NCBI GenBank assembly: GCA_964556485.1 | Contig: CAZKVV010000003.1 | Span: forward strand, 56,610-120,609 | Length of the DNA stretch: 64,000 nt | From: an uncultured Pseudomonadales bacterium | GTDB taxonomy: Bacteria > Patescibacteriota > Microgenomatia > UBA1400 > PJMF01 | Reading direction: 5' to 3' | Shown here: piece after piece, positions 1 to 64,000 of the stretch | Layout of the letters: each line of letters begins with the position of its first letter | How positions within the stretch are numbered: position 1 is the stretch's first letter | The notes under the pieces: generated by a model | What the model was told of the DNA's origin: nothing | What the model saw: the letters and a program-made list of their open reading frames with translations, nothing else | Databases searched by the model: none | Translations under genes and position numbers: made by a program

Positions 1-354
1 AGCAACAGTTAGGGCTGCCATCCCAGAACCCGAACTTGAAAGCCCAGTCGCTTTAGGAAATGAGTTATGAGAAACAACTTTAGCTCTGGTTGTGACACCA
101 ACAATCTTTCGAACTCTATCCAGTTGCTTGGAAACACGACCAGCTTCAACGCCGCCTGCTGCCAATTCTACCGATCCAATGGTAACACTATCACTTTCAA
201 ACTCATCTTGAAAGGCAACTGTTGTGGTGGTATCTAAACCATTCAGAATGATTGAAAGACTTCCATTTTCAGGTAGTCTCAGAACAGCGTCCTTTTTTCC
301 CCAGTATTTAACCAGAGCAATATCTGCAGATGCGGTAACAGTACTTTTTTGCAT
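1..354 (-). CDS. mvaD: diphosphomevalonate decarboxylase, N-terminal part (gene continues past the window start)
   Basis: Minus-strand ORF with ATG at 352-354. N-terminus reads MQKSTVTASADIALVKYWGKKD...SSSGSGMAALTVA, a GHMP-family decarboxylase signature. It lies in the mevalonate operon. Confidence 0.6.
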   Translation of the reverse strand, partial: MQKSTVTASADIALVKYWGKKDAVLRLPENGSLSIILNGLDTTTTVAFQDEFESDSVTIGSVELAAGGVEAGRVSKQLDRVRKIVGVTTRAKVVSHNSFPKATGLSSSGSGMAALTVA

Positions 355-388
355 AATTCTCACTTCTTACTTGATTTTACTCGATACA

Positions 389-1375
389 TCACTCAATACG
401 AACGCCCTGAGCATTTACACCCACATTGATGATGTTGCCACCCACACGTTGCAGAGCTTTAGATACACCAGCTTTATTATCTTCTGAAGCTAACGCCAAT
501 ACACAATCGCCCCCCGCTGCTCCAGAAACAGTTGCCCCATAGGCACCAGCATCGAGTGCTGCCTCCACTAATTCGTCAAGACGAGCAGTACTCACTAATA
601 ATTTTCGAGCATTTTCTTGTGAACGATTAAAGAGCTTGCCGACAGCGCGCCAATCATTCTTTTCAGCGAATCCAACAAAATCGTCAGCAATTTCGCCAAT
701 ATCCTCAAAAACTTTTCTTACTGAAGCAGGATTTTCTCGATACAAATTATCTACCATACGAATCAGCGTTGGTGTATCAGCTTTAGCACCAGAATAAGCA
801 ATGATGAGTGGCAATTTTTCAACCCACACAGCCTTTACCACTTTTGCAGGACTTACGTAATAAAGTGTTCCACCCCAAATGGCTGCAGCAAGATCGAAAC
901 CAGAACCAACACCTTGCACTTCTAATACAGCTTGATAGCAAAGCTTAAATAGTTCTTCATTTGTAAGTAAAACGCCATAGAGTGTGGTAAGAGCTTTGGC
1001 AAAAGCCACAGTCACAGCACTGCTCGAACCAAAACCATAGGATGAAGAAAAATCACTTTTAGTGGTAACAATAATTCCTTCTTTTTGTGGGTAGGTATTT
1101 AAGAAATTTTTGTAGAGAATTTCAATGAATCTCACCGCATTTGGAAGTTCTTTGGTACCAAGTTCGTCGGTATGTTTGGTATATGCCGTTAGTCCAAGAT
1201 CTGGGGCATCTAAATGGAAAACATCAACACCGTTCTTCTTTACCGTTGCGTATAATCGCTGATCAACTGCAGTCACGACGGTAGGATAGCCGTGTACCAC
1301 TGCGTACCCAACTGAAAGCATGAGCTTTCCTGGCGCTGATGCGGTTACTGAATCCACTGCGTGTGAATCTAACAT
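389..1375 (-). CDS. GHMP kinase, probably phosphomevalonate kinase
   Basis: APGKLMLSVGYAVVHGYP N-terminal motif (GGYLVL-like, ERG8-type). SYGFGSSSAVTVA ATP-binding loop. Operon context between a second GHMP kinase and the MVD gene. Confidence 0.5.
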   Translation of the reverse strand: MLDSHAVDSVTASAPGKLMLSVGYAVVHGYPTVVTAVDQRLYATVKKNGVDVFHLDAPDLGLTAYTKHTDELGTKELPNAVRFIEILYKNFLNTYPQKEGIIVTTKSDFSSSYGFGSSSAVTVAFAKALTTLYGVLLTNEELFKLCYQAVLEVQGVGSGFDLAAAIWGGTLYYVSPAKVVKAVWVEKLPLIIAYSGAKADTPTLIRMVDNLYRENPASVRKVFEDIGEIADDFVGFAEKNDWRAVGKLFNRSQENARKLLVSTARLDELVEAALDAGAYGATVSGAAGGDCVLALASEDNKAGVSKALQRVGGNIINVGVNAQGVRIE

Positions 1376-1393
1376 AAATCCTTTACAAGAACA

Positions 1394-2284
1394 CTATTGT
1401 ACCGTACTCGCCTGTGTTTCCCAACCATGGTTGATTGCAAACTGTGCAAGGGTGTCTATCACGGGATGCGTTGCCAATAACCAACCAGATCCTGCTGCCA
1501 CTCCGCCCGCTCCCGTTACTTTTGCAGCGCCACCAATTGCTTCAATTTCCGCAATCATTTGTTGCGCTCTCTGACCAACTACTCCTAACTTAGTCAAGAG
1601 TTTGTTATTCTCGCTTACTAACTCATTTGGAAATACTGAATCACTGCCTGTTGTTAGTTCGGTATACCACCGCTTTGTTTGTTCTGCCATCTGTTCTAAC
1701 TGTTGTGTCACCTCTTTCTCTTGTGCTTTTTTGTCTGCAACAAGCGCCACCATCTCTCCGGTACTCTCTTGAGCTGCACCAGACTGAATTAATAAAACAG
1801 TGCGAGGTTTTTTAACAACTACATTTTTCCACTGGGGAATCGGAGCTTTTGTGTACAACAATGTTTGGCCATGCACCACTGCAGCAACATCCGCCCCACT
1901 CGGATTACCATGGATCATTTTTTCTGCCTCAAGTACGAAGGAAAAATGTTGATCTTTGCTTAACTCCACAGCAAAGTGATCACACAGCGCTTGAAGTACA
2001 GCATTAGCAACAGCTGCAGATGATCCGAACCCAGATTTTTCTGGCAATTCTGAATTTATCTGTACCACTAAACCAGTAGCGTCCTTTGAAAATGTTGCAG
2101 CAAACAGTTGTAAAATTTCCGCAATATATTCTCTCTGGTTTGAGGAAGAATCATTAACTACTGCGACAGTCACTCCAACTGATAATGGTGAAACAAGTGC
2201 AGGATAACCATACACCACGCTGTGTTCACCACTTAAAATAAACTTTCCAGGAGAGAAAAATGATTTTCCAAGTACATTACCCAT
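1394..2284 (-). CDS. mvk: GHMP kinase, probably mevalonate kinase
   Basis: SPGKFILSGEHSVVYGYPAL (MVK-like N-terminus) and KSGFGSSAAVANAV phosphate-binding loop. Confidence 0.5.
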   Translation of the reverse strand: MGNVLGKSFFSPGKFILSGEHSVVYGYPALVSPLSVGVTVAVVNDSSSNQREYIAEILQLFAATFSKDATGLVVQINSELPEKSGFGSSAAVANAVLQALCDHFAVELSKDQHFSFVLEAEKMIHGNPSGADVAAVVHGQTLLYTKAPIPQWKNVVVKKPRTVLLIQSGAAQESTGEMVALVADKKAQEKEVTQQLEQMAEQTKRWYTELTTGSDSVFPNELVSENNKLLTKLGVVGQRAQQMIAEIEAIGGAAKVTGAGGVAAGSGWLLATHPVIDTLAQFAINHGWETQASTVQ

Positions 2285-2567
2285 GTTTGACTACTTTCAA
2301 GCCATAGGGAATAGGCTCTATACCAACTGCTTTTTTAAGTTTTCTGAGCACAAATCGTACCTGATCACCTGCTTGTAGTTCTTCTCCAGGGACCCCCATA
2401 CATTCAAACTGCTTTGTACCTACCTTCACAACCACAAAAGGGTAGCTGCCAAAATAGGCAGTCTCTGTAGCAGGGACCCTAATAACCGTAGCCACCACAA
2501 CTTTTCCCGTTCTTCCCAAAAGTGCAGCCCAGGATTTATTTTTTCGCCAATACTGTGCTGGTTTCAT
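2277..2567 (-). CDS. DUF35-type OB-fold protein, scaffold partner of archaeal-type thiolase/HMG-CoA synthase
   Basis: About 96 aa (MKPAQYWRKNKSW...VVVKVGTKQFECMGVPGEELQAGDQVRFVL), starting at an internal Met. ATGA overlap with the thiolase stop at 2564-2567. Position between the thiolase and kinase genes matches the archaeal complex arrangement. Confidence 0.5.
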   Translation of the reverse strand: MKPAQYWRKNKSWAALLGRTGKVVVATVIRVPATETAYFGSYPFVVVKVGTKQFECMGVPGEELQAGDQVRFVLRKLKKAVGIEPIPYGLKVVKHG

Positions 2568-3676
2568 GAATGTTGCTCCAAGATATGCACTACAGCTGTT
2601 GCGCCACTGCCACCAACATTGTGAGCCAAGCCTCTTTGATACTGCTTTTGCATCAACAACTCCCAAAGATAGGCAACTTGTTTTATGCCTGTTGCACCAA
2701 CTGGATGCCCACAGGCCTTAAGTCCGCCCGAGTGGTTAATCACTATTTTGCCCCCAAATGTTGTCTCACCTGCTATAGTTGCTCTACCCGCATCACCCTT
2801 GGTAAAAAATCCCAAATCTTCGATAGCAAATAGTTCAGCAATAGTGAAACAGTCATGCACTTCTGCTAGTGGAATCGCTGCTGGAGCAAGACCTGCCCGA
2901 GCGAATGCTTGCTTTGCAGCTGTTTTGGTAGCTTGCAACTCGGTGAATGATTTTCTACCAGCCAAATCCAAACTATCCTGACCTTGACCAAATCCCACTA
3001 CTCTCACTTTTGAAGAATGCATCTTTGTCGTTAAAACCACAGCTGCTGCCCCATCTGATACCGGCGAACAGTCCAACATGTGGAGTGGATCGGCAACAAG
3101 CGGACTTTTCTCGACCGCTGCAACAGAAATTGTTTTTCTAAACTGAGCCTTTTTATTCCCCATTGCATGCTGGTGATTTTTGCTTGCAACAGTGCTTAAA
3201 GCTTCTCTAGTAGTGCCAAACTGCTGCATGTGCGCGCGAGCCAGCAATGCGTATAACCCTGGGAAGGTGCTGCCATATTCTGTATCAATGTTCGCTGCTG
3301 AAGACAGAATTTCAGTCACTTCAGCCGCTTTATCTGTCATTTTCTCAACACCTACTACTACCACAGTTTGGTATTGACCAGAGAGCAAGCCAAGTTCTGC
3401 TTGCAATAACGCCACCCCACCAGACGCACATGCTGCTTCAACGCGAACTGCAGGAGGAAAATGCGAAAATAACTCTGAAGCTAAGGCTCCCAAATGTGCC
3501 TGACCCTCAAACTGAGTGGCAGCCATATTCGCCACTATAACTGCATCAACTTGCTTAGGATCAACGGCCGCTGATTTGAGCGCACCTTCAACAGCTTCTG
3601 TCATCAACGCATGCAAACTCTTGTGCCAGAGTTCCCCAAACTGAGTAATATATCCACCCGCAATGACAATATTCAT
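2564..3676 (-). CDS. acetyl-CoA acetyltransferase (thiolase), archaeal-type
   Basis: 370 aa, MNIVIAGGYITQFGE N-terminus. Active-site-like CASGG and GHPVGATG segments. Overlaps the HMGCS gene by 4 nt. Confidence 0.75.
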   Translation of the reverse strand: MNIVIAGGYITQFGELWHKSLHALMTEAVEGALKSAAVDPKQVDAVIVANMAATQFEGQAHLGALASELFSHFPPAVRVEAACASGGVALLQAELGLLSGQYQTVVVVGVEKMTDKAAEVTEILSSAANIDTEYGSTFPGLYALLARAHMQQFGTTREALSTVASKNHQHAMGNKKAQFRKTISVAAVEKSPLVADPLHMLDCSPVSDGAAAVVLTTKMHSSKVRVVGFGQGQDSLDLAGRKSFTELQATKTAAKQAFARAGLAPAAIPLAEVHDCFTIAELFAIEDLGFFTKGDAGRATIAGETTFGGKIVINHSGGLKACGHPVGATGIKQVAYLWELLMQKQYQRGLAHNVGGSGATAVVHILEQHS

Positions 3677-4782
3677 AGTGGTTTAATAAATTCCATGCGT
3701 TTTTGATACTCGCCGTAACTAATGTGCTTGGTAGTTTTTAGTTGATGGGCAATAGTGTTTCTCCACAGCTTTCTTTGAGTAATCAATGCTTTTGTGGTTT
3801 TGAGTAAAAAAGCATCTGACCCCGCTCCCGATCCATACGAGGCAAGCAGAATTGTTTTATCTGCTTCTGCTTCATCCAGCAACTTGACTAACGCTAACAG
3901 TGACGCAGCAGAGTACGTATTGCCAACAGTATCTACTAATAATGATGGAGCTAATTGAGCCTGAGTAAATCCTAATTTTTTAGCTATCGAAACGGGAAAA
4001 TTATAGTTTGGCGTATGAAACACGCAGTAGTCGATATCTTTTGGTGAAAGCTTGGTTTTTTCAAGCAAAAGCGTCACACTTTTTGTAAGGTGAGCAAAGT
4101 ATGCTGGTTGAGCACTAAACCTACCCGCATGGCTAGGATATGAATTTAAAGCACCACGCCAAAAATCTGGTGTGTCAGTAGCAATGGAGGCTGTATCTAT
4201 GATTTCAACCAATACGTTTTCACAACCAACAATAAACGCAGCTGCACCAGCACCAGCTGTATACTCGAGAGCATCACCCGGCTGAGATTGCGCAGTATCA
4301 GTACCTACAGCCAACACTTGCTTGCACATGCCGCTTGCAACATAGGCTGCTCCAATCTGGAGCGCTTGTGTTCCAGCTTTACAGGCAAACTCTAAATCTG
4401 CCAACGAAATATTCTCTGACAGTCCCAATGCTTGAGCGACAATTGTGCCAGTTGGTTTAACTGCGTAGGGATGACTTTCACTACCTACAAATACTGCTCC
4501 AATATCTTGTTCAGATTTTGTAGTTTTGACCTTTTTTTTGATATTCATTTTGACAGCAGCTGCAACTCGATCCACTGCCTGTTGTGCCGCCTCAACCGCC
4601 AGCGTGGCGGCATCTTCATCCAAATTTGGCACCGATTTTGAAATCACCCCCAGTGATTTTTCGCCGGTTCCCGGAGTTGCACCTCGATGCATATCAATTT
4701 CTGTAGTCAATAACCGAGCAGTTGGAATGTACGCACCATACCCAACAATACCCACTGGAAATCGAGTGTTAACCCCTTGCAT
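3673..4782 (-). CDS. hydroxymethylglutaryl-CoA synthase, archaeal-type
   Basis: 369 aa. VGIVGYGAYIP motif, catalytic-Cys region (FACKAGTQALQ), His region (CVFHTPNYNF), GNTYSAS near the C-terminus. Confidence 0.75.
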   Translation of the reverse strand: MQGVNTRFPVGIVGYGAYIPTARLLTTEIDMHRGATPGTGEKSLGVISKSVPNLDEDAATLAVEAAQQAVDRVAAAVKMNIKKKVKTTKSEQDIGAVFVGSESHPYAVKPTGTIVAQALGLSENISLADLEFACKAGTQALQIGAAYVASGMCKQVLAVGTDTAQSQPGDALEYTAGAGAAAFIVGCENVLVEIIDTASIATDTPDFWRGALNSYPSHAGRFSAQPAYFAHLTKSVTLLLEKTKLSPKDIDYCVFHTPNYNFPVSIAKKLGFTQAQLAPSLLVDTVGNTYSAASLLALVKLLDEAEADKTILLASYGSGAGSDAFLLKTTKALITQRKLWRNTIAHQLKTTKHISYGEYQKRMEFIKPL

Positions 4783-5953
4783 GTTTGTGATGAGCCTTTG
4801 CTAACGTTTGTTCGGTGAGGGATGCTAGCCCAGAAATTTCAGCACACAAGGCTGCTGTTGCAACTGCTGCTGCTACATCTATAGATTGCACTTGACCCTC
4901 ACAAATACATGATCTTGCAGCTGTCTGCTGTGGAAGAGCTGTTCCCCCACCAACAGTACCTACCGCTAGTGAAGAAAAATCGATACTGGCATAGACACCA
5001 TCACCCTCAACTTCAAAAGTTACCGCTGCGCTGGATGCGTCGACAACATGCGCAGGGTCTTGTCCGGTCGCAATGTACAGTGCGGCTACTACATTGGCAA
5101 CTTGCATGTTTTGAGAAAAAGAACCAGCTACAGCACTACCAACCAAGTTCTTGGCGACATGTGCTTCCACCAAACTTGTGGGAGTTACTCTCAAACCTTC
5201 CAATACTTTTGCAGAAAGTACTGTTTCCACATGCACTTGATAGCCTCTACCTAATAGTCGGTTAATTGCTGCATCTTTTTTATCGGTGCAAACGTTGCTT
5301 GAAAGTGCAACCATCCGCACCTCTGGCCAACTTGCACCAGCATCAGACCACCAAGAATCAAGTGCAATACTCACCATATTCATACCCATTGCTTCACCAG
5401 TGTCAAAGCGAAATCTGGCAAAAACACGTTTGCCACGAATAAAGACTTCGACTCCTAAGTATGAGAGATGACTACTTGACTTAATTGATGAATCAATTAA
5501 TTTTGACTTATCACTCTTCAGCCATTCAGCAAACTTTTTTGCCATAGCAAAGTTGCTGCAAGCAAAAACCGGCGCTCTGGTCATTCCTGATTTGGTCACA
5601 AATACCCGCACATCACTCAAAGAAAGTGCTCGCGCACCTCTGTTTACACTTGCCACCAAGGCACCTTCTGTCGTAGCTAAAGGAAAAAACAGTTGCTTTT
5701 GTACAGCATTTTGTGAAGAAGGTTCTACACTAATATTGACACACACCGGCCCAGCAATACCTAGCGGAATTGCAATGGAACCTATGAGGTTTTCGCAGTT
5801 TCGTTTGCCTACTATCTCTGGATCAAAAGTAAATTGATTGAGAGTATTAATAACATCTGGATGTAAATCACGCAACATCTCATGACGAATTAAAATCTTC
5901 TTTTTTTCACTCAAATCTGTTTCTTTAATAAAAAATGAATGTTTGTTGGTCAC
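4769..5953 (-). CDS. HMG-CoA reductase
   Basis: 394 aa with class-I HMGR-like segments (EGALVASVNRGARA, DAMGMNMV, GTVGGGT). Confidence 0.75.
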   Translation of the reverse strand: MTNKHSFFIKETDLSEKKKILIRHEMLRDLHPDVINTLNQFTFDPEIVGKRNCENLIGSIAIPLGIAGPVCVNISVEPSSQNAVQKQLFFPLATTEGALVASVNRGARALSLSDVRVFVTKSGMTRAPVFACSNFAMAKKFAEWLKSDKSKLIDSSIKSSSHLSYLGVEVFIRGKRVFARFRFDTGEAMGMNMVSIALDSWWSDAGASWPEVRMVALSSNVCTDKKDAAINRLLGRGYQVHVETVLSAKVLEGLRVTPTSLVEAHVAKNLVGSAVAGSFSQNMQVANVVAALYIATGQDPAHVVDASSAAVTFEVEGDGVYASIDFSSLAVGTVGGGTALPQQTAARSCICEGQVQSIDVAAAVATAALCAEISGLASLTEQTLAKAHHKHARG

Positions 5954-5982
5954 GAAAAGTTAGTCGTAAAGCACCCCAAAAA

Positions 5983-6624
5983 TCATGCAAAATAAAGTTG
6001 CAGCATGAAGACTGTCCACGGAACCAAAAGATATGTTTCACCTTGCAGTACGCAATCTAACGGATGAGTTCTTTTTTGTAATTCTTCCCAAGAATATTCC
6101 AGAGATTGCTCTGCAGTTGGATAGTTAGACTTTTTGATTGCCTCTCGTATCGATTGTTGCAGCTCAACAAGTGGAATCCAAGCAGTTTTGACAACTTCAC
6201 TAGAAACTGGAGTAATTTCGGCGGTTTCATACACTCCCGTAAACACATGGTCAACTTCGTGTTCAGAATACTTTTCGTTGCAGTAAGCACGATACTCAAA
6301 CACACCTTTTTTTTGCAAGGTTGTCCCTATTATGGCAAGCTCCTGTAACAATCTACGGTGGCAACACTGCTCAACGGTCTCACCTTTTTGCACATTTCCG
6401 CAAACTGTATTGCCCCACCAGAGCGCACCTACAATCTTTTGCTCACTGCGTTGCTGAAACAACACCTCATTGTTACTATTAAACAACCAAACTGAAACAG
6501 CACGATGTCGTCTTGTTGGATTTTGATGAGTTGCATACTTTTCATCAAAACCTACCACACAATCTGCACCATCTACCAAGATGCAATTATCTTCATCCAA
6601 CAGCTTAATCTTCGGTTCATTCAT
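5983..6624 (-). CDS. idi: isopentenyl-diphosphate delta-isomerase type 1 (Nudix fold)
   Basis: HRAVSVWLFNSNNEVLFQQRS...WGNTVCGNVQ...CCHRRLLQELAI resembles IDI-1 conserved blocks. First gene of the mevalonate operon. Confidence 0.55.
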   Translation of the reverse strand: MNEPKIKLLDEDNCILVDGADCVVGFDEKYATHQNPTRRHRAVSVWLFNSNNEVLFQQRSEQKIVGALWWGNTVCGNVQKGETVEQCCHRRLLQELAIIGTTLQKKGVFEYRAYCNEKYSEHEVDHVFTGVYETAEITPVSSEVVKTAWIPLVELQQSIREAIKKSNYPTAEQSLEYSWEELQKRTHPLDCVLQGETYLLVPWTVFMLQLYFA

Positions 6625-6632
6625 GAAACAAC

Positions 6633-6983
6633 CTATTTATACTCTGAAACAAATACGATTAATCGAAATCGAAGCAATAAATACCCTAACACAATTTGCC
6701 AGTACAAACAAAAGAAAGTAACGGTATTTGAAAAAAAAGTTACACTATCACACAACAACCAGTGAGAATTTGAACATGACAAAATCATTCTTAACAGTGG
6801 AACAAAAGAAAGCTTCCACACTAAATTTACTACAGCCAGTATGCCGAGTGGAGTCAATGATAACCAAATAAAAAGTTTTTCCTTCACTAAGGATTGCATG
6901 GTCTGATACGGATGAATCAGCAGCCCAGCGGTGATACTCACAACGGCATATAAACTGGATGCAATTAACTGTTTTTTACTCAT
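6633..6983 (-). CDS. small polytopic membrane protein, hypothetical
   Basis: Internal ATG at 6981-6983 overlaps the upstream stop (TAATG). Hydrophobic 116-aa product. Third gene of the ECF sigma operon. Confidence 0.3.
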   Translation of the reverse strand: MSKKQLIASSLYAVVSITAGLLIHPYQTMQSLVKEKLFIWLSLTPLGILAVVNLVWKLSFVPLLRMILSCSNSHWLLCDSVTFFSNTVTFFCLYWQIVLGYLLLRFRLIVFVSEYK

Positions 6984-7168
6984 TAGCGTTTTTCTGCAAT
7001 CTCTAACAACAATGCCGTGACCACTGCCGCACCTACTAATACTTGCCATGAATGAGTACCAAAAAAAGCCGTGAAAACATCCAATTTTTTAGGCAGAAGT
7101 GGACTTTTTGTAAGTTGCGCCTGAAATAGTGCTTCTTCTTGAAGCTTTTCTAAAAAAGTATTTGACAT
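6983..7168 (-). CDS. putative anti-sigma factor, short with one TM segment
   Basis: 61 aa from an internal Met (MSNTFLEKLQEEALFQ...VLVGAAVVTALLL) immediately downstream of the ECF sigma gene. Confidence 0.3.
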   Translation of the reverse strand: MSNTFLEKLQEEALFQAQLTKSPLLPKKLDVFTAFFGTHSWQVLVGAAVVTALLLEIAEKR

Positions 7169-7169
7169 A

Positions 7170-7700
7170 TTAATTTTTAAGCCACAAAAACTTAAACTCT
7201 TCTCTGGCTCTAAAAAGATCGGATTCAACTGCTTTCACAGTGGTACCCAACTGCACTGCAATTTCCTTAACTTTTGCTTTATCAATATATTTTCGTTGCA
7301 ACAGTTCACTATACCCAACGCTCATTTGACTTAATACCAATGCTACTTTGTCTGAAAGTTCTTGACTATCTGCCAGCTTTTCCTCCAGAAAAAATTCTGA
7401 AAGCGGTAGTGCCCGTAAGGCATTCTTGGCGTATTTTTTTCGATAATAGTCTGCAATCTCATGACGTAAAACAGCATTCATCCACGTCCACAGACTGGAA
7501 GCACCTCTAAAAAGGGGCATTTGTCTCAGGCAATTAATAAATGTCTGTTGTGTTAATTCTTCCGCATCTTTGGTGTTGGAAATTTTTTGTAACGCTACCG
7601 CAAAAATTCTGTCATGATAGCTCGAAAACCACTGGGAGACTGCTTTAGAGTCACCAGTTTTCAGTTTTTCAAGCAATGTTGATTCTGATAAAATGTGCAT
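7170..7700 (-). CDS. ECF-type sigma-70 family sigma factor
   Basis: 176 aa. Region 2-like FAVALQKISNTKDAEELTQQTFINCLRQ. Region 4-like VKEIAVQLGTTVKAVESDLFRAREEF. ATG at 7698-7700. Confidence 0.75.
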   Translation of the reverse strand: MHILSESTLLEKLKTGDSKAVSQWFSSYHDRIFAVALQKISNTKDAEELTQQTFINCLRQMPLFRGASSLWTWMNAVLRHEIADYYRKKYAKNALRALPLSEFFLEEKLADSQELSDKVALVLSQMSVGYSELLQRKYIDKAKVKEIAVQLGTTVKAVESDLFRAREEFKFLWLKN

Positions 7701-7729
7701 AAGTAAAGTCTGATATACTATACCACGTA

Positions 7730-8089
7730 ATGCAATGGACTATCGTTCCCCAAGCGTATGCTCAAACTGCTGCCTGCCAGCCAGGACAAGGTGGAGTTGA
7801 CCTCGGCAACTGCCTTCGGCTTGCTGACGACACTCCCGTAAGTATGGTCTATACTAGCCCCGCTTTTCTCGTTAATCTCATCGTCAGCAACCTTTTTATT
7901 ATCTCTGGCGTGCTTTTGGTTGGTCTAATTATTACCGCTGGCTATAAATTCATCACCAAAGGTAAAGAGGGTGTGCAAGAAGCACAACAGATTCTCACCA
8001 ACGCATTGCTTGGCTTTATTCTTATGTTTTCAGCATACTGGATTGTACAAATTATCGCCCTGATAACCGGAGCAGATATACTATTATAA
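7730..8089 (+). CDS. pilin-like two-TM protein (divergent member, paralog A)
   Basis: 119 aa. AYAQTAAC signal-like segment, then two hydrophobic helices separated by a short charged loop (TKGKEGVQEAQQ). Confidence 0.45.
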   Translation: MQWTIVPQAYAQTAACQPGQGGVDLGNCLRLADDTPVSMVYTSPAFLVNLIVSNLFIISGVLLVGLIITAGYKFITKGKEGVQEAQQILTNALLGFILMFSAYWIVQIIALITGADILL

Positions 8090-8096
8090 TACCATT

Positions 8097-8549
8097 ATGA
8101 GAAAATATCTTTTTTTTACTCTAACCGCACTTTTTTTGGCTGTATTACTAGGTGTGCGTGTGGCAAATCCAGTTTTTGCACAAACTGACATACTTGACGC
8201 AGTTGGCACCATTGATAAACCACCTGGTGTTGCTGAATTTGATGAGGCGGGCGGTATTGCTGAAGGTGACATCGGCATCCTCTTTTTCGCTTCAAGAGTA
8301 ATTGCAATCGTAACTATTTTTGCTGGAATTTGGACATTCTTTAATGTCCTGATGGCAGGATTTACCTATGTTACTTCAAGTGGAAATGCACAATCTCACA
8401 CTCTGGTGCGCGACAAACTTACCATGAGTGTGCTAGGAATTCTTTTGATAGTTACCGTATACACCGTTTCTGGCTTGATTGGTGTCATTTTCTTTGGTAA
8501 TGCGACCTACTTATTAAACCCAGTTATTGAAGGGCCAGCAGCAATCTAA
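8097..8549 (+). CDS. VirB2/TrbC-like pilin family protein (paralog B)
   Basis: Signal peptide (cleavage near VFA-QT), TM1, loop YVTSSGNAQSHTLVRDKL, TM2. Confidence 0.55.
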   Translation: MRKYLFFTLTALFLAVLLGVRVANPVFAQTDILDAVGTIDKPPGVAEFDEAGGIAEGDIGILFFASRVIAIVTIFAGIWTFFNVLMAGFTYVTSSGNAQSHTLVRDKLTMSVLGILLIVTVYTVSGLIGVIFFGNATYLLNPVIEGPAAI

Positions 8550-8551
8550 CT

Positions 8552-9091
8552 ATGAAGTCTTTTGCAACCACTGCCACACTCCGTTTTTCTAAACTGTTAC
8601 TCTTTGCTTTTTTTCTACTTGTTCCTTTTTTTACCCAAGCTGAACCTGCGTTTGCTCAAACCTGCTCATACAATAATCAATGTATTAACAATCAACGATG
8701 CTTTTGTATTTATGGTTACTGCGCAATTACCCAATCACCCTGTGGCTCAGCGATAATTGGTGATGTCGAACCACCAAAAGGAGTTGCAGAATATAATGAA
8801 GAATCGGGTGGTGAGGTAGGATTATTATTGTTTGCATCTCGAGTCATACAATTATTATCTGTCATTGCAGGACTTTTTGTGGGCTATAACTTCATTACTG
8901 CGGGCTTTACCTATGTTGGTTCAGCAGGAAATCCACAAGTGCATGCCCAGGTAAAAGATAAACTCACCTATGGATTCATGGGACTAGCATTGATTGTCAG
9001 TGCTTATACACTCGCCGGCATCTTCGGACTCCTATTCTTTGGCGATGCTGGATTTGCACTCAATCCATCCTTGGGGGGTGCTGTACAATAA
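8552..9091 (+). CDS. VirB2/TrbC-like pilin family protein with Cys-rich insert (paralog C)
   Basis: Signal peptide, Cys-rich module (CSYNNQCINNQRCFCIYGYC), TM1, loop YVGSAGNPQVHAQVKDKL, TM2. Confidence 0.55.
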   Translation: MKSFATTATLRFSKLLLFAFFLLVPFFTQAEPAFAQTCSYNNQCINNQRCFCIYGYCAITQSPCGSAIIGDVEPPKGVAEYNEESGGEVGLLLFASRVIQLLSVIAGLFVGYNFITAGFTYVGSAGNPQVHAQVKDKLTYGFMGLALIVSAYTLAGIFGLLFFGDAGFALNPSLGGAVQ

Positions 9092-9112
9092 AAATTAGTA
9101 TATAATTGAGCC

Positions 9113-9481
9113 ATGTTGACGTTACTTGCACAATTTGGCAATGGATTTGACACTTCGGATGCTCCGTTTGCTGAAGACCTCACTACAAATGAGGGAGCAA
9201 CAGCTAGTCTCGAACTTTTCATTTCCAACATGATTGGTGTTCTCACCGTCTTTGCAGGCCTTTTCTTTATTGTTTATTTCGTCATGGCAGCTCTAACTTG
9301 GGTTACGTCTGGTGGTGACACGGGGAAACTTCAAAATGCTCGAGAAAGAATGTTGCATGGCGTTCTAGGTCTGGTTATTGTCGTAGCAGCATACGGAATA
9401 GTTGGCCTCATCGGTTCAATTGTCGGATTCGACCTACTCAATCCTGCAGAAAAATTATTAGAACTTGCTCCAACTCCATAA
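9113..9481 (+). CDS. VirB2/TrbC-like pilin family protein (paralog D)
   Basis: TM1, WVTSGGDTGKLQNARER loop, TM2. No signal peptide from this ATG, so the start may be elsewhere. Confidence 0.5.
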   Translation: MLTLLAQFGNGFDTSDAPFAEDLTTNEGATASLELFISNMIGVLTVFAGLFFIVYFVMAALTWVTSGGDTGKLQNARERMLHGVLGLVIVVAAYGIVGLIGSIVGFDLLNPAEKLLELAPTP

Positions 9482-9927
9482 TGACTATGCATACAAAACA
9501 TCTCAAAAAAACGCTCTCATTTTTACTCGCACTCAGTAGTCTTGCATTGAGTCCCGTGCGAGTTTTGGCAGCCATTAACAACCCAGCCTTATCTGAAGAT
9601 CTCGGCGGAAGCGCCACTGACTCAGAAGCTGCAACATCTGGAGCCATATTTGTCAGTTACCTCGTTTCTCTCTGGGAAGCAGCCATTAATATTGGCGGCT
9701 TACTCGTTCTCATGTACTTCATTTGGGGTTCTATGGAGTGGGTTACTTCTGGCGGTGACGCTGGAAAACTAGAAAAGGCTCGTGGTCGAATGATGCACGC
9801 AGTTATTGGTTTACTGATTTTAGTTTCAAGTTTTGTGATCCTTGGTTATGTCAGCACAGCACTCTTCGGCGAAGACTTCTCAATTCTCAATCTATCGTTC
9901 CCGACACCAGGTAATGACGGACCATAA
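9481..9927 (+). CDS. VirB2/TrbC-like pilin family protein (paralog E)
   Basis: Signal peptide, TM1, WVTSGGDAGKLEKARGR loop, TM2. TAATG overlap with paralog D. Confidence 0.55.
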   Translation: MTMHTKHLKKTLSFLLALSSLALSPVRVLAAINNPALSEDLGGSATDSEAATSGAIFVSYLVSLWEAAINIGGLLVLMYFIWGSMEWVTSGGDAGKLEKARGRMMHAVIGLLILVSSFVILGYVSTALFGEDFSILNLSFPTPGNDGP

Positions 9928-9935
9928 AGGCATTT

Positions 9936-10274
9936 ATGAAAATTGCTCAAGTTGAACTTAATATCGCAGACGAAGCAATTAGCAGAGGCGCGCCTGGCAC
10001 CGCAAATCTCGATCCTACCGATGGTACTGTTGGCTTTGGAAGTTTAGTAAGCAGTATCTTATCGTTTGTTATTCTCATCGCAGCTATTCTAGTTCTCTTC
10101 TACTTAATTTGGGGTGGAGTCGAATGGATTACCTCTGGAGGAGATAAGGGTAAGCTCGAAAAAGCAAGACAACGCATCACCAGCGCAATTCTCGGCATTG
10201 TGGTACTGTCAGGCGTACTTGCAATCTTTAGCGTGGTGCAACAATTCTTGGGCATTGAAGTGTTCAGCTTCTAA
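9936..10274 (+). CDS. VirB2/TrbC-like pilin family protein (paralog F)
   Basis: TM1, WITSGGDKGKLEKARQR loop, TM2. Confidence 0.5.
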   Translation: MKIAQVELNIADEAISRGAPGTANLDPTDGTVGFGSLVSSILSFVILIAAILVLFYLIWGGVEWITSGGDKGKLEKARQRITSAILGIVVLSGVLAIFSVVQQFLGIEVFSF

Positions 10275-10334
10275 CCAAAATTATTGAAATCGTAAAAATG
10301 CCGATGTGTAGTAGAATATATACAAGATAGACAC

Positions 10335-10363
10335 TTGACTCAAGGTCAAAGAAAACTAATAAT
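10335..10363 (+). promoter_or_regulatory. sigma-70-like promoter for pilin paralog G
   Basis: TTGACT at 10335-10340, 16-17 nt spacer, TAATAAT at 10357-10363. Followed by AAGGAG (10383-10388) and ATG at 10392. Confidence 0.45.
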
Positions 10364-10391
10364 AGTAAAAGTGAAAAAAAATAAGGAGACT

Positions 10392-10793
10392 ATGACAAAA
10401 TCACTTAAAAAATATGTAGCCTCTGGCTTAACTACAGGAGCAGCACTGCTCACTGCAGTTTCTCCAGTGTTTGCTCAAATTAATGCCGCAGAAATCGACC
10501 CTGGTAACGGTTTCGCAACAGACATCGGTACGCTCATTAATGCAGTACTATCATTCGTGATGGTTATCGCAGCTTTGCTCGTATTTATGTACCTCATTTG
10601 GGGTGGTATTGAATGGATTACTGCTGGTGGTGACAAAGGTAAAACTGAGTCTGCTCGTAACAAAATTACTGGCGCTATTCTCGGTCTTATCGTTCTCGCT
10701 GCTTCATATGCAATTCTTCTCATTGCTCTTAACTTCATCGGTTTCGCAAACCTTGGTGAAGCATTCAGCAACGTGAAGAGTATCAACGACTAA
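10392..10793 (+). CDS. VirB2/TrbC-like pilin family protein (paralog G, candidate major subunit)
   Basis: Start moved to the ATG at 10392 after a perfect AAGGAG RBS. The ORF-track start at 10335 is a TTG that coincides with the -35 hexamer. Signal peptide (VFA-QI), TM1, WITAGGDKGKTESARNK loop, TM2. Own promoter and terminator. Confidence 0.6.
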   Translation: MTKSLKKYVASGLTTGAALLTAVSPVFAQINAAEIDPGNGFATDIGTLINAVLSFVMVIAALLVFMYLIWGGIEWITAGGDKGKTESARNKITGAILGLIVLAASYAILLIALNFIGFANLGEAFSNVKSIND

Positions 10794-10823
10794 ATTGATA
10801 CAGTTATCTACAACGTAACTAAG

Positions 10824-10852
10824 AAACACCCCGTTAACAGCGGGGTGTTTTG
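10824..10852 (+). terminator. rho-independent terminator after pilin paralog G
   Basis: Stem AACACCCCG (10825-10833) pairs with CGGGGTGTT (10841-10849), 7-nt loop, then a T-run. Confidence 0.6.
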
Positions 10853-10859
10853 ATGTATT

Positions 10860-11444
10860 TTGATATATAATACCCATATGAGAACATTTCTGCATTCAAC
10901 CCTATTAGCAACACTTTTAGTATTTGCAGTAGTTTTATTAGCAGGCAGCATGTCAACCACTCAGATTTTCGCAGATACAGGTACAAATAACACTGCTCTT
11001 ATAAAAAATGGTGATGTTCTCTATCTTGGCAAGACGCTCACTGCTAAAAACTCTGCAACTCGCTCAGCAAGCACTACAAAATCTGCAACCAGTTCAGCGG
11101 GATTATCAATGACTCGATATACTATCTTCCCCAATGTTCAAATTGAAATTCCTCAAGGATTTGCCAAGGATATTGGCTCTATCATCAATGCGCTACTCAG
11201 CTTAGTGATGTTGTTTGGAGCTTTGTTGGTATTTCTGCAACTTATTTTAGGAGGACTGTTCTGGATAACTGCGGGCGGAGATAAAGGAAAAACTGAGGCA
11301 GCTCGCCAACGCATACTTTCTGCGCTACTTGGTCTAATCGTGCTTTCAGCCAGTTTTGCAGTTTTTTCACTTGCACTTAACTTCATAGGATTTGCTTCAA
11401 TCGAAGAAGTGTTTCAAAACACACGCACTATAACTGGTGAATAG
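10860..11444 (+). CDS. VirB2/TrbC-like pilin family protein with extended N-terminal region (paralog H)
   Basis: Signal peptide, S/T-rich spacer of about 80 aa, TM1, WITAGGDKGKTEAARQR loop, TM2. Confidence 0.55.
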   Translation: MIYNTHMRTFLHSTLLATLLVFAVVLLAGSMSTTQIFADTGTNNTALIKNGDVLYLGKTLTAKNSATRSASTTKSATSSAGLSMTRYTIFPNVQIEIPQGFAKDIGSIINALLSLVMLFGALLVFLQLILGGLFWITAGGDKGKTEAARQRILSALLGLIVLSASFAVFSLALNFIGFASIEEVFQNTRTITGE

Positions 11445-11464
11445 CTTCGTTTATAAACACCGAG

Positions 11465-11947
11465 ATGACCGTATTTAAAAACCTTGCTATACTAACTAGT
11501 ATGACAATCACCAGCCGATGGAAAAATAGTACAGCTAGCATTAAAAAAATCGCCACTTTGCTTTTTGTAGTGGCAGTTTCAACGATAGTGAGCGCTCAGC
11601 CTGTTCACGCTCAGACGAGAGAATGGGGCGGTGTTTGTTTAGGCCCAACCGAAGGATCAGCAGATGTGGCAACTATCCAAGGTCTTGAATGCTTAATCGC
11701 TAATGTGTTCATTGTTATTATCACTCTCGTTGGCCTTGCTGGCTTTGTGATGTTTTGTGCTGGCGGAATTATCTGGATGTTTTCAGGAAATGATAGCAAA
11801 AACACTGCTACAGCCAGACAAACTATGACCTATGCGGTTATTGGAATAGTGGTAACCCTCAGCGCATTTATTGTTCTTAACCTAATCTCTGCCTTCACCG
11901 GCATTAGCATCATTACTCAATTCAGAATTCCTACTTCAGAGATGTAG
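11465..11947 (+). CDS. VirB2/TrbC-like pilin family protein (paralog I)
   Basis: Signal peptide (VHA-QT), TM1, IWMFSGNDSKNTATARQ loop (compare the VirB2 WMFG segment), TM2. Confidence 0.5.
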   Translation: MTVFKNLAILTSMTITSRWKNSTASIKKIATLLFVVAVSTIVSAQPVHAQTREWGGVCLGPTEGSADVATIQGLECLIANVFIVIITLVGLAGFVMFCAGGIIWMFSGNDSKNTATARQTMTYAVIGIVVTLSAFIVLNLISAFTGISIITQFRIPTSEM

Positions 11948-11977
11948 CATCTCTTCCTGTAAGGTATAATAAATTTT

Positions 11978-14900
11978 GTGCACACACCTAAGATCCAATC
12001 TGTTGTAACTGTGGTAGCAGCATGTTTTTTTGCTTTTGCTGCGGGCGTGCAAGCTCAGTGTGCGGCTGGACAAATCGATCTCTTGGAATACATGGGACCA
12101 GAAAATGGCCAAAGCTACGATTTGCGATACTGTGGCCCGGCAGGTAGTGGATCCGAACCAATCCAAGTAAATCGAGATACAATTCTTACTGTTGAAGGCC
12201 CAAAGCCCGGCTTCTACCTCAATAAAGGCGGAAATTATGAAGCTTACTTTTATGACAATCAAAACATCTATTTATATGAAGATACTTCTTGGGATGAAAC
12301 ATGTCCAAATGGAGAAGAAGCGTTCTACCGTGTTTTTCGGCCTGGTGGAGCAGCGGGTGGACCTATTCAACGATGTGTGAATATTGGAACAGCCATGTCT
12401 TCTCAACAGTATGTCGTTGGCTACAGTGAAGCTGGATACAACCGAGGAGATGCTGGCACTGTATGTAATAACGGTTACCAACCCACAACCGTTTCCCAAA
12501 TCGTTCAATCGGGTGCAAATAATCCTTACTCACCCACCATTCCAGGTAGTCTTCCAGAGGATACCATCGTGCTCACAAATGCGAGTGGCGCTGGTGCGGG
12601 CGAATCAAAATATTATACCAAAGGGTATGGCCTCACTGCGTTTAGAGCAGTTGATGCCAGTGGTAATGTTTTTTTCTGGAGTTCTTTCTATAAGGATGGC
12701 GTGAGTACTAGCGAGCCCAATTTACAATGCAGCGACAGTGACGTAGAAACTATGACTGGGTATGACACATCAGGCTTTCCAGAATACACCGCAACGGAGG
12801 ATACATACTATCTGCATCCAATTTCTGGTATGTTATCCCCAGGTAGAAGTGTGGAAAAAATCAGAAAAGACCTGGCGCTTTCTGGATATGAAGCATATTG
12901 CGCAGCTGATAATGTCAAAATAAAACCTGAAATTAACACAGCAGAACTCGTTAGGCGCTACTTAGAACTGAATCCCGGTGGCATCAATTTATTGGGTGAA
13001 TCAGTAGAAACTCTTGATGTTTCCACAGCTCAATTCCCCATCTGGAGAGAGTTGGATGCTAAAAAATTTTTGACAACCTCAATAGAGGAGTACTTCAGTT
13101 TTAAAGATGTATATACCCAAATTCCTTCTACAGCAGAACTCAATTCTGCACCCATCAACTCACTATTGAGCGTTGAACAACGTTGCGTCCAAAGTGCAAA
13201 AGTACTTCTTGCTACAGAACTTATGTGCGAAAAACTACTCAATCCTGGTGAATGCGCACCACTCGCCCAACCTGTTCCAGGCACCAACTACAGCGTTGAT
13301 AGCTTGAGGGCAGACCTACACGACTTCATTCCAAAATATAGAGATGGTGGTATTGGGGAAGGATGCAGAGAACTTTACGAAGACCAAGACACCGCGCTTG
13401 AGTTTAAAAAAGGTTTGCAAAACATGCCCCTTGAAATTAATACAGCATATCGCTTTGCATTTTTAGTTGCTGCAATAGAAATGAAACCCCCTGGCAATAG
13501 TAGTGTTGCCACCAGCATCTTTAATTTTTTTACCGGCAGAACTGAAGATCAGCAACCAAAACATGAGGTGCTCGTAACTGCTTTTAAAGTACCAGACATT
13601 GCCACCAACAAGGGTGGAGGTGATGATTCCGGAAGTCAGTATTGGAATGACCCTTCATATCTTACCCGTAATGTACTTATTCCCAGAAAAAGAGTGGCGG
13701 AAATTGAAGATGTGGAACGTCCTGCCCGAAGGCAACAAATTTTAGATGCAGCAGTAAGTGCGGCAGTGCAAAACGATGGAAGTAAAATTTATTGCTATGA
13801 CGGCACATTTCCAGGTGGGATTGGTGTTGAAGCTTGTGAAAATGAAGTTGGCAAAGCAGTGGTAGATCTTATTAATGGTAGTGCTCAGGGATGTAGCGAA
13901 AGAATTGAGCCAGTGATGCAACTGTTTAGTGCAGCTGGTTTTGGAGATGTACTCGATCCATATGGACGTTTTTACATTAATGAATGGGGTCAACAAATCT
14001 TGCTAAACATGTTTGGCGCCGGCTCCTACCCAGACAGAACACATGTTGTAGACAATAATTACATGGATCCGCAAAAGGCAAAAATTGATACTCCGTGGTA
14101 CGAAAAAATTAAATCACGCTGGACCATTAATTCTAATACTTGGCCCGCAGCTACTAATGAAACCAAGGTTTCATTTTACCTCGTCTACCCTTTTGGCTAC
14201 GAGATTGACCAAATTGAAAACGTACTCAAAAATACCTTTTTCACCAAAGATCAATTAGCAACACTCGAAACTGATCCAGCAATTAAGGATCGCTTCCCAC
14301 TGAAGGGAGATCGCAGTGGACTCTCTGGAGGTGGGGTATCTTGGGATTTTGTCGATCCAGAAGAAACTTGTGATAATGGCACTGCAACCCCGGGACCCTG
14401 TACAAAAAGCGTTGATATTACACTGTCGCAAGAAAGTGCTGAGTATGGTGTGTATGGAGCTCGACTTGGATATTGGCTGCGTCAGATTCAAAAATCACTC
14501 AACAGCAGTGTGAGTAGTACACAAAATTATCTATCAAATTGTCAAAGCTTGGAGCAATTTTTCACTGGGCGCTGTGGCAAAGGTTCATCTGGCTCAGGAA
14601 CCGGGACTGGTCCGGGCACAGGCACCGGCACGGGAAACAATCTTGTCGCAGTAGCACAATGTCTCCCCAACAGCCCTCGCATCACGTCTGGAGAAACTGC
14701 TACTCATATTTATACGGATGCCACCAACACCTGCACCACCTTCGTTTCGAACATACATAACATACCAGAGTGGAAAAATCCCAATGATCCAGCTAAAGAC
14801 TGTGCCAATTTATACTCGTATGTTGCCTGCACCTACCCCAATACCTTAATACAGAATGGCGTGAGTAGCAGTGGCCAATTTAACACAACTAGTAGCACCA

Positions 14901-15205
14901 CTGCTTGCGAATACGTCGTTGCGCAAGCACGAGCTGCAGGAATAAGTCCTCGGTTTGCACTTGCCATGTGGGGTGAAGAGTCGGGATTTAGTAGCTATCG
15001 AGTTCCAGATTTTGGCGTCATTTCTCAACCAGCACAAGACATGGGCGCTCAAGTTGGGAGCTTTGTCAGAACGGCAAATAGTTATTCAACACTCATCAAT
15101 TTCTTAGAAGCATATTCTGGTGAAGTTCGAGGTAGTAATGTCTTTTGCAACAATCCCGCATTTGTAGGTCGTCTCAAAACCTTCTACGACTTCCTCGGGC
15201 CATGA
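11978..15205 (+). CDS. large secreted protein (1075 aa) with C-terminal lysozyme-like (SLT/glucosaminidase-type) motif, candidate T4SS cell-wall hydrolase
   Basis: GTG start. Signal peptide (AFAAGVQA-QC). Gly/Thr-rich linker (GSGTGTGPGTGTGTG). C-terminal ALAMWGEESGFSSY resembles the catalytic E-S motif of lytic transglycosylases/glucosaminidases. Confidence 0.55.
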   Translation: MHTPKIQSVVTVVAACFFAFAAGVQAQCAAGQIDLLEYMGPENGQSYDLRYCGPAGSGSEPIQVNRDTILTVEGPKPGFYLNKGGNYEAYFYDNQNIYLYEDTSWDETCPNGEEAFYRVFRPGGAAGGPIQRCVNIGTAMSSQQYVVGYSEAGYNRGDAGTVCNNGYQPTTVSQIVQSGANNPYSPTIPGSLPEDTIVLTNASGAGAGESKYYTKGYGLTAFRAVDASGNVFFWSSFYKDGVSTSEPNLQCSDSDVETMTGYDTSGFPEYTATEDTYYLHPISGMLSPGRSVEKIRKDLALSGYEAYCAADNVKIKPEINTAELVRRYLELNPGGINLLGESVETLDVSTAQFPIWRELDAKKFLTTSIEEYFSFKDVYTQIPSTAELNSAPINSLLSVEQRCVQSAKVLLATELMCEKLLNPGECAPLAQPVPGTNYSVDSLRADLHDFIPKYRDGGIGEGCRELYEDQDTALEFKKGLQNMPLEINTAYRFAFLVAAIEMKPPGNSSVATSIFNFFTGRTEDQQPKHEVLVTAFKVPDIATNKGGGDDSGSQYWNDPSYLTRNVLIPRKRVAEIEDVERPARRQQILDAAVSAAVQNDGSKIYCYDGTFPGGIGVEACENEVGKAVVDLINGSAQGCSERIEPVMQLFSAAGFGDVLDPYGRFYINEWGQQILLNMFGAGSYPDRTHVVDNNYMDPQKAKIDTPWYEKIKSRWTINSNTWPAATNETKVSFYLVYPFGYEIDQIENVLKNTFFTKDQLATLETDPAIKDRFPLKGDRSGLSGGGVSWDFVDPEETCDNGTATPGPCTKSVDITLSQESAEYGVYGARLGYWLRQIQKSLNSSVSSTQNYLSNCQSLEQFFTGRCGKGSSGSGTGTGPGTGTGTGNNLVAVAQCLPNSPRITSGETATHIYTDATNTCTTFVSNIHNIPEWKNPNDPAKDCANLYSYVACTYPNTLIQNGVSSSGQFNTTSSTTACEYVVAQARAAGISPRFALAMWGEESGFSSYRVPDFGVISQPAQDMGAQVGSFVRTANSYSTLINFLEAYSGEVRGSNVFCNNPAFVGRLKTFYDFLGP

Positions 15206-15218
15206 TAAAACGTCTGTT

Positions 15219-16205
15219 TTAACTATTTCTCGATTGGTTTTTTGAAGGAGTGTACTTTAAACTTCCCACTCGCTGTTGTTGGTGCGGTTGCCCTAACTCA
15301 GAATGCTGCTGGGACTGCCGAACCTGAGGACGCTTAGTTGTAACCTGCAATCTTTGCAACGGTTTTTTCTTTTGTTTTGCAAGTGGCTCTCCCTCATCAG
15401 TCGACTCTGTCTCGGCATCAAACTCAGGTTCGACCTCTATAATACCGGGTTGTTCTACAGTTGGCACTGGTTGGATTACTTGCGGTTGTGATGCTCTGGT
15501 TCTACGAGCACCTAAGCGTAAGAGTCTTGCAACTACTTCAAAAGTTGTAGCAGTAGCCCTGAGCGACTGGAGATTTTCTGTTTCCTGCTCAATTCCTGCC
15601 AAAAGCTCCGTAGCAGTATTAGGAGTAATATCCATATTTAAAGACTGGAGTAAATCTGCGGCGAACTCACTTAAAGAAGATGTTCCTACTGAACTAAGGG
15701 ATAAATGACCAATGCTTGTTGGCGAAGTTGTCAACGTTACTGTTGCTGTGTTTTTAAAGACATCTTCATATCCATAATACAACTGCTCAAGCATATCGAG
15801 CGATGTGATGCCAACCAAAATAATTAAATCGGTTTCAAAACCAGTGTATGAATATTCAACAGTACGAGCATCTAGAGGCTGCGCACCTTTTTTTGGTTTG
15901 ATTGTGAGAAAAAATTTTGTTGAATCTTCGGAAATATGATAACTGACTTTATCTACGGCCTGTTCGTTATATTCAAAACTCACACATAAATTTTGGTTTC
16001 CGAGCTCAGTAACAACCTGATCTAATCCTGGTATTTTTCTTGATGAAGCCATGATAACTTCTTTACCGGAAATTCTGAGCGCATCTGTAAGTGCTCCAAC
16101 GCATGCCAACTCATCCTGAGATGCACCTGCTTTGAAGAAAACCACCACACTTTGTGAAGACTGAATGTAGCCAGAAAGCGTGTTCAACTGTGTCTGTTCG
16201 ATCAT
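15219..16205 (-). CDS. DHH/DHHA1-like phosphoesterase-fold protein with apparently degenerate catalytic motifs and a basic/Q-rich tail
   Basis: 328 aa with NrnA-like layout (VVVFFKAGASQDELACVGALTD ... NTATELLAGIEQETENLQ) but no DHH histidine triad visible. Confidence 0.35.
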   Translation of the reverse strand: MIEQTQLNTLSGYIQSSQSVVVFFKAGASQDELACVGALTDALRISGKEVIMASSRKIPGLDQVVTELGNQNLCVSFEYNEQAVDKVSYHISEDSTKFFLTIKPKKGAQPLDARTVEYSYTGFETDLIILVGITSLDMLEQLYYGYEDVFKNTATVTLTTSPTSIGHLSLSSVGTSSLSEFAADLLQSLNMDITPNTATELLAGIEQETENLQSLRATATTFEVVARLLRLGARRTRASQPQVIQPVPTVEQPGIIEVEPEFDAETESTDEGEPLAKQKKKPLQRLQVTTKRPQVRQSQQHSELGQPHQQQRVGSLKYTPSKNQSRNS

Positions 16206-16300
16206 AACTAGATCATAGTATATATCAAATAAGCAATTTTTTCTGGCTCAAATCTAAATCCCCTTACTTCCCCTCCTCGTTTTTTGGTATAATTGCCTAT

Positions 16301-17956
16301 ATGGCCAAAAAAGCCGGATTATTACTAGTACTATTTTTTTCATTTCTTTTTGTAAGAGTGGGCGAAGTTAGCGCTCAGGGCGAAGGCTTTGGTGCGCGGT
16401 ATGAGACAAGTCTACGTGACAGCTACAATCAAGCTATTCAAGATTGTGGAGCTCCCTCATTAGAGTGTTTAGTTCATCATGTGTTTAAATACATTCAAAT
16501 TGAGATTGCCAACACACCTTCGCAATCTCCTCCAATACCGATTAGTGGCGCACCACTCACGGAGGAACAAAGACTAGCTCGAGTTGGAGGTGGTGGCGCA
16601 TCATATGGTTTTATGTACTTGATTGGTCAAATGTATCAGAATCCTGCCGCAAGTACTCACACCTATGTTGCAGATCTTTTGGAAAGCGCCAATATTGCCA
16701 CACCCGCTTATGCGCAAGGTTTAGGTTTTGCCTCTCTTGATCCAATTTTAGAGCTATGGAAAGTGTTTAGAAATATAGCATACATGTTCTTTGTGGTGAT
16801 ATTTATTGTTATTGGATTCATGATTATGTTTAGACAAAAAGTTGGTGGTCAGGCTGCAGTCACTGCTCAACAAGCCATTCCCAGCATTATTGTCAGTCTG
16901 ATTTTTGTAACCTTCTCATATGCAATAGCCGGCTTTATGATCGACATGATGTATATTACCATGTACTTAATGGTTGGTATTTTCGATGCTAGCGGCTCTA
17001 ACATTGGCCAAATTATTGACTACGACATTCTCTCACTCATGGGACAACTCTACAAACCAACTGCGGGAAATTTTGCTGGAAATATTGATATTGTCACCAA
17101 TTTACTTGCTGGTATGGTTGAGACTGAAGCAATTGCTGGAGCTCTTGGCGTAGTTGGCGGTCTTACACTTTCACTCGTACTTGCTGTTGCGGTATTGATA
17201 GGTACTTTTAAACTCTTCTTTGAACTACTTCGCTCTTACTCTTCTGTCATTATTGAAGTTGTTGTTGCACCACTCAAATTAATGTTGGGCGCAATTCCTG
17301 GTAATAATGCCTTTAAGCCCTGGATAAAAAATATTTTTGGCAATCTTATAGCTTTCCCTACTGTTTTATTTATAGTTATCCTGTTTTACCAATTCACCGA
17401 TTTGGGAGATAGAACAGATGGTGGGTTTATGCCGCCCTTTCTACTTGGCCGTGGACAATCAGGCGCCATCGCCACACTCATGGGCTTAGCATTAATCCTC
17501 GCTCTCCCAGAAATTGTCAAAGATGTAAAGAAGAAAGCGGGTGCAAGCGAAGGATTTGGAACAATGATTCAACAAGCAGCAAGCGCCAGACTGAGCAAGG
17601 GTGCAAAAGTAGCTGGCGACTATTCTCTACCATACACTGGAGCAGCTATGTCGGGAGCAAAGGGTCTGGGGCAAGCTTATAGTGCTCACAAACAAGATAG
17701 TGATGCAACACTCGGATCATTCCTCAGAGATGGCATGTGGAATGGAGTTGGTCCAAAAGGAAATAAATTTGGAGGAATTGGCCCTGGTCTCTCAACAGGT
17801 TTCAAAAAAGGAAGAAATGCTCGAGTTTTCTTGGATAGATTAAGAAGCGGACAAGCTTTCGACCCACACAATACTGAAGACTTGCTAAGAAGAATCGCCG
17901 AGGGTAAAGATAAGGACGGCAAAACAATCAAAGAAGAAGTTAGGGGTTCTAAATAA
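16301..17956 (+). CDS. polytopic membrane protein, VirB6/TrbL-like candidate
   Basis: 551 aa. Signal peptide, extracytoplasmic N-domain of about 150 aa, then at least five TM helices and a charged C-terminal tail. Lies within the T4SS locus. Confidence 0.45.
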   Translation: MAKKAGLLLVLFFSFLFVRVGEVSAQGEGFGARYETSLRDSYNQAIQDCGAPSLECLVHHVFKYIQIEIANTPSQSPPIPISGAPLTEEQRLARVGGGGASYGFMYLIGQMYQNPAASTHTYVADLLESANIATPAYAQGLGFASLDPILELWKVFRNIAYMFFVVIFIVIGFMIMFRQKVGGQAAVTAQQAIPSIIVSLIFVTFSYAIAGFMIDMMYITMYLMVGIFDASGSNIGQIIDYDILSLMGQLYKPTAGNFAGNIDIVTNLLAGMVETEAIAGALGVVGGLTLSLVLAVAVLIGTFKLFFELLRSYSSVIIEVVVAPLKLMLGAIPGNNAFKPWIKNIFGNLIAFPTVLFIVILFYQFTDLGDRTDGGFMPPFLLGRGQSGAIATLMGLALILALPEIVKDVKKKAGASEGFGTMIQQAASARLSKGAKVAGDYSLPYTGAAMSGAKGLGQAYSAHKQDSDATLGSFLRDGMWNGVGPKGNKFGGIGPGLSTGFKKGRNARVFLDRLRSGQAFDPHNTEDLLRRIAEGKDKDGKTIKEEVRGSK

Positions 17957-18076
17957 ACCCCTTGGTTGTTTTCAATCCTCATTCTTATTGAAAACCCACT
18001 CGCGTTATCTCATAAGCGAAGTTCGCTCTTCAATACATTTTAAATGCAAATATCAAACTCGCTTACCACTATTAAG

Positions 18077-21000
18077 CTAGTGATCTTTTTCTGCAAGTTT
18101 TAACAACGTACCCTGTCGTGTCAACGGAAACTTCGTATGTTTATGTCTTTTCAACATCTCTAAGTAAATTTTATGCCTCTTTTCTGTTGGTAAAACTTGA
18201 CTTTTTAGCCATACCTCAAGACTTTTTCCCATGATTTGTTGCGGTGGATCTTCGTGATACACTTTTCGATACCAACTATCTACATATTCATACAGGTTTT
18301 TATTTCTACGTAGTTTTGGTGGTGCAAAGTCATGAGAGCGCTGAGCTTTCACACCTTTAATCCGCACCACATTTCCTTTTTCAATTTTTTCTATTGGGTT
18401 TAATGACAAATTATTAATAACCGCTGTCATTTCTGCTTTATAAGAACTAAGACCTCCGTTTCTCGAATCACTGAGGGCCTCAACCATTGCGTGATATAGT
18501 CTTTCTCTTTCTTTTGGATCATCATAATCGTCGAATGCCTGAGCTAATCGCAAACAGTAATGAGTTAATAATGGTTCCAAAAAGAGTGTTAGATGGTTCC
18601 CCGGGAACATTTTAACTTTTCCTGCGGTTTGTAGCCACTTACCCAACAACCCACCCTTACCGGCCTCTTCATAGTGCTCCATGATTTGCTCAAAGGTTAG
18701 GGGCGCTGGTATGTCCTTGTATGCCATCTCAAGCAATTCGCCAAATCCGTTTTCTTCTGCCAACTGATACAACTCAATTGAGCTAACAGATTCCCTGTTG
18801 CCATCAAATTTTTTGGCTAACTCCAAAGCTCGATTTGCTATGTATTCTGGAGACTGAGTGTAGGCCGTCCATCGCTCTTCTTCAATTTTTGTTTTCCTAT
18901 GATTGGTAATCTCAATCACATCGGCTGATGCCAAACCTTCTTTCGCAAGCGCCTCCTGGTAGCTCTGATTATCTTTTGGATCCAACAAATACCTTCTCCA
19001 AGCCCTCTCTTCTTCTTCTTTATTAATTGGGTCGTTAGCAGCAAGTCTTTCTCGCAAACCCTCTCCAACCATTTTTGTTCTATTGCTGTCAATCATGTGG
19101 TCAAAAAGCCAGAGTGTTTCATCTGGATGAAGTCTTAAAAATGCATCTGTAGCCAGACCAATTGACTCACAATATCCTGCTAGGGGAATTCCATGATTCT
19201 CTTTGTAACCTGATTTTCGCTTTGTTTTTTCATCTCTGTGCGCAGTAAAATTATCAATTTCAAAAAACATTCGTTCATGTCGCCACATTTGTTGTTGTAA
19301 TTTAATCATTGCCTCGTGATCTGGCCAAGTCCAGTCTTCACTTTTTGCTGTTTCTTTTGTAACACCTCTTGCAATCGCCTCTGGCTTGAGAGGTTCCTTC
19401 TTTCCATATTTAAATTTGCTTTTTCTCAAATCTTCATGATAAAAAAGTATCCACATCGACCAATCTTCGTCATTTCCACCATACCTAAACATACGGTGTA
19501 CTGCAGCTGCCAGCGGGTCGGAGAACATAATTCTATCTGGATCTTTAACAGCACCATTATGTCCGCGTGTTTGAGTTGTTTTTTGTAATTCTCTAAGTGA
19601 GAGCGTGAGGTAGTCGAAGTTTGTATAAATAAGTTGTGCAAACTCTAGAGCGCGAGGATCATACCGTTTGCCACCTTCTCCGAAAACCTTATTGATATAC
19701 CTATCTAAAACTGTACGGCCGGTTTCACCAATGAGGAGAAAAAAATTCATTTCACCATCAAACTCATATAGTGGAGTTTCTCCAGGCCTCAAGTCGTTAA
19801 CGAGAATTGAAAGTTCTTTTCCATCTCTAAGAACTACACACTGGTCTGGCCGGAGTGACGCAGTTTTGACTACATGTTCTAATATTTCTGATAATTGAGC
19901 ACCATATTCTGGGTGATAGGTGGTGGCAATCAGCAACTCTCTACGAGTAATAATTCTTTTCTGCATCTCAGCGTACAGTTGCGATCTATCAGTGGAAGCT
20001 TTCTCATTTTCATGCTGATTCTGATTATCCATTGTCTTCAGCTGGACTTTAACTTTATAAACAATTCTGTCGATTTCTGCTTTTGGATCACCCTCAATGT
20101 TTGTATTGGCTTTTTTCATGAATTCATTAATGACTTCACGTTCTCTATTTCCGCCTGTAGGACCTTTCCACTCTTTCCACAAGAATGGGTCCATACGAGA
20201 ATCACCAATTTCATCGGCTAGTTCAGCCAACGACATAGTGCTCACTTCTGGTTTAAGCATTGTTTCAAGAATTCCTCCAGCATCCAACAAGTCTCTAATT
20301 CTGGGAACAAGTTGCTCAATTGCTTGAACAACCGATGCCTTTTTTCCTGAAGGATTCAAAAGCCCTTTCACGGAAGCTTTAGCAACCTCATCTGTCAAAT
20401 CTATTTTGAGTTGCTTAAGTGCTTTTCTTGGTAAATCTTGTCTTTTTGCCGGTACTTGAGCAAGTAATCTTTTAATTTCAATGATAATTGGGTTGCTATT
20501 AAAGTCATTAAGCTCTTTTGCTGCAGCATCTTGTTCTATAAGCTCGTTTAACTCGGCTAGTTTTGCTGTCGCAGCATCGAACAAACTTTGTATGTAGTCG
20601 TTCTTAAGATCTCCAAAGTGGTTTGCTGGAGTAAGCCACTCGTTTGCTTTTTTTTCAGCTGTTGCATCAGCCACCTTTGACTGAAGTGCTGTAATTCTAT
20701 CTTGAGGAGTATCGCCAGGAGTATACGGAGGTGCCGGCGACACTCGAGCTGTTTGAGCAACTAAATCTTGCAACATTGGATATTGATCTAGCGTTGCTTT
20801 CCAAGTTTCAAACAATTTTGTATCAATTTCAACAATACGATCGTTTAATTTCTTGCGCATTTCCTTTGCTGGATTAATGTATAAAATGAGTATTTGCCTG
20901 TTTCTTCTGACACTAACCACAGCATCGTCAGAGCGAGCCAAGGCCTCTCTAATTTCTTCTGCATTATCTATGAGTTGATCTAAATCTGCTGTGAGTGAAC

Positions 21001-21877
21001 CACTATGACCCACCACTTGTCTAGGATCCCAATCTGGGTCTGCTAAATATTGATTAGCCTCGGCAACAAATAAGGCTAGTATTCTTAACTCGTCGGGGTG
21101 AGAGGTGTCAACACTTTGCCAGCTTATTTCTTGAGTTGGTGCCTTATCTTTAAGTTGACCTAAAATAGTTGAAATATTGTGTAATAATCCATTAATTTCT
21201 GCAAGCTGATTAGTAAACTCTAGGTCATAACTTAAATCAAGATCTGACATCTCCATGTAAAAACCAACCCTCAGTGCCTCGAGAGCTTCAGCTGCTGTAA
21301 AATCGGAATCTGCCACAGCACGCTGTACTTCTGTTAAAAATGGGCGGAGTTTTGCTAGTAGTGCCTTTTTTTCAGTAGTAAACGACTCCAATCTTTGTGC
21401 TGTATCTTCTTCAATGTCTTGAACAGGTGCTGCGTCTGCCTGATTTACTACTTCTTCAAGAGGTTGCTCGGGTGTTTGAGATTTAGCCATGCGTTCCTGT
21501 GCAACTCTTCGGGCTCTATCAAGCAAGCCAGCACCACCACTTTTGATTTTATTCAATCTATCATTAAGAGCAGCAAGCCTTCTTTGCGCAACAATTTGGT
21601 CAGATTCTTGTGCAGCCCGAACGATCTCTTCTCTGTTAGTAAGGTAATAATCAGCTTGAGTCCTAGATACATCGCTTAGTTTAAAACCTGATTTAAAAAT
21701 AAAACTTTCTAACGTATTAAGGTGTTCGTTTATTGCACCAACATCACGGTTGGCAATTGAAGCAGTGAGAGCAGCAATTAAGCGATTATACTCACCTTGA
21801 AGAGCAATTTTTTCTTGTTGTGGTCTTGATTCACTATCTGGTCTAGCCATGGGTAATATTATATCATTTTTCCTCAT
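18077..21877 (-). CDS. giant cytoplasmic protein (1266 aa), unknown function
   Basis: Long uninterrupted ORF with no signal peptide or TM segment and no recognisable motifs. Divergently transcribed from the downstream large genes. Confidence 0.55.
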   Translation of the reverse strand: MRKNDIILPMARPDSESRPQQEKIALQGEYNRLIAALTASIANRDVGAINEHLNTLESFIFKSGFKLSDVSRTQADYYLTNREEIVRAAQESDQIVAQRRLAALNDRLNKIKSGGAGLLDRARRVAQERMAKSQTPEQPLEEVVNQADAAPVQDIEEDTAQRLESFTTEKKALLAKLRPFLTEVQRAVADSDFTAAEALEALRVGFYMEMSDLDLSYDLEFTNQLAEINGLLHNISTILGQLKDKAPTQEISWQSVDTSHPDELRILALFVAEANQYLADPDWDPRQVVGHSGSLTADLDQLIDNAEEIREALARSDDAVVSVRRNRQILILYINPAKEMRKKLNDRIVEIDTKLFETWKATLDQYPMLQDLVAQTARVSPAPPYTPGDTPQDRITALQSKVADATAEKKANEWLTPANHFGDLKNDYIQSLFDAATAKLAELNELIEQDAAAKELNDFNSNPIIIEIKRLLAQVPAKRQDLPRKALKQLKIDLTDEVAKASVKGLLNPSGKKASVVQAIEQLVPRIRDLLDAGGILETMLKPEVSTMSLAELADEIGDSRMDPFLWKEWKGPTGGNREREVINEFMKKANTNIEGDPKAEIDRIVYKVKVQLKTMDNQNQHENEKASTDRSQLYAEMQKRIITRRELLIATTYHPEYGAQLSEILEHVVKTASLRPDQCVVLRDGKELSILVNDLRPGETPLYEFDGEMNFFLLIGETGRTVLDRYINKVFGEGGKRYDPRALEFAQLIYTNFDYLTLSLRELQKTTQTRGHNGAVKDPDRIMFSDPLAAAVHRMFRYGGNDEDWSMWILFYHEDLRKSKFKYGKKEPLKPEAIARGVTKETAKSEDWTWPDHEAMIKLQQQMWRHERMFFEIDNFTAHRDEKTKRKSGYKENHGIPLAGYCESIGLATDAFLRLHPDETLWLFDHMIDSNRTKMVGEGLRERLAANDPINKEEEERAWRRYLLDPKDNQSYQEALAKEGLASADVIEITNHRKTKIEEERWTAYTQSPEYIANRALELAKKFDGNRESVSSIELYQLAEENGFGELLEMAYKDIPAPLTFEQIMEHYEEAGKGGLLGKWLQTAGKVKMFPGNHLTLFLEPLLTHYCLRLAQAFDDYDDPKERERLYHAMVEALSDSRNGGLSSYKAEMTAVINNLSLNPIEKIEKGNVVRIKGVKAQRSHDFAPPKLRRNKNLYEYVDSWYRKVYHEDPPQQIMGKSLEVWLKSQVLPTEKRHKIYLEMLKRHKHTKFPLTRQGTLLKLAEKDH

Positions 21878-22147
21878 AAAACTGTCAAAGAAGATTTACG
21901 ACAACTAATGCCCACCCACTGTCTGGGTACTATCGTACTTGCATTACCTTATTTTTTTCGCTACAGTGGTGAAACTTTACGGAATCTGGTGAAAATCCAG
22001 AGCTGTGCCGCAACGGTGACTGTTACAAACAGAAGTCCGATCTGTAAAGAAACTTTGTACAACCAAAGTATACCGACGAGCATCGGGCTTGCGCCCATCG
22101 TACTACTTTCCACACCAGCAAGCCTTGTTGCTCCTCTCAGGAGGAGT

Positions 22148-23986
22148 ATGTTGAGCAGACAAGAAAAAAACCCACCTACATCCCAATTTGAACAATGGGA
22201 CGCAACTGATTACATTGCACTAATGGCCAATCCTGCTTTTCGCACGGAGGAAGCATTACGAACTCTTTTTGCAGCCAATTTTTTTGCTTTTGCAGCCGAG
22301 TATACTCGAGGTGAACTCATTTCTAACTTTACAATGAATGTTGATCCTCAAAAAGGCCTGTTGGGAATGTCCTCTTCATACAACGAAGGTATGGAAGGCA
22401 TGGGTGAGCACTTTGAAACTAAAATTGCAGGACAAAAAAAGCAAACTGCTCGAGCAGAGGCGGAAACCAACAATATCGACAAACTAAACGAGTGGTCAAA
22501 AACGGCTCCGGTTGATTCCTTTTTTGTCTGGAATAGTCCGCCAGGAAAGATATCTGAAGGATATGCAGGACTCAATTCGCATTCATTCATTTTTATCTAT
22601 CACAAAACAACTGCAAACACAGTGGTATTGCATCAACTCAGAACCTGGATGTCACTCTCACAACATGCTGAGTTTCAAAATCAGATCTCTTCTCATACCC
22701 AAAACATCTCATCCGCTGTAAATGCAGTAGAACATTCCTATCGCATCATTAATAACATTTCAGTCTTTGAACCCAAAGATGTGGGATGCACTTCCGCAGC
22801 AGAAGTAGTTGCAAAACTAACTGAAAGTGCCTACCAAACAGAGCAAACCTGGAAGACGAAACCACAAGAAATGCCCAAAGTTCCCGATGCTGAATATGCC
22901 CAACTTAGAGACTTTTTACTAAGCCTGTATGTGCGTGTGGTTGTACCCGCTCTTCTTACTGAAGTGCCCGAAACCCAAGATGCAAATAGTACGGAGTGGC
23001 TGGCGTTTATCTCCTCACCAGCATATAAAATGCTCATTCAAAAATTAGATGTTGCTTTCGGCATATTAGCCTATCAACCGCTTACTAAATGGGTGGCAGA
23101 AAAAGACGAAAATAAACAACAATCACTTCTGGGGCAGTTGTTAAGAAAAAAAGATACGTCAATCACCACTCTTTCGTTTGAAGAGATTGAAGAAAAACTA
23201 CTTTCACTCTTTCATTTACAACTACAAAAATCTGCAGGTACACCAATTACTCGAAAACAAATCAAAGAATACAATGCCATCGCTTCATCGCTCATGGCTA
23301 CAACATCAAGAGGATTGAGTTTGGGTCAGTGTGGGCTTGGAACCTTTATACCTACTAGAATGTTCAAAACATTTGGACTACAAGACATAGCTGGCTCAAC
23401 TCTTAACCCAGGAATGCTTCTAGGTTTGCCCTCTCACGAAAAAGCTGCAGCCTTTTCATTCTTAACAACCAAAAAATATCTTCCTCTCCACCTTCCCAAT
23501 GGTGAAACTTGGTATGTTTTAGCCAAACACCATCAACTCTATGCCAATTATTTTGCTCAAAATCCAAATAGTTTCACAGCTGATGGACTGCCCATCGGCC
23601 CTTGCGGCTGGTTACTGCGCGGCGACCCTCGTGGTATGGATGAGCTCGTTTTAACCGGTGGAGAATTTAGTCAATTTGAACTACTCAAAGCGTCGTTACT
23701 CGCCGATTTATTAAGCAATCCTCACGACACACTTTCATTACTCGAATCATCCCTCATGCCTCATATTCACTCCGCTGTACAAAAAGAGAGGCTCACTCAA
23801 GTACTACTCACTTTACATGACGCACTTAAAACAACGGTTTCACTTCAGGAGCTGCTTTTTTCTGATTTTTTTAACAAAACAGCTTTTCCTTTAATAGCTA
23901 GTCTTTCAAAAAAAGTTGATGTTCGCCAATTTGTGACTAATCCAGAGCATACTGCCGCACAAGTTGTTGCTGCTTTTGAGGTATAA
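22148..23986 (+). CDS. hypothetical protein (about 612 aa)
   Basis: Start moved to the ATG at 22148 preceded by AGGAGGAG. The upstream 240 nt of the ORF-track ORF look non-coding (odd composition, structured RNA motifs). Confidence 0.5.
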   Translation: MLSRQEKNPPTSQFEQWDATDYIALMANPAFRTEEALRTLFAANFFAFAAEYTRGELISNFTMNVDPQKGLLGMSSSYNEGMEGMGEHFETKIAGQKKQTARAEAETNNIDKLNEWSKTAPVDSFFVWNSPPGKISEGYAGLNSHSFIFIYHKTTANTVVLHQLRTWMSLSQHAEFQNQISSHTQNISSAVNAVEHSYRIINNISVFEPKDVGCTSAAEVVAKLTESAYQTEQTWKTKPQEMPKVPDAEYAQLRDFLLSLYVRVVVPALLTEVPETQDANSTEWLAFISSPAYKMLIQKLDVAFGILAYQPLTKWVAEKDENKQQSLLGQLLRKKDTSITTLSFEEIEEKLLSLFHLQLQKSAGTPITRKQIKEYNAIASSLMATTSRGLSLGQCGLGTFIPTRMFKTFGLQDIAGSTLNPGMLLGLPSHEKAAAFSFLTTKKYLPLHLPNGETWYVLAKHHQLYANYFAQNPNSFTADGLPIGPCGWLLRGDPRGMDELVLTGGEFSQFELLKASLLADLLSNPHDTLSLLESSLMPHIHSAVQKERLTQVLLTLHDALKTTVSLQELLFSDFFNKTAFPLIASLSKKVDVRQFVTNPEHTAAQVVAAFEV

Positions 23987-23994
23987 TTACCCAT

Positions 23995-26900
23995 ATGAGT
24001 GCAGCTGGATTGCCGCCAGAAGATCTTCGTTTCGAGCTTGTCAAACGACTTGATCCTTCTTTGTCCCTCAAAAACAACCGTTCCCAAGTAGAAATAATTT
24101 TCAACCAGCTCAAGTCAGCATTTAAAAGAGGCGAATTAGTTGGGGATTCATTTATTACCGTACAGCTGGCAGATGCTCGAACACGACTATTATCAGTTGT
24201 CTCCAACACCCGTGAGGGTTTGAGCGAAAGTGAGCAAGAAAAATACTTATTTTACTCAGACTTTGCCGCACTACTTCTAGACATCGCTAAACTCTTCAAG
24301 GCAAGTAGTAAAAAACAAGAATTCACCCAATATGCTACAACCGAAAAACAATTAAAAGAATGGGCTCACGAAGCAGGTGCGCCATATGAATCCATTTCTG
24401 AATTTGCTGTGTGGCAACATCGGTATGAACTACAAACACTTCTAGATAAGTTAGCAGCAAGTTTTAAAGATTTTTCAGTTGATGAAGAAGTCGAAACAGA
24501 AGTTGAGGATGAGGAAACAGAAGCTGAAAAAGACGTCGCACAAGAAGATGATGAAAAAAAGCGCAAGCTAATTGCTGAAGCGTTAGAAAAGCAACAAGAA
24601 GATGTGGCAGCGGCTGCAGCGGCCCTATCTAGTGCGGTGGTGCCCACCACTACAGATGGTGGCGCTGCTCTCGCCAGTGCTTCAGCAACTCCCCCTCCAG
24701 TTTCTATAGACCCTAGCAAACCACTTGGCTCGCAACTAACTGCCAAACAACTTAGTCAATACAATGCCAATATTGGTTGGTTAACCAGTTTTACACTACT
24801 CCAAATTGCAGATGAGATGGGTTTGGAGATTTCCACACTTCCACCAGATTTGCGTGGCGAATTAACCGGAATGGTTGCGACCTACCTCACCACTGAGGGC
24901 GACCTCGCCGAGCTGCTAAAAGGTAGTCCTACCGCTCGTCTCAGAGCTATTCGTGGCTTTCAAAAATACTTACAACAAAATAATTTCTATGACAAACATC
25001 AACTCTATCCTTCAGCCACATCTACGCTTGAAGAAAGAACAGACAAGCGGATAAACGAAATTTTAGGCGATACCAACAGCATAATTGACACCAGCATTCG
25101 CAAAACAGTCGAGGATATTGTCCTAGTTCATGGTCAAAAAAGCCAGAAGCTCATTGACTCTTTCGACAATGCAAAAATTGAACTCATTTTTGGACTAGAT
25201 CGATACAAAATTACCATCGAGCAAGCAGATAAACTCAAGGGTGTTCTTAAATCATATGCCGAAGTGAGATTGGATGAACTCGTTTTGCACACTGGTGATG
25301 AAGACACGCTTGAAGGACTGGATCCCGACCAAAATCCAGAATTAAAAGATGTAACAACACTTGTTGATCAAATTAAAGCAGTAAGAACAACTATTCAGCA
25401 AAACACAACCAGTGCAGACAGTGAAAAAGCGGAACTTGGCGCTGGAGCACTCACTTCTAAAGGAGGAGTTTCTAAAAAAATCAAGCTGGCCGTTGAACAA
25501 AATCAGAAAATTTTTGGTCCATATTGGAGTAGTTTGTCTCCCGAGCAGCAGGCTGTTGTGCTCTCAACACTCGATCCGTCATACAAAAATCTGCTTGAAG
25601 TTAGACAGCATCCAGTAGAAGGCTATCCACTACCTCTAACTATTGCTGAATTTAATCCTGATATTCTTCGTCGCTTTGAACTTGAGCAAAGCATGTTGAA
25701 AAACGGTAAAATGAGCCCTGAGGAGTATCAACTCGCTCTGGAAATTGCACAATACAACGATCTAGTTGAGCAACAAGAGGCCGTTGCTGCGCAACTACGT
25801 CAAGAATATTTAGCTCTCACTTCAGCAGAACAACAAGCAGCAATTGCAACCTCACTAGCCCTCGAAAATCTGGCACAAATGCAAGAACAGGCTAGTTTCA
25901 TGGAAATGTGTCAACAAGATGAAGCATTATGTGCTGCGGGTGGTGGTGAATCAGTCGACTCAGAAGCTATCAACGAACCATCTAATGTTGGCGATGGTAG
26001 TCCTGTTGACAACGGTAGAAGCCTGATAAAAAGAAGGCGTGGTAAAAAAGGAGAAGGTGTTTCTCCTAAAGAGAAAAGGATTAAAGCACTTAAAAATGCT
26101 GCTAGCAAAAAAGCTCATGCCGCTGTTAATAGCGGTCTTACAAAAGCGGCTGGAGCAATTCCTGTTGTTGGAACTGCGGCAGCAGCTGTACTCACTGCGC
26201 TCAGCGCTGTAATTGGCAAAGAAAATGCTAACAAGTTGGTAGCTGGAGTAGGTGTTGCCGCAGGCTTAGTTTTTGCTAAAACACTATATGCTTTCACCAC
26301 TATTGGCGGAGCTCTTGGAGGAGCTATTGGCGGAATTGTAGGAAGCATACTTGCCCCAGGAGCAGGAACGCTTATTGGCGCTGTTCTTGGCGCTAATATT
26401 GGCGCCGCCATTGCTCCTGCCTCTTGGATGGGTGTTTTTAGCGGTGGTGGTGGTGGACTATTTAGTTCAACTGTATTTCCAACAGTTGGCTCGGTTGCTT
26501 CAACTGCCACGAACGCAGCGGGTACTGTTGTCTCGGGTGCGTCTAGTGCCGCTAGTACAGTAGCGCAAGCTACACAAGCAACTACTACAGCAGGGTCTGC
26601 CACAACAGCCGCAACCATAAAGGCGACAGGACTCAACGTGATTACTGCAACAACCAGCCTCACTTTCTTGGCGCCTGTGGGAGGAGTAGTTCTAGCAGGA
26701 TCCTTCACGCTCGTTGTTCTTATTGTTATTTTTGCCGCGTTTCTTGTACCAATGCCTTTTTCTTCTTACTCTGGTGGCGCAAATCAAACCGAATCACTCT
26801 ACGCGACAGTAGAAAAAACCTCAAACCCATCATCGCTCAGTAACAATACCCCAACACAAGTTACCTACACTATTTCGATTGCTCCTCGAACTGGGTATCA

Positions 26901-27735
26901 AATTGAAATTAAGGGTGTAACCGACAGTTTTTCAAATGTTGGCGGTACTGGATCTGTCCCCACTTCACCACTAGTTCGTGATAATTTTCCAACAGGAGTT
27001 TTGTCACAGCCAACCACTACTACCTACACCATTGAGCTTTCTGGAGAAGACATACTCGTTAGCAATACCGTCACCTTTGTCATCGACGTTTTCAACCCAA
27101 GTGGAGAGTTAATTAAACAAGGTGAAAGTATTAGCTCAATTGCTTCAGTGCGCATTGGAAATCCACCCATTGGTTGTTTTGAGTTTGCTCCGGCTGGCGA
27201 AAGAATTACCTACACAACTAACGGTCAATCTTACACCAATATTTCTGAAACCATTACTCAAACAGATCAAAACTTGTTTTTGCAATCTTTTACTCGCAGA
27301 GTAGCAACCAATGCAATGTATATATCATTACTCTGTTCTGACGGCCCCATTCTCATTCATAAGTGGCAAGCAAGTCCATCCGGATACTATGCCTGGGTTT
27401 TTGCTCCAAATAAAATTGGGTTTTATGCACCCGCTTGGAGTTCTGGGCGTTGGTTTGAGTACACACTCATACACGAGACGGGTCATATTATTGATGCGCG
27501 CAATGGAGGACTTCGTACGCAATTCTTACAAGTAAAAACAGATGCATCCTGCTATTCATACCCAGCTACCTGCAGTGAGGGTGAATCATTTGCTGAAGGT
27601 ATGGTCCTCTATGTCTTATATCAAACACTCAGTTTTAACTTTAGCAATTGGACTGGCCCGTTCCCTTTTAAATCAGATTACCCCGTTGAATACAACTGGT
27701 ATAAACAAAATATTTTTGGTGGACAGGAGTTTTAA
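23995..27735 (+). CDS. giant membrane protein (1246 aa) with C-terminal HExxH zinc-metallopeptidase-like motif
   Basis: Acidic coiled N-terminal half. Gly/Ala-rich TM cluster (residues about 720-900). C-terminal TLIHETGHIID followed by a downstream acidic SEGESFAEG (zincin-like). Confidence 0.55.
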   Translation: MSAAGLPPEDLRFELVKRLDPSLSLKNNRSQVEIIFNQLKSAFKRGELVGDSFITVQLADARTRLLSVVSNTREGLSESEQEKYLFYSDFAALLLDIAKLFKASSKKQEFTQYATTEKQLKEWAHEAGAPYESISEFAVWQHRYELQTLLDKLAASFKDFSVDEEVETEVEDEETEAEKDVAQEDDEKKRKLIAEALEKQQEDVAAAAAALSSAVVPTTTDGGAALASASATPPPVSIDPSKPLGSQLTAKQLSQYNANIGWLTSFTLLQIADEMGLEISTLPPDLRGELTGMVATYLTTEGDLAELLKGSPTARLRAIRGFQKYLQQNNFYDKHQLYPSATSTLEERTDKRINEILGDTNSIIDTSIRKTVEDIVLVHGQKSQKLIDSFDNAKIELIFGLDRYKITIEQADKLKGVLKSYAEVRLDELVLHTGDEDTLEGLDPDQNPELKDVTTLVDQIKAVRTTIQQNTTSADSEKAELGAGALTSKGGVSKKIKLAVEQNQKIFGPYWSSLSPEQQAVVLSTLDPSYKNLLEVRQHPVEGYPLPLTIAEFNPDILRRFELEQSMLKNGKMSPEEYQLALEIAQYNDLVEQQEAVAAQLRQEYLALTSAEQQAAIATSLALENLAQMQEQASFMEMCQQDEALCAAGGGESVDSEAINEPSNVGDGSPVDNGRSLIKRRRGKKGEGVSPKEKRIKALKNAASKKAHAAVNSGLTKAAGAIPVVGTAAAAVLTALSAVIGKENANKLVAGVGVAAGLVFAKTLYAFTTIGGALGGAIGGIVGSILAPGAGTLIGAVLGANIGAAIAPASWMGVFSGGGGGLFSSTVFPTVGSVASTATNAAGTVVSGASSAASTVAQATQATTTAGSATTAATIKATGLNVITATTSLTFLAPVGGVVLAGSFTLVVLIVIFAAFLVPMPFSSYSGGANQTESLYATVEKTSNPSSLSNNTPTQVTYTISIAPRTGYQIEIKGVTDSFSNVGGTGSVPTSPLVRDNFPTGVLSQPTTTTYTIELSGEDILVSNTVTFVIDVFNPSGELIKQGESISSIASVRIGNPPIGCFEFAPAGERITYTTNGQSYTNISETITQTDQNLFLQSFTRRVATNAMYISLLCSDGPILIHKWQASPSGYYAWVFAPNKIGFYAPAWSSGRWFEYTLIHETGHIIDARNGGLRTQFLQVKTDASCYSYPATCSEGESFAEGMVLYVLYQTLSFNFSNWTGPFPFKSDYPVEYNWYKQNIFGGQEF

Positions 27736-27737
27736 CT

Positions 27738-28358
27738 ATGGAAAGAGGTCGTAAACGAGTTCACGAGTTACATCAAGAAGTCGCACCCAAACAAGCTGAT
27801 TTTGACAGAAAACCAAAAAAGAACTGGGTATTGCCTGCCATTGCGATTTCAGCAGTGCTGTTGTTGATCATCACCTTCATCAGACTATTCACTCCGGAAA
27901 CACAGCCACCACTACAAGAAAACAGTTGGAATGGCGTTACGCCCGGATATTCCTTCACACAAAAAGTTTCTGAGGAACTCGGCGAACCTATTTCGGTAAA
28001 CATGGTTGGAAATGCAAAAGAAGTTAGTTATAAATCTGTATTCCCTTCCAAACCAAATACTATTCTTGTTTCCGATAATGGTATAGTCGAGTTTATTAAG
28101 GAACATGTCACCTACGACTCCAAACATACTGTTGAAAACTACCTCCCTAAACTCGGTCAGCCTGATTTTGTGTTATTCGCCCCAGAAATTAGCATTGGAG
28201 TGCAAGCGCATGTATTTTTATCAAAAGGCGTAGTACTCATTGCTCACAGCAAAGATAATAGTGTCGAACAAAAATGGTATTTTGCGCCAACTAATAAAGA
28301 TTCGTTTATGTTTACTTGGGGAAAAGAACTTTCAGAATCATTTAGTAATCCAGAATAG
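27738..28358 (+). CDS. bitopic membrane protein, VirB8-like candidate
   Basis: 206 aa. Short basic N-terminus, one TM (WVLPAIAISAVLLLIITFIRLF), extracytoplasmic domain of about 150 aa. Assignment is by architecture and locus context only. Confidence 0.35.
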   Translation: MERGRKRVHELHQEVAPKQADFDRKPKKNWVLPAIAISAVLLLIITFIRLFTPETQPPLQENSWNGVTPGYSFTQKVSEELGEPISVNMVGNAKEVSYKSVFPSKPNTILVSDNGIVEFIKEHVTYDSKHTVENYLPKLGQPDFVLFAPEISIGVQAHVFLSKGVVLIAHSKDNSVEQKWYFAPTNKDSFMFTWGKELSESFSNPE

Positions 28359-28423
28359 CCACATCTAGCATTATATGTGTTGATCCTGCTATTATTAATA
28401 TCTAGTACTCTAAGCGCTGCCCT

Positions 28424-29632
28424 ATGCGAGAACATCCAATTCCACAAGACATTACGGGATACCGCTTCCACATTATTGGGAGTATGACTCTCAAGCAATT
28501 TGTGGAGATTTCAATTGGTGTAGTCATTGGCGGCATCATTTATTCAACCAACCTTCCCGCAGTAATCAAGTTTCCGCTCATTCTATTTTCCGTTGCACTC
28601 GGAGGTATGGCTGCTTTTCTACCAATTGAAGACAGGCCGCTTGATCACTGGATCATCACTTTTTTTAGGGTGATGTACAACCCAACTCAATTTTTTTGGA
28701 GACGTGAGCCCAACATTCCCGACTGTTTTAACTTTACTCCCAACGCTCAAACCATGATTCATGAACCAGAAATTGATCTAGGCCCTGCAAAAAAACAACG
28801 TATCCGTGAGTATATGACCTCCGTACCAAATACAGTCGATCCTTTTGCACTCGATGCTTCCGAAAACTCTCGTATTTCATCAATCATGAGTAGTTTTTCA
28901 AGCACTGAGGTGACCTCAGTACAAGTAACACCAACAAAACTTCCTCAACATATATCCGAGAAACCACAACTTGGCGTACGCGTGAGAAGTCTTCGCGCAA
29001 AAGCAAAAGAGAATGTGGTCTTTATAGCTGAAGATGTAGAAATGACAACTACACACGTGCCTACTGGACCACGAATTATTGAGGAAACAGTTAATGGCGT
29101 TGAGACTAATCTTGCCACTCAATATCTCGAAAGAGAACAACTTACTAAGCAATCTCAAAACGTGTCGGAAGTTGCTGGGAATATTGCAATTCCTGCTCTA
29201 GAAGAAATTCATGTTGTTCCCCAAGCAGAAGATGGGACGGTCGCGCCTGCTATCGACACAACCACACAACAAATGATTTTTGATAATTCTCAAGGAATGG
29301 CAATTAGTGAGGGAATAGCCTCAGAAGAAGCGGGTTTTAACACTTCACTACCATTTCCAGAACCTCCAAGTGAACCAAATAAATTAGTGGGCATGGTACT
29401 CAGTCCAACTAATGAATTAATCGTCAATGCTATTGTTGAAATTCAAACACCAACTGGTGCCGTTGCAAGGGCTGTAAAAACCAACACACTTGGTCAATTT
29501 TTCATCACCACTCCTCTCGAGGATGGAGACTATAATTTAGTTGTTGAAAAAGATGGGTACCAGTTTAGCAACCAACATATACAAATAACCGGAGAAATTG
29601 TTCAACCAATAGAAATAAGAAGTCTTGGTTGA
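28424..29632 (+). CDS. two-TM protein (VirB3/PrgI-like candidate) fused to a CarboxypepD_reg-like beta-sandwich domain
   Basis: N-terminal 2-TM hairpin (FVEISIGVVIGGIIY ... PLILFSVALGGMAAFL). C-terminal GMVLSPTNELIVNAIVEIQTPTGAV...GDYNLVVEKDGYQ. Confidence 0.4.
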   Translation: MREHPIPQDITGYRFHIIGSMTLKQFVEISIGVVIGGIIYSTNLPAVIKFPLILFSVALGGMAAFLPIEDRPLDHWIITFFRVMYNPTQFFWRREPNIPDCFNFTPNAQTMIHEPEIDLGPAKKQRIREYMTSVPNTVDPFALDASENSRISSIMSSFSSTEVTSVQVTPTKLPQHISEKPQLGVRVRSLRAKAKENVVFIAEDVEMTTTHVPTGPRIIEETVNGVETNLATQYLEREQLTKQSQNVSEVAGNIAIPALEEIHVVPQAEDGTVAPAIDTTTQQMIFDNSQGMAISEGIASEEAGFNTSLPFPEPPSEPNKLVGMVLSPTNELIVNAIVEIQTPTGAVARAVKTNTLGQFFITTPLEDGDYNLVVEKDGYQFSNQHIQITGEIVQPIEIRSLG

Positions 29633-29665
29633 GACAGTAATAGAAACCAGCTAAGATACTACATA

Positions 29666-31051
29666 ATGAATGAAACCGTTATTCACTCCACTACTCAAAA
29701 ATTTCTCGATATTTTTGATATTACCAATAATTTAGTGATTCTCAAAGACGGTACTACTTCATTAATTATTCAAGTTGATGCTATGAACTTTGGCTTATTA
29801 GCCGAAGAAGAACAAGATAGCATCATGTATGCCTATGCCGGGTTGCTAAACTCACTTAACTACCCGATCCAAATCATCGTACATTCTCAAACCAAAGATG
29901 TAACTGGTTATCTGAGTATCCTAAAGGATCAAGAAGACACTGCCACCAGTAGAGAAAAACAGCAAAGAATTCGCCGCTATCGTGAATTTGTGAGTAATCT
30001 TATTAAAGAACGCAATGTTTTGGATAAAAAATTTTACGTTACCATTTCTGCAACACCTCTCGAGCTTGGTATGATTGCTCCACAGAGTTTTATCCCGGGA
30101 AAAAGTGAAATTAAAATCACTGGTGAAGAGCGCACGGCTGTTATTGAAAAAGCACGTTATATTCTCGAACCAAAACGAGATCATTTACTCGCACAATTTT
30201 CTCGAATTGGACTGTTTTCTCGACAGTTAACCACTCAAGAAATGATTCAGTATTTTTATATTAGTTACAACCCCGAGGCTGCAGAAGGGCAGCAAATCGC
30301 CGATACTAATAATTACACAACACCCATGGTTACGGCAGGTGTTGAAGGAATGTCCTCTATGAACGCAACACAAATTCCAACCCCTATATCACAGGTTGCA
30401 GCAACTGCACCAGCTGAAACTCAAGCAGTAGTACAACCGACAACTCCTGTTGTCGCACCAACGCCAGCAATAGAGCAAGTGGCCGTAGCAGCGCCACCAG
30501 TCCAAGAAGCTCAGCCAGTTTATTCTGCAGCACCTGTTGCCCCAGTACCACTTCCTGTTGAAGCACAGCTCGAGCAGGTTCCTCAGCAACTGTTAGAACA
30601 ACAACCAGAACCTGTCATTCAAATTGAAAGAGCTCCTGTAGATGTGGTGGTTCCTCAATCGCAATCGGGTGCGTACACGCCAACAATGATGACTACCCCC
30701 ATTCCTCTTGAAACACCCACTCCAACTTCGGTGTCACCAGAACCTATTGCCGCTATTCACCATACTGAAACAGCAGCCTCAACAGAGCCAACTGTAGATA
30801 TGAGTGTTGCTCTAAGCACCACTCCGACTGAATTGCCAAAACCAACGCTACCAGCGGGAATGACTACGACTCAACCAATTAGCGCTAGTGCTGTTACTCC
30901 GCAAGCGCCTGTAGAAGTTCAAACACAGACACCTGTTCCTCAAGAAGCTACTGCGCAAGATGCCATTAATACAACGTTGGGACAACTTGGGGGAATATCG
31001 GTGACGCCAGATAATTCAAACGCAACACTTCCTCCACTTCCTGAAATTTAG
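29666..31051 (+). CDS. VirB4/TrbE N-terminal-domain-like protein with long Pro/Thr/Ala/Val-rich low-complexity tail
   Basis: N-terminal LVILKDGTTSLIIQVDAMNFGLLAEEEQDSIMYAYAGLLNSLN parallels the extreme N-terminus of TrbE/VirB4 (LNKDGSF...RGPDL...E...LNNALRRL). Followed by about 230 aa of PTAV-rich sequence. Confidence 0.45.
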   Translation: MNETVIHSTTQKFLDIFDITNNLVILKDGTTSLIIQVDAMNFGLLAEEEQDSIMYAYAGLLNSLNYPIQIIVHSQTKDVTGYLSILKDQEDTATSREKQQRIRRYREFVSNLIKERNVLDKKFYVTISATPLELGMIAPQSFIPGKSEIKITGEERTAVIEKARYILEPKRDHLLAQFSRIGLFSRQLTTQEMIQYFYISYNPEAAEGQQIADTNNYTTPMVTAGVEGMSSMNATQIPTPISQVAATAPAETQAVVQPTTPVVAPTPAIEQVAVAAPPVQEAQPVYSAAPVAPVPLPVEAQLEQVPQQLLEQQPEPVIQIERAPVDVVVPQSQSGAYTPTMMTTPIPLETPTPTSVSPEPIAAIHHTETAASTEPTVDMSVALSTTPTELPKPTLPAGMTTTQPISASAVTPQAPVEVQTQTPVPQEATAQDAINTTLGQLGGISVTPDNSNATLPPLPEI

Positions 31052-31065
31052 TAGAATGAAAAGTA

Positions 31066-33072
31066 ATGCCTAGCTTGCTTAGTTCACTACCTCTTCCTTT
31101 CGGTAAAAAGAAAACCGATACTATTGTGGTAACTCCAGAGCAGCAAAAAGAACAAGTTGAGTTGGAAAAACTCAAGCAATTTTCGCGTGGCTTGGTTACA
31201 ATTCAAGACATCATTGCTCCGGAAGCCATTGAGGTCGACTTCACCTTTCAAAAAATCAACGACACCTATTCAAGAACGCTCTTTGTTTCCGGCTATCCTC
31301 GCTCGGTGCCAGCCAACTGGTTGTCCCCGCTCATCAACTTCCCACATCAACTAAGCGTGTCAATGTTTGTCTATCCTGTTGATTCTGGTGAAATTCTCGA
31401 CAACCTCAAACGTAAAATCACTGAAATGGAGGCTGAAATTCAGTCTGACCTCCGGGCTGGAAAAATCAGTAATATTAATACTGAAGTGAAGCTCGAGGAT
31501 GCTCGGTTTATTCGAGAAGAACTCGCTAAAGGCTCGGAGCGCTTCTTCCAATTTGGTCTCTACGTTACGATTACAGCAAATGACAAAGATGAACTCGATC
31601 GCGTTACCAAGAGTATTCAATCAACACTTGGAGCCATGTTGATTGTTTCTAAAAAAGCCACTCTCCAGATGGACGATGGCTTCAAAACAACCCTTCCTAT
31701 GGGCGTAGACAAGTTGATGGTGACGCGAAACATGGACACCACTTCTTTAGCAACCACGTTCCCATTCACTTCCAGTGAACTCACTATGGAAACGGGTATT
31801 ATGTACGGCATTAACGAACATAATGATTCTTTAGTTATCTTCGACCGTTTTAAAATGGAAAATGCCAATATGGTGATCTTTGCTAAGTCTGGTGCGGGTA
31901 AATCCTACACGGTGAAGTTAGAAATCTTGCGCCAACTAATGTTTGGGGCTGAAGTCATCGTGCTCGATCCAGAACATGAGTACGAAGATCTATCTCAGGC
32001 GGTTAGTGGCGAGTATATAAATTTCACCTTCAGTTCTTCAGCAAAAATTAACCCTTTCGATCTCTCCAACCTCTATGAAGAAGGCGAAAACGAGTTGGGT
32101 CAAAAAATTATTTCAATTCATGGACTGCTTAAAGTGATGTTGGGCGAAATGACCGCACAACAAGATGCAATGCTCGACCGAGCTCTAGTTGCAGCGTACA
32201 AGGCTAAAGGCATCACTCCCGATCCAGCCACCCAAACCAACGAGCCGCCACTCATGGAGGATGTGTATAAAGCCTTAATTGGTATGGAAGATCAAGAATC
32301 AAATGACATCGCTGCCCGGTTAGAAAAATATATTACTGGTTCATTCAGGGGTATTTTTGACCAAAAATCAAATGTAAGCTTTAATAATCAATTGACTGTT
32401 TTTTCTGTGAAAGAAATGGAAGAGGCAATGCGACCAATTGCTATGTATATGATTCTAGATTTCATCTGGACCCGTGTTAAAAAAGACCTCAAAAAGCGTT
32501 TGCTCATTGTTGATGAGGCTTGGTACTTTATGAAGCATCCTGATTCAGCTTCATTTATTCACTCAATGGTTAAACGTGCACGTAAATACTATTTAGGAAT
32601 TACCACCATCACTCAAGATGTAGAAGACTTTTTGCATAATGATTACGGCAGAGCAATTGTTACAAACGCCTCGATCCAATTTTTGATGAAGCAATCTACT
32701 GCTTCAGTGCCAATTCTGGCAGAAACATTCTATCTTTCTCAAGGTGAGCGCCAGCTTCTCGTCACAGCAGATGTGGGTGAGGGCATTTTCTTTGCTGGCC
32801 AAAATCATGTAGCTCTTCGTGTTGTTGCCTCTGACGAAGAACATCAACTTATTACTACCAATCCTGAAGAAGTGTTTAAGCGTCAACAATTAATCAAAGC
32901 TCAAGCTGCCGCAGAGGCTGCACCTCAACAATCAACCCGCCCACAACCTTCAGCTGCCACCAGAGCACCCCAAACACAGCAGGTGCTGCAACAAAAAATG
33001 CAGCCAACTACTGACACCAGTTTGCCAAAACAACTCAATACCATTAATGACTACATTCCGCCTGAAAACTAA
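31066..33072 (+). CDS. virB4: T4SS ATPase, VirB4/TrbE/TraE family (lacks the usual N-terminal about 170 aa, which appear to be on the preceding ORF)
   Basis: CagE_TrbE_VirB-like block (YSRTLFVSGYPRSVPANWLSPL). Walker A FAKSGAGKSYTVK. Walker B LLIVDEAWYFM. ITTITQD sensor. Confidence 0.75.
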   Translation: MPSLLSSLPLPFGKKKTDTIVVTPEQQKEQVELEKLKQFSRGLVTIQDIIAPEAIEVDFTFQKINDTYSRTLFVSGYPRSVPANWLSPLINFPHQLSVSMFVYPVDSGEILDNLKRKITEMEAEIQSDLRAGKISNINTEVKLEDARFIREELAKGSERFFQFGLYVTITANDKDELDRVTKSIQSTLGAMLIVSKKATLQMDDGFKTTLPMGVDKLMVTRNMDTTSLATTFPFTSSELTMETGIMYGINEHNDSLVIFDRFKMENANMVIFAKSGAGKSYTVKLEILRQLMFGAEVIVLDPEHEYEDLSQAVSGEYINFTFSSSAKINPFDLSNLYEEGENELGQKIISIHGLLKVMLGEMTAQQDAMLDRALVAAYKAKGITPDPATQTNEPPLMEDVYKALIGMEDQESNDIAARLEKYITGSFRGIFDQKSNVSFNNQLTVFSVKEMEEAMRPIAMYMILDFIWTRVKKDLKKRLLIVDEAWYFMKHPDSASFIHSMVKRARKYYLGITTITQDVEDFLHNDYGRAIVTNASIQFLMKQSTASVPILAETFYLSQGERQLLVTADVGEGIFFAGQNHVALRVVASDEEHQLITTNPEEVFKRQQLIKAQAAAEAAPQQSTRPQPSAATRAPQTQQVLQQKMQPTTDTSLPKQLNTINDYIPPEN

Positions 33073-33189
33073 AATCTAACTCCTATCTTTCAAGCTATTC
33101 TTCCCCTTGCATTGTGTGGAAAACTTTGTGTATAAAGAACTCGAACTACTCTGCCCCCACACTATTGTTTCAGATAAGAATATGACTCT

Positions 33190-34788
33190 ATGACACAAGC
33201 TCACAGTATTACTTTTGCACAAGTACGGCAAATTTGGAAACAAGCCTGTGCTGAACTCCAGCTCCAACTTTCTCCGGCGGTATACAGCACTTGGATTGTC
33301 TCCAATCCTTTAACCCAGCTCACTTACTTGAATGAAACTGAAGCTCTCGCAACAATTACCAGCCCAACGGCGTTCCATTCCACAAATCTCAAAAAGAACT
33401 TACATTTACAGCTTAAGCAAGCCTTAGACAAGCATACGAGCCGAAACTGTAACATCGAGTATAAAATTGGTGATCCAGCTCATGCCTCAAATCAAGCTGC
33501 CGAGCAGCAAGGCTTCTCGCCCATGTCAGCCCAATTAAAACCTGAGCCACCCTCTTTTGACAATTTTTCACCGCCAAACAATCAATTTCAGCAGCAGGCG
33601 GGGATGTATCAACAACAATCAAACACGTATCAGCAGCAGCCTCAGCAATCGGGAAATAGTAACTACAACCAGGGACAATCTCCTAGAGTAGATGAATTAT
33701 TTTCAGAATCTGCGCTTTCAAGCGTCGCGACTGATCGTCTTGGGGCAATTGCTCGAAGAGTAGGCCTTCGTACCGATTACACTTTTGAAACCTTCGCAGT
33801 CTCAACCACTAATGAAATGGCGCATGCAGCAGCTACTGCTGTCTCTCACAGGCCTGGAGAAGCCTACAATCCCTTGTTCTTTTATGGTGGTGTTGGTGTG
33901 GGAAAAACTCATTTAATGCACGCCATTGGCAATAATATTTTACGGAACAACCCAAACTCTAAAATTATTTACTCGACTGGTGAAGAATTCACAAATGAAA
34001 TTGTTGATGCCATTCGAACAAAAAAAGCGGTCGATTTTAAATCAAAGTTCCGTTCGGCAGACGTATTATTGATTGATGATATTCAGTTTATTGCTGGTAA
34101 AAATGCGGTCCAGGAAGAATTTTTTCACACCTTCAATGCGCTTATTAAACAACTTCGCCAGGTTATTTTAACTTCTGACAGACCTCCTCACGAAATTACG
34201 CTACTTGAGGATAGACTAAGGTCTCGTTTCGAAGCAGGTCTCATGATTGATATCGGCCAGCCTTCCTTTGAACTCAGAACTGCCATCTTACTAGTCAAGG
34301 CCAAGGCAGCAAAACTTCCGATTACCATGGAAATTGCCAAAACGATTGCTTCTCAAGTAGAAAGCGCCCGTAAAATAGAGGGGATTATCACCAGCATCAG
34401 ATCTGAGGTAGAATTGAAAGGTAAGTCAATCACACCTCAGCTCATTCAAGATCTGCTGCAGGTAGAGATTGTAGAAAAGCGACCACCTATTAGAGTGACG
34501 CCTTCAGAAATAATTAGAACTGTAGCAAACCACTACAAACTAAAGCAAACAGCCATTAAAGGCACAAGAAGATCAAAATCACTAGTAACCGCGCGACATA
34601 TTGCGATGTATCTACTAAAAGAAGATTTGTCATTACCGCTAACTGAAATTGGAAAATGGTTCTCAGGAAGAGATCACACGAGCGTTTTGCATGCAGTGAA
34701 TAAGATTGACAAAGAACAGTCTATAGATGAACAGTTGCAGCAAGACATCTCTGCGCTTCGGATGACCTTAACAGCCATCTCGAGGTAA
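33190..34788 (+). CDS. dnaA: chromosomal replication initiator DnaA
   Basis: Q-rich N-terminal region. AAA+ Walker A GGVGVGKTHLMHAIGN. LIDDIQFIAGK. Domain IV RHIAMYLLKEDLSLPLTEIGKWFSGRDHTSVLHAVNKI. Confidence 0.9.
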   Translation: MTQAHSITFAQVRQIWKQACAELQLQLSPAVYSTWIVSNPLTQLTYLNETEALATITSPTAFHSTNLKKNLHLQLKQALDKHTSRNCNIEYKIGDPAHASNQAAEQQGFSPMSAQLKPEPPSFDNFSPPNNQFQQQAGMYQQQSNTYQQQPQQSGNSNYNQGQSPRVDELFSESALSSVATDRLGAIARRVGLRTDYTFETFAVSTTNEMAHAAATAVSHRPGEAYNPLFFYGGVGVGKTHLMHAIGNNILRNNPNSKIIYSTGEEFTNEIVDAIRTKKAVDFKSKFRSADVLLIDDIQFIAGKNAVQEEFFHTFNALIKQLRQVILTSDRPPHEITLLEDRLRSRFEAGLMIDIGQPSFELRTAILLVKAKAAKLPITMEIAKTIASQVESARKIEGIITSIRSEVELKGKSITPQLIQDLLQVEIVEKRPPIRVTPSEIIRTVANHYKLKQTAIKGTRRSKSLVTARHIAMYLLKEDLSLPLTEIGKWFSGRDHTSVLHAVNKIDKEQSIDEQLQQDISALRMTLTAISR

Positions 34789-35060
34789 AGCAGTTATCCA
34801 CAGTTGTGGATAAATATGAGGAAAAGTGAGTGCATCGACTGTGAATTACTGTGAATAAAAAATGCCATTGTGTACAAGTGCCTGAAAGTTTTAAGCTCCG
34901 TCCACAGTAGTGTCGCATATTTCTTCACATCGGCTTAAGGCTTGTATACACAGACAATTAACATCGTTTAACTTGATTAAAAAGAGGTATTTATCCCCGA
35001 TTTTGTAACTACCTACTACTACAACAACAAGATATATATAGAATATATAGAGAGCGCCAC
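34789..35060. other. oriC candidate (DnaA-box cluster plus AT-rich unwinding region) between dnaA and dnaN
   Basis: Perfect TTATCCACA (34794-34802) and TGTGGATAA (34805-34813) as an inverted pair. Near-boxes TGTGAATTA (34840-34848), TGTGAATAA (34850-34858), TTATCCCC (34991-34998). AT-rich ATATATAGAATATATAG at 35026-35046. Confidence 0.65.
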
Positions 35061-36170
35061 ATGAAACTACATATCTTACAAGAAAACTTAGTATTGGGTT
35101 TATCCCACGTAGCGAAAGCGATTCCTTCGAATCCACAGTTACCGATTCTTTCGGCAGTGCTGTTGGAAGTGACAGATACTGCATGTACCCTTTCAGCAAC
35201 AGATTTATATTTTGGCGTTAAAGTGCAACTACAAGCATCTGTTAAAGAAGCGGGTACTGTTGCTATTCCGGGAAAACAGTTTAAAGAGCTTATTTCTTCT
35301 CTACCTCCAGGAAAGCTTGAACTAGTATTTGAAAACGGCACATTGCATATTGTTTCCGAGCGATCTAAAACAAGACTCCAGTGTCCTGCTTCGGAAGAAT
35401 ATCCACAGTTTCCTCTAGTAACCGGCATTAAAGTTAAGTTCGCCACCAGTGAATTTGAAACAATCGATCAATTGGTAAGCTTCTCTGCCTCGACAGACCA
35501 AGCTCGGCCGGTGTTGACAGCGGTGTTGTTAGATGCTGGTGAAACAGGCTTCAAAGCGGTAGCAACAGATGGTTTTAGGTTAAGTGTATATGAGCTGGTG
35601 AAAACGAGTACTACATTGCCTGCAAAGCTACTTATCCAAGCAAAGGCGTTGCAAGAAGTTACCCGTATTGCTAAGAGCGTTGGTGCAGTAGAAGTTTCAT
35701 TTATAGTTTCTGAAGAATTGAAGCAAGTATATTTCTCTCTTTCTGAAGTCGAAGTCTATGTTCGTTTGCTCGATGGAGAGTTCCCTCCATATCAAAAAAT
35801 AGTTCCATCTGTTTTTACCACAGAAGTCTGGCTGGATGGCGCTGAACTAGAAGATCAAATCAAGCGAGCAAATATTTTTGCTAGAGATGCCTCGAACATT
35901 ATTAAATTAGAAGTTGCTGCAGATAAAGTTACACTTTCAGCAACTTCGCCGACACTAGGAACCTTTAGTGGCGACATCCAGTCTGCAGTTGTCACCGGCA
36001 ACCCTTTAGAAATCGCCTTCAATACTAAATATGTACTCGATATTTTAAAGGCAACGGGTAAAGGTAAAACTTGGTTGGGAATGAGTGACAGTTTAAAACC
36101 AGTACTTTGTAAGGCTGAAGATGCGCCCCAAGCCTATTACGTTATCATGCCATTTAAAGTCACTAAATAG
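35061..36170 (+). CDS. dnaN: DNA polymerase III beta sliding clamp
   Basis: 369 aa, MKLHILQENLVLGLSHVAKAI, three-domain length. Canonical position after dnaA. Confidence 0.85.
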   Translation: MKLHILQENLVLGLSHVAKAIPSNPQLPILSAVLLEVTDTACTLSATDLYFGVKVQLQASVKEAGTVAIPGKQFKELISSLPPGKLELVFENGTLHIVSERSKTRLQCPASEEYPQFPLVTGIKVKFATSEFETIDQLVSFSASTDQARPVLTAVLLDAGETGFKAVATDGFRLSVYELVKTSTTLPAKLLIQAKALQEVTRIAKSVGAVEVSFIVSEELKQVYFSLSEVEVYVRLLDGEFPPYQKIVPSVFTTEVWLDGAELEDQIKRANIFARDASNIIKLEVAADKVTLSATSPTLGTFSGDIQSAVVTGNPLEIAFNTKYVLDILKATGKGKTWLGMSDSLKPVLCKAEDAPQAYYVIMPFKVTK

Positions 36171-36210
36171 GCTGTTCTCAAATCAAGAACTGCTGGTATA
36201 ATGACCCCCT

Positions 36211-36360
36211 ATGCCAAAACGAACATGGAATCCTAAAAAAGGCAAACGACTTCGCAAACACGGTTTTCTTAAAAGACTGAGCTCTATTGGTGGGCTTAAC
36301 GTTCTTAAGAGAAGACGTGCAAAAGGACGTTCTCGTCTTGCAGTTGCTAAGAAAAAATAA
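36211..36360 (+). CDS. rpmH: 50S ribosomal protein L34
   Basis: Not in the ORF track (49 aa). Hand-translated as [49 protein letters not shown]. Confidence 0.8.
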
Positions 36361-36368
36361 CACTAATC

Positions 36369-36704
36369 ATGCTGCCAAAGCAGTATTCTTTTGTACTACG
36401 TCAAGATAGGAGCTTTTTTCAGAAGGCTCGTAGGTCTTTTTCGTCACATTTCACTTTTTTCTTTCAAGATGTCACTAGTCACACTTCTCAAGTAATTGTA
36501 CTTGTTTCTAAAAAGGTATCTACAAAAGCAACAACGAGAAATGCATTGAAGAGAATGGTATACAGTACTCTCGAACCTCTTATTGAGGAACAAGGAAAAC
36601 ACCTGAAAGTTGTGGTGGTACCAAAAGCAAGCGCTCTACACCTTCAAAAAACAGCGATGCAGGCAGAACTCTCGGAGTGGTATCACAAACAAACGATGGC
36701 TTAA
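36369..36704 (+). CDS. rnpA: RNase P protein component
   Basis: 111 aa basic protein (KKVSTKATTRNALKRMVYS) immediately after rpmH. Confidence 0.75.
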   Translation: MLPKQYSFVLRQDRSFFQKARRSFSSHFTFFFQDVTSHTSQVIVLVSKKVSTKATTRNALKRMVYSTLEPLIEEQGKHLKVVVVPKASALHLQKTAMQAELSEWYHKQTMA

Positions 36705-36707
36705 AAT

Positions 36708-36914
36708 ATGAAAAACGCTGGATACAGACTGACATTTCTACTCTATCAAATAGTTAGAAGTTTTAGATATAGTATGCTATCAAGTGTTTTTGGGAATGTT
36801 TCTCACTGCAAACATTCGCCAAGTTGCGGAACCTACACAATTAGAGCAGTGCAAAAAGATGGATTAGCAAAAGGATTACTTAAAGGAGCCTGGCGAGTTG
36901 CTCGCTGTTGGTAA
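36708..36914 (+). CDS. yidD: membrane protein insertion efficiency factor YidD
   Basis: 68 aa with HCKHSPSCGTY...VARCW (YidD CxxxxSCxxY...RC motif). Confidence 0.75.
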   Translation: MKNAGYRLTFLLYQIVRSFRYSMLSSVFGNVSHCKHSPSCGTYTIRAVQKDGLAKGLLKGAWRVARCW

Positions 36915-36922
36915 AATTAGTT

Positions 36923-37678
36923 ATGCAGATGTTCACCGATATATTTATTCAGTTATTAACTTTTCTCAATCAGGTTACAGGTAGTTTGGGTTTAGCCATT
37001 ATTGTCTTTACCTTTTTAATTCGCGCTGCTCTAGTACCTGTTTCTCTCCCCTCTCTCAAAGCTGCTCACAAAATGAAAACTTTGCAGCCTGAAATTAAAA
37101 AACTCAAGCAAAAGCATGGAAAAGACACAAAAGCATTCCAGCAAGCTCAGCTCGATCTTTACAAAAAATATAATGTTAATCCCCTAGCAGGATGTATTCC
37201 TCAATTAGCACAGCTCGCAGTTCTTATTTTCTTATACCAAGCACTTATGAAGTTTCTAAAAGGTGCTGAAGGCGGCATCTCAACAGACTTTCTTTGGTTC
37301 AACTTAAGTCATCCAGATAAAACATATATACTTCCGGTGTTAGCAGGTCTTAGTCAATTGGTGCTTTCTGTCATGATCGCACCCGGCGCGGAAAAGAAGG
37401 ATGAAGTTCCAAACGACAGTAAAAGAAAAAAAGTGCAAAAAGAAAATGAAAAAGAAGAGGATATGGCTGAAATGGCTCAATCAATGCAGCAACAGATGCT
37501 GTTCATTATGCCAATCATGACTGGTATTTTTGCCTTAAATTTCCCTGCAGGCATGGCTATGTACTGGGTTATCACCACTCTCTTTAGTATTGGTCAACAG
37601 TATTACGTTTCTGGCTGGGGTGGCTTAGTCACCTACACTAAGCGAGTAATCACATTAGTACGAGTAAAAAAACAGTAG
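36923..37678 (+). CDS. yidC: membrane insertase YidC/Oxa1 (short Gram-positive type)
   Basis: ATG at 36923 (ORF-track TTG start at 36908). LAIIVFTFLIRAALVP, QPEIKKLKQKHGKD, YKKYNVNPLAGCIPQL. Confidence 0.8.
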   Translation: MQMFTDIFIQLLTFLNQVTGSLGLAIIVFTFLIRAALVPVSLPSLKAAHKMKTLQPEIKKLKQKHGKDTKAFQQAQLDLYKKYNVNPLAGCIPQLAQLAVLIFLYQALMKFLKGAEGGISTDFLWFNLSHPDKTYILPVLAGLSQLVLSVMIAPGAEKKDEVPNDSKRKKVQKENEKEEDMAEMAQSMQQQMLFIMPIMTGIFALNFPAGMAMYWVITTLFSIGQQYYVSGWGGLVTYTKRVITLVRVKKQ

Positions 37679-37698
37679 TTTCAATAAAAGGACATCAT

Positions 37699-38163
37699 AT
37701 GACAATCGAAACCTTTTTATCCCAATTAGCAGAACACTGTGGCGTTGCCGCGAGTGATGTTTCTGTAGCAGTAGAAAAAGAAGAAGAATATATTCGTGTA
37801 ATTCTCACCGTTCCAGCCGATGATTCTGGATTATTTATTGGGTATCATGGCGAGACACTCGATTCTGTGCAAAGAATGGTAAGAATCATTTTTCAACAAG
37901 AATATCCAGATCACAAAATCATGGTTAATGTGAATGAATATCGAGAACAACGAGAGGAAAAGTTGCGAGAAATCACCCAATCGGTAGCGTTGCGCGTGTT
38001 GGAAAGCGGCGTGCCATATACGTTTAATTCCTTTTTCCCAGCTCACGAGCGGTTTGTCATTCACTCATTTTTATCTTCAAATGAAGCATTTTCTGGCTTA
38101 GAGAGTGTATCCGAAGGTGATGGCAAAGACAGAAAACTAACCATTCGATTAAAGACTGAATAA
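37699..38163 (+). CDS. jag: Jag/KhpB RNA-binding protein (KH plus R3H domains)
   Basis: 154 aa. R3H-like FNSFFPAHERFVIHSFL near the C-terminus. Conserved position after yidC. Confidence 0.65.
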   Translation: MTIETFLSQLAEHCGVAASDVSVAVEKEEEYIRVILTVPADDSGLFIGYHGETLDSVQRMVRIIFQQEYPDHKIMVNVNEYREQREEKLREITQSVALRVLESGVPYTFNSFFPAHERFVIHSFLSSNEAFSGLESVSEGDGKDRKLTIRLKTE

Positions 38164-38166
38164 CCT

Positions 38167-38604
38167 ATGCAATTGAGTATTTTTACAGATGGTGGCTCTC
38201 GGGGTAATCCCGGTCATTCTGCTGTTGGTGGAGTTGTTTTTGAGGTGTCAGCGGATGGTTCAAGCGCAACAGAACTCCACACTTTTGCAAACTATTTGGG
38301 TATTGGCACAAATAATGAGGCTGAATATAAAGCAGTCCTCCACTCTCTTGAATGGCTTGTTGCCTTTGAAAGCTTGAGTGCTGTAAAAGCAGTTGAATGG
38401 AGACTTGATTCACAGTTAGTGGTTAATCAACTTTCTAAGCGCTGGAAAATTAAAGAACCTCGAATGGCTGAATTAGCAGAAGCATGTTGGAAAAAAATAG
38501 CTTCCCTTTCTGTCAAATGTTCGTTTTCCTATGTTCCACGTGCAGAAAATAAACAAGCCGACGCGCTCGTTAATCAAGCATTAGACGCTCACATCGCCGA
38601 GTAG
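38167..38604 (+). CDS. rnhA: ribonuclease HI
   Basis: FTDGGSRGNPGHSAVGGVVFE and C-terminal ENKQADALVNQALDA. Confidence 0.7.
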   Translation: MQLSIFTDGGSRGNPGHSAVGGVVFEVSADGSSATELHTFANYLGIGTNNEAEYKAVLHSLEWLVAFESLSAVKAVEWRLDSQLVVNQLSKRWKIKEPRMAELAEACWKKIASLSVKCSFSYVPRAENKQADALVNQALDAHIAE

Positions 38605-38650
38605 TAATCTGCTCATTTCCCTTACCTCGTTTTGTAACCTACAATGATAG

Positions 38651-41647
38651 GTGAAAGAACGTATGGTGCCTCAGTTAGTTACACAACTAGACTCAGATGC
38701 GCCTCGAGTTTTGGTTATAGGAACTCGAGGTATCGTTTCTGCCGCCCTAGCCGATGCCATTACCAGCATTGGCTTGCAGGTAATTCAAATTGAACCTGCA
38801 GCACTATTCGCTCATTCAAATGAATTATATGCAGCCTACAAGTGCGTTTGGTTGGTTGATCCACTTACAGCTTTTTCGAGCGAATACGAAAATACCAAAG
38901 CCCTGCTCTCTCCCTACGGTGCTAAGACGGTACTGATTGTTCCCATCACTGACGGCTTGTCAGCAGGTTTGTTTGAAAACAGATATCAGGCTTGGAAACA
39001 ATCTACTTCGCTACAACAGCGCGTCATTCTTGACTTGAATAGTGAATTTCCTAGTTCAATGTTTGTATTTGCTCATGATCTAGTGCATACCAGCAGTTTT
39101 TCACTCGCTTACTGTAGCGGAGACATTGATCAAGGAGTTCTACTCGATCCGCAGCACAGCTTTTGTGTACAAACCCCCCACGACTTTTCCCAAGCGGTTT
39201 TGGAATATTTGTTTAGACCTATGGATAGTGGTAGTATTCACTTTAAAGGTACTCCTGTCGAGACAACCCTGCTAGTTTCTAAAGTTGCAGAGCTCTATGC
39301 CGCTTACTTTAGAAAACACGTGCATGTTCGGGTTGAGCAAGTTGCGGTGACCTCTGTCCTCCCCTTTGTAGTGACTGAAGTTGAAGTGACAGGAGCCTCA
39401 GCTTTCGAAGTGGTTGATGCTTTTGTTAGAAGTTTGCCCGTTCAGCAGGCTGTAGCTCCTCAAGTAGTAGAAATTATAACTGCAGAAGTAGTGAGCATTC
39501 CTGAACCACAGCAAGAATATGCTCCTCCAGAGCCAGTTGCTACTCAACCACCACCAATATTGCAACCTCAACCTGAATCTCCGCCCCCACAAACACCTCC
39601 ACAAACACAGCTAGTTCAACCAGAAATTCCCCAAGAAGAACAGCAATTTATTAGAGTGCCACCTAAACCTGTTATAGCTGCACAAAAACCTACCAAACCT
39701 AAAGAACTTGATATTAATCAAGAACTGCAAGCTATTTTTAAAACCCCTCGAGCAGTTGAGAAAATTTCTCGAGTAAAAGATATGGCTCACACCGAGATAG
39801 TGCAGACTAGCAAGTCAAAGCGCAAAAAAGTGCTTTTTTATGGAGGACTCGGTTTTATTAGCATTGGGTTTGCGGGGCTTTTCTTGATTGGTGTGTTTAT
39901 GGCGACGCAGTTTTTCTTAAAACAACAGCTATTAGCCGTAGCTAAGGTTGCTGTCGAGACCAATTCAATAGCTGAAGAAGAATGGAATGAACTACGAAAA
40001 ACAGCCTCATTTCTAGATTTACAAGCAACAGCATACGGATCTGTCTTCGACTTAGCGGTAGTCAGTGATGCTGAACACCTAATATCTGTTGCAACAGAGC
40101 TTTCGAACATGTCAACATTCCTAGCCCAAGCTCGTACAGACGTCATTTCGTTGTTTTTATTACTAGTGGACAGAACTAGTGGTGATCTACCCTCTCTTGC
40201 CCAAAAAATGACTTCAGAAGCCCAAACAGCGTACGAAAATCTTTCACTTGTGCAAGCAGGTCTGAGTACGATCTCATTCATGGGTGATTCGCAGGAAAAA
40301 CAGCAACTTATTGAAGCCTATGAAGAAAAAATAAACGAATTACGCAAGTCCTTGGTGCTGCAGCGACAAGTAACTCCTCTACTTGAGAAATTGTTTGGTG
40401 GCAGCGGCAAAAAAACCTATGCTTTAGTGCTGCAGAATAATCAAGAGTTGCGACCAACTGGTGGATTTATCCAGGCAGTAGCACTGCTTAATTTTGAAAA
40501 TGGCGCCTTAATTTCTCACAATGTGTACAGCAGTTATGAAATTGATGCAAAATTGTCAGGAACGGTGGTTCCTCCAGACGATTTGACTCGATTTTTAGGT
40601 GAACAACAGTGGTATTTTAGAGATAGCAACTGGAATCCAGATTTCGTAGCTTCATCTCAGAAAATGTCTTGGTTTATTGAAAGAGCGCTGGGTACGCAAG
40701 TTGATGGAATTGTTGCCGTCAATCTCGATTCTCTCTCAAGTCTGATTGATGCCCTTGGCCCAGTTGAGTTGAGTCAATACAACGAAATTTTGACTGGCAA
40801 AAACCTCAAGGAACGAATGGAGTTCCATTCCGAAGTTGTGTTGGTTGATGTTTCTCAAACAAAGGACTATGGTGTGTTGATCCTAGAACAAGTCGTAAAT
40901 AAAATACAAAATATTCATGAAGACAAAGTGGTTAGTTTTGTTACTTCTCTTGCTGAAGGACTAGATCAAAACCAGATTCTGGTATATGCAAAAGACCAAA
41001 TAGTACAAGAAACAATTGCCTCGATAAAATGGAGTGGTGCGTTGGTGAAGCCAGATTGTCCATCACAGTTTGCTTCTGAATCCTGTATTGTTGATGTGAT
41101 AGCCCAAGTAGCCTCAAATGTAGGGGTAAACAAAGCAAATTACTATCTTGAAGAAACGGTGGATCACGTGGTAACAATCACCCCAAGTGCTGCAGAACAT
41201 ACCCGCACTCTCAGAATTGAAAACACGGCACAATCTAACTCGTGGCCAAAAGGCGACTATAAAGCATATTATCGTTTTTATCTCTCCCCTTCTGCTAAAG
41301 TCTCTACCGTAGAAATAAATGGCCAACCACTTCCCGTTTCTCAGCGTATTGAACGCGTTGAACAAGGCAGAAGTTTAGTAGGATTTTTAGTGACGGTGCC
41401 GGTAAAAGGTCAGTCTGAAGTTGTGGTGCGCTACTCTGTTCCATTGCCTGAAAAAGAATCATTTGCGTATGCGTTTTTCGATCAAGTTCAACCTGGAACA
41501 TCAATAACAGAATCATTCACCTTGGTGCCAGCTGCAGGTCTAAGACCAGCATTAATTGCTCCACAGGCGGAAGTAACTCCTCGAGGCATAGTATTTGCTG
41601 CCAAAAAACAGAAATCACATGGGTTTTACGGCGTTGAGTTTAAGTAA
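38651..41647 (+). CDS. DUF4012-domain membrane protein with Pro-rich linker
   Basis: 998 aa. Cytoplasmic N-domain. PQ-rich linker (PQPESPPPQTPPQTQ). TM (FYGGLGFISIGFAGLFLIGVFMA). Extracellular domain with YALVLQNNQELRPTGGFIQAVALL, a DUF4012 hallmark. Confidence 0.6.
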   Translation: MKERMVPQLVTQLDSDAPRVLVIGTRGIVSAALADAITSIGLQVIQIEPAALFAHSNELYAAYKCVWLVDPLTAFSSEYENTKALLSPYGAKTVLIVPITDGLSAGLFENRYQAWKQSTSLQQRVILDLNSEFPSSMFVFAHDLVHTSSFSLAYCSGDIDQGVLLDPQHSFCVQTPHDFSQAVLEYLFRPMDSGSIHFKGTPVETTLLVSKVAELYAAYFRKHVHVRVEQVAVTSVLPFVVTEVEVTGASAFEVVDAFVRSLPVQQAVAPQVVEIITAEVVSIPEPQQEYAPPEPVATQPPPILQPQPESPPPQTPPQTQLVQPEIPQEEQQFIRVPPKPVIAAQKPTKPKELDINQELQAIFKTPRAVEKISRVKDMAHTEIVQTSKSKRKKVLFYGGLGFISIGFAGLFLIGVFMATQFFLKQQLLAVAKVAVETNSIAEEEWNELRKTASFLDLQATAYGSVFDLAVVSDAEHLISVATELSNMSTFLAQARTDVISLFLLLVDRTSGDLPSLAQKMTSEAQTAYENLSLVQAGLSTISFMGDSQEKQQLIEAYEEKINELRKSLVLQRQVTPLLEKLFGGSGKKTYALVLQNNQELRPTGGFIQAVALLNFENGALISHNVYSSYEIDAKLSGTVVPPDDLTRFLGEQQWYFRDSNWNPDFVASSQKMSWFIERALGTQVDGIVAVNLDSLSSLIDALGPVELSQYNEILTGKNLKERMEFHSEVVLVDVSQTKDYGVLILEQVVNKIQNIHEDKVVSFVTSLAEGLDQNQILVYAKDQIVQETIASIKWSGALVKPDCPSQFASESCIVDVIAQVASNVGVNKANYYLEETVDHVVTITPSAAEHTRTLRIENTAQSNSWPKGDYKAYYRFYLSPSAKVSTVEINGQPLPVSQRIERVEQGRSLVGFLVTVPVKGQSEVVVRYSVPLPEKESFAYAFFDQVQPGTSITESFTLVPAAGLRPALIAPQAEVTPRGIVFAAKKQKSHGFYGVEFK

Positions 41648-41653
41648 GTGAGT

Positions 41654-42325
41654 TTATTCGGCTTTACTTGAATCACTTGATTGTTCTGAATCACCACTCT
41701 TTTCTGATTCAGCAGTAGGTTCCACCGAAGATTCTGAAGGAGTCTCTTCTTCAACTTCTTCTTTAAGAGCTTGGAGCACAACGACTACTTCAGCAGCTGG
41801 ATCGATTTCTTCATCAAGAACAAGTTCAACCTTGCTTCGATCGTAAGAAAGATCAGCTAACGTGATAGTTTGGTCAACTTCAGTGAGTGTAGTGATATCA
41901 ATTTCAAAGTGCTCTGGCAAGTTTGCTGGGAGCGCTTCGACTTCAACTTCATTTTTAACGAGTGAGACTACTGTATCTGGGATGTTATTCTCGCCAACAA
42001 GTACGACTGGTACTGCAGCAGTAATTTTCACCTTAAGATTAACTCTTTTAAATGCCACGTGTTGAATGATTCTTGAAACTGAACCGTAGTCGACTTCATC
42101 AACAAGTGCTGGCTGTTCTTTTTCGCCATCAATTGAAAGATAAAAAAGTCCAGTGTCACCTTGTTTGTTGTAAAGTTTAATAAATGCGTTTGTATCAATG
42201 CTTATTGCTTGTGAATCGGTGCTCAAACCATACACGTTTGCTACTGTTTTTCCGAGAGCTCTTATTTTTTTGGCTTTGATAGCTGTGTCTCTAGTTTGTA
42301 CGTTGAAGGTGACTTTATCCGTCAT
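41654..42325 (-). CDS. rplY: 50S ribosomal protein L25 / general stress protein Ctc with acidic C-terminal tail
   Basis: FNVQTRDTAIKAKKIRALGKTVANVYG ... HVAFKRVNLKV. Confidence 0.7.
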   Translation of the reverse strand: MTDKVTFNVQTRDTAIKAKKIRALGKTVANVYGLSTDSQAISIDTNAFIKLYNKQGDTGLFYLSIDGEKEQPALVDEVDYGSVSRIIQHVAFKRVNLKVKITAAVPVVLVGENNIPDTVVSLVKNEVEVEALPANLPEHFEIDITTLTEVDQTITLADLSYDRSKVELVLDEEIDPAAEVVVVLQALKEEVEEETPSESSVEPTAESEKSGDSEQSSDSSKAE

Positions 42326-42436
42326 AAGTTGTATCCGTTTTTTTAGTTACTGATTATTTGATAACACTACCCCATTTTCACGAACTTGGGAAGTATTCAC
42401 GATATAGCACTATACAACTTTATAGGTCGTTGTCAA

Positions 42437-42859
42437 CTACTGGAGGGACTTAGATGAGATAAAAAGTGGATTATTAGGGTCAATTTTCTGCGCTTGTTGT
42501 AAAAAGAATATTGATTGATTCTCTTCTCCCACAGCCGAGTACAACTGAACGATGTTCAAAAGCACATCTCTGTGAGTGGGTTGCTGTTCTGCTATCCACA
42601 ACCATTTTTGCAGTTCTAATTGGGCTTCAGATCTGGTTACTTCAATTGGGATAAAGGTTTCATCACTGAAATGAGGCTCCTCTAACCCTTTCTCCACTGT
42701 CTGATATGAGTGCGAAAGTACTGCAAGTTCCCCACTCATGACGATAATTGTCAGTGAAGCGACTGAAAAAAGTGATAGTTTGAGTGGTTTTACATAACTC
42801 GCTCCCAATTGAACAAAAAATGATGCTATGTACCAACTCAATTTTATTTTGTAATGCAT
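42437..42859 (-). CDS. membrane-anchored hypothetical protein, TPR-like C-terminus
   Basis: N-terminal TM, C-terminal helical repeat (LLNIVQLYSAVGEENQSIFFLQQAQKIDPNNP). Confidence 0.35.
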   Translation of the reverse strand: MHYKIKLSWYIASFFVQLGASYVKPLKLSLFSVASLTIIVMSGELAVLSHSYQTVEKGLEEPHFSDETFIPIEVTRSEAQLELQKWLWIAEQQPTHRDVLLNIVQLYSAVGEENQSIFFLQQAQKIDPNNPLFISSKSLQ

Positions 42860-43143
42860 GTAGCTTTGATGCTGTTGTTTCGTGTTACATTGGTTAATCT
42901 GGAGTACCCAAAAAAGCCCGATAGAACAAGCAAAATTTCACGGGAAATATTTTATCATATTTTCCTTACAAAAACTGTGACAAATTCCGTTTTCCTCTGG
43001 AAACTGACCTCAAATTTTAAATTTTTTCATCCAAAATTAATTGCTAATCTGGAGTGAAAAGTACTAAAAAGTTAAAAGAATGTTTGAGGAAAAAACGACC
43101 CTAAGATTGAGAGATGAAAAATGCAAGAAAAAAGAATAAAAAA

Positions 43144-45402
43144 CTATTTAGGCCAGGAAGAAGTTGCGAGTAGAGAAGATTTTGTTGCCAGATTAGCAGC
43201 ATGGAGTTGTTGCCAAATTGCTTCAGTAACAAACGGCATAAAAGGGTGGAGTAGGGCAAGAAATGTCTTTAATCCCTCAAGTAGTACTGGGGTAGAAATG
43301 CGGTTTTCCTTGTTTTTTTCAATACAGTCATCACAAAACCAGTGCCAGAATTCATTAGTCACAAACTCTGCAGCCATACCAACTGAAAGTTTATTGAGTA
43401 GTTTTGTGGTTTCTTTAGTGACCTTGGTAAGGTGTTTCTCAAACGCTGCGTCATCTGGAGCGGCAGTGGTAGTTTGGTCATTTTCAGTTGTTTGAATCAC
43501 AAATCTCGAAGCATTCCACACCTTATTTGCTAAATTTCTGGCTGCCTTAAAGTCGGCATCACCAACAGATTTGTCTTGACCTGGAGTTGAACGTATCACC
43601 AGAGCCATGCGGAGCGCATCAGCCCCATAAGTAGAAACAACTTCGAGAGGATTAATAACATTGCCTTTACTCTTACTCATTTTCTGACCTTTGGTGTCGC
43701 GGATAAGGCCATGGAGGTATACATGGGTAAAGGGCGATTTTCCGGTCTTATAAATGCCAAGGAGCATCATTCTCATGACCCAGAAAGGCAAAATGTCATA
43801 TCCAGTTTCCATTACCGAAGTAGGGTAGAAACGATCAAAATCATTAGGCTGCGCATTTTGTAGCGTGACCACTGGCCATTGAGCTGATGAGAACCAAGTG
43901 TCAAAGGTGTCAGTTTCTGCTATCCATCGGCCAGATTCAGGTTGTGAAATTGAAACAGAGTAGGGGACTAAAGTATTTGCTTGCACTGTCTGAATGCCCG
44001 ACACAATGTCAGTCAGCCTGTGTGTTTTGAGTAATTCGAGGAGTGTTCCTTGAATATACGTCTTTTGGGCATCAAGAAATCCAGCGGTTATTTCAGACTC
44101 AAATCCGTCAATTTGATACCAAACCGGGATCTTGATTCCCCATACAATTTGGCGAGAGATGTTCCAATCTTTGAGATTGGCGAGCCAGTGGCGAAGAATT
44201 TTTTCCCGACCTGCGCCATGAATGGTAGTTTCTTTTGAATCGAGTGCTGTTAATGCTTTTTTAACCAAGTTGTTTTGTTTGTCTTGTACTTTGATGAAGA
44301 ATTGGGGAAGGGGTAGTGGCTCAATGACGCGTTTACAACGATAGCAGGTACCAACTCTATTTGAGTATTTGGTGTCAACATGGTCAATATGACCGGTTTC
44401 TTCTAGTTTTTTCACAATCGCTTTGCGGGCCTCAAGTACGGATAAACCGGCGAATTCACCAGCTAATGGAGTCATTTTTCCCTGTAAATTAATGGCAATT
44501 TGCATTGGTAAATCAAGCTTTTTTGCTATTTCAAAGTCGTTGGGATCATGGGCTGGAGTGAGCTTTACAATGCCTGTTCCAAATGCTGGATCAACATATT
44601 CATCGCCAATAATGGTCATTTCTGCATGGGTGAGGGGATTAAAAACTTTTTTGCCAATTAGGTGCTTTTTTGCAGTATCCTTGGGATTAACTGCTAGATG
44701 TGTATCAGCAAAAATCGGTTCAGGTCGCACGGTGGCAACAGTGATGAATTCTTCTGGATTTTCAACTAAAAAGTACTTTATATAATAGAGTGGAACCGTT
44801 TGGTCGGCGTGCAATACCTCGAGTTCTGAGTAACTAGTACCACATTTGGTGCAATAGTTAACAAGGCGAAAATCTCTATATACCAATCCATCTTTGTGTA
44901 ATTGCTGAAATGTTTTAAGCACAGAATTAACAATTTGTGGAGTAAGGGTAAATGAGAAACGACTCCAATCTGCACTAGCGCCTAGTTTTTTGATTTGACT
45001 TACAGCAACGTCAGAGTTTTCTTGGACATAGTCCCAAATCATCTGGTAGAGGGTAGCTCTGTCGAAGTTAAACCGACTTTTACCTTCTTTTGAAAGTTTT
45101 TTTTCAAACACAAACTGGGTTTCAATGCCAGCGTGATCGGTGCCTGGAATCCAGACAGTATCTTCACCTAACATCCTGTGATATCTAATGAGAATGTCCT
45201 CTATCGAAACAAACAACGCATGTCCCAGATGTAACGCATCATTGGCGTTGGGAGGTGGCATGATGATGCTGAAATGTTTTTTAGCAGGGGATTTTTTTGT
45301 GGCTGAATCGACAACAGCTACATCTGGGTTGAAAGCATTAGCTTTTTCCCATAGTTCATACATACGAGCTTCGAGCTCGTTAAAGGCATATTTGGACTCC
45401 AT
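43144..45402 (-). CDS. valS: valine--tRNA ligase (short form, 752 aa)
   Basis: Class I HIGH-type PPPNANDALHLGHA. WNISRQIVWGIKIPVWY (ValRS DWCISRQ...WGHRIPAWY block). KMSKSKGNVI. Confidence 0.75.
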   Translation of the reverse strand: MESKYAFNELEARMYELWEKANAFNPDVAVVDSATKKSPAKKHFSIIMPPPNANDALHLGHALFVSIEDILIRYHRMLGEDTVWIPGTDHAGIETQFVFEKKLSKEGKSRFNFDRATLYQMIWDYVQENSDVAVSQIKKLGASADWSRFSFTLTPQIVNSVLKTFQQLHKDGLVYRDFRLVNYCTKCGTSYSELEVLHADQTVPLYYIKYFLVENPEEFITVATVRPEPIFADTHLAVNPKDTAKKHLIGKKVFNPLTHAEMTIIGDEYVDPAFGTGIVKLTPAHDPNDFEIAKKLDLPMQIAINLQGKMTPLAGEFAGLSVLEARKAIVKKLEETGHIDHVDTKYSNRVGTCYRCKRVIEPLPLPQFFIKVQDKQNNLVKKALTALDSKETTIHGAGREKILRHWLANLKDWNISRQIVWGIKIPVWYQIDGFESEITAGFLDAQKTYIQGTLLELLKTHRLTDIVSGIQTVQANTLVPYSVSISQPESGRWIAETDTFDTWFSSAQWPVVTLQNAQPNDFDRFYPTSVMETGYDILPFWVMRMMLLGIYKTGKSPFTHVYLHGLIRDTKGQKMSKSKGNVINPLEVVSTYGADALRMALVIRSTPGQDKSVGDADFKAARNLANKVWNASRFVIQTTENDQTTTAAPDDAAFEKHLTKVTKETTKLLNKLSVGMAAEFVTNEFWHWFCDDCIEKNKENRISTPVLLEGLKTFLALLHPFMPFVTEAIWQQLHAANLATKSSLLATSSWPK

Positions 45403-45443
45403 GGGGGTATTTTAGCATAGCTAACTGGAGGCAACTCGATTGA

Positions 45444-45477
45444 AATAAAAAAATGCGGGCTTTTTGCAAAGCCCGCA
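45444..45477 (-). terminator. intrinsic terminator in the valS 5' leader (minus strand)
   Basis: Stem TGCGGGCTTT (45454-45463) pairs with AAAGCCCGCA (45468-45477), 4-nt loop. On the minus strand it is followed by a U-tract (45444-45453), 40 nt upstream of the valS ATG. Confidence 0.5.
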
Positions 45478-45779
45478 ATAGTCAGGATTGTTAACTACCT
45501 GCTAGCCGCAAGTAAAAGGCAGTAGACCATTTTGGATTGCAATTAGTGTTAAAACTGACCCTAACACCATACAAGTGCCTGCAAAAATGATCTCACCAAT
45601 GATCCATCGTTTCATTCACACCTCCTCATTTTTTTTTGGAGGTAGTTGCATTACTACCTCGAGGTGAATAAATCTAGGCCGGTATTATAACAAGATTTGT
45701 TTCATTTGAAACAAATAACTTGAATTATGAGTAAAAACTACCTCTTTTCTTGACTAATAAATAGGAATAATATAAAAGT

Positions 45780-46604
45780 ATGCAAAATAGCCATAATCCA
45801 ACAGTACTAAGTACTCCACATGAAATGGAGCATGAGGAAGTCAAGCCATACACACATGTTTCTGAAAGTGGTGTATCTGAAAAAGTCGAACATTTCCACA
45901 AAAAGAAATTGAACTCTAAGAAAGCCAGGCTTTTGCTAGTGGGTCTTTTTTTTATTTTATTAGCTGTTGGTAGTGCTAGCGTGTTATACCTAGTACAAAC
46001 GAGCCAGGATCTAAGACAACAGGCATCAGGGCCCTATCCTTCACCAGTGCCAAAACAATGCAATGGTCAATGTACTACTAATGCTGATTGTACTACTGGT
46101 TATTGTCATCAAATAGCCCGCAGGGTAGGTGTTTGTAGAAACTATAGTTGCGCAAATGATTCTGATTGTATTTGTGCAGTTGTTTGTGAAGGACTTGCGA
46201 GTTGTCCCACAAGTCTCTCATTAAAGCCAATTAATTCGTGTGATGCTGCTTGTGAAGGCGCTAGATGTAACCTTAATTCACAGCCACATTGTGCGACACT
46301 TGATGGCGGAGTTGAAATATTGGGAGTAGGAACTGAATGCAATAAAGACGGAAGTGGAAAGGGGGTTTTGGTATATAAATATTCAGGATCTATGGAACAG
46401 AAACAGTTTGTAGTCACTGCTTGTATATCTGCAATTGGAAAAAACGATTGTTCTGCAGGAAATAACACTATTACAACTCAGTCTACTTCTTATGAACTAG
46501 CAATTCCTACAGGCAAGCAAGCAGAGGTCTCAGTTGCTGTCGAAGTCGTAGGATTGGGAATTCGCTCCAGTTCTCAAACTGAAAAAATGAAATGTAGTTA
46601 TTAG
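45780..46604 (+). CDS. membrane-anchored Cys-rich extracellular protein
   Basis: 274 aa. Cytoplasmic N-terminus, one TM (LLLVGLFFILLAVGSASVLYLV), then repeated C-x-C modules (more than 25 Cys). Confidence 0.5.
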   Translation: MQNSHNPTVLSTPHEMEHEEVKPYTHVSESGVSEKVEHFHKKKLNSKKARLLLVGLFFILLAVGSASVLYLVQTSQDLRQQASGPYPSPVPKQCNGQCTTNADCTTGYCHQIARRVGVCRNYSCANDSDCICAVVCEGLASCPTSLSLKPINSCDAACEGARCNLNSQPHCATLDGGVEILGVGTECNKDGSGKGVLVYKYSGSMEQKQFVVTACISAIGKNDCSAGNNTITTQSTSYELAIPTGKQAEVSVAVEVVGLGIRSSSQTEKMKCSY

Positions 46605-46656
46605 TGTATTAATGGAAGTATTATTACAACTCAGTTTTTGTTGAAATAAAGAAAAA

Positions 46657-46676
46657 GGGCGAACATTTGTTCGCCC
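46657..46676. terminator. short GC hairpin, possible bidirectional terminator
   Basis: GGGCGAAC, loop ATTT, GTTCGCCC. A-rich before and T-rich after when read on the minus strand. Confidence 0.35.
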
Positions 46677-46983
46677 ATGTAAAGAGTTTTGTTTAAACGG
46701 CTTGCACACTTATGGGAATCGCATTGAATTCCCTAGTATGAAACCTTAATAGGTTTAAACAAAACTTTTATTTTCTAAGCTGAAAGTATACATTATTATG
46801 GGTTATTTGTCAATAGTATGAGTTGTTTTGAGATATTTGTAATAAATATATCCTGATTGGTGTGCCAATGTTGGTTTTCGTCATTGGAAAGAAATTACAC
46901 TCCATTTTCAACTGAAGTATAAGGGTGCTGATGTACTGTTCTTATATTTGGTCTAGGCGGTTTGTAGGTCATTCTTTCAGCTA

Positions 46984-48822
46984 TTATCCGCCAGTGCCCA
47001 CCAAATATTTTGCAGACCAAGGTCTGTAATTTGAATAATACGTATCTTGGTGTAGAACTTCACCAGTGGTAGTTGTAACTGTATGATCAAACTCGGTTTT
47101 GATGCCAGAAACTGCCCAGTCAACCTGCTTTCTTGTTCCTGCCGGCAATGTTGGATCAGGAATAAATTCTGTTGCTAACGCTGGTCTAGTATCCCATTTT
47201 CGATAGTTAGATATTTTTGTAGTTCTGCCATCACTTGTGCCAAACAATTCAATTGTTAAATGCAGGTTGGTGGCGTCATTTTGTGTAAAAATAAGAACAT
47301 GATGTTTGGTATCGTTAATAAAGCGGAAATCGACGTTTCCAGAGTACACAGTGGCGTCAAATCCGGGATCTGAGTTGAGTTCGTAGTACGAAACGCGGTA
47401 ACTGTGTTGCAAGCGACGAGTGACGTCTAAACCTGCGTCGAGTACAGATCGAAACAGCGTAGAACTCACTTGACAGACACCGCCGCCATCACCAAGTTGT
47501 GTTTTGCCACCACTAATAACATAGGCCGGCTTAAAACCAGTTTGAGCGGAAATATCGCCCAACGTTTTATTAAATGAAAATTCTGCTCCAGGTGGAACAA
47601 TGGTTGCATTAATTCGATCTGAAGTAATGCCAACATTATGAATTCTACTAGGAATGCTGTGGTTGTAGTAACTTTCACCAAATCCAATTCTTTCTGTTAT
47701 TCCTAAAGTGTTGGTTTGCGCCAGTGTTTTTTCTGGTTTAACTGTAGAAACAGGGAGTGTTTGTGTTTCGACGATGAACAATGGGTCTGCACTTTTTTTG
47801 TCTGGTATTTGTTCAAGTAAGTCGGTGAGTTGTACAAAAAGGATATCTTTCTCGAGCGCGCGTCCATCTCGGTGGGGTGTGAACTCGGTGACTTTGAGTG
47901 TTTCTTCATCATAGGTAAATACAGCGTTATTAGGCTCTCTAAATATTAATTTTGACCATTCATCAATGTTTCTCTTTATATCGTTAAGTGCTAATACTGT
48001 TGGATATCGCAGGAGTGAAACAATTTCGACGTCAGTAAGTGTAAGCTGTGTGTCTTTATCAAAAGAGAAGGGGATTGAAATTCCCACATATGTTTTGGCA
48101 CGCTCCATAAACTCTGTTTGTTGTTCTATTGAAAGCTCAGTACTAGTTGAAGCAATTGGCGTGTTAGTCTCAAAAATATTTTTTTGGGTGTTTTCAATAA
48201 TTTGCAGAACAGCGTCTTTTTGATCTAAAGCTCTGCCCACAAAACCAGGGTACAAAACCAAACTCTTGGGATTTCCTGATTTTTTTAGAGTTAAGGTAGG
48301 TTCTTTGCCAGCAACATCGGTTTGTTGCGATAATAATAGTACAAATAGTGTTACTTTTTCTGCATCTAGCGTGAGACTACTCGAGAGAACTGTTTTATTT
48401 TTGAAACTAGAAAACAATGTTTTTAATCTGGAAATGATAGTTCCGGTTTTACCATGCTCATAAGCCACATCAACAAGGTAGGGAATGTTTCGATGAATAC
48501 CAAGTTCAGCAGCGGCGCTTGAGATACGAATATCATCAACAAAAGCAGAGATAGTAGCTGCTGGAATTTCTAGGTTTTTGGATTCGAGTAATGCAAGTGC
48601 TTCTTGTTTGGTTTTACCACCAACAATAACACTATCAATAGTAGTGTTTGGAAGAATTTTAGTTTTGAAAGTTCTATCAAGAATAAGCAAACCTACTCCA
48701 AGCAGAGAGATGCCAACTAAAATAGCAACGGATACTTTTGTTTCCCATTTCAACACATCGGTCGGTGTTGGTGCTTGCGCAGCAAACGGTGAGTTCATTA
48801 TGCTATTATAGACGAGTAGCAT
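46984..48822 (-). CDS. VanW-family protein with N-terminal TM
   Basis: 612 aa. C-terminal GDGGGVCQVSSTLFRSVLDAGLDV...YSGNVDFRFINDT matches the VanW core. Confidence 0.65.
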   Translation of the reverse strand: MLLVYNSIMNSPFAAQAPTPTDVLKWETKVSVAILVGISLLGVGLLILDRTFKTKILPNTTIDSVIVGGKTKQEALALLESKNLEIPAATISAFVDDIRISSAAAELGIHRNIPYLVDVAYEHGKTGTIISRLKTLFSSFKNKTVLSSSLTLDAEKVTLFVLLLSQQTDVAGKEPTLTLKKSGNPKSLVLYPGFVGRALDQKDAVLQIIENTQKNIFETNTPIASTSTELSIEQQTEFMERAKTYVGISIPFSFDKDTQLTLTDVEIVSLLRYPTVLALNDIKRNIDEWSKLIFREPNNAVFTYDEETLKVTEFTPHRDGRALEKDILFVQLTDLLEQIPDKKSADPLFIVETQTLPVSTVKPEKTLAQTNTLGITERIGFGESYYNHSIPSRIHNVGITSDRINATIVPPGAEFSFNKTLGDISAQTGFKPAYVISGGKTQLGDGGGVCQVSSTLFRSVLDAGLDVTRRLQHSYRVSYYELNSDPGFDATVYSGNVDFRFINDTKHHVLIFTQNDATNLHLTIELFGTSDGRTTKISNYRKWDTRPALATEFIPDPTLPAGTRKQVDWAVSGIKTEFDHTVTTTTGEVLHQDTYYSNYRPWSAKYLVGTGG

Positions 48823-48880
48823 TCCTAGCAGGAATGCAAAAAAAACGATACACTAGTACTACCAACTGTATGAAAAATGT

Positions 48881-50764
48881 ATGAATAGTCCGCTGCCCAA
48901 ACCAACTGCGCCAATATTACCTCAACAACCGCCGCAGCCGGGCGGAAATCCTCCACAAAAGATGGTGATACCTGCACCGCAACCTATTTCACCACCACAG
49001 CAACCTACACCTTCTATTGTACCTACTCAAGTTGTACCTTCGCCATCTCCAGCACCAGCCGCGCCTCCTGCTGCTCCTGTACCACCTGCACCAAGTAGAA
49101 TGCAAGCTCCAGCTCTTACACCTGCTCCTAAGCAAGGCATTCCTCAGCCCGGTGGTATTGCTCAGTCCCCAAATGCTGTCAACTCACCGATGCCTCCAAG
49201 AGCCTTATCTGCACTTTCATCCATGACTAGTTCAACTATTCCTCAAAACACTGTGAAAGGTTTAACTCAAGACCCACTCGCAGTAACCTCACAACCTCCC
49301 TTACCACTACAGTCAGGCTCTATTCCTGCACCAGTTGGTCTAGCAGGAGCACCTACGGCAAAAAATGGCGGTTCTAAGCCTAAATTTGCCACGGCAGAGC
49401 GACCATACATGAAGTTTGTGGTAATGGGTGTCGTAGGTTTATTAGTTGTTGGAATTATTGGATTAGTGCTTTCGAGAGTATTTGGTGGCGATGGCGGCGG
49501 AAATTCTGTTACAGTCGATAAACCAAGTGATGGCACTGGTGGTTCAACAGGTAGACAAACCGTTCCATCTCAGCAAACCACTGTAGAGTACTGGGGACTT
49601 TGGGAACCAAACGAAGTTATGGCAGAAGTCATTGCCGAGTTTGAGTCAGAAAACCCAACGGTTAAAGTGGTATACAGCAAACAGTCACATCTTAATTATC
49701 GAGAAAGACTCCAAACAGCCATTGCTTCAGGCAATGGGCCAGATGTGTTTAGATTTCACGCATCTTGGGTGCCGATGTTAGCTGCAGAACTCAAGCCCAT
49801 TCCCGCTTCAATAATGACTGCAGCGGAGTACAAATCAACCTACTATCCGGTGGCAACATCGCAATTACAGGTAAATGGTCAATACGTTGGTGTGCCAATG
49901 ATGTACGACGGGTTGGCTTTGCTCTACAACAAGGAAATGTTTAAAACAGCAGGTGTAGAAGTCCCAACCGATTGGGGTGGTATTAAAGAAGTCGCCACAA
50001 AATTAGTGGTGAAGGGTTCTGATGGCAAAGTTTCTCGAGGTGGAATTGCCATGGGAAATGCAACGAATGTCGATCATTTTGCTGACATTTTAGGTTTGTT
50101 GATGTTGCAGAATGGTGCAGATTTAACTAAGCCAAGCAGTCAAGAAGTCGCTGATGCCTTAACTTTCTTTACCAGTTTCCAGACAGATGATGGTGTATGG
50201 AGTTCAGAATTACCAAATTCTACCGTTGCTTTTGCTCGGGGAGAGGTCGCTATGATCTTAGCACCTTCTTGGAGAATCCATGAGATTTTAGCAGCAAATC
50301 CAGATCTAGACTTTGGTGTTTCTACAGTTCCAATGGTTGATGAGCGGTTGGCTTGGGCAACCTACTGGGCTGAGGGAATAAATGCTAAAAGTAAAAATCA
50401 AGAGCCTGCTGCAGCTTTCTTAAAGTATCTCACTAAAAAAGAGACACTGCAAAAGTTTTACACAGCATCAAGTAAAGTGCGTGCCTTTGGCGAACTGTAT
50501 CCTCGAGTGGATATGGCTGAAGGTCTTGCTGAAAACGAGTACGTGGCTCCATATCTCGCAGATGCACCCTATGCTAAATCCTGGTACTTAAGCTCTAATA
50601 CTTTTGATAATGGAATTAACGATCAACTTATCAAGTACTACCAAGATGCAGTAACCTCCATGGTTGTCGAAGGCAAAAAAGCAACCAATGCACTGGAAAC
50701 GGTCAATCAAGGTACAACTCAAGTGTTGCGCCAGTATGGCGTGAGTGGAGCATTGTCGAGGTAG
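48881..50764 (+). CDS. ABC transporter substrate-binding protein (family-1, sugar-type) with Pro-rich N-terminal extension and TM anchor
   Basis: N-terminal PQPG-rich 170 aa, TM (FVVMGVVGLLVVGIIGLVL), then TVEYWGLWEPNEVMAEVIAEFESENPTVKVVY, an SBP_bac_1-like domain. Confidence 0.65.
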   Translation: MNSPLPKPTAPILPQQPPQPGGNPPQKMVIPAPQPISPPQQPTPSIVPTQVVPSPSPAPAAPPAAPVPPAPSRMQAPALTPAPKQGIPQPGGIAQSPNAVNSPMPPRALSALSSMTSSTIPQNTVKGLTQDPLAVTSQPPLPLQSGSIPAPVGLAGAPTAKNGGSKPKFATAERPYMKFVVMGVVGLLVVGIIGLVLSRVFGGDGGGNSVTVDKPSDGTGGSTGRQTVPSQQTTVEYWGLWEPNEVMAEVIAEFESENPTVKVVYSKQSHLNYRERLQTAIASGNGPDVFRFHASWVPMLAAELKPIPASIMTAAEYKSTYYPVATSQLQVNGQYVGVPMMYDGLALLYNKEMFKTAGVEVPTDWGGIKEVATKLVVKGSDGKVSRGGIAMGNATNVDHFADILGLLMLQNGADLTKPSSQEVADALTFFTSFQTDDGVWSSELPNSTVAFARGEVAMILAPSWRIHEILAANPDLDFGVSTVPMVDERLAWATYWAEGINAKSKNQEPAAAFLKYLTKKETLQKFYTASSKVRAFGELYPRVDMAEGLAENEYVAPYLADAPYAKSWYLSSNTFDNGINDQLIKYYQDAVTSMVVEGKKATNALETVNQGTTQVLRQYGVSGALSR

Positions 50765-50867
50765 AAAATCCTTTTCGTCTTTTTAGACTCATCAGCACGA
50801 CTACACAGTCGTGGAAGGTGGGCGAGCTTTGCAGCTCGCCCAAATTATTTTACTTTAACTTTTTTAT

Positions 50868-51206
50868 TTACCGGGCGACGAGCATCAGTAGGGGAATTGC
50901 GATAATAAGGGCAACAACCACGTTTTGTTCAAACTGTGGGTTGCGGTCTTGAATCGCTTCACGGAGCGATTTTCCCATCAGGTATTTGGCCGCCATATCG
51001 ATGACGATCCAACCCCAGCCTAAAGTAAACACAAGCCACGTAAATACCGTGGCAAATGCGGCTGGGATCCGAGAAATGGATTCCCAGTAGGCTGCTGGAT
51101 CCTGCAAGATGCCTATGACCAGAAAGATGAGCATTAATGCGCCGATAACGTAGCGCATTTTTTTGTTATAACGATTTCCGTTGCCAGGAAGATTATTTTT
51201 TTCCAT
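50868..51206 (-). CDS. small two-TM membrane protein
   Basis: 112 aa. AGGAG RBS 9 nt upstream of the ATG at 51204-51206. Confidence 0.4.
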   Translation of the reverse strand: MEKNNLPGNGNRYNKKMRYVIGALMLIFLVIGILQDPAAYWESISRIPAAFATVFTWLVFTLGWGWIVIDMAAKYLMGKSLREAIQDRNPQFEQNVVVALIIAIPLLMLVAR

Positions 51207-51233
51207 TTTTTTATCTCCTAAAAGATAGGTTGA

Positions 51234-51260
51234 TTTCCCTGCGACAAAGTCGCAGGGAAA
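51234..51260 (-). terminator. 12-bp GC-rich hairpin between the PspA-like gene and the small membrane gene
   Basis: TTTCCCTGCGAC, loop AAA, GTCGCAGGGAAA. Modest U-run after it on the minus strand. Confidence 0.4.
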
Positions 51261-51308
51261 TCAGTAGATTGGTTAAAAATTTAAAACGATACGCCTAGAT
51301 TGCGATGA

Positions 51309-52085
51309 CTACTTGCCCATCCACTGGGCAATGAGGTCATCATTCGCCTGCGCGCGTTCGCGAGCAGCAATTTCTTCATCCAGGGTGACCGGTTTTTCGT
51401 CAATCAAACGACCAGCCTGCTCGCGCAAGGCGGCCATCTGAGCAGCACTTTGCAGCTCGGCGCGCAAGTTCTGCGCGTCAGCAATGGTATTGCTATTGTT
51501 GCGGCCAGCATCGCGGTCCGCAGCTTCTTCTGCTTTTTTGGCATCTGCCAATTGCGCAAGCCACATCGGACCCTCAGCTTCCAAAGCAGCGTATTCTTCA
51601 CGCATGCTCTTCAGCTTGGCATTACGCTCTTCAAAGCGAGCTTGCCATTGTGCATGAACGCCTTCAGCGCTGGCGAGTTGCGATTGGACAGCGCGCACAT
51701 TTGCGGCGTCCTTATTCAACTCTTCCAGAAGTGCACTTTGGCGAGTTTTGTCGCCGCGTTGTGTCGTGCCAGCTTCAATCCGAGTCATAATTTCTTTCAG
51801 CTCGGCAGCATCACGCTCACCTTCCTCGCTGTAGCGAGCAAGCCGCGTGCGCAGATCGGTCAGTGAACCTTGACCCGTTTCCGGGTTCAGGTATTTCGCC
51901 ATTTCTGCGTACGCTTCTTTAGTGTTCTCGCGCTGCATCGCGATTTCACTATTGAAGGCCTTGAGCATCTGAGCCAAAGCTTCAGCTGGTGTGACAGATG
52001 TGCTCAAAAAATTCTGAAAACGATCGAATTGCACCGACAGAATTTGGCTCACTTTCAACTTGATTACCGGGTTTTGGTTGGTCAT
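51309..52085 (-). CDS. coiled-coil protein, PspA/IM30-like candidate
   Basis: 258 aa, almost entirely helical with heptad-like charge pattern. About 57% GC versus about 42% for the window. Confidence 0.35.
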   Translation of the reverse strand: MTNQNPVIKLKVSQILSVQFDRFQNFLSTSVTPAEALAQMLKAFNSEIAMQRENTKEAYAEMAKYLNPETGQGSLTDLRTRLARYSEEGERDAAELKEIMTRIEAGTTQRGDKTRQSALLEELNKDAANVRAVQSQLASAEGVHAQWQARFEERNAKLKSMREEYAALEAEGPMWLAQLADAKKAEEAADRDAGRNNSNTIADAQNLRAELQSAAQMAALREQAGRLIDEKPVTLDEEIAARERAQANDDLIAQWMGK

Positions 52086-52147
52086 TTTGTTTCCTTTTTC
52101 GATTATTGGGAATTGGGGTTGATAAAATTGGTAAAGCTTGGTTTAAA

Positions 52148-52984
52148 CTAAACGAGATCTTCGACTTCCACTTCTGGATCGAAATCTCGCAAAATGTACA
52201 GCCCGTGGTTGCCTACGCCACCGCGGACTTGCGCGAACAATAAAAATTCACCGGAGGAATCATCTTTAGACAACAAGAACGACATTTGAGTTGTTCCTGT
52301 TTCAGAACCAAAGCGGTTTTCACCGCTGGTCTGACAATTTGTCCAAAGAATATCGGTGCACCGCCATTGTTGATCACTCAGACCTGGGTAGTTAAAAACT
52401 ACTCGGGCTGATTGATTTGATTTGGCAAATGCTTTCCCGTGTTCAGCGAGGTACGTGGTTGGGGCTTGTTCAGCCTTGTCCGTGACCTCCTCACCCATAA
52501 ACCACTGCCAGTTGCCACCTTCCTTGTTGGGAAGATAGGCAATGATCTGGCCGTTGTTTAGGGTGATCCATGGAAACTCTGGCAAGGGTTTGTCAGAGCG
52601 AGGATCCACATGTACCTTATTTTTTGGATTGCCATCAAAGCTTTCCAATTTCAAAAGTACATGGGTGCCTGCAACCGTATGACGGTTGCCCATGATCGTC
52701 AACATGTCCCTAGGCTTTGCAGTTTTAAGCTGGGAAGCTTTGGAGACATGCTGTGTGATTTTTTCAATTTCTTTTTCAACAGCAGCAGTCTTATCTTTTT
52801 GCCTGGTTTGAACAGACAGCGGCACGCCAAAGGGCCACCACTTGTATATCCAAATTCCCAAGCCTGTGGTTGGGTTGTATAAACCATACCCAACTACCAA
52901 GACAGCTGAAATTGCTGGGCCAACAAGGCACAGCAATAAGAAACCTAAAACTTGAAGAAATTCAAGCATGTTTCCTCCTACCAA
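52148..52984 (-). CDS. membrane-anchored hypothetical protein
   Basis: 278 aa. N-terminal hydrophobic segment, then a soluble domain. Confidence 0.4.
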   Translation of the reverse strand: MVGGNMLEFLQVLGFLLLCLVGPAISAVLVVGYGLYNPTTGLGIWIYKWWPFGVPLSVQTRQKDKTAAVEKEIEKITQHVSKASQLKTAKPRDMLTIMGNRHTVAGTHVLLKLESFDGNPKNKVHVDPRSDKPLPEFPWITLNNGQIIAYLPNKEGGNWQWFMGEEVTDKAEQAPTTYLAEHGKAFAKSNQSARVVFNYPGLSDQQWRCTDILWTNCQTSGENRFGSETGTTQMSFLLSKDDSSGEFLLFAQVRGGVGNHGLYILRDFDPEVEVEDLV

Positions 52985-54861
52985 TCAGAATCGGATCCGC
53001 TTCCATAATCGGAATCAGATCCTCCTCCATAGTCGGAATCACTTCCACCGCCATAGCTTCCGCCAGAAGAGCTGTCGCTCGACCAGCTATTGCTAGAAGA
53101 ACCGCCACTGCTGTAATCAAAAGATGACGATTCACTAGCTTGCCTAGCTGCCTCAGCTGCACGTTCTGCTGCTCTTTCAGCAGCTTCCTCTGCAGCGAGA
53201 CGTTGTCGCTCTTGCTCTTCTTGATAATCTTCATACGCACCATAAGCTCTACTTCCTGTGCCATATACTACTGTAGCGGCACTGTTAGCTTCGCTTACGG
53301 CGGGTTCAAACTTTCTTGAAGAAGCGTTCAGGCGGGCGGAAGATAGCAACGACTCGGCGCGATCAAAGTCTGATTTTGCCGAGTATGAGTACGATCCGTA
53401 CGAATTAACGCGCGGTCTTTCAGCAGAAATTGCTGATGAAGCCCGGCTTTCAGCGTTTGGCCATTCGCTACGGTAAGATTCTAGGCTCAACGTTTTGTTA
53501 ATGACGTCTTGCGCAAGATTTTTAGCCGTATTGAGTTCGCCAATTGCTGATTGCGTTTGTCGGTACGCATCATTGAAACGTTGCGTATCAAGTGCTAAGT
53601 ATTCCCGGGCAGTTAGAACTCGGTTGTTTGCCGAAGCTATTAACGAGTTTGCCTGAGTCACATTAGTCGCAATACTAACCCAAGTTGAATTGGCATGCTT
53701 GCTGTCCAGTGTAACCTGTGACACTTCAGCATGATCAACTACTGTCTGGGCAGATTGAGCAAGATTAACCAGACTTATTAGGTCTGTATGTGCCAATCTT
53801 GCACTTTCGACTTCTGTGTTTGCACTTGATTTTGCCGAAGCCGAAGCAGCTATTGAGGCTACTGCAGCTTCATAAGCAACAGGATAATCTACATAGCCAT
53901 CCAACGAGTCATTGAGTGTCGCTTGCGCTAACTCAAGTTGGGTACTGGCTGTGAAGAGCTGATTCTCAGCATCATCAAGCCAATATCCGGTTGCTTGTTG
54001 AATGGCAGCAACGTGATTTTCTGAATCACGCAGCGCTGTGACAGCTTGCTGCGCTTTGGGACCAGCTTCAAGCTTTGTTGTTGCTTGATAGTCCAGTCCC
54101 GCAGTGACCTGTTCCATCAGGGCGTTGATTTCATCAACTTCAATCTTGGCTTGATCCAGACTATGGATTGCCGAGAAAGGATCACCGGTGTGATCATTTG
54201 CCCCAACGGGCGGCAGGTATGAATCGGCTAATGCTAATTCATTTCTTGCCTTTTGGTTCTGCGATGCAGCAGTTTGCAACTTTTCTGAAAGTGGCGTTGT
54301 ATATTTTGGTTGATACAACGCATTCTGATTGTCGTAGCGCGACTGAACTTGCCCGTAGGCAGCTGACGCGGCATCGACATCCTCAACTGTTGATGTGAAA
54401 AGTGCAAAAGCAGTTTCCTGTAGGCGTTGGTTATCATCGAGATTGATCTCGATTTCCCACAGGATTGTCTCGGCTTGTTCAGCCAGACTCGCTGCCTCCT
54501 TCGCATTCTCAAGCCGTTGGTTTGCGCCAGCTACGTTGCCCGACAAAAGTGCTTTTGCTGACTCAATGGTTGAGTCCAGCTCCACAAATTTGTCCGGTAT
54601 CGCTTCGACATATTCTGTTTCAAACCAAGAGCTTTCGCTTCGATCACGCTCAACAAGGTTGTTCTGGGCAATTTCAACTACGGATATGGCATTTTGTGCC
54701 GATTCCGTAGTGGATTTGATCACCCAGCCTGGGATACTAAATAAAAGCAAGTATCCCAGCAACATAATGCTGAACGCAATCCCTTGCGAGAGTGCGAAGT
54801 TTTGCACACTTTTCCCACTCCAGGAGATGATTTCATCAAGTCTAAACTTGAATTCTTCCAT
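52978..54861 (-). CDS. membrane-anchored helical protein with C-terminal Gly/Ser/Asp/Tyr repeat tail
   Basis: 627 aa. N-terminal TM (IAFSIMLLGYLLLFSIPGWV). Long alpha-helical ectodomain. Tail GGSYGGGSDSDYGGGSDSDYGSGSDSDW, reminiscent of TPM/YgcG-type tails. Confidence 0.45.
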   Translation of the reverse strand: MEEFKFRLDEIISWSGKSVQNFALSQGIAFSIMLLGYLLLFSIPGWVIKSTTESAQNAISVVEIAQNNLVERDRSESSWFETEYVEAIPDKFVELDSTIESAKALLSGNVAGANQRLENAKEAASLAEQAETILWEIEINLDDNQRLQETAFALFTSTVEDVDAASAAYGQVQSRYDNQNALYQPKYTTPLSEKLQTAASQNQKARNELALADSYLPPVGANDHTGDPFSAIHSLDQAKIEVDEINALMEQVTAGLDYQATTKLEAGPKAQQAVTALRDSENHVAAIQQATGYWLDDAENQLFTASTQLELAQATLNDSLDGYVDYPVAYEAAVASIAASASAKSSANTEVESARLAHTDLISLVNLAQSAQTVVDHAEVSQVTLDSKHANSTWVSIATNVTQANSLIASANNRVLTAREYLALDTQRFNDAYRQTQSAIGELNTAKNLAQDVINKTLSLESYRSEWPNAESRASSAISAERPRVNSYGSYSYSAKSDFDRAESLLSSARLNASSRKFEPAVSEANSAATVVYGTGSRAYGAYEDYQEEQERQRLAAEEAAERAAERAAEAARQASESSSFDYSSGGSSSNSWSSDSSSGGSYGGGSDSDYGGGSDSDYGSGSDSDW

Positions 54862-55090
54862 TGATTTCTCCTTTTTTGGAAAAGATTGATAAAATTATTG
54901 TTCGTTGGCAACCTCCAGGTGCCAATAACGAAAAATTTTTTAAAAAGTTAAAGTTTTTAAAGAACTAAAGGTCGCACTACCTTGGAACCAAAGGACAATT
55001 AAGTCCAGGGTTCAAGTCATGAAACCAACCTGTATTGTAGCATAAAACATCCTAAATGTAAATACTATGGGTTAATGTTATACTTCCACC

Positions 55091-56023
55091 ATGCACTCAT
55101 TGCAGCAATCAATGCTCATGTCTCTGGCTTACACCAGTCAATTTGAGTACCCACTCACTCCACAAGAGCTGTACACCAGGCTAATTAGCTCAAAAAGTAT
55201 CTCTGTAGACCAGTATCAAGCTGCGCTTTTGACACTCATTTCTCAAAACTATATTCAGCTCATTTCTGTCGAGCAACAGGAGTTTTTAGTGCTCAAAAAC
55301 GCACAGCAAAATTACGCTCGCACTCAAACAACCACCCGCCTGCAACGTCAGGCATTTTCAGCAAAAAAATGGCAAGAAATTATTCCTATCATCACCTTTT
55401 TACAATTTTTACCAGGTATTTCAGGCGTGTTGATCACCGGTTCACTTGCCATGAACAATGCTACAAAAAATGATGATGTTGATTTTTTGATTATCACCAA
55501 ACCTCACATGCTGTGGATACTTAGACCATTAGTAGTGGGGTATTCGTGGATTTTTGGAAAACGACGTTCTTGGCAAAAAGAAGAAAAGAATAGTTGGTGT
55601 TTTAATTTATGGCTGGATGAAAATCATCTTCAAATGCCACTGCAATCACGTTCAATTTACACTGCATACGAGCTCTACCAGGCTAAATGGTTGGTGGGAA
55701 TGCCTCAACTCGTAGCCTCGTACTACACTCAAAATAGCTGGGCTGGTACGCTGCTTCCGCAGTATTCTCTCCAAGTTGCAGCACAAACAATAGCTGCGCT
55801 GAGGCAAAATAGCCATGTTGTTCTCTCACTTTTCACTCCACTGGCAACACTACTGAGTTACTTGTTGGCACCTTTCAACGTACTGCTGTTCTTATTCCAA
55901 CACTTTTATATGTTGCCACACAAAACTACCGAGCGGGTAGGGTATGGCTATGCCTTTTTTCACCCGCGCAACACTAAACAACTCATCTTTACACGCTGGA
56001 AAGAAGCACTGCTGCAGCTATAA
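55091..56023 (+). CDS. nucleotidyltransferase-fold hypothetical protein
   Basis: GISGVLITGSLAMNNATKNDDVDFLII resembles a minimal NTase G[SG]...D.D motif. Confidence 0.35.
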   Translation: MHSLQQSMLMSLAYTSQFEYPLTPQELYTRLISSKSISVDQYQAALLTLISQNYIQLISVEQQEFLVLKNAQQNYARTQTTTRLQRQAFSAKKWQEIIPIITFLQFLPGISGVLITGSLAMNNATKNDDVDFLIITKPHMLWILRPLVVGYSWIFGKRRSWQKEEKNSWCFNLWLDENHLQMPLQSRSIYTAYELYQAKWLVGMPQLVASYYTQNSWAGTLLPQYSLQVAAQTIAALRQNSHVVLSLFTPLATLLSYLLAPFNVLLFLFQHFYMLPHKTTERVGYGYAFFHPRNTKQLIFTRWKEALLQL

Positions 56024-56031
56024 TTGCTGGT

Positions 56032-56553
56032 ATGCCTCAACGCCAAATCACTCATGTTCCTGCGGAAAGCTATAAATATCAGTCGGCATTTATGGTTCCC
56101 ACACCTCTGGCAGATTTTCTAATGGCTGCAGATGGCACTAGGGTTGTGTTGGTAACCGGCGTTTTTGACGTACTGCATCAAGAACATCTGGTTTTTTTAG
56201 AAAAAGCTAAAGAATTGGGTGATGTATTAGTAGTTTGCATTGAGTCAGACGTGCGAGTTCGCCAGATTAAAGGGCCAGATCGACCTCATTTTTCTGAATT
56301 TGAGCGAAAGCACCATCTGGATGAACTAGAAATTGCCGACATGGTCGTGATTCTGCCAGACGAATTTTCTCAACCATTACATCATCAAACCTTTATTTCC
56401 CAAATTCAGCCAGATTTTCTTGCTGTTTCCTCACATACCGCTCATCTTGATAAAAAACAGGCAATTATGTCGCTACATGGCGGAAAAGTAGTGGTTGTAC
56501 ACGAGCATAATCCTGACGAATCTACGTCACAACTGCTTTCTAGGTCAAGCTGA
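56032..56553 (+). CDS. cytidylyltransferase-like (HxGH) nucleotidyltransferase
   Basis: VVLVTGVFDVLHQEHLVFLEKAK (GxFDxxHxGH-type motif). Confidence 0.5.
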   Translation: MPQRQITHVPAESYKYQSAFMVPTPLADFLMAADGTRVVLVTGVFDVLHQEHLVFLEKAKELGDVLVVCIESDVRVRQIKGPDRPHFSEFERKHHLDELEIADMVVILPDEFSQPLHHQTFISQIQPDFLAVSSHTAHLDKKQAIMSLHGGKVVVVHEHNPDESTSQLLSRSS

Positions 56554-56618
56554 ACTTGTACAAAGGCCTCCTTCTGCAGCATACTAGCGGTAGTACTTCT
56601 TAGCTGAAAGGTCGTTTC

Positions 56619-56927
56619 ATGAAGAACATGTTATTGGTGGTGATTGGATGTGGGGTACTGCTTGGAGCCTGCGTTAATACTACAAACTCAACAACTGCGG
56701 GTGAAGCAGAACAAACTCCCATTTTAGCTGTTGAAGAAAAGCGAGGTGATACTACCAAATCGGGAATGCTGCTCAAAAAAGGTGACACGTACTTTATTCA
56801 ATCTCCAGCTGGTGAAATGGACGAAGTTGAAAGCTATGCAGTAGAACTAAGCGATTTTGTAGGAAAGCAAGTTACCGTAACGGGACAGTATAGTGGTGAT
56901 ACGCTGTTTGTAGGAAAAATAGAGTAG
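56619..56927 (+). CDS. small lipoprotein
   Basis: Lipobox LLGAC at the signal-peptide end. Confidence 0.4.
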   Translation: MKNMLLVVIGCGVLLGACVNTTNSTTAGEAEQTPILAVEEKRGDTTKSGMLLKKGDTYFIQSPAGEMDEVESYAVELSDFVGKQVTVTGQYSGDTLFVGKIE

Positions 56928-56936
56928 AGTGAAGTA

Positions 56937-58304
56937 ATGGCAAAAAGCAAATCGGTGTTTGTGTGTCAGTCCTGTGGATGGAATACCCCAAAGTGGGTTG
57001 GCCAATGTGGAAGCTGTGGTGAATGGAATACTTTGGTCGAAGAAGTAGTTGAGTCTTCTGCAGCTAAGCACACAACCAACGTCAGTTTGGAAAATACACT
57101 AGTAGCTTTTCCAGAGGTGGAGGCGCTGAGAGGCTCAAAACAGCGATTTTCCACACAAATTGAGGAGATGGATCGCGTATTGGGTGGAGAAAATGCTAAT
57201 AAAGGCGTCGTTCCCGGTGCGGTGATGCTTATTGGTGGTGAACCTGGCATTGGTAAGTCCACATTGCTTACCCAGATGGTGGTTGAGTTGTTATTGCATG
57301 GAAAAAGTGAACAACCACTCATGTACGTGTGTGGGGAAGAGAATCCCTCACAAATTGCCTTGCGTATTGAACGAATTGCCCAAAAAAAACTCAACCCGGC
57401 ACAAGCAGCTCGATTACTCTTTATTACTAGCACCGATGTTTCGGTGATTACTTCGCACATGGCTCAACAAAAACCTCAATTGGTTATCATTGATAGTATT
57501 CAAACCGTAACGACTGCAGAATTGTCCGGTGTTGCTGGAAGTGTGGGTCAGATTCGTGAATGTGCCGACAAAATCACCACGGCTGCCAAATTGAACCACA
57601 TTCCAACTTTTTTGGTTGGACACGTCACAAAAGAGGGTAAGATTTCGGGCCCCAAAGTGCTTGAACACATTGTTGACTCAGTTCTCGAGTTAACAGGTGA
57701 GAGAACGGGAGAATTGAGACTGCTTCGAGCCATAAAAAATCGATTTGGAGCCACTGATGAAGTGGGGGTGTTTCGGGTGCAAAATTATGGGTATGAATCG
57801 ATTTCAAATCCTTCGGCATTATTTTTAAGTGAGCATCAAGGAAGTGTTTCTGGCTCAGCAACGGTGTGTGTGGTGGAGGGAACTCGACCACTTTTAGTTG
57901 AAATGCAGGCCTTAGTAATTGGCTCACAATTGGCCATGCCCAGGCGTGTGGGGCGAGGAGTGCCACTTTCTCGCATCCAAGTGATGGCTGCAGTGCTGCA
58001 AAAGCACAGTAGAATCCCGCTAGGCACTCAAGATATTTTTGTGAGTGTCGCTGGTGGATTTGAGGTAAAGGAGCCGGCAATCGATTTGGGTTTAGCCGTG
58101 GCTTTGGCATCTTCACTTAAAGAAAAGCCACTTCCCGAACGCACTGTCTTTATTGGTGAGGTAGGTTTACTTGGCGAAATCCGCACTGTTAATCTTTTAG
58201 ATAGGCGCATTAAAGAGGCAAAAAGACTGGGTTTTGAACACATTATTTCTAGCAAGACTCATCGAAGAGTGGAGGATGTTTTAAACCAGTTTAGCCTGGA
58301 TTAG
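56937..58304 (+). CDS. radA: DNA repair protein RadA/Sms
   Basis: C4 zinc finger CQSCGWNTPKWVGQCGSCGEWNT. Walker A GGEPGIGKSTLL. KNRFG motif. Lon-like C-terminal domain. Confidence 0.9.
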   Translation: MAKSKSVFVCQSCGWNTPKWVGQCGSCGEWNTLVEEVVESSAAKHTTNVSLENTLVAFPEVEALRGSKQRFSTQIEEMDRVLGGENANKGVVPGAVMLIGGEPGIGKSTLLTQMVVELLLHGKSEQPLMYVCGEENPSQIALRIERIAQKKLNPAQAARLLFITSTDVSVITSHMAQQKPQLVIIDSIQTVTTAELSGVAGSVGQIRECADKITTAAKLNHIPTFLVGHVTKEGKISGPKVLEHIVDSVLELTGERTGELRLLRAIKNRFGATDEVGVFRVQNYGYESISNPSALFLSEHQGSVSGSATVCVVEGTRPLLVEMQALVIGSQLAMPRRVGRGVPLSRIQVMAAVLQKHSRIPLGTQDIFVSVAGGFEVKEPAIDLGLAVALASSLKEKPLPERTVFIGEVGLLGEIRTVNLLDRRIKEAKRLGFEHIISSKTHRRVEDVLNQFSLD

Positions 58305-60775
58305 TATCGCTTTTTCCATTTCTGGAAGGATTTTTTCTTAGGATTTTCTGTATTTCCACTGTTTTGCTGCGGAGCTTGCGGGTCAGCTATAGGTTTTGGG
58401 GTAGGGCTAGGTGCATTTTGAGAATTCGCTTGGTTTTGTTGCTGAGAAGGCTGTTGAACTTTTTGTTCAGAATTGTTATCAGAGTTTGATTGGGCAGCAT
58501 TTTCAGTGATTTGTGATTTCTTTGGTTTTGACCAAGCTGGCTCTTTCACTTCATCAGGAATGAGGGTTGAAATTTCCATGATGCCTTTTTTTCTTGCCCA
58601 GCGTTCTCGACTAACTTTGATAACTTTTTCTCGGTTGTTGTTCAAACTCTTGGCTGGCCCAAGGGTATACGCAGGGAAGGGTCTAGAAATAATGTTATCG
58701 ATACTGAGACGGTTAATAATCTGGTGTCTACTTAGTGAAACCAAATCTTCTTTTGTATAGAGTTCGCCATATTCTCTTTCAAAGGCTGCTGCATCTTCGG
58801 CACCCATGACAAAACTTACAATCGAGCCACAGTTACCAAATATGGCCTTTTGCACCTCTTCCGGAATCTGAGCAATATATTGATTCGCAAGTATGAGATT
58901 AAGTCGATACTTACGTGCTTCTGAAAGAATCTTATTAAAAGATTCCGTGGCAAAGTTTTGGAACTCGTCGACATACAGGTAAAAGTCTTTGCGTTCTTCC
59001 TCTGGTATATGCACTCTACTCATGGCGGCAAGTTGAATCTTAGTAATCAACATTGCTCCCAGGAGGGTCGCATTATCTTCACCAAGTCGACCCTGAGACA
59101 GGTTAACGAGTACAATCTTGCCTGTATCCATGGCTTCTTCAATACTAAATGAGCTTTTACGAGCATTCACCACATCACGAACCAGAGGAGAGGACACGAA
59201 TTGACCAACTTTATTCAAGATAGGAGCAATAGCTTCTTGACGTTGTTTGTCCTGCATGCGGTTAAATTCATACAGCCAAAAGTTGCGCAGAATTGGGTCA
59301 TCTAACTCTTCTACCAATGAATCTCTAAATTTCTTATTGGTAAGCATGTCAAGAATGTCAGACAATCTGGCACTTTTACTCTTTAGCAAAGTCAAAAGGG
59401 CATTACGAAGAATGTACTCAAGCCGAGGACCCCATGAGTAGCCATACAGTTTTTGGAACACACTCACAATACCGGAGGCAATTAACTCGCGATGTGCCAC
59501 GTTTTCACCTTCAAACAGGTTTAACTGTACTGTTCTCTCAGGATCGGCAGGGTCAAAATAGATAACATCATTGATTCTTCTTGAGGGAATGTAGTCAAGA
59601 AGGTGCTCTACAAGGTCGCCGTGAGGGTCAATAACGCACATACCTTCATCATTTTTAAGGTCATTGACGGCCATGTTTGCCAGAAGAGTAGACTTACCGG
59701 TACCAGTTTTTCCAATGACATACATGTGGCGTCGACGATCTTCTCGTTTGAGTCCATACACTGTTTCCTGATTCTTAAAAATAGTGCGAGCAATGGGATT
59801 AACCTCCCGTTTAGCCTCTCGAGGCATTTCTTTGGTAACAATGGGCAAGTTCTCTGGCGGTTCTCCAATTAGATTTTTACCCCAAGAAATATTTTGAATG
59901 GACTGAAGCTCGGTAGTAGGGAGGTGGAGGACGGTTGCCAGCTCATCAATTGAAAGATGCATGCTTTGGGTACGCCAAAAAGACCGCTGCTGCATCATTT
60001 TTAGATAGTTTTCCTTGAAAAAATAGGTTTTGCTGAGCGTCAAACTGTTGCCTTCGCTCTCGGTTACGGTACCAAATGCAGAAGCAACGGTCTCGAGAAG
60101 CAATTGGCTGCGTTCATTAGTATGTGCTGATGTAGCAAGTCTAATTCCCACCTTTAGTGATGATGGCTTAAGTTTCTTTTCAATTAACGCCTTCTTAGGA
60201 TGCTTGCCAGTGACCACCTCATTGAGTAAATCTGAGCTGTTCTTGCTTTCAATCAACGAAAGTCCCTTGTTTTTCCAGCTTTCACCATCTTGAGTTAAGA
60301 CAAACTGCACAATCACTCTATCAAGCGGATCAATCTTTGAAAGAGTTGCCAAAAGGGGAGCGATTGGGTCGATATCCTTGAAGTCTTGGTAGGTTTTAAT
60401 CGGCAAATACTCAGCTCGACGCAGAGTAATGTCGCCAAGGCTGATATAGCTACTTTGTTCTTGGGTGTAGGTTGTGGGATTATCGAATTGAACCAGGGAA
60501 TCGTATTGAATTTCTGAAATCAGAACAGCGGGATAACTTGCAGCAATAGTGCTGCGAATATACTCTTTTAGGCGAGTGGGTGTGTAGACTTGAAAGGAAA
60601 TGAGTTGGTTCTCGGCAATGATCTCGATACTGAGAAACTCGTTGGTTCCAAGTAAGTGCCACCACCATTCGTTATGCAGCTCGGGTAATGCCGAAAAAAG
60701 TTGTACAGCAGATTCAGGTGTGTGTTCACTATCACGGCCGGTGCGGAGTTCTAGCAAAACATGGGGAGCAGACAT
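58301..60775 (-). CDS. P-loop ATPase of the T4SS coupling-protein type (VirD4/TraG/TraD-like, DUF87/HerA-related)
   Basis: Walker A VIGKTGTGKSTLLANM. VIDPHGDL. Walker B FYLYVDEFQNF. ARKYRLNLILANQYIAQIPEEVQKAIFGNCG. Disordered Q/N-rich tail. ATG at 60775 preferred; the ORF-track TTG start is at 60850. Confidence 0.5.
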   Translation of the reverse strand: MSAPHVLLELRTGRDSEHTPESAVQLFSALPELHNEWWWHLLGTNEFLSIEIIAENQLISFQVYTPTRLKEYIRSTIAASYPAVLISEIQYDSLVQFDNPTTYTQEQSSYISLGDITLRRAEYLPIKTYQDFKDIDPIAPLLATLSKIDPLDRVIVQFVLTQDGESWKNKGLSLIESKNSSDLLNEVVTGKHPKKALIEKKLKPSSLKVGIRLATSAHTNERSQLLLETVASAFGTVTESEGNSLTLSKTYFFKENYLKMMQQRSFWRTQSMHLSIDELATVLHLPTTELQSIQNISWGKNLIGEPPENLPIVTKEMPREAKREVNPIARTIFKNQETVYGLKREDRRRHMYVIGKTGTGKSTLLANMAVNDLKNDEGMCVIDPHGDLVEHLLDYIPSRRINDVIYFDPADPERTVQLNLFEGENVAHRELIASGIVSVFQKLYGYSWGPRLEYILRNALLTLLKSKSARLSDILDMLTNKKFRDSLVEELDDPILRNFWLYEFNRMQDKQRQEAIAPILNKVGQFVSSPLVRDVVNARKSSFSIEEAMDTGKIVLVNLSQGRLGEDNATLLGAMLITKIQLAAMSRVHIPEEERKDFYLYVDEFQNFATESFNKILSEARKYRLNLILANQYIAQIPEEVQKAIFGNCGSIVSFVMGAEDAAAFEREYGELYTKEDLVSLSRHQIINRLSIDNIISRPFPAYTLGPAKSLNNNREKVIKVSRERWARKKGIMEISTLIPDEVKEPAWSKPKKSQITENAAQSNSDNNSEQKVQQPSQQQNQANSQNAPSPTPKPIADPQAPQQNSGNTENPKKKSFQKWKKRY

Positions 60776-60991
60776 GTGTTTAGTATAGCAGAGCGCGTGC
60801 GCAAGCGTTTGTGGAACGATTGAATAATTGAGTACTAATGATCCGAACAAAGTTTTGGGTTTTATGACAATTTGTTTTCAACAGTTTTGAAAATGAAATT
60901 GAAATGTGTAAAACAAATGTATTTAAATCTATAAATTGTCAACCAAAATAGTTATAAGATTACGCAAAATAAAACAATTATTAGTTATAGG

Positions 60992-61020
60992 TTGACTTGT
61001 TGTAATAAAGGAGTTATACT
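60992..61020 (+). promoter_or_regulatory. near-consensus sigma-70 promoter
   Basis: TTGACT (60992-60997), 17-nt spacer, TATACT (61015-61020). Confidence 0.5.
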
Positions 61021-61026
61021 CGAGGA

Positions 61027-61227
61027 ACAGAGGATTTTGAAGTAAGAATCAAAGCTCTTTGTTTCTTTTTTATATAAAGAAGAATGTTCCTTTATAGTTT
61101 GAGTCAATAGAGATGCCAAAAACGGCTGCATTTTGCTGAAACTAAGTGAAATGGGGGTGAATGTGGTCTGAAAATAAAAAAAGCATTATTATCGCTGGAC
61201 AGACCACGAGTAACAATGCTTTTTTTC
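61027..61227 (+). ncRNA. candidate small RNA of about 200 nt of unknown family
   Basis: Bounded by the promoter above and a terminator: AGCATTATTA (61182-61191) pairs with TAACAATGCT (61211-61220), then a T7 run. Internal hairpins include GTGGTCTG (61163-61170) pairing with CAGACCAC (61200-61207). Only an 8-codon ORF inside. Confidence 0.3.
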
Positions 61228-61437
61228 TCAGAAAGTGTTTTAATACTAGGTCAAAACACTTATAGCCTGGATGATAGCAATCGACCAGGTTAATGTAAAT
61301 TGCATCTTTATAGGACAAAATAGATCATCGCAAGGTGTAGAGTGCTGTGTGGAAGTTTGACAGTTGGGCAGGCAGTTGAACTTCCACTCAAAACTATATA
61401 TCTTTTTTGATTCGCTTGAGTGTGGTAGAAGTAATGG

Positions 61438-62577
61438 ATGCATATTCTTGTATTAACTGCCACCTATACACCAAGTTTAAATGGAGTTGCCATTTCTACA
61501 CAAAGAAGTGTGGAAGAATTACGAAATAAAGGTCATCGAGTTACGGTGATATACCCACAACCTAAAAAGCCGATGCAGACGCATCGAGATGATGTGCAGC
61601 TGCCTTCAATATTTCTTCCCTTTCTCTCAGACTACCCAATTAGTATTCCAGGTTTATATGCTATTGATGCTTTATTTGCATCAAATACTTTTGACATCAT
61701 GCACGTTCACCATCCCATTGTGTGGCTACCTTGGGCATTTAGGTTGCGCAACAAGTATCGGGTGCCAGTTGTTTTTACGTATCACACTCGATATCCAGAA
61801 TATGTTGCTAAATTTTTATGGTTTTTTCCTTCAAAGCTGGTCAAAATGTACATGAATAAGTATCTGCTTGCTGTGTTGAATAGTTGTGACGCTGTTATTG
61901 CAACGACGAAATTCTATAGGAAGATGCTCAAAATGCAGAGTAATTCTCGGATCTATTATGTTTCAACTGCAGCCTTGAAGAAAATAATGCAGAGTAGTGT
62001 TGCTACAAAAACACTCAGAAAGAGATTGGGACTGCCAAATGATCGCACTATTTTACTCAATGTATCAAGACATGTTGAAGAAAAAAATCTTACACTATTG
62101 CTACAAGCTATGGCATTACTTCCAGAAAAGTATGTATTAGTGTTAGTTGGGGAAGGGTCGTATACTACCAATTTAAAGCAAGAATGTCAGCGTTTGGATC
62201 TTGAAAGAAAAGTCATATTTGCGGGTTTAAAAGAACAAACAGAGTTAGCAGAGTACTATAGCTGTGCAGACTTATTTGTGTACTCATCTTTAACCGATAC
62301 TATTGGAATCAATCTGATCGAAGCATTCTCTGCAGGTCTGCCAGTTATTGCAGTTAAAGATGAAAATGTTGAAGAAGTCGTTGTACATCAAAACACTGGC
62401 ATTATATCTGGCCATTCACCTCAAGAGTTTGCCAATAGTATTTTGCAGTTTCCAGAGAAAAAAAGAGCTGATTTTGCAAAACAAGCGCGTGCTATGGCTG
62501 ATACTTTTTCAATTGAGCACACTACGAGTAAGTTGCTCTCCATGTATAAAAAGGTGATTACCCATGCCCCAATTTGA
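61438..62577 (+). CDS. glycosyltransferase family 4
   Basis: 379 aa. C-terminal EAFSAGLPVIAV (Glycos_transf_1 E-x7-E region). Confidence 0.65.
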   Translation: MHILVLTATYTPSLNGVAISTQRSVEELRNKGHRVTVIYPQPKKPMQTHRDDVQLPSIFLPFLSDYPISIPGLYAIDALFASNTFDIMHVHHPIVWLPWAFRLRNKYRVPVVFTYHTRYPEYVAKFLWFFPSKLVKMYMNKYLLAVLNSCDAVIATTKFYRKMLKMQSNSRIYYVSTAALKKIMQSSVATKTLRKRLGLPNDRTILLNVSRHVEEKNLTLLLQAMALLPEKYVLVLVGEGSYTTNLKQECQRLDLERKVIFAGLKEQTELAEYYSCADLFVYSSLTDTIGINLIEAFSAGLPVIAVKDENVEEVVVHQNTGIISGHSPQEFANSILQFPEKKRADFAKQARAMADTFSIEHTTSKLLSMYKKVITHAPI

Positions 62578-63697
62578 TATTGTTATCATTGGCGCTGGAA
62601 TTTCTGGACTGACACTTGCTGAAAGATACGCCTCTCTAGGTAAAAAAGTTCTTGTTATCGAGCGCAGAGATCACATTGGTGGAAATTGTTATGATTTCTA
62701 CAATGCCGACGGCATTTTAGTTTCTAAGTATGGGGCACACTTGTTTCACACCAATCTCGAGGACGTCTGGAAATATGTTAATCGGTTCTCGCAGTGGTAT
62801 GCTTATGAGCATAAAGTTCTCTCAAAAGTTGACGGAAAGTTGGTGCCAGTCCCAGTAAATATCACAACTGTTAATAAGATTTTTGGTTTATCCATCAAAA
62901 CAGAGCAACAGATGAAAGCTTGGTTAGCAGAAAACCAAGTTCCCTTTGCAAAACCTAAGAATGGGGAAGAAGCCGCACTAGCTCGTGTGGGCCGCGTGCT
63001 CTACGAAAAAATGTTTAAGAACTATACCAAAAAACAGTGGGATAAGTATCCACATCAACTTCATGCAGCTGTATTAAATAGGATTCCAGTTCGCACCACA
63101 TTTGATGATCGCTACTTTTCAGACAAATATCAATTCTTACCTACAAAGGGATACATTAAGCTTTTCGAAAAAATGGCAAATCACCCCAATATTACGGTGC
63201 AATTACAAACTGACTACTTCGACATTAAACACACCCTCCAAAGGTATGAAAAACTGTTTTATACTGGACCGATTGATAGATTTTTTGATTTTAAGCACAG
63301 TTTGGGTAGATCTCTCGAGTATCGCTCTATTAATTTTCACTTTGAAACCTTTGATCAGGAAGAATTTCAGCCTGCAGCTGTGATTAATTATCCCTCACCC
63401 GAAGATGGTGAGTTTACGAGAATTGTTGAATATAAACACATGACTCGACAAAAACATCCGCAGACCACCATTTCAAAAGAGTATTCAGTACCTCATGTAG
63501 AAGGTGAAACCGAACCTTACTATCCAGTTGATTCTCCCAAGAACACGGTGTTATATAACAGATATCAAAAAGAGGCTCAAAACCTTACAGATGTTTATTT
63601 TGTGGGTAGACTGGCAAACTACAAATACTTCAACATGGATGAAGCATTTAAGAATGCACTTGACTTATTTAATAAACTCGAGAATATAAGCCTATAA
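62564..63697 (+). CDS. glf: UDP-galactopyranose mutase
   Basis: FDIVIIGAGISGLTLAERYA (FAD Rossmann), YGAHLFHT, C-terminal YFVGRLANYKYFNMDEA. Overlaps the GT4 gene by 14 nt. Confidence 0.8.
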   Translation: MPQFDIVIIGAGISGLTLAERYASLGKKVLVIERRDHIGGNCYDFYNADGILVSKYGAHLFHTNLEDVWKYVNRFSQWYAYEHKVLSKVDGKLVPVPVNITTVNKIFGLSIKTEQQMKAWLAENQVPFAKPKNGEEAALARVGRVLYEKMFKNYTKKQWDKYPHQLHAAVLNRIPVRTTFDDRYFSDKYQFLPTKGYIKLFEKMANHPNITVQLQTDYFDIKHTLQRYEKLFYTGPIDRFFDFKHSLGRSLEYRSINFHFETFDQEEFQPAAVINYPSPEDGEFTRIVEYKHMTRQKHPQTTISKEYSVPHVEGETEPYYPVDSPKNTVLYNRYQKEAQNLTDVYFVGRLANYKYFNMDEAFKNALDLFNKLENISL

Positions 63698-63732
63698 CTT
63701 TGACATTCAACAGCAAAAATGATATACTGTAA

Positions 63733-64000
63733 GCATGTATTTTTCCCCACTTAACCCTGCTTTTTTACGCGGCCGCTTTGCTAAGACACGTAAAGCATTA
63801 GCTGGCGTCATTCCTACTTGGGAAAAGGCGTATGTGTATGCTTCTAGCAAAGCAAAAAAACGCTCAAAAGCACAACTTTTAGCCAGGAGGGCGGTGCACG
63901 CAGTGCTAAGTACGGTGATTGCCGCCAGCATTCTTGTGTGCGCAGTTATTTTTATTCCAAGTATTTACTATATGTTCTTTCCTGCTGACGTACTCGAAAT
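63733..64000 (+). CDS. bitopic membrane protein, N-terminal part (runs off the window end)
   Basis: ATG at 63733. Basic cytoplasmic segment then TM (AVLSTVIAASILVCAVIFIPSIYYMFF). No stop before the window end. Preferred over the antisense 74-aa ORF at 63707-63931. Confidence 0.3.

Follow-up and report, generated by a model that had tools for sequence, protein, structure and literature searches.

Two adjacent ORFs near the replication origin of a Patescibacteria chromosome very probably encode one naturally split VirB4 ATPase

A VirB4-type ATPase gene that begins shortly after the stop codon of another ORF, in a different frame, raises the question of whether the two ORFs are the remains of a single broken gene or a VirB4 that is naturally encoded in two parts. 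The locus was studied in a window of 64,000 nt, meaning the whole stretch of DNA analysed, for which the first-pass annotation had left three readings: a natural two-gene VirB4 with its N-domain tethered by a disordered linker, a frameshifted or decaying gene, and an assembly error. The genes concerned are the following:

28424..29632, + strand: PrgI/VirB3-like membrane protein of 402 aa, directly upstream of ORF1
29666-31051, + strand: ORF1, 461 aa, from the ORF listing
31052-31065: spacer of 14 nt between the ORF1 stop codon and the ORF2 ATG
31066-33072, + strand: ORF2, 668 aa, from the ORF listing
33190-34788, + strand: dnaA (Pfam Bac_DnaA, E 1.4e-67, and Bac_DnaA_C)
35061-36170, + strand: dnaN, which together with dnaA spans 33190..36170
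58301..60850, - strand: VirD4-like type IV coupling protein of 849 aa (Pfam TrwB_AAD_bind, E 9.8e-13; DUF87; TraG-D_C)

The distance and change of frame noted earlier between the two ORFs were correct, the ORF2 frame being +2 relative to that of ORF1. The host chromosome is that of a member of the Patescibacteria (Microgenomates/Pacebacteria-like); the closest ORF2 homologues (76-95% identity) carry the source names Pacebacteria, Woesebacteria or Patescibacteria. [quoted passage not shown] The 402-aa protein has N-terminal transmembrane segments (hydrophobic peak at aa 50-68), a long linker and then a C-terminal CarboxypepD_reg-like beta-sandwich (aa 321-389, E 1.2e-8); its Pfam PrgI match (aa 5-88, E 1.3e-5) scores 26.1 bits, slightly under the 27-bit cut-off. 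The VirB4 gene thus has a VirB3-like gene on its upstream side and, at a distance of about 25 kb, the gene for the VirD4-like coupling protein (58301-60850), the probable second ATPase of the same T4SS. No relaxase domain was detected among the part of the window's ORFs that was scanned with Pfam. Low-complexity stretches are present in DnaA, a 1246-aa protein, the coupling protein and a solute-binding protein of the window.

ORF2 is a VirB4 ATPase that starts late. Together with the globular part of ORF1, its domains are:

29666..30310, + strand: globular domain of ORF1, aa 1-215, TrsD-like / Pfam PF26593 'TraC-like'
31171..31785, + strand: second half of the VirB4 N-terminal domain, ORF2 aa ~36-240, from PF03135, SCO6880_fam and the alignment with the single-chain relative P0262
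31786..32871, + strand: VirB4 C-terminal P-loop ATPase domain of ORF2, from 4AG5, P-loop_TraG, AAA_10 and DUF87 matches

The CagE/TrbE/VirB4 block and Walker motifs that the first-pass annotation had read in ORF2 were both recovered, in the form of a match to the end of PF03135, a Walker A (SGAGKSYT, aa 275-282, 31888-31911) and a Walker B (LLIVDEAW, aa 479-486, 32500-32523), and ORF2 therefore has the VirB4/TraC-type C-terminal P-loop NTPase with both motifs. Pfam P-loop_TraG, AAA_10 and DUF87 also match, the solved VirB4 C-terminal domain 4AG5 aligns with aa 241-597 (E 7.5e-45), and the conju_CD1110 profile scores 387.9 bits, above its cut-off of 325. Coverage of that CD1110-type VirB4 profile runs from 172 to 734 of 752 positions, that of VirB4_plasma from 278 to 893 of 894 and that of TIGR00929 from 234 to 777 of 792; because coverage begins at 172, 234 and 278, ORF2 lacks the first ~170-280 profile positions, in agreement with the ~170 N-terminal residues earlier said to be missing. 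The VirB4 N-terminal domain comprises ~400 residues in TrwK, and its later portion is retained on ORF2, where PF03135 (CagE_TrbE_VirB) positions 136-196 of 204 fall on aa 154-211 and SCO6880_fam positions 327-477 of 477 on aa 66-214.

The missing part is found on ORF1. That the start of ORF1 parallels the VirB4 N-terminus was borne out by VirB4_plasma, positions 104-236 of which match aa 10-130 (E 1e-6), and by the TrsD/TraD model NCBIfam NF041427, which matches aa 19-110 at positions 24-125 of 201 (E 5e-4). The latter scores 20 bits against a cut-off of 200, so that ORF1 is a remote TrsD homologue and not a curated-level member; genuine TrsD proteins score 228-306 bits. An HMM of the family of the ORF1 N-terminal domain (ORF1-N) in turn matches plasmid TrsD proteins with E about 1e-8. 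ORF1 and its relatives cover positions 11-129 and 115-171 of CD1110, 97-259 of VirB4_plasma, 3-166 of TIGR00929 and 131-297 of SCO6880. Assignment of ORF1 to PF26593 rests on precomputed annotations of its homologues, 118 of the best 120 of which (61-82% identity) carry this family. Searching PDB chains with the ORF1 sequence matched nothing meaningful; the best structural match of the ORF1 model was TrwK. On the strength of the profile matches, the first ~170-200 residues of single-chain VirB4 are the homologous counterpart of ORF1 aa 1-215. The idea that ORF1 and the N-terminal region of ORF2 itself are paralogues was rejected (hhalign probability 0.5%); as there is no similarity between them, ORF1 is not a redundant copy of that region.

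Natural single-chain proteins join the two parts. When ORF1(1-228) was joined artificially to ORF2(1-612) and the joined sequence was compared with a set of 1.84 billion representative proteins, at least 19 natural proteins of ~780-1100 aa aligned with it in a single stretch (query ~10-836). For P0262, query 15-836 corresponds to residues 18-857 (E 1e-157); in pairwise comparisons ORF1 18-211 aligns with its residues 21-215 (E 9e-19) and ORF2 34-630 with its residues 272-878 (E 2e-162). P0241, another of these proteins and a fused, Patescibacteria-like close relative of 787 aa, aligns with ORF1 over its residues 1-199 (46% identity, E 1e-58), passes the CD1110 cut-off across profile positions 3-735, has a weak PF26593 match at its N-terminus (precomputed annotation) and lies in the gene order PrgI, VirB4, Peptidase_M23 ... 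dnaN, dnaA. Such similarity to natural fused VirB4 (E 9e-19 and 1e-58) is far beyond chance, and fused and split VirB4 coexist in related genomes. The linker that joins both parts in single-chain relatives is merely 10-55 residues. Judged from these alignments, ORF1-N and ORF2 cover complementary, collinear parts of VirB4, and a complete N-terminal domain is present on the two ORFs jointly, not on ORF2 alone; the profiles show the opposite of an ORF2 with its full N-domain beside an ORF1 without VirB4 similarity.

The arrangement is conserved. At each of the 75 related species-level loci compared, ORF1 and ORF2 counterparts are separate genes, with frame offsets of 0, 1 and 2 in 23, 24 and 28 of them, spacers of -119 to +576 nt, and identities of 50-94% for ORF1-N and 72-95% for ORF2. 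The order PrgI, ORF1, ORF2, dnaA, dnaN is shared by the window and nearly all of 80 related loci from Patescibacteria MAGs, the PrgI-like gene upstream of ORF1 included. A single VirB4 gene broken near 31040-31070 by frameshift, decay or a sequencing or assembly indel, as might be read from ORFs 14 nt apart in different frames and from the existence of fused relatives, is excluded for practical purposes by the two separate genes at 75 loci in all three frame offsets, by the conserved order, by the intactness and strong conservation of both ORFs, and by 246 open tail codons with a conserved end peptide followed by a conserved ORF2 N-terminal peptide, neither of which an indel would yield. The frameshift and assembly-error readings of the first-pass annotation are thus abandoned. 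Its two-gene reading stands as far as the two genes are concerned, with one correction: no covalent tether leads to the ATPase, and the supposed linker is a C-terminal tail with a free end, tipped by a conserved peptide.

We conclude that ORF1 and ORF2 very probably constitute one naturally split VirB4, the core ATPase of a monoderm-type (MPF-FATA-like) T4SS near the replication origin. The gene would have been divided where a linker joins the first half of the N-terminal domain to the second, leaving the TrsD-like/'TraC-like' subdomain on ORF1 (1-215) and the remainder of the N-terminal domain with the P-loop motor on ORF2. In the R388 system the N-terminal domain of VirB4 is wrapped by VirB3, and N-terminal domains alone make up the interface of the VirB4 dimer (PMC9259494). 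By analogy, the ORF1 domain may bind the N-terminal region of ORF2 without a covalent link, rebuilding a complete N-terminal domain, and may connect the hexameric ATPase with the PrgI/VirB3-like membrane protein whose gene lies just upstream.

ORF1 could instead be an independent accessory protein, a TrsD in the narrow sense, that descends from the VirB4 N-terminus and no longer completes ORF2, serving as an assembly chaperone, regulator or adaptor, for instance with the tail recruiting partners. The long tail with its terminal peptide suggests such an adaptor role, and an AF2 model of the 1129-aa artificial fusion, made with an unpaired shallow alignment, gave no confident docking, its quality being too low for interpretation (mean pLDDT 35.7, pTM 0.23). 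Against this, ORF2 lacks exactly the segment carried by ORF1, which in single-chain relatives is contiguous with the rest across a linker of 10-55 residues; the genes are adjacent in 75/75 loci; and ORF1 is unlike the N-terminal region of ORF2 and so not a redundant copy of it. We regard this alternative as improbable and favour the split VirB4.

Beyond the conserved domains, both halves of the split VirB4 carry low-complexity extensions with conserved ends:

30311..31027, + strand: low-complexity tail of ORF1, aa 216-454, Pro/Thr/Ala/Val/Gln-rich
31028..31048, + strand: C-terminal peptide of ORF1, LPPLPEI-COOH, conserved in orthologues
31066..31113, + strand: N-terminal peptide of ORF2, MPSLLSSLPLPFGKKK, conserved, includes LPFGKKK
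32872..33072, + strand: low-complexity Gln/Pro/Ala/Thr tail of ORF2 (low complexity at aa ~603-658), ending in TINDYIPPEN

The PT-rich tail of ORF1 had been put at ~230 aa; its composition is indeed rich in P, T, A and V (P 16.7%, T 14.6%, A 13.0%, V 11.4%, Q 9.3%), and with the end peptide its length is 246 aa (aa 216-461). It has no transmembrane segment or signal-like hydrophobic stretch (maximum KD19 1.05) and is probably disordered, AF2 assigning it no secondary structure at pLDDT 20-26 in a model of low confidence throughout. Tails of orthologous ORF1 proteins vary from 10 to 458 aa (median 166) and do not align between species, while their composition (P, T, A, Q, S) is maintained across the clade. 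A semi-conserved motif within the tail, AINTTLGQLG (30962-30991), is of a type, [DE]hNxT[LV][GQ]x[LM]G, that occurs in 16/76 orthologues.

The tips of these extensions are more constant. The strict pattern [LM]PP[LIV][PA]E[IL] ends 43 of 76 ORF1 orthologues, the window counted, and a looser h[PA]E[IL] is found in 50 of the 72 loci with both genes intact; LPPLPEI-type endings are confined to tails of some 100 aa or more. Between about a quarter and a third of the ORF1 orthologues, mostly short-tailed, lack LPPLPEI, so the peptide is not essential for basic function. On ORF2, LP..[FL]..KK lies inside the first ~20 residues of 60/73 orthologues (start consensus MPxLLSSLPFGKKK), and the fused P0241 is without this peptide, its ORF2-like part beginning at ~IAPQSITVDF. 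At the other end TINDYIPPEN (30 nt, 33040-33069, then the stop codon) represents the consensus SIDDYxPP; [ST]I[DEN][DN]Y.{1,2}P was found 8-17 residues before the C-terminus in 67 of 73 orthologues and variants of SIDDYxPP in three more, the motif being missing only in loci L075-L077. Synonymous codons differ at each of its positions. When the terminal peptides were sought on other proteins of the window and related loci, none was found besides the ORF1 tails of loci L016 and L017, which carry the ORF1 end pattern and are broken by masked N runs. The C-terminal beta-sandwich of PrgI, considered as a peptide receptor, gave no presence/absence covariation signal across related loci, because this domain is present in almost all of them, even those without both peptides.

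It is conceivable that the Pro/Thr-rich tail is a functionless, neutral low-complexity expansion and its end motif a by-product of nucleotide constraints near the ORF2 start. A length of 10-458 aa with no alignment between species would fit, as would the low-complexity stretches of further window proteins and the absence of the motif from a quarter to a third of orthologues. However, the motif stays C-terminal however far away ORF2 starts, even where the spacer is 321-560 nt (L028, L035 and L055), all synonymous codons are used at every LPPLPEI position while the amino acid is kept, and the P, T, A, Q, S composition is constant across the clade; we consider a neutral tail rather doubtful. As a tentative proposal, held with less confidence than the split itself, both VirB4 halves may after fission have gained disordered extensions with a conserved short linear motif at each tip (motif-bearing ORF1 tails being 100-450 residues), forming a tethered-peptide network that either holds the halves and the PrgI/VirB3-like protein together or recruits a partner such as the coupling protein, a substrate or a cell-wall enzyme to the ATPase. 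Within the split-VirB4 reading favoured above, the 246-aa ORF1 tail would be an intrinsically disordered cytoplasmic spacer and LPPLPEI a short linear motif tethered for a putative partner, with LPFGKKK and SIDDYxPP as analogous peptides on ORF2. To our knowledge, motif-tipped tails are known for no T4SS ATPase.

The same split occurs outside the Patescibacteria. Plasmids of S. aureus, L. plantarum, B. thuringiensis and Pontibacillus encode a VirB3-like protein, a TrsD-like protein and a VirB4 of 620-670 aa; the L. garvieae VirB4 is a fused form of 775 aa, and a homologue search with its N-terminal 200 aa returned nothing. The order is that of TrsD/TraD and TrsE/TraE on staphylococcal pGO1/pSK41-type and lactobacillal plasmids, namely VirB3-like, TrsD (219-227 aa) and a VirB4 of ~670 aa annotated DUF87. 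Unlike ORF1, the plasmid TrsD/TraD proteins lack a long tail, and their systems are conjugative with a relaxase whereas that of the window is chromosomal and origin-proximal. Compared with single-chain CD1110-family VirB4 and R388 TrwK/VirB4 (PDB 7O42, 8RTB), ORF1-N and ORF2 are collinear over the full length; those proteins are one polypeptide, while the VirB4 of the window is two, both with extra putatively disordered tails. Another natural VirB4 split is that of the SCO6880 family in actinobacterial T4SS-like clusters, to whose 477-position profile ORF1 relatives (131-297) and ORF2 (327-477) give weak matches; from these its split point differs, the entire N-terminal domain apparently being apart from the ATPase.

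The closest precedent is in the Patescibacteria themselves. According to excerpts of the report by Quinonero-Coronel et al. (2025, Microb Genom, PMC12102498), TrsD homologues are the commonest T4SS component of this group, share remote homology with the VirB4 N-terminus and mostly adjoin virB4, and one of them is essential in Ca. Southlakia epibionticum. The locus described there resembles that of the window in family, PF26593, the remote TrsD match, a PrgI/VirB3-like gene upstream, virB4 downstream and dnaA/dnaN nearby; the window holds the chromosomal T4SS gene set of the Patescibacteria, of the MPF-FATA-related kind, i.e. virB4, a TrsD homologue and a PrgI/VirB3 homologue near dnaA/dnaN, with no relaxase among the ORFs scanned. 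The core finding of a split VirB4 was already known, because the ORF1 family is the TrsD homologue (PF26593) of that report. In the same excerpts, TrsD homologues of Gracilibacteria do not adjoin virB4, from which it follows that the two proteins can be genetically uncoupled. The excerpted text describes no TrsD function, no complementarity to a truncated VirB4, no fused relatives in Patescibacteria-like genomes and no variable disordered tail or terminal peptides; relative to that text, the terminal peptides of ORF1 and ORF2 and the variable tail may be previously undescribed.

For annotation, ORF1/ORF2 pairs of this kind should not be called pseudogenes. The conserved end peptides on the disordered tails offer handles for seeking partners of the secretion machine. 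Epibiotic growth of Patescibacteria reportedly requires their T4SS. A TrsD-like protein that is the first half of the VirB4 N-terminal domain, set apart as a separate chain, would have a concrete structural role in this system, because its VirB4 partner is missing precisely this portion and related genomes contain both fused and split forms: going by sequence comparison, the surface through which the ATPase binds VirB3 and oligomerises would be made whole by it.

ORF1 and ORF2 are adjacent genes separated by 14 nt, with ORF2 in frame +2 relative to ORF1, and they lie between a PrgI-like gene and dnaA:

28424-29632, PrgI/VirB3-like membrane protein, 402 aa and unusually long, with a membrane hairpin, a linker of ~230 aa and a C-terminal beta-sandwich
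29666-31051, plus strand, ORF1, 461 aa
31066-33072, plus strand, ORF2, VirB4-type ATPase, 668 aa (Walker A SGAGKSYT at residues 275-282; Walker B LLIVDEAW at residues 479-486)
33190-34788, DnaA, with a Gln/Asn-rich low-complexity insert of ~70 residues between its N-terminal and ATPase domains

ORF2 matched the Pfam families P-loop_TraG, AAA_10 and DUF87 and the final third of PF03135, aligned with the solved VirB4 C-terminal domain (4AG5; E 7.5e-45) and scored 387.9 bits against the NCBIfam CD1110-type VirB4 model, exceeding its cut-off of 325 bits. Full-length VirB4 models were matched only from positions 172-278 onward (172/752 in CD1110, 278/894 in VirB4_plasma, 234/792 in TIGR00929 and 251/800 in TraC). 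Judged by this profile coverage, ORF2 is a VirB4-type ATPase without its N-terminal segment. The first-pass annotation had described two ORFs 14 nt apart in differing frames, the second an ATPase lacking the VirB4 N-terminus and the first ending in a low-complexity tail; the ORF calls, the profile alignments and the composition of ORF1 residues 216-461 (P 16.7%, T 14.6%, A 13.0%, V 11.4%, Q 9.3%) bear out each of these points.

As far as sequence comparison goes, ORF1 is the missing N-terminal piece, a reading based on complementary profile coordinates, natural fused proteins and the finding that ORF1 is no copy of the ORF2 N-terminal region (family profile-profile comparison, probability 0.5%). 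ORF1 residues 10-130 matched VirB4_plasma positions 104-236 (E 1e-6), and relatives of ORF1 from Patescibacteria and Firmicutes plasmids matched CD1110 at 11-129 and 115-171, VirB4_plasma at 97-259, TIGR00929 at 3-166 and SCO6880 at 131-297. The rest of each of these models is covered by ORF2, so the two sides are collinear and complementary, as the first-pass annotation had proposed checking. Residues 1-228 of ORF1 and 1-612 of ORF2 were joined artificially and searched against a set of 1.84 billion representative proteins; natural proteins of ~780-1100 aa, at least 19 of them, gave a single continuous alignment across both parts. One such single-chain VirB4, P0262 (882 aa), aligned over query 15-836 and protein 18-857 (E 1e-157); in pairwise comparisons its residues 21-215 were 28% identical to ORF1 18-211 (E 9e-19) and its residues 272-878 were 39% identical to ORF2 34-630 (E 2e-162). 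P0241 (787 aa) is a much closer fused relative: residues 1-199 are 46% identical to ORF1 (E 1e-58), the ORF2-like part begins ~10 residues further on, and the protein, aligned with positions 3-735 of the CD1110 model, scores above its cut-off. Its gene order on groundwater-metagenome contigs (PrgI, VirB4, Peptidase_M23 ... dnaN, dnaA) is that of Patescibacteria.

Three origins had been suggested for the split: a natural two-gene VirB4, a frameshifted or decaying gene, or an assembly error. Scanning one genome per species gave 80 loci with an ORF1 relative (50-94% identity), nearly all of which keep the order PrgI-like gene, ORF1, ORF2, dnaA. Wherever both genes were complete they were separate ORFs (75/75 loci), with frame offsets of 0, 1 and 2 in 23, 24 and 28 loci and spacers from -119 to +576 nt. 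The protein collection also holds 1139 stand-alone ORF1-type homologues of 224-377 aa, and the best 120 ORF2 homologues (627-810 aa, 76-95% identity) include no fused form. Over 1000 genomes have both genes of the pair. A natural two-gene VirB4 is supported by this pattern together with the complementary profiles. The differing frames here might suggest a frameshifted or decaying gene, but neither process can yield separate ORFs at every offset alongside stand-alone homologues. An assembly error is ruled out by the same cross-species pattern, and the split is therefore real.

Pairs of this kind have been described. A survey of Patescibacteria T4SS genes (Quinonero-Coronel et al., 2025; PMC12102498) reports TrsD as their most abundant T4SS component (1,664 of its 2,272 homologues adjoin virB4), lists the TrsD homologue of Ca. 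Southlakia epibionticum as essential, and places T4SS genes often near dnaA/dnaN with relaxases mostly absent. Pfam names the ORF1-type domain 'TraC-like' (PF26593). From the survey and this Pfam entry, ORF1 and ORF2 are a further instance of the TrsD homologue and VirB4 pair of Patescibacteria T4SS. The sections of the survey that were consulted gave neither explicit proof that the partner VirB4 lacks exactly the TrsD segment nor any fused relatives from a matching gene neighbourhood.

The arrangement recurs on four plasmids outside Patescibacteria, where a VirB3-like gene is followed by a TrsD-like gene and then a VirB4 of 620-670 aa. The TrsD-like proteins are:

S. aureus plasmid, TrsD, 227 aa
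L. plantarum plasmid, TrsD, 219 aa
B. thuringiensis plasmid, hypothetical protein in the TrsD-like place, 227 aa
Pontibacillus plasmid NZ_CP062975.1 (related locus L081, 2618-3442), TrsD-like, 274 aa, with an N-terminal hydrophobic segment

Run against the plasmid proteins, an HMM derived from ORF1 domains of Patescibacteria matched the Pontibacillus protein at E 2e-35, the B. thuringiensis protein at 4e-16 and both TrsD proteins at ~1e-8. A Lactococcus garvieae plasmid encodes PrgI and then a single-chain VirB4 of 775 aa, of which residues 19-77 were weakly matched by this HMM. In the Pontibacillus protein the hydrophobic segment ILIGILLAIVGGAGFIAY precedes the domain, and this detached VirB4 N-subdomain may therefore anchor itself in the membrane. 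A hydrophobicity scan of ORF1 found no segment fit for a signal peptide or membrane anchor.

Both halves of the pair carry conserved peptides and other features at or near their ends:

30962-30991, AINTTLGQLG, second motif of the ORF1 tail
31028-31048, LPPLPEI, ORF1 C-terminal peptide
31066-31113, ORF2 N-terminal peptide, MPSLLSSLPLPFGKKK, outside the folded domains
32872-33069, ORF2 low-complexity C-terminal tail (Gln/Pro/Ala-rich, shorter than that of ORF1, shared by most of 73 orthologues) with terminal peptide, likewise outside the folded domains
33040-33069, TINDYIPPEN, ORF2 terminal peptide (consensus YSIDDYxPP)

Tails of ORF1 orthologues (10-458 aa, median 166, rich in P/T/A/Q/S) are mutually unalignable. 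Most of those of at least ~100 aa end in [LM]PP[LIV][PA]E[IL]; the strict pattern was C-terminal in 43/76 and the looser h[PA]E[IL] in 50/72, counts that leave out two further peptide-bearing loci, L016 and L017 (masked N runs). The second motif lies 30-75 residues upstream of this peptide in 16/76. The ORF2 C-terminal motif [ST]I[DEN][DN]Yx(1-2)P was found in 67/73 orthologues, with three variants besides, and the N-terminus MPxLLSSLPFGKKK in 60/73; fused P0241 is without the latter segment. Within the window both C-terminal patterns are confined to ORF1 and ORF2. All synonymous codons are used at each conserved peptide position and the ORF1 peptide stays C-terminal even with 321-560 nt between the two genes; read from the sequences, conservation acts on the protein and reflects no nucleotide signal. 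The ORF2 C-terminal motif is missing only in L075, L076 and L077, the most divergent related loci, which also lack the ORF1 peptide, hinting that the two C-terminal peptides are gained or lost together. These loci do retain the LPFxKK peptide at the N-terminus of ORF2, as well as the C-terminal domain of PrgI.

Almost every related locus keeps that domain of the PrgI-like protein (CarboxypepD_reg-like, residues 321-389); given a VirB3 topology, it would lie in the cytoplasm. Considered as the obvious candidate receptor for the peptides, it showed no association with them, being present in nearly all loci with or without them. Further genes in the window are:

2564-5953, minus strand, three adjacent genes that look like mevalonate-pathway enzymes (thiolase, HMG-CoA-synthase-like protein, HMG-CoA reductase)
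11978-15205, ORF of 1075 aa, no family match
16301-17956, ORF of 551 aa, no family match
18077-21877, minus strand, ORF of 1266 aa, no family match
21908-23986, ORF of 692 aa, no family match
23995-27735, upstream in the same direction, 1246-aa protein with a long central region that is Gly/Ala/Thr-rich and very hydrophobic
58301-60850, minus strand, VirD4-like coupling protein (TrwB_AAD_bind, TraG-D_C), 25 kb from virB4

The four large matchless ORFs adjoin the T4SS genes and may be further lineage-specific parts. The 1246-aa protein, present in some related loci, had no match in Pfam and NCBIfam scans and bears a C-terminal HExxH motif (LIHETGHIID); it may be a part of the T4SS that resembles VirB6 or an effector. 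The coupling protein has a Gln/Asn/Ser/Pro-rich C-terminal tail with a terminal basic peptide, KKKSFQKWKKRY, and neither the ORF1 nor the ORF2 motif at its C-terminus. Several other window proteins also have low-complexity linkers.

In the structure of the R388 T4SS, residues 15-400 of VirB4 make up its N-terminal domain, which is wrapped by VirB3, binds the VirB8 tails and alone forms the VirB4-VirB4 dimer interface (PMC9259494). By analogy with that structure, the ORF1 globular domain would dock on ORF2 residues ~40-240, rebuild the VirB4 N-terminal domain and so link the motor with the membrane protein of PrgI/VirB3 type. A predicted model of the complex as an artificial fusion had a mean pLDDT of 35.7, too low to be interpreted. 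On the simplest reading, the tails would be disordered spacers presenting the terminal peptides to partners; such motif-tipped tails on both halves were not found in the consulted sections of the survey (PMC12102498) and are a point of moderate residual interest. Of similarly moderate interest, the split-VirB4 reading would give TrsD a clear structural role.
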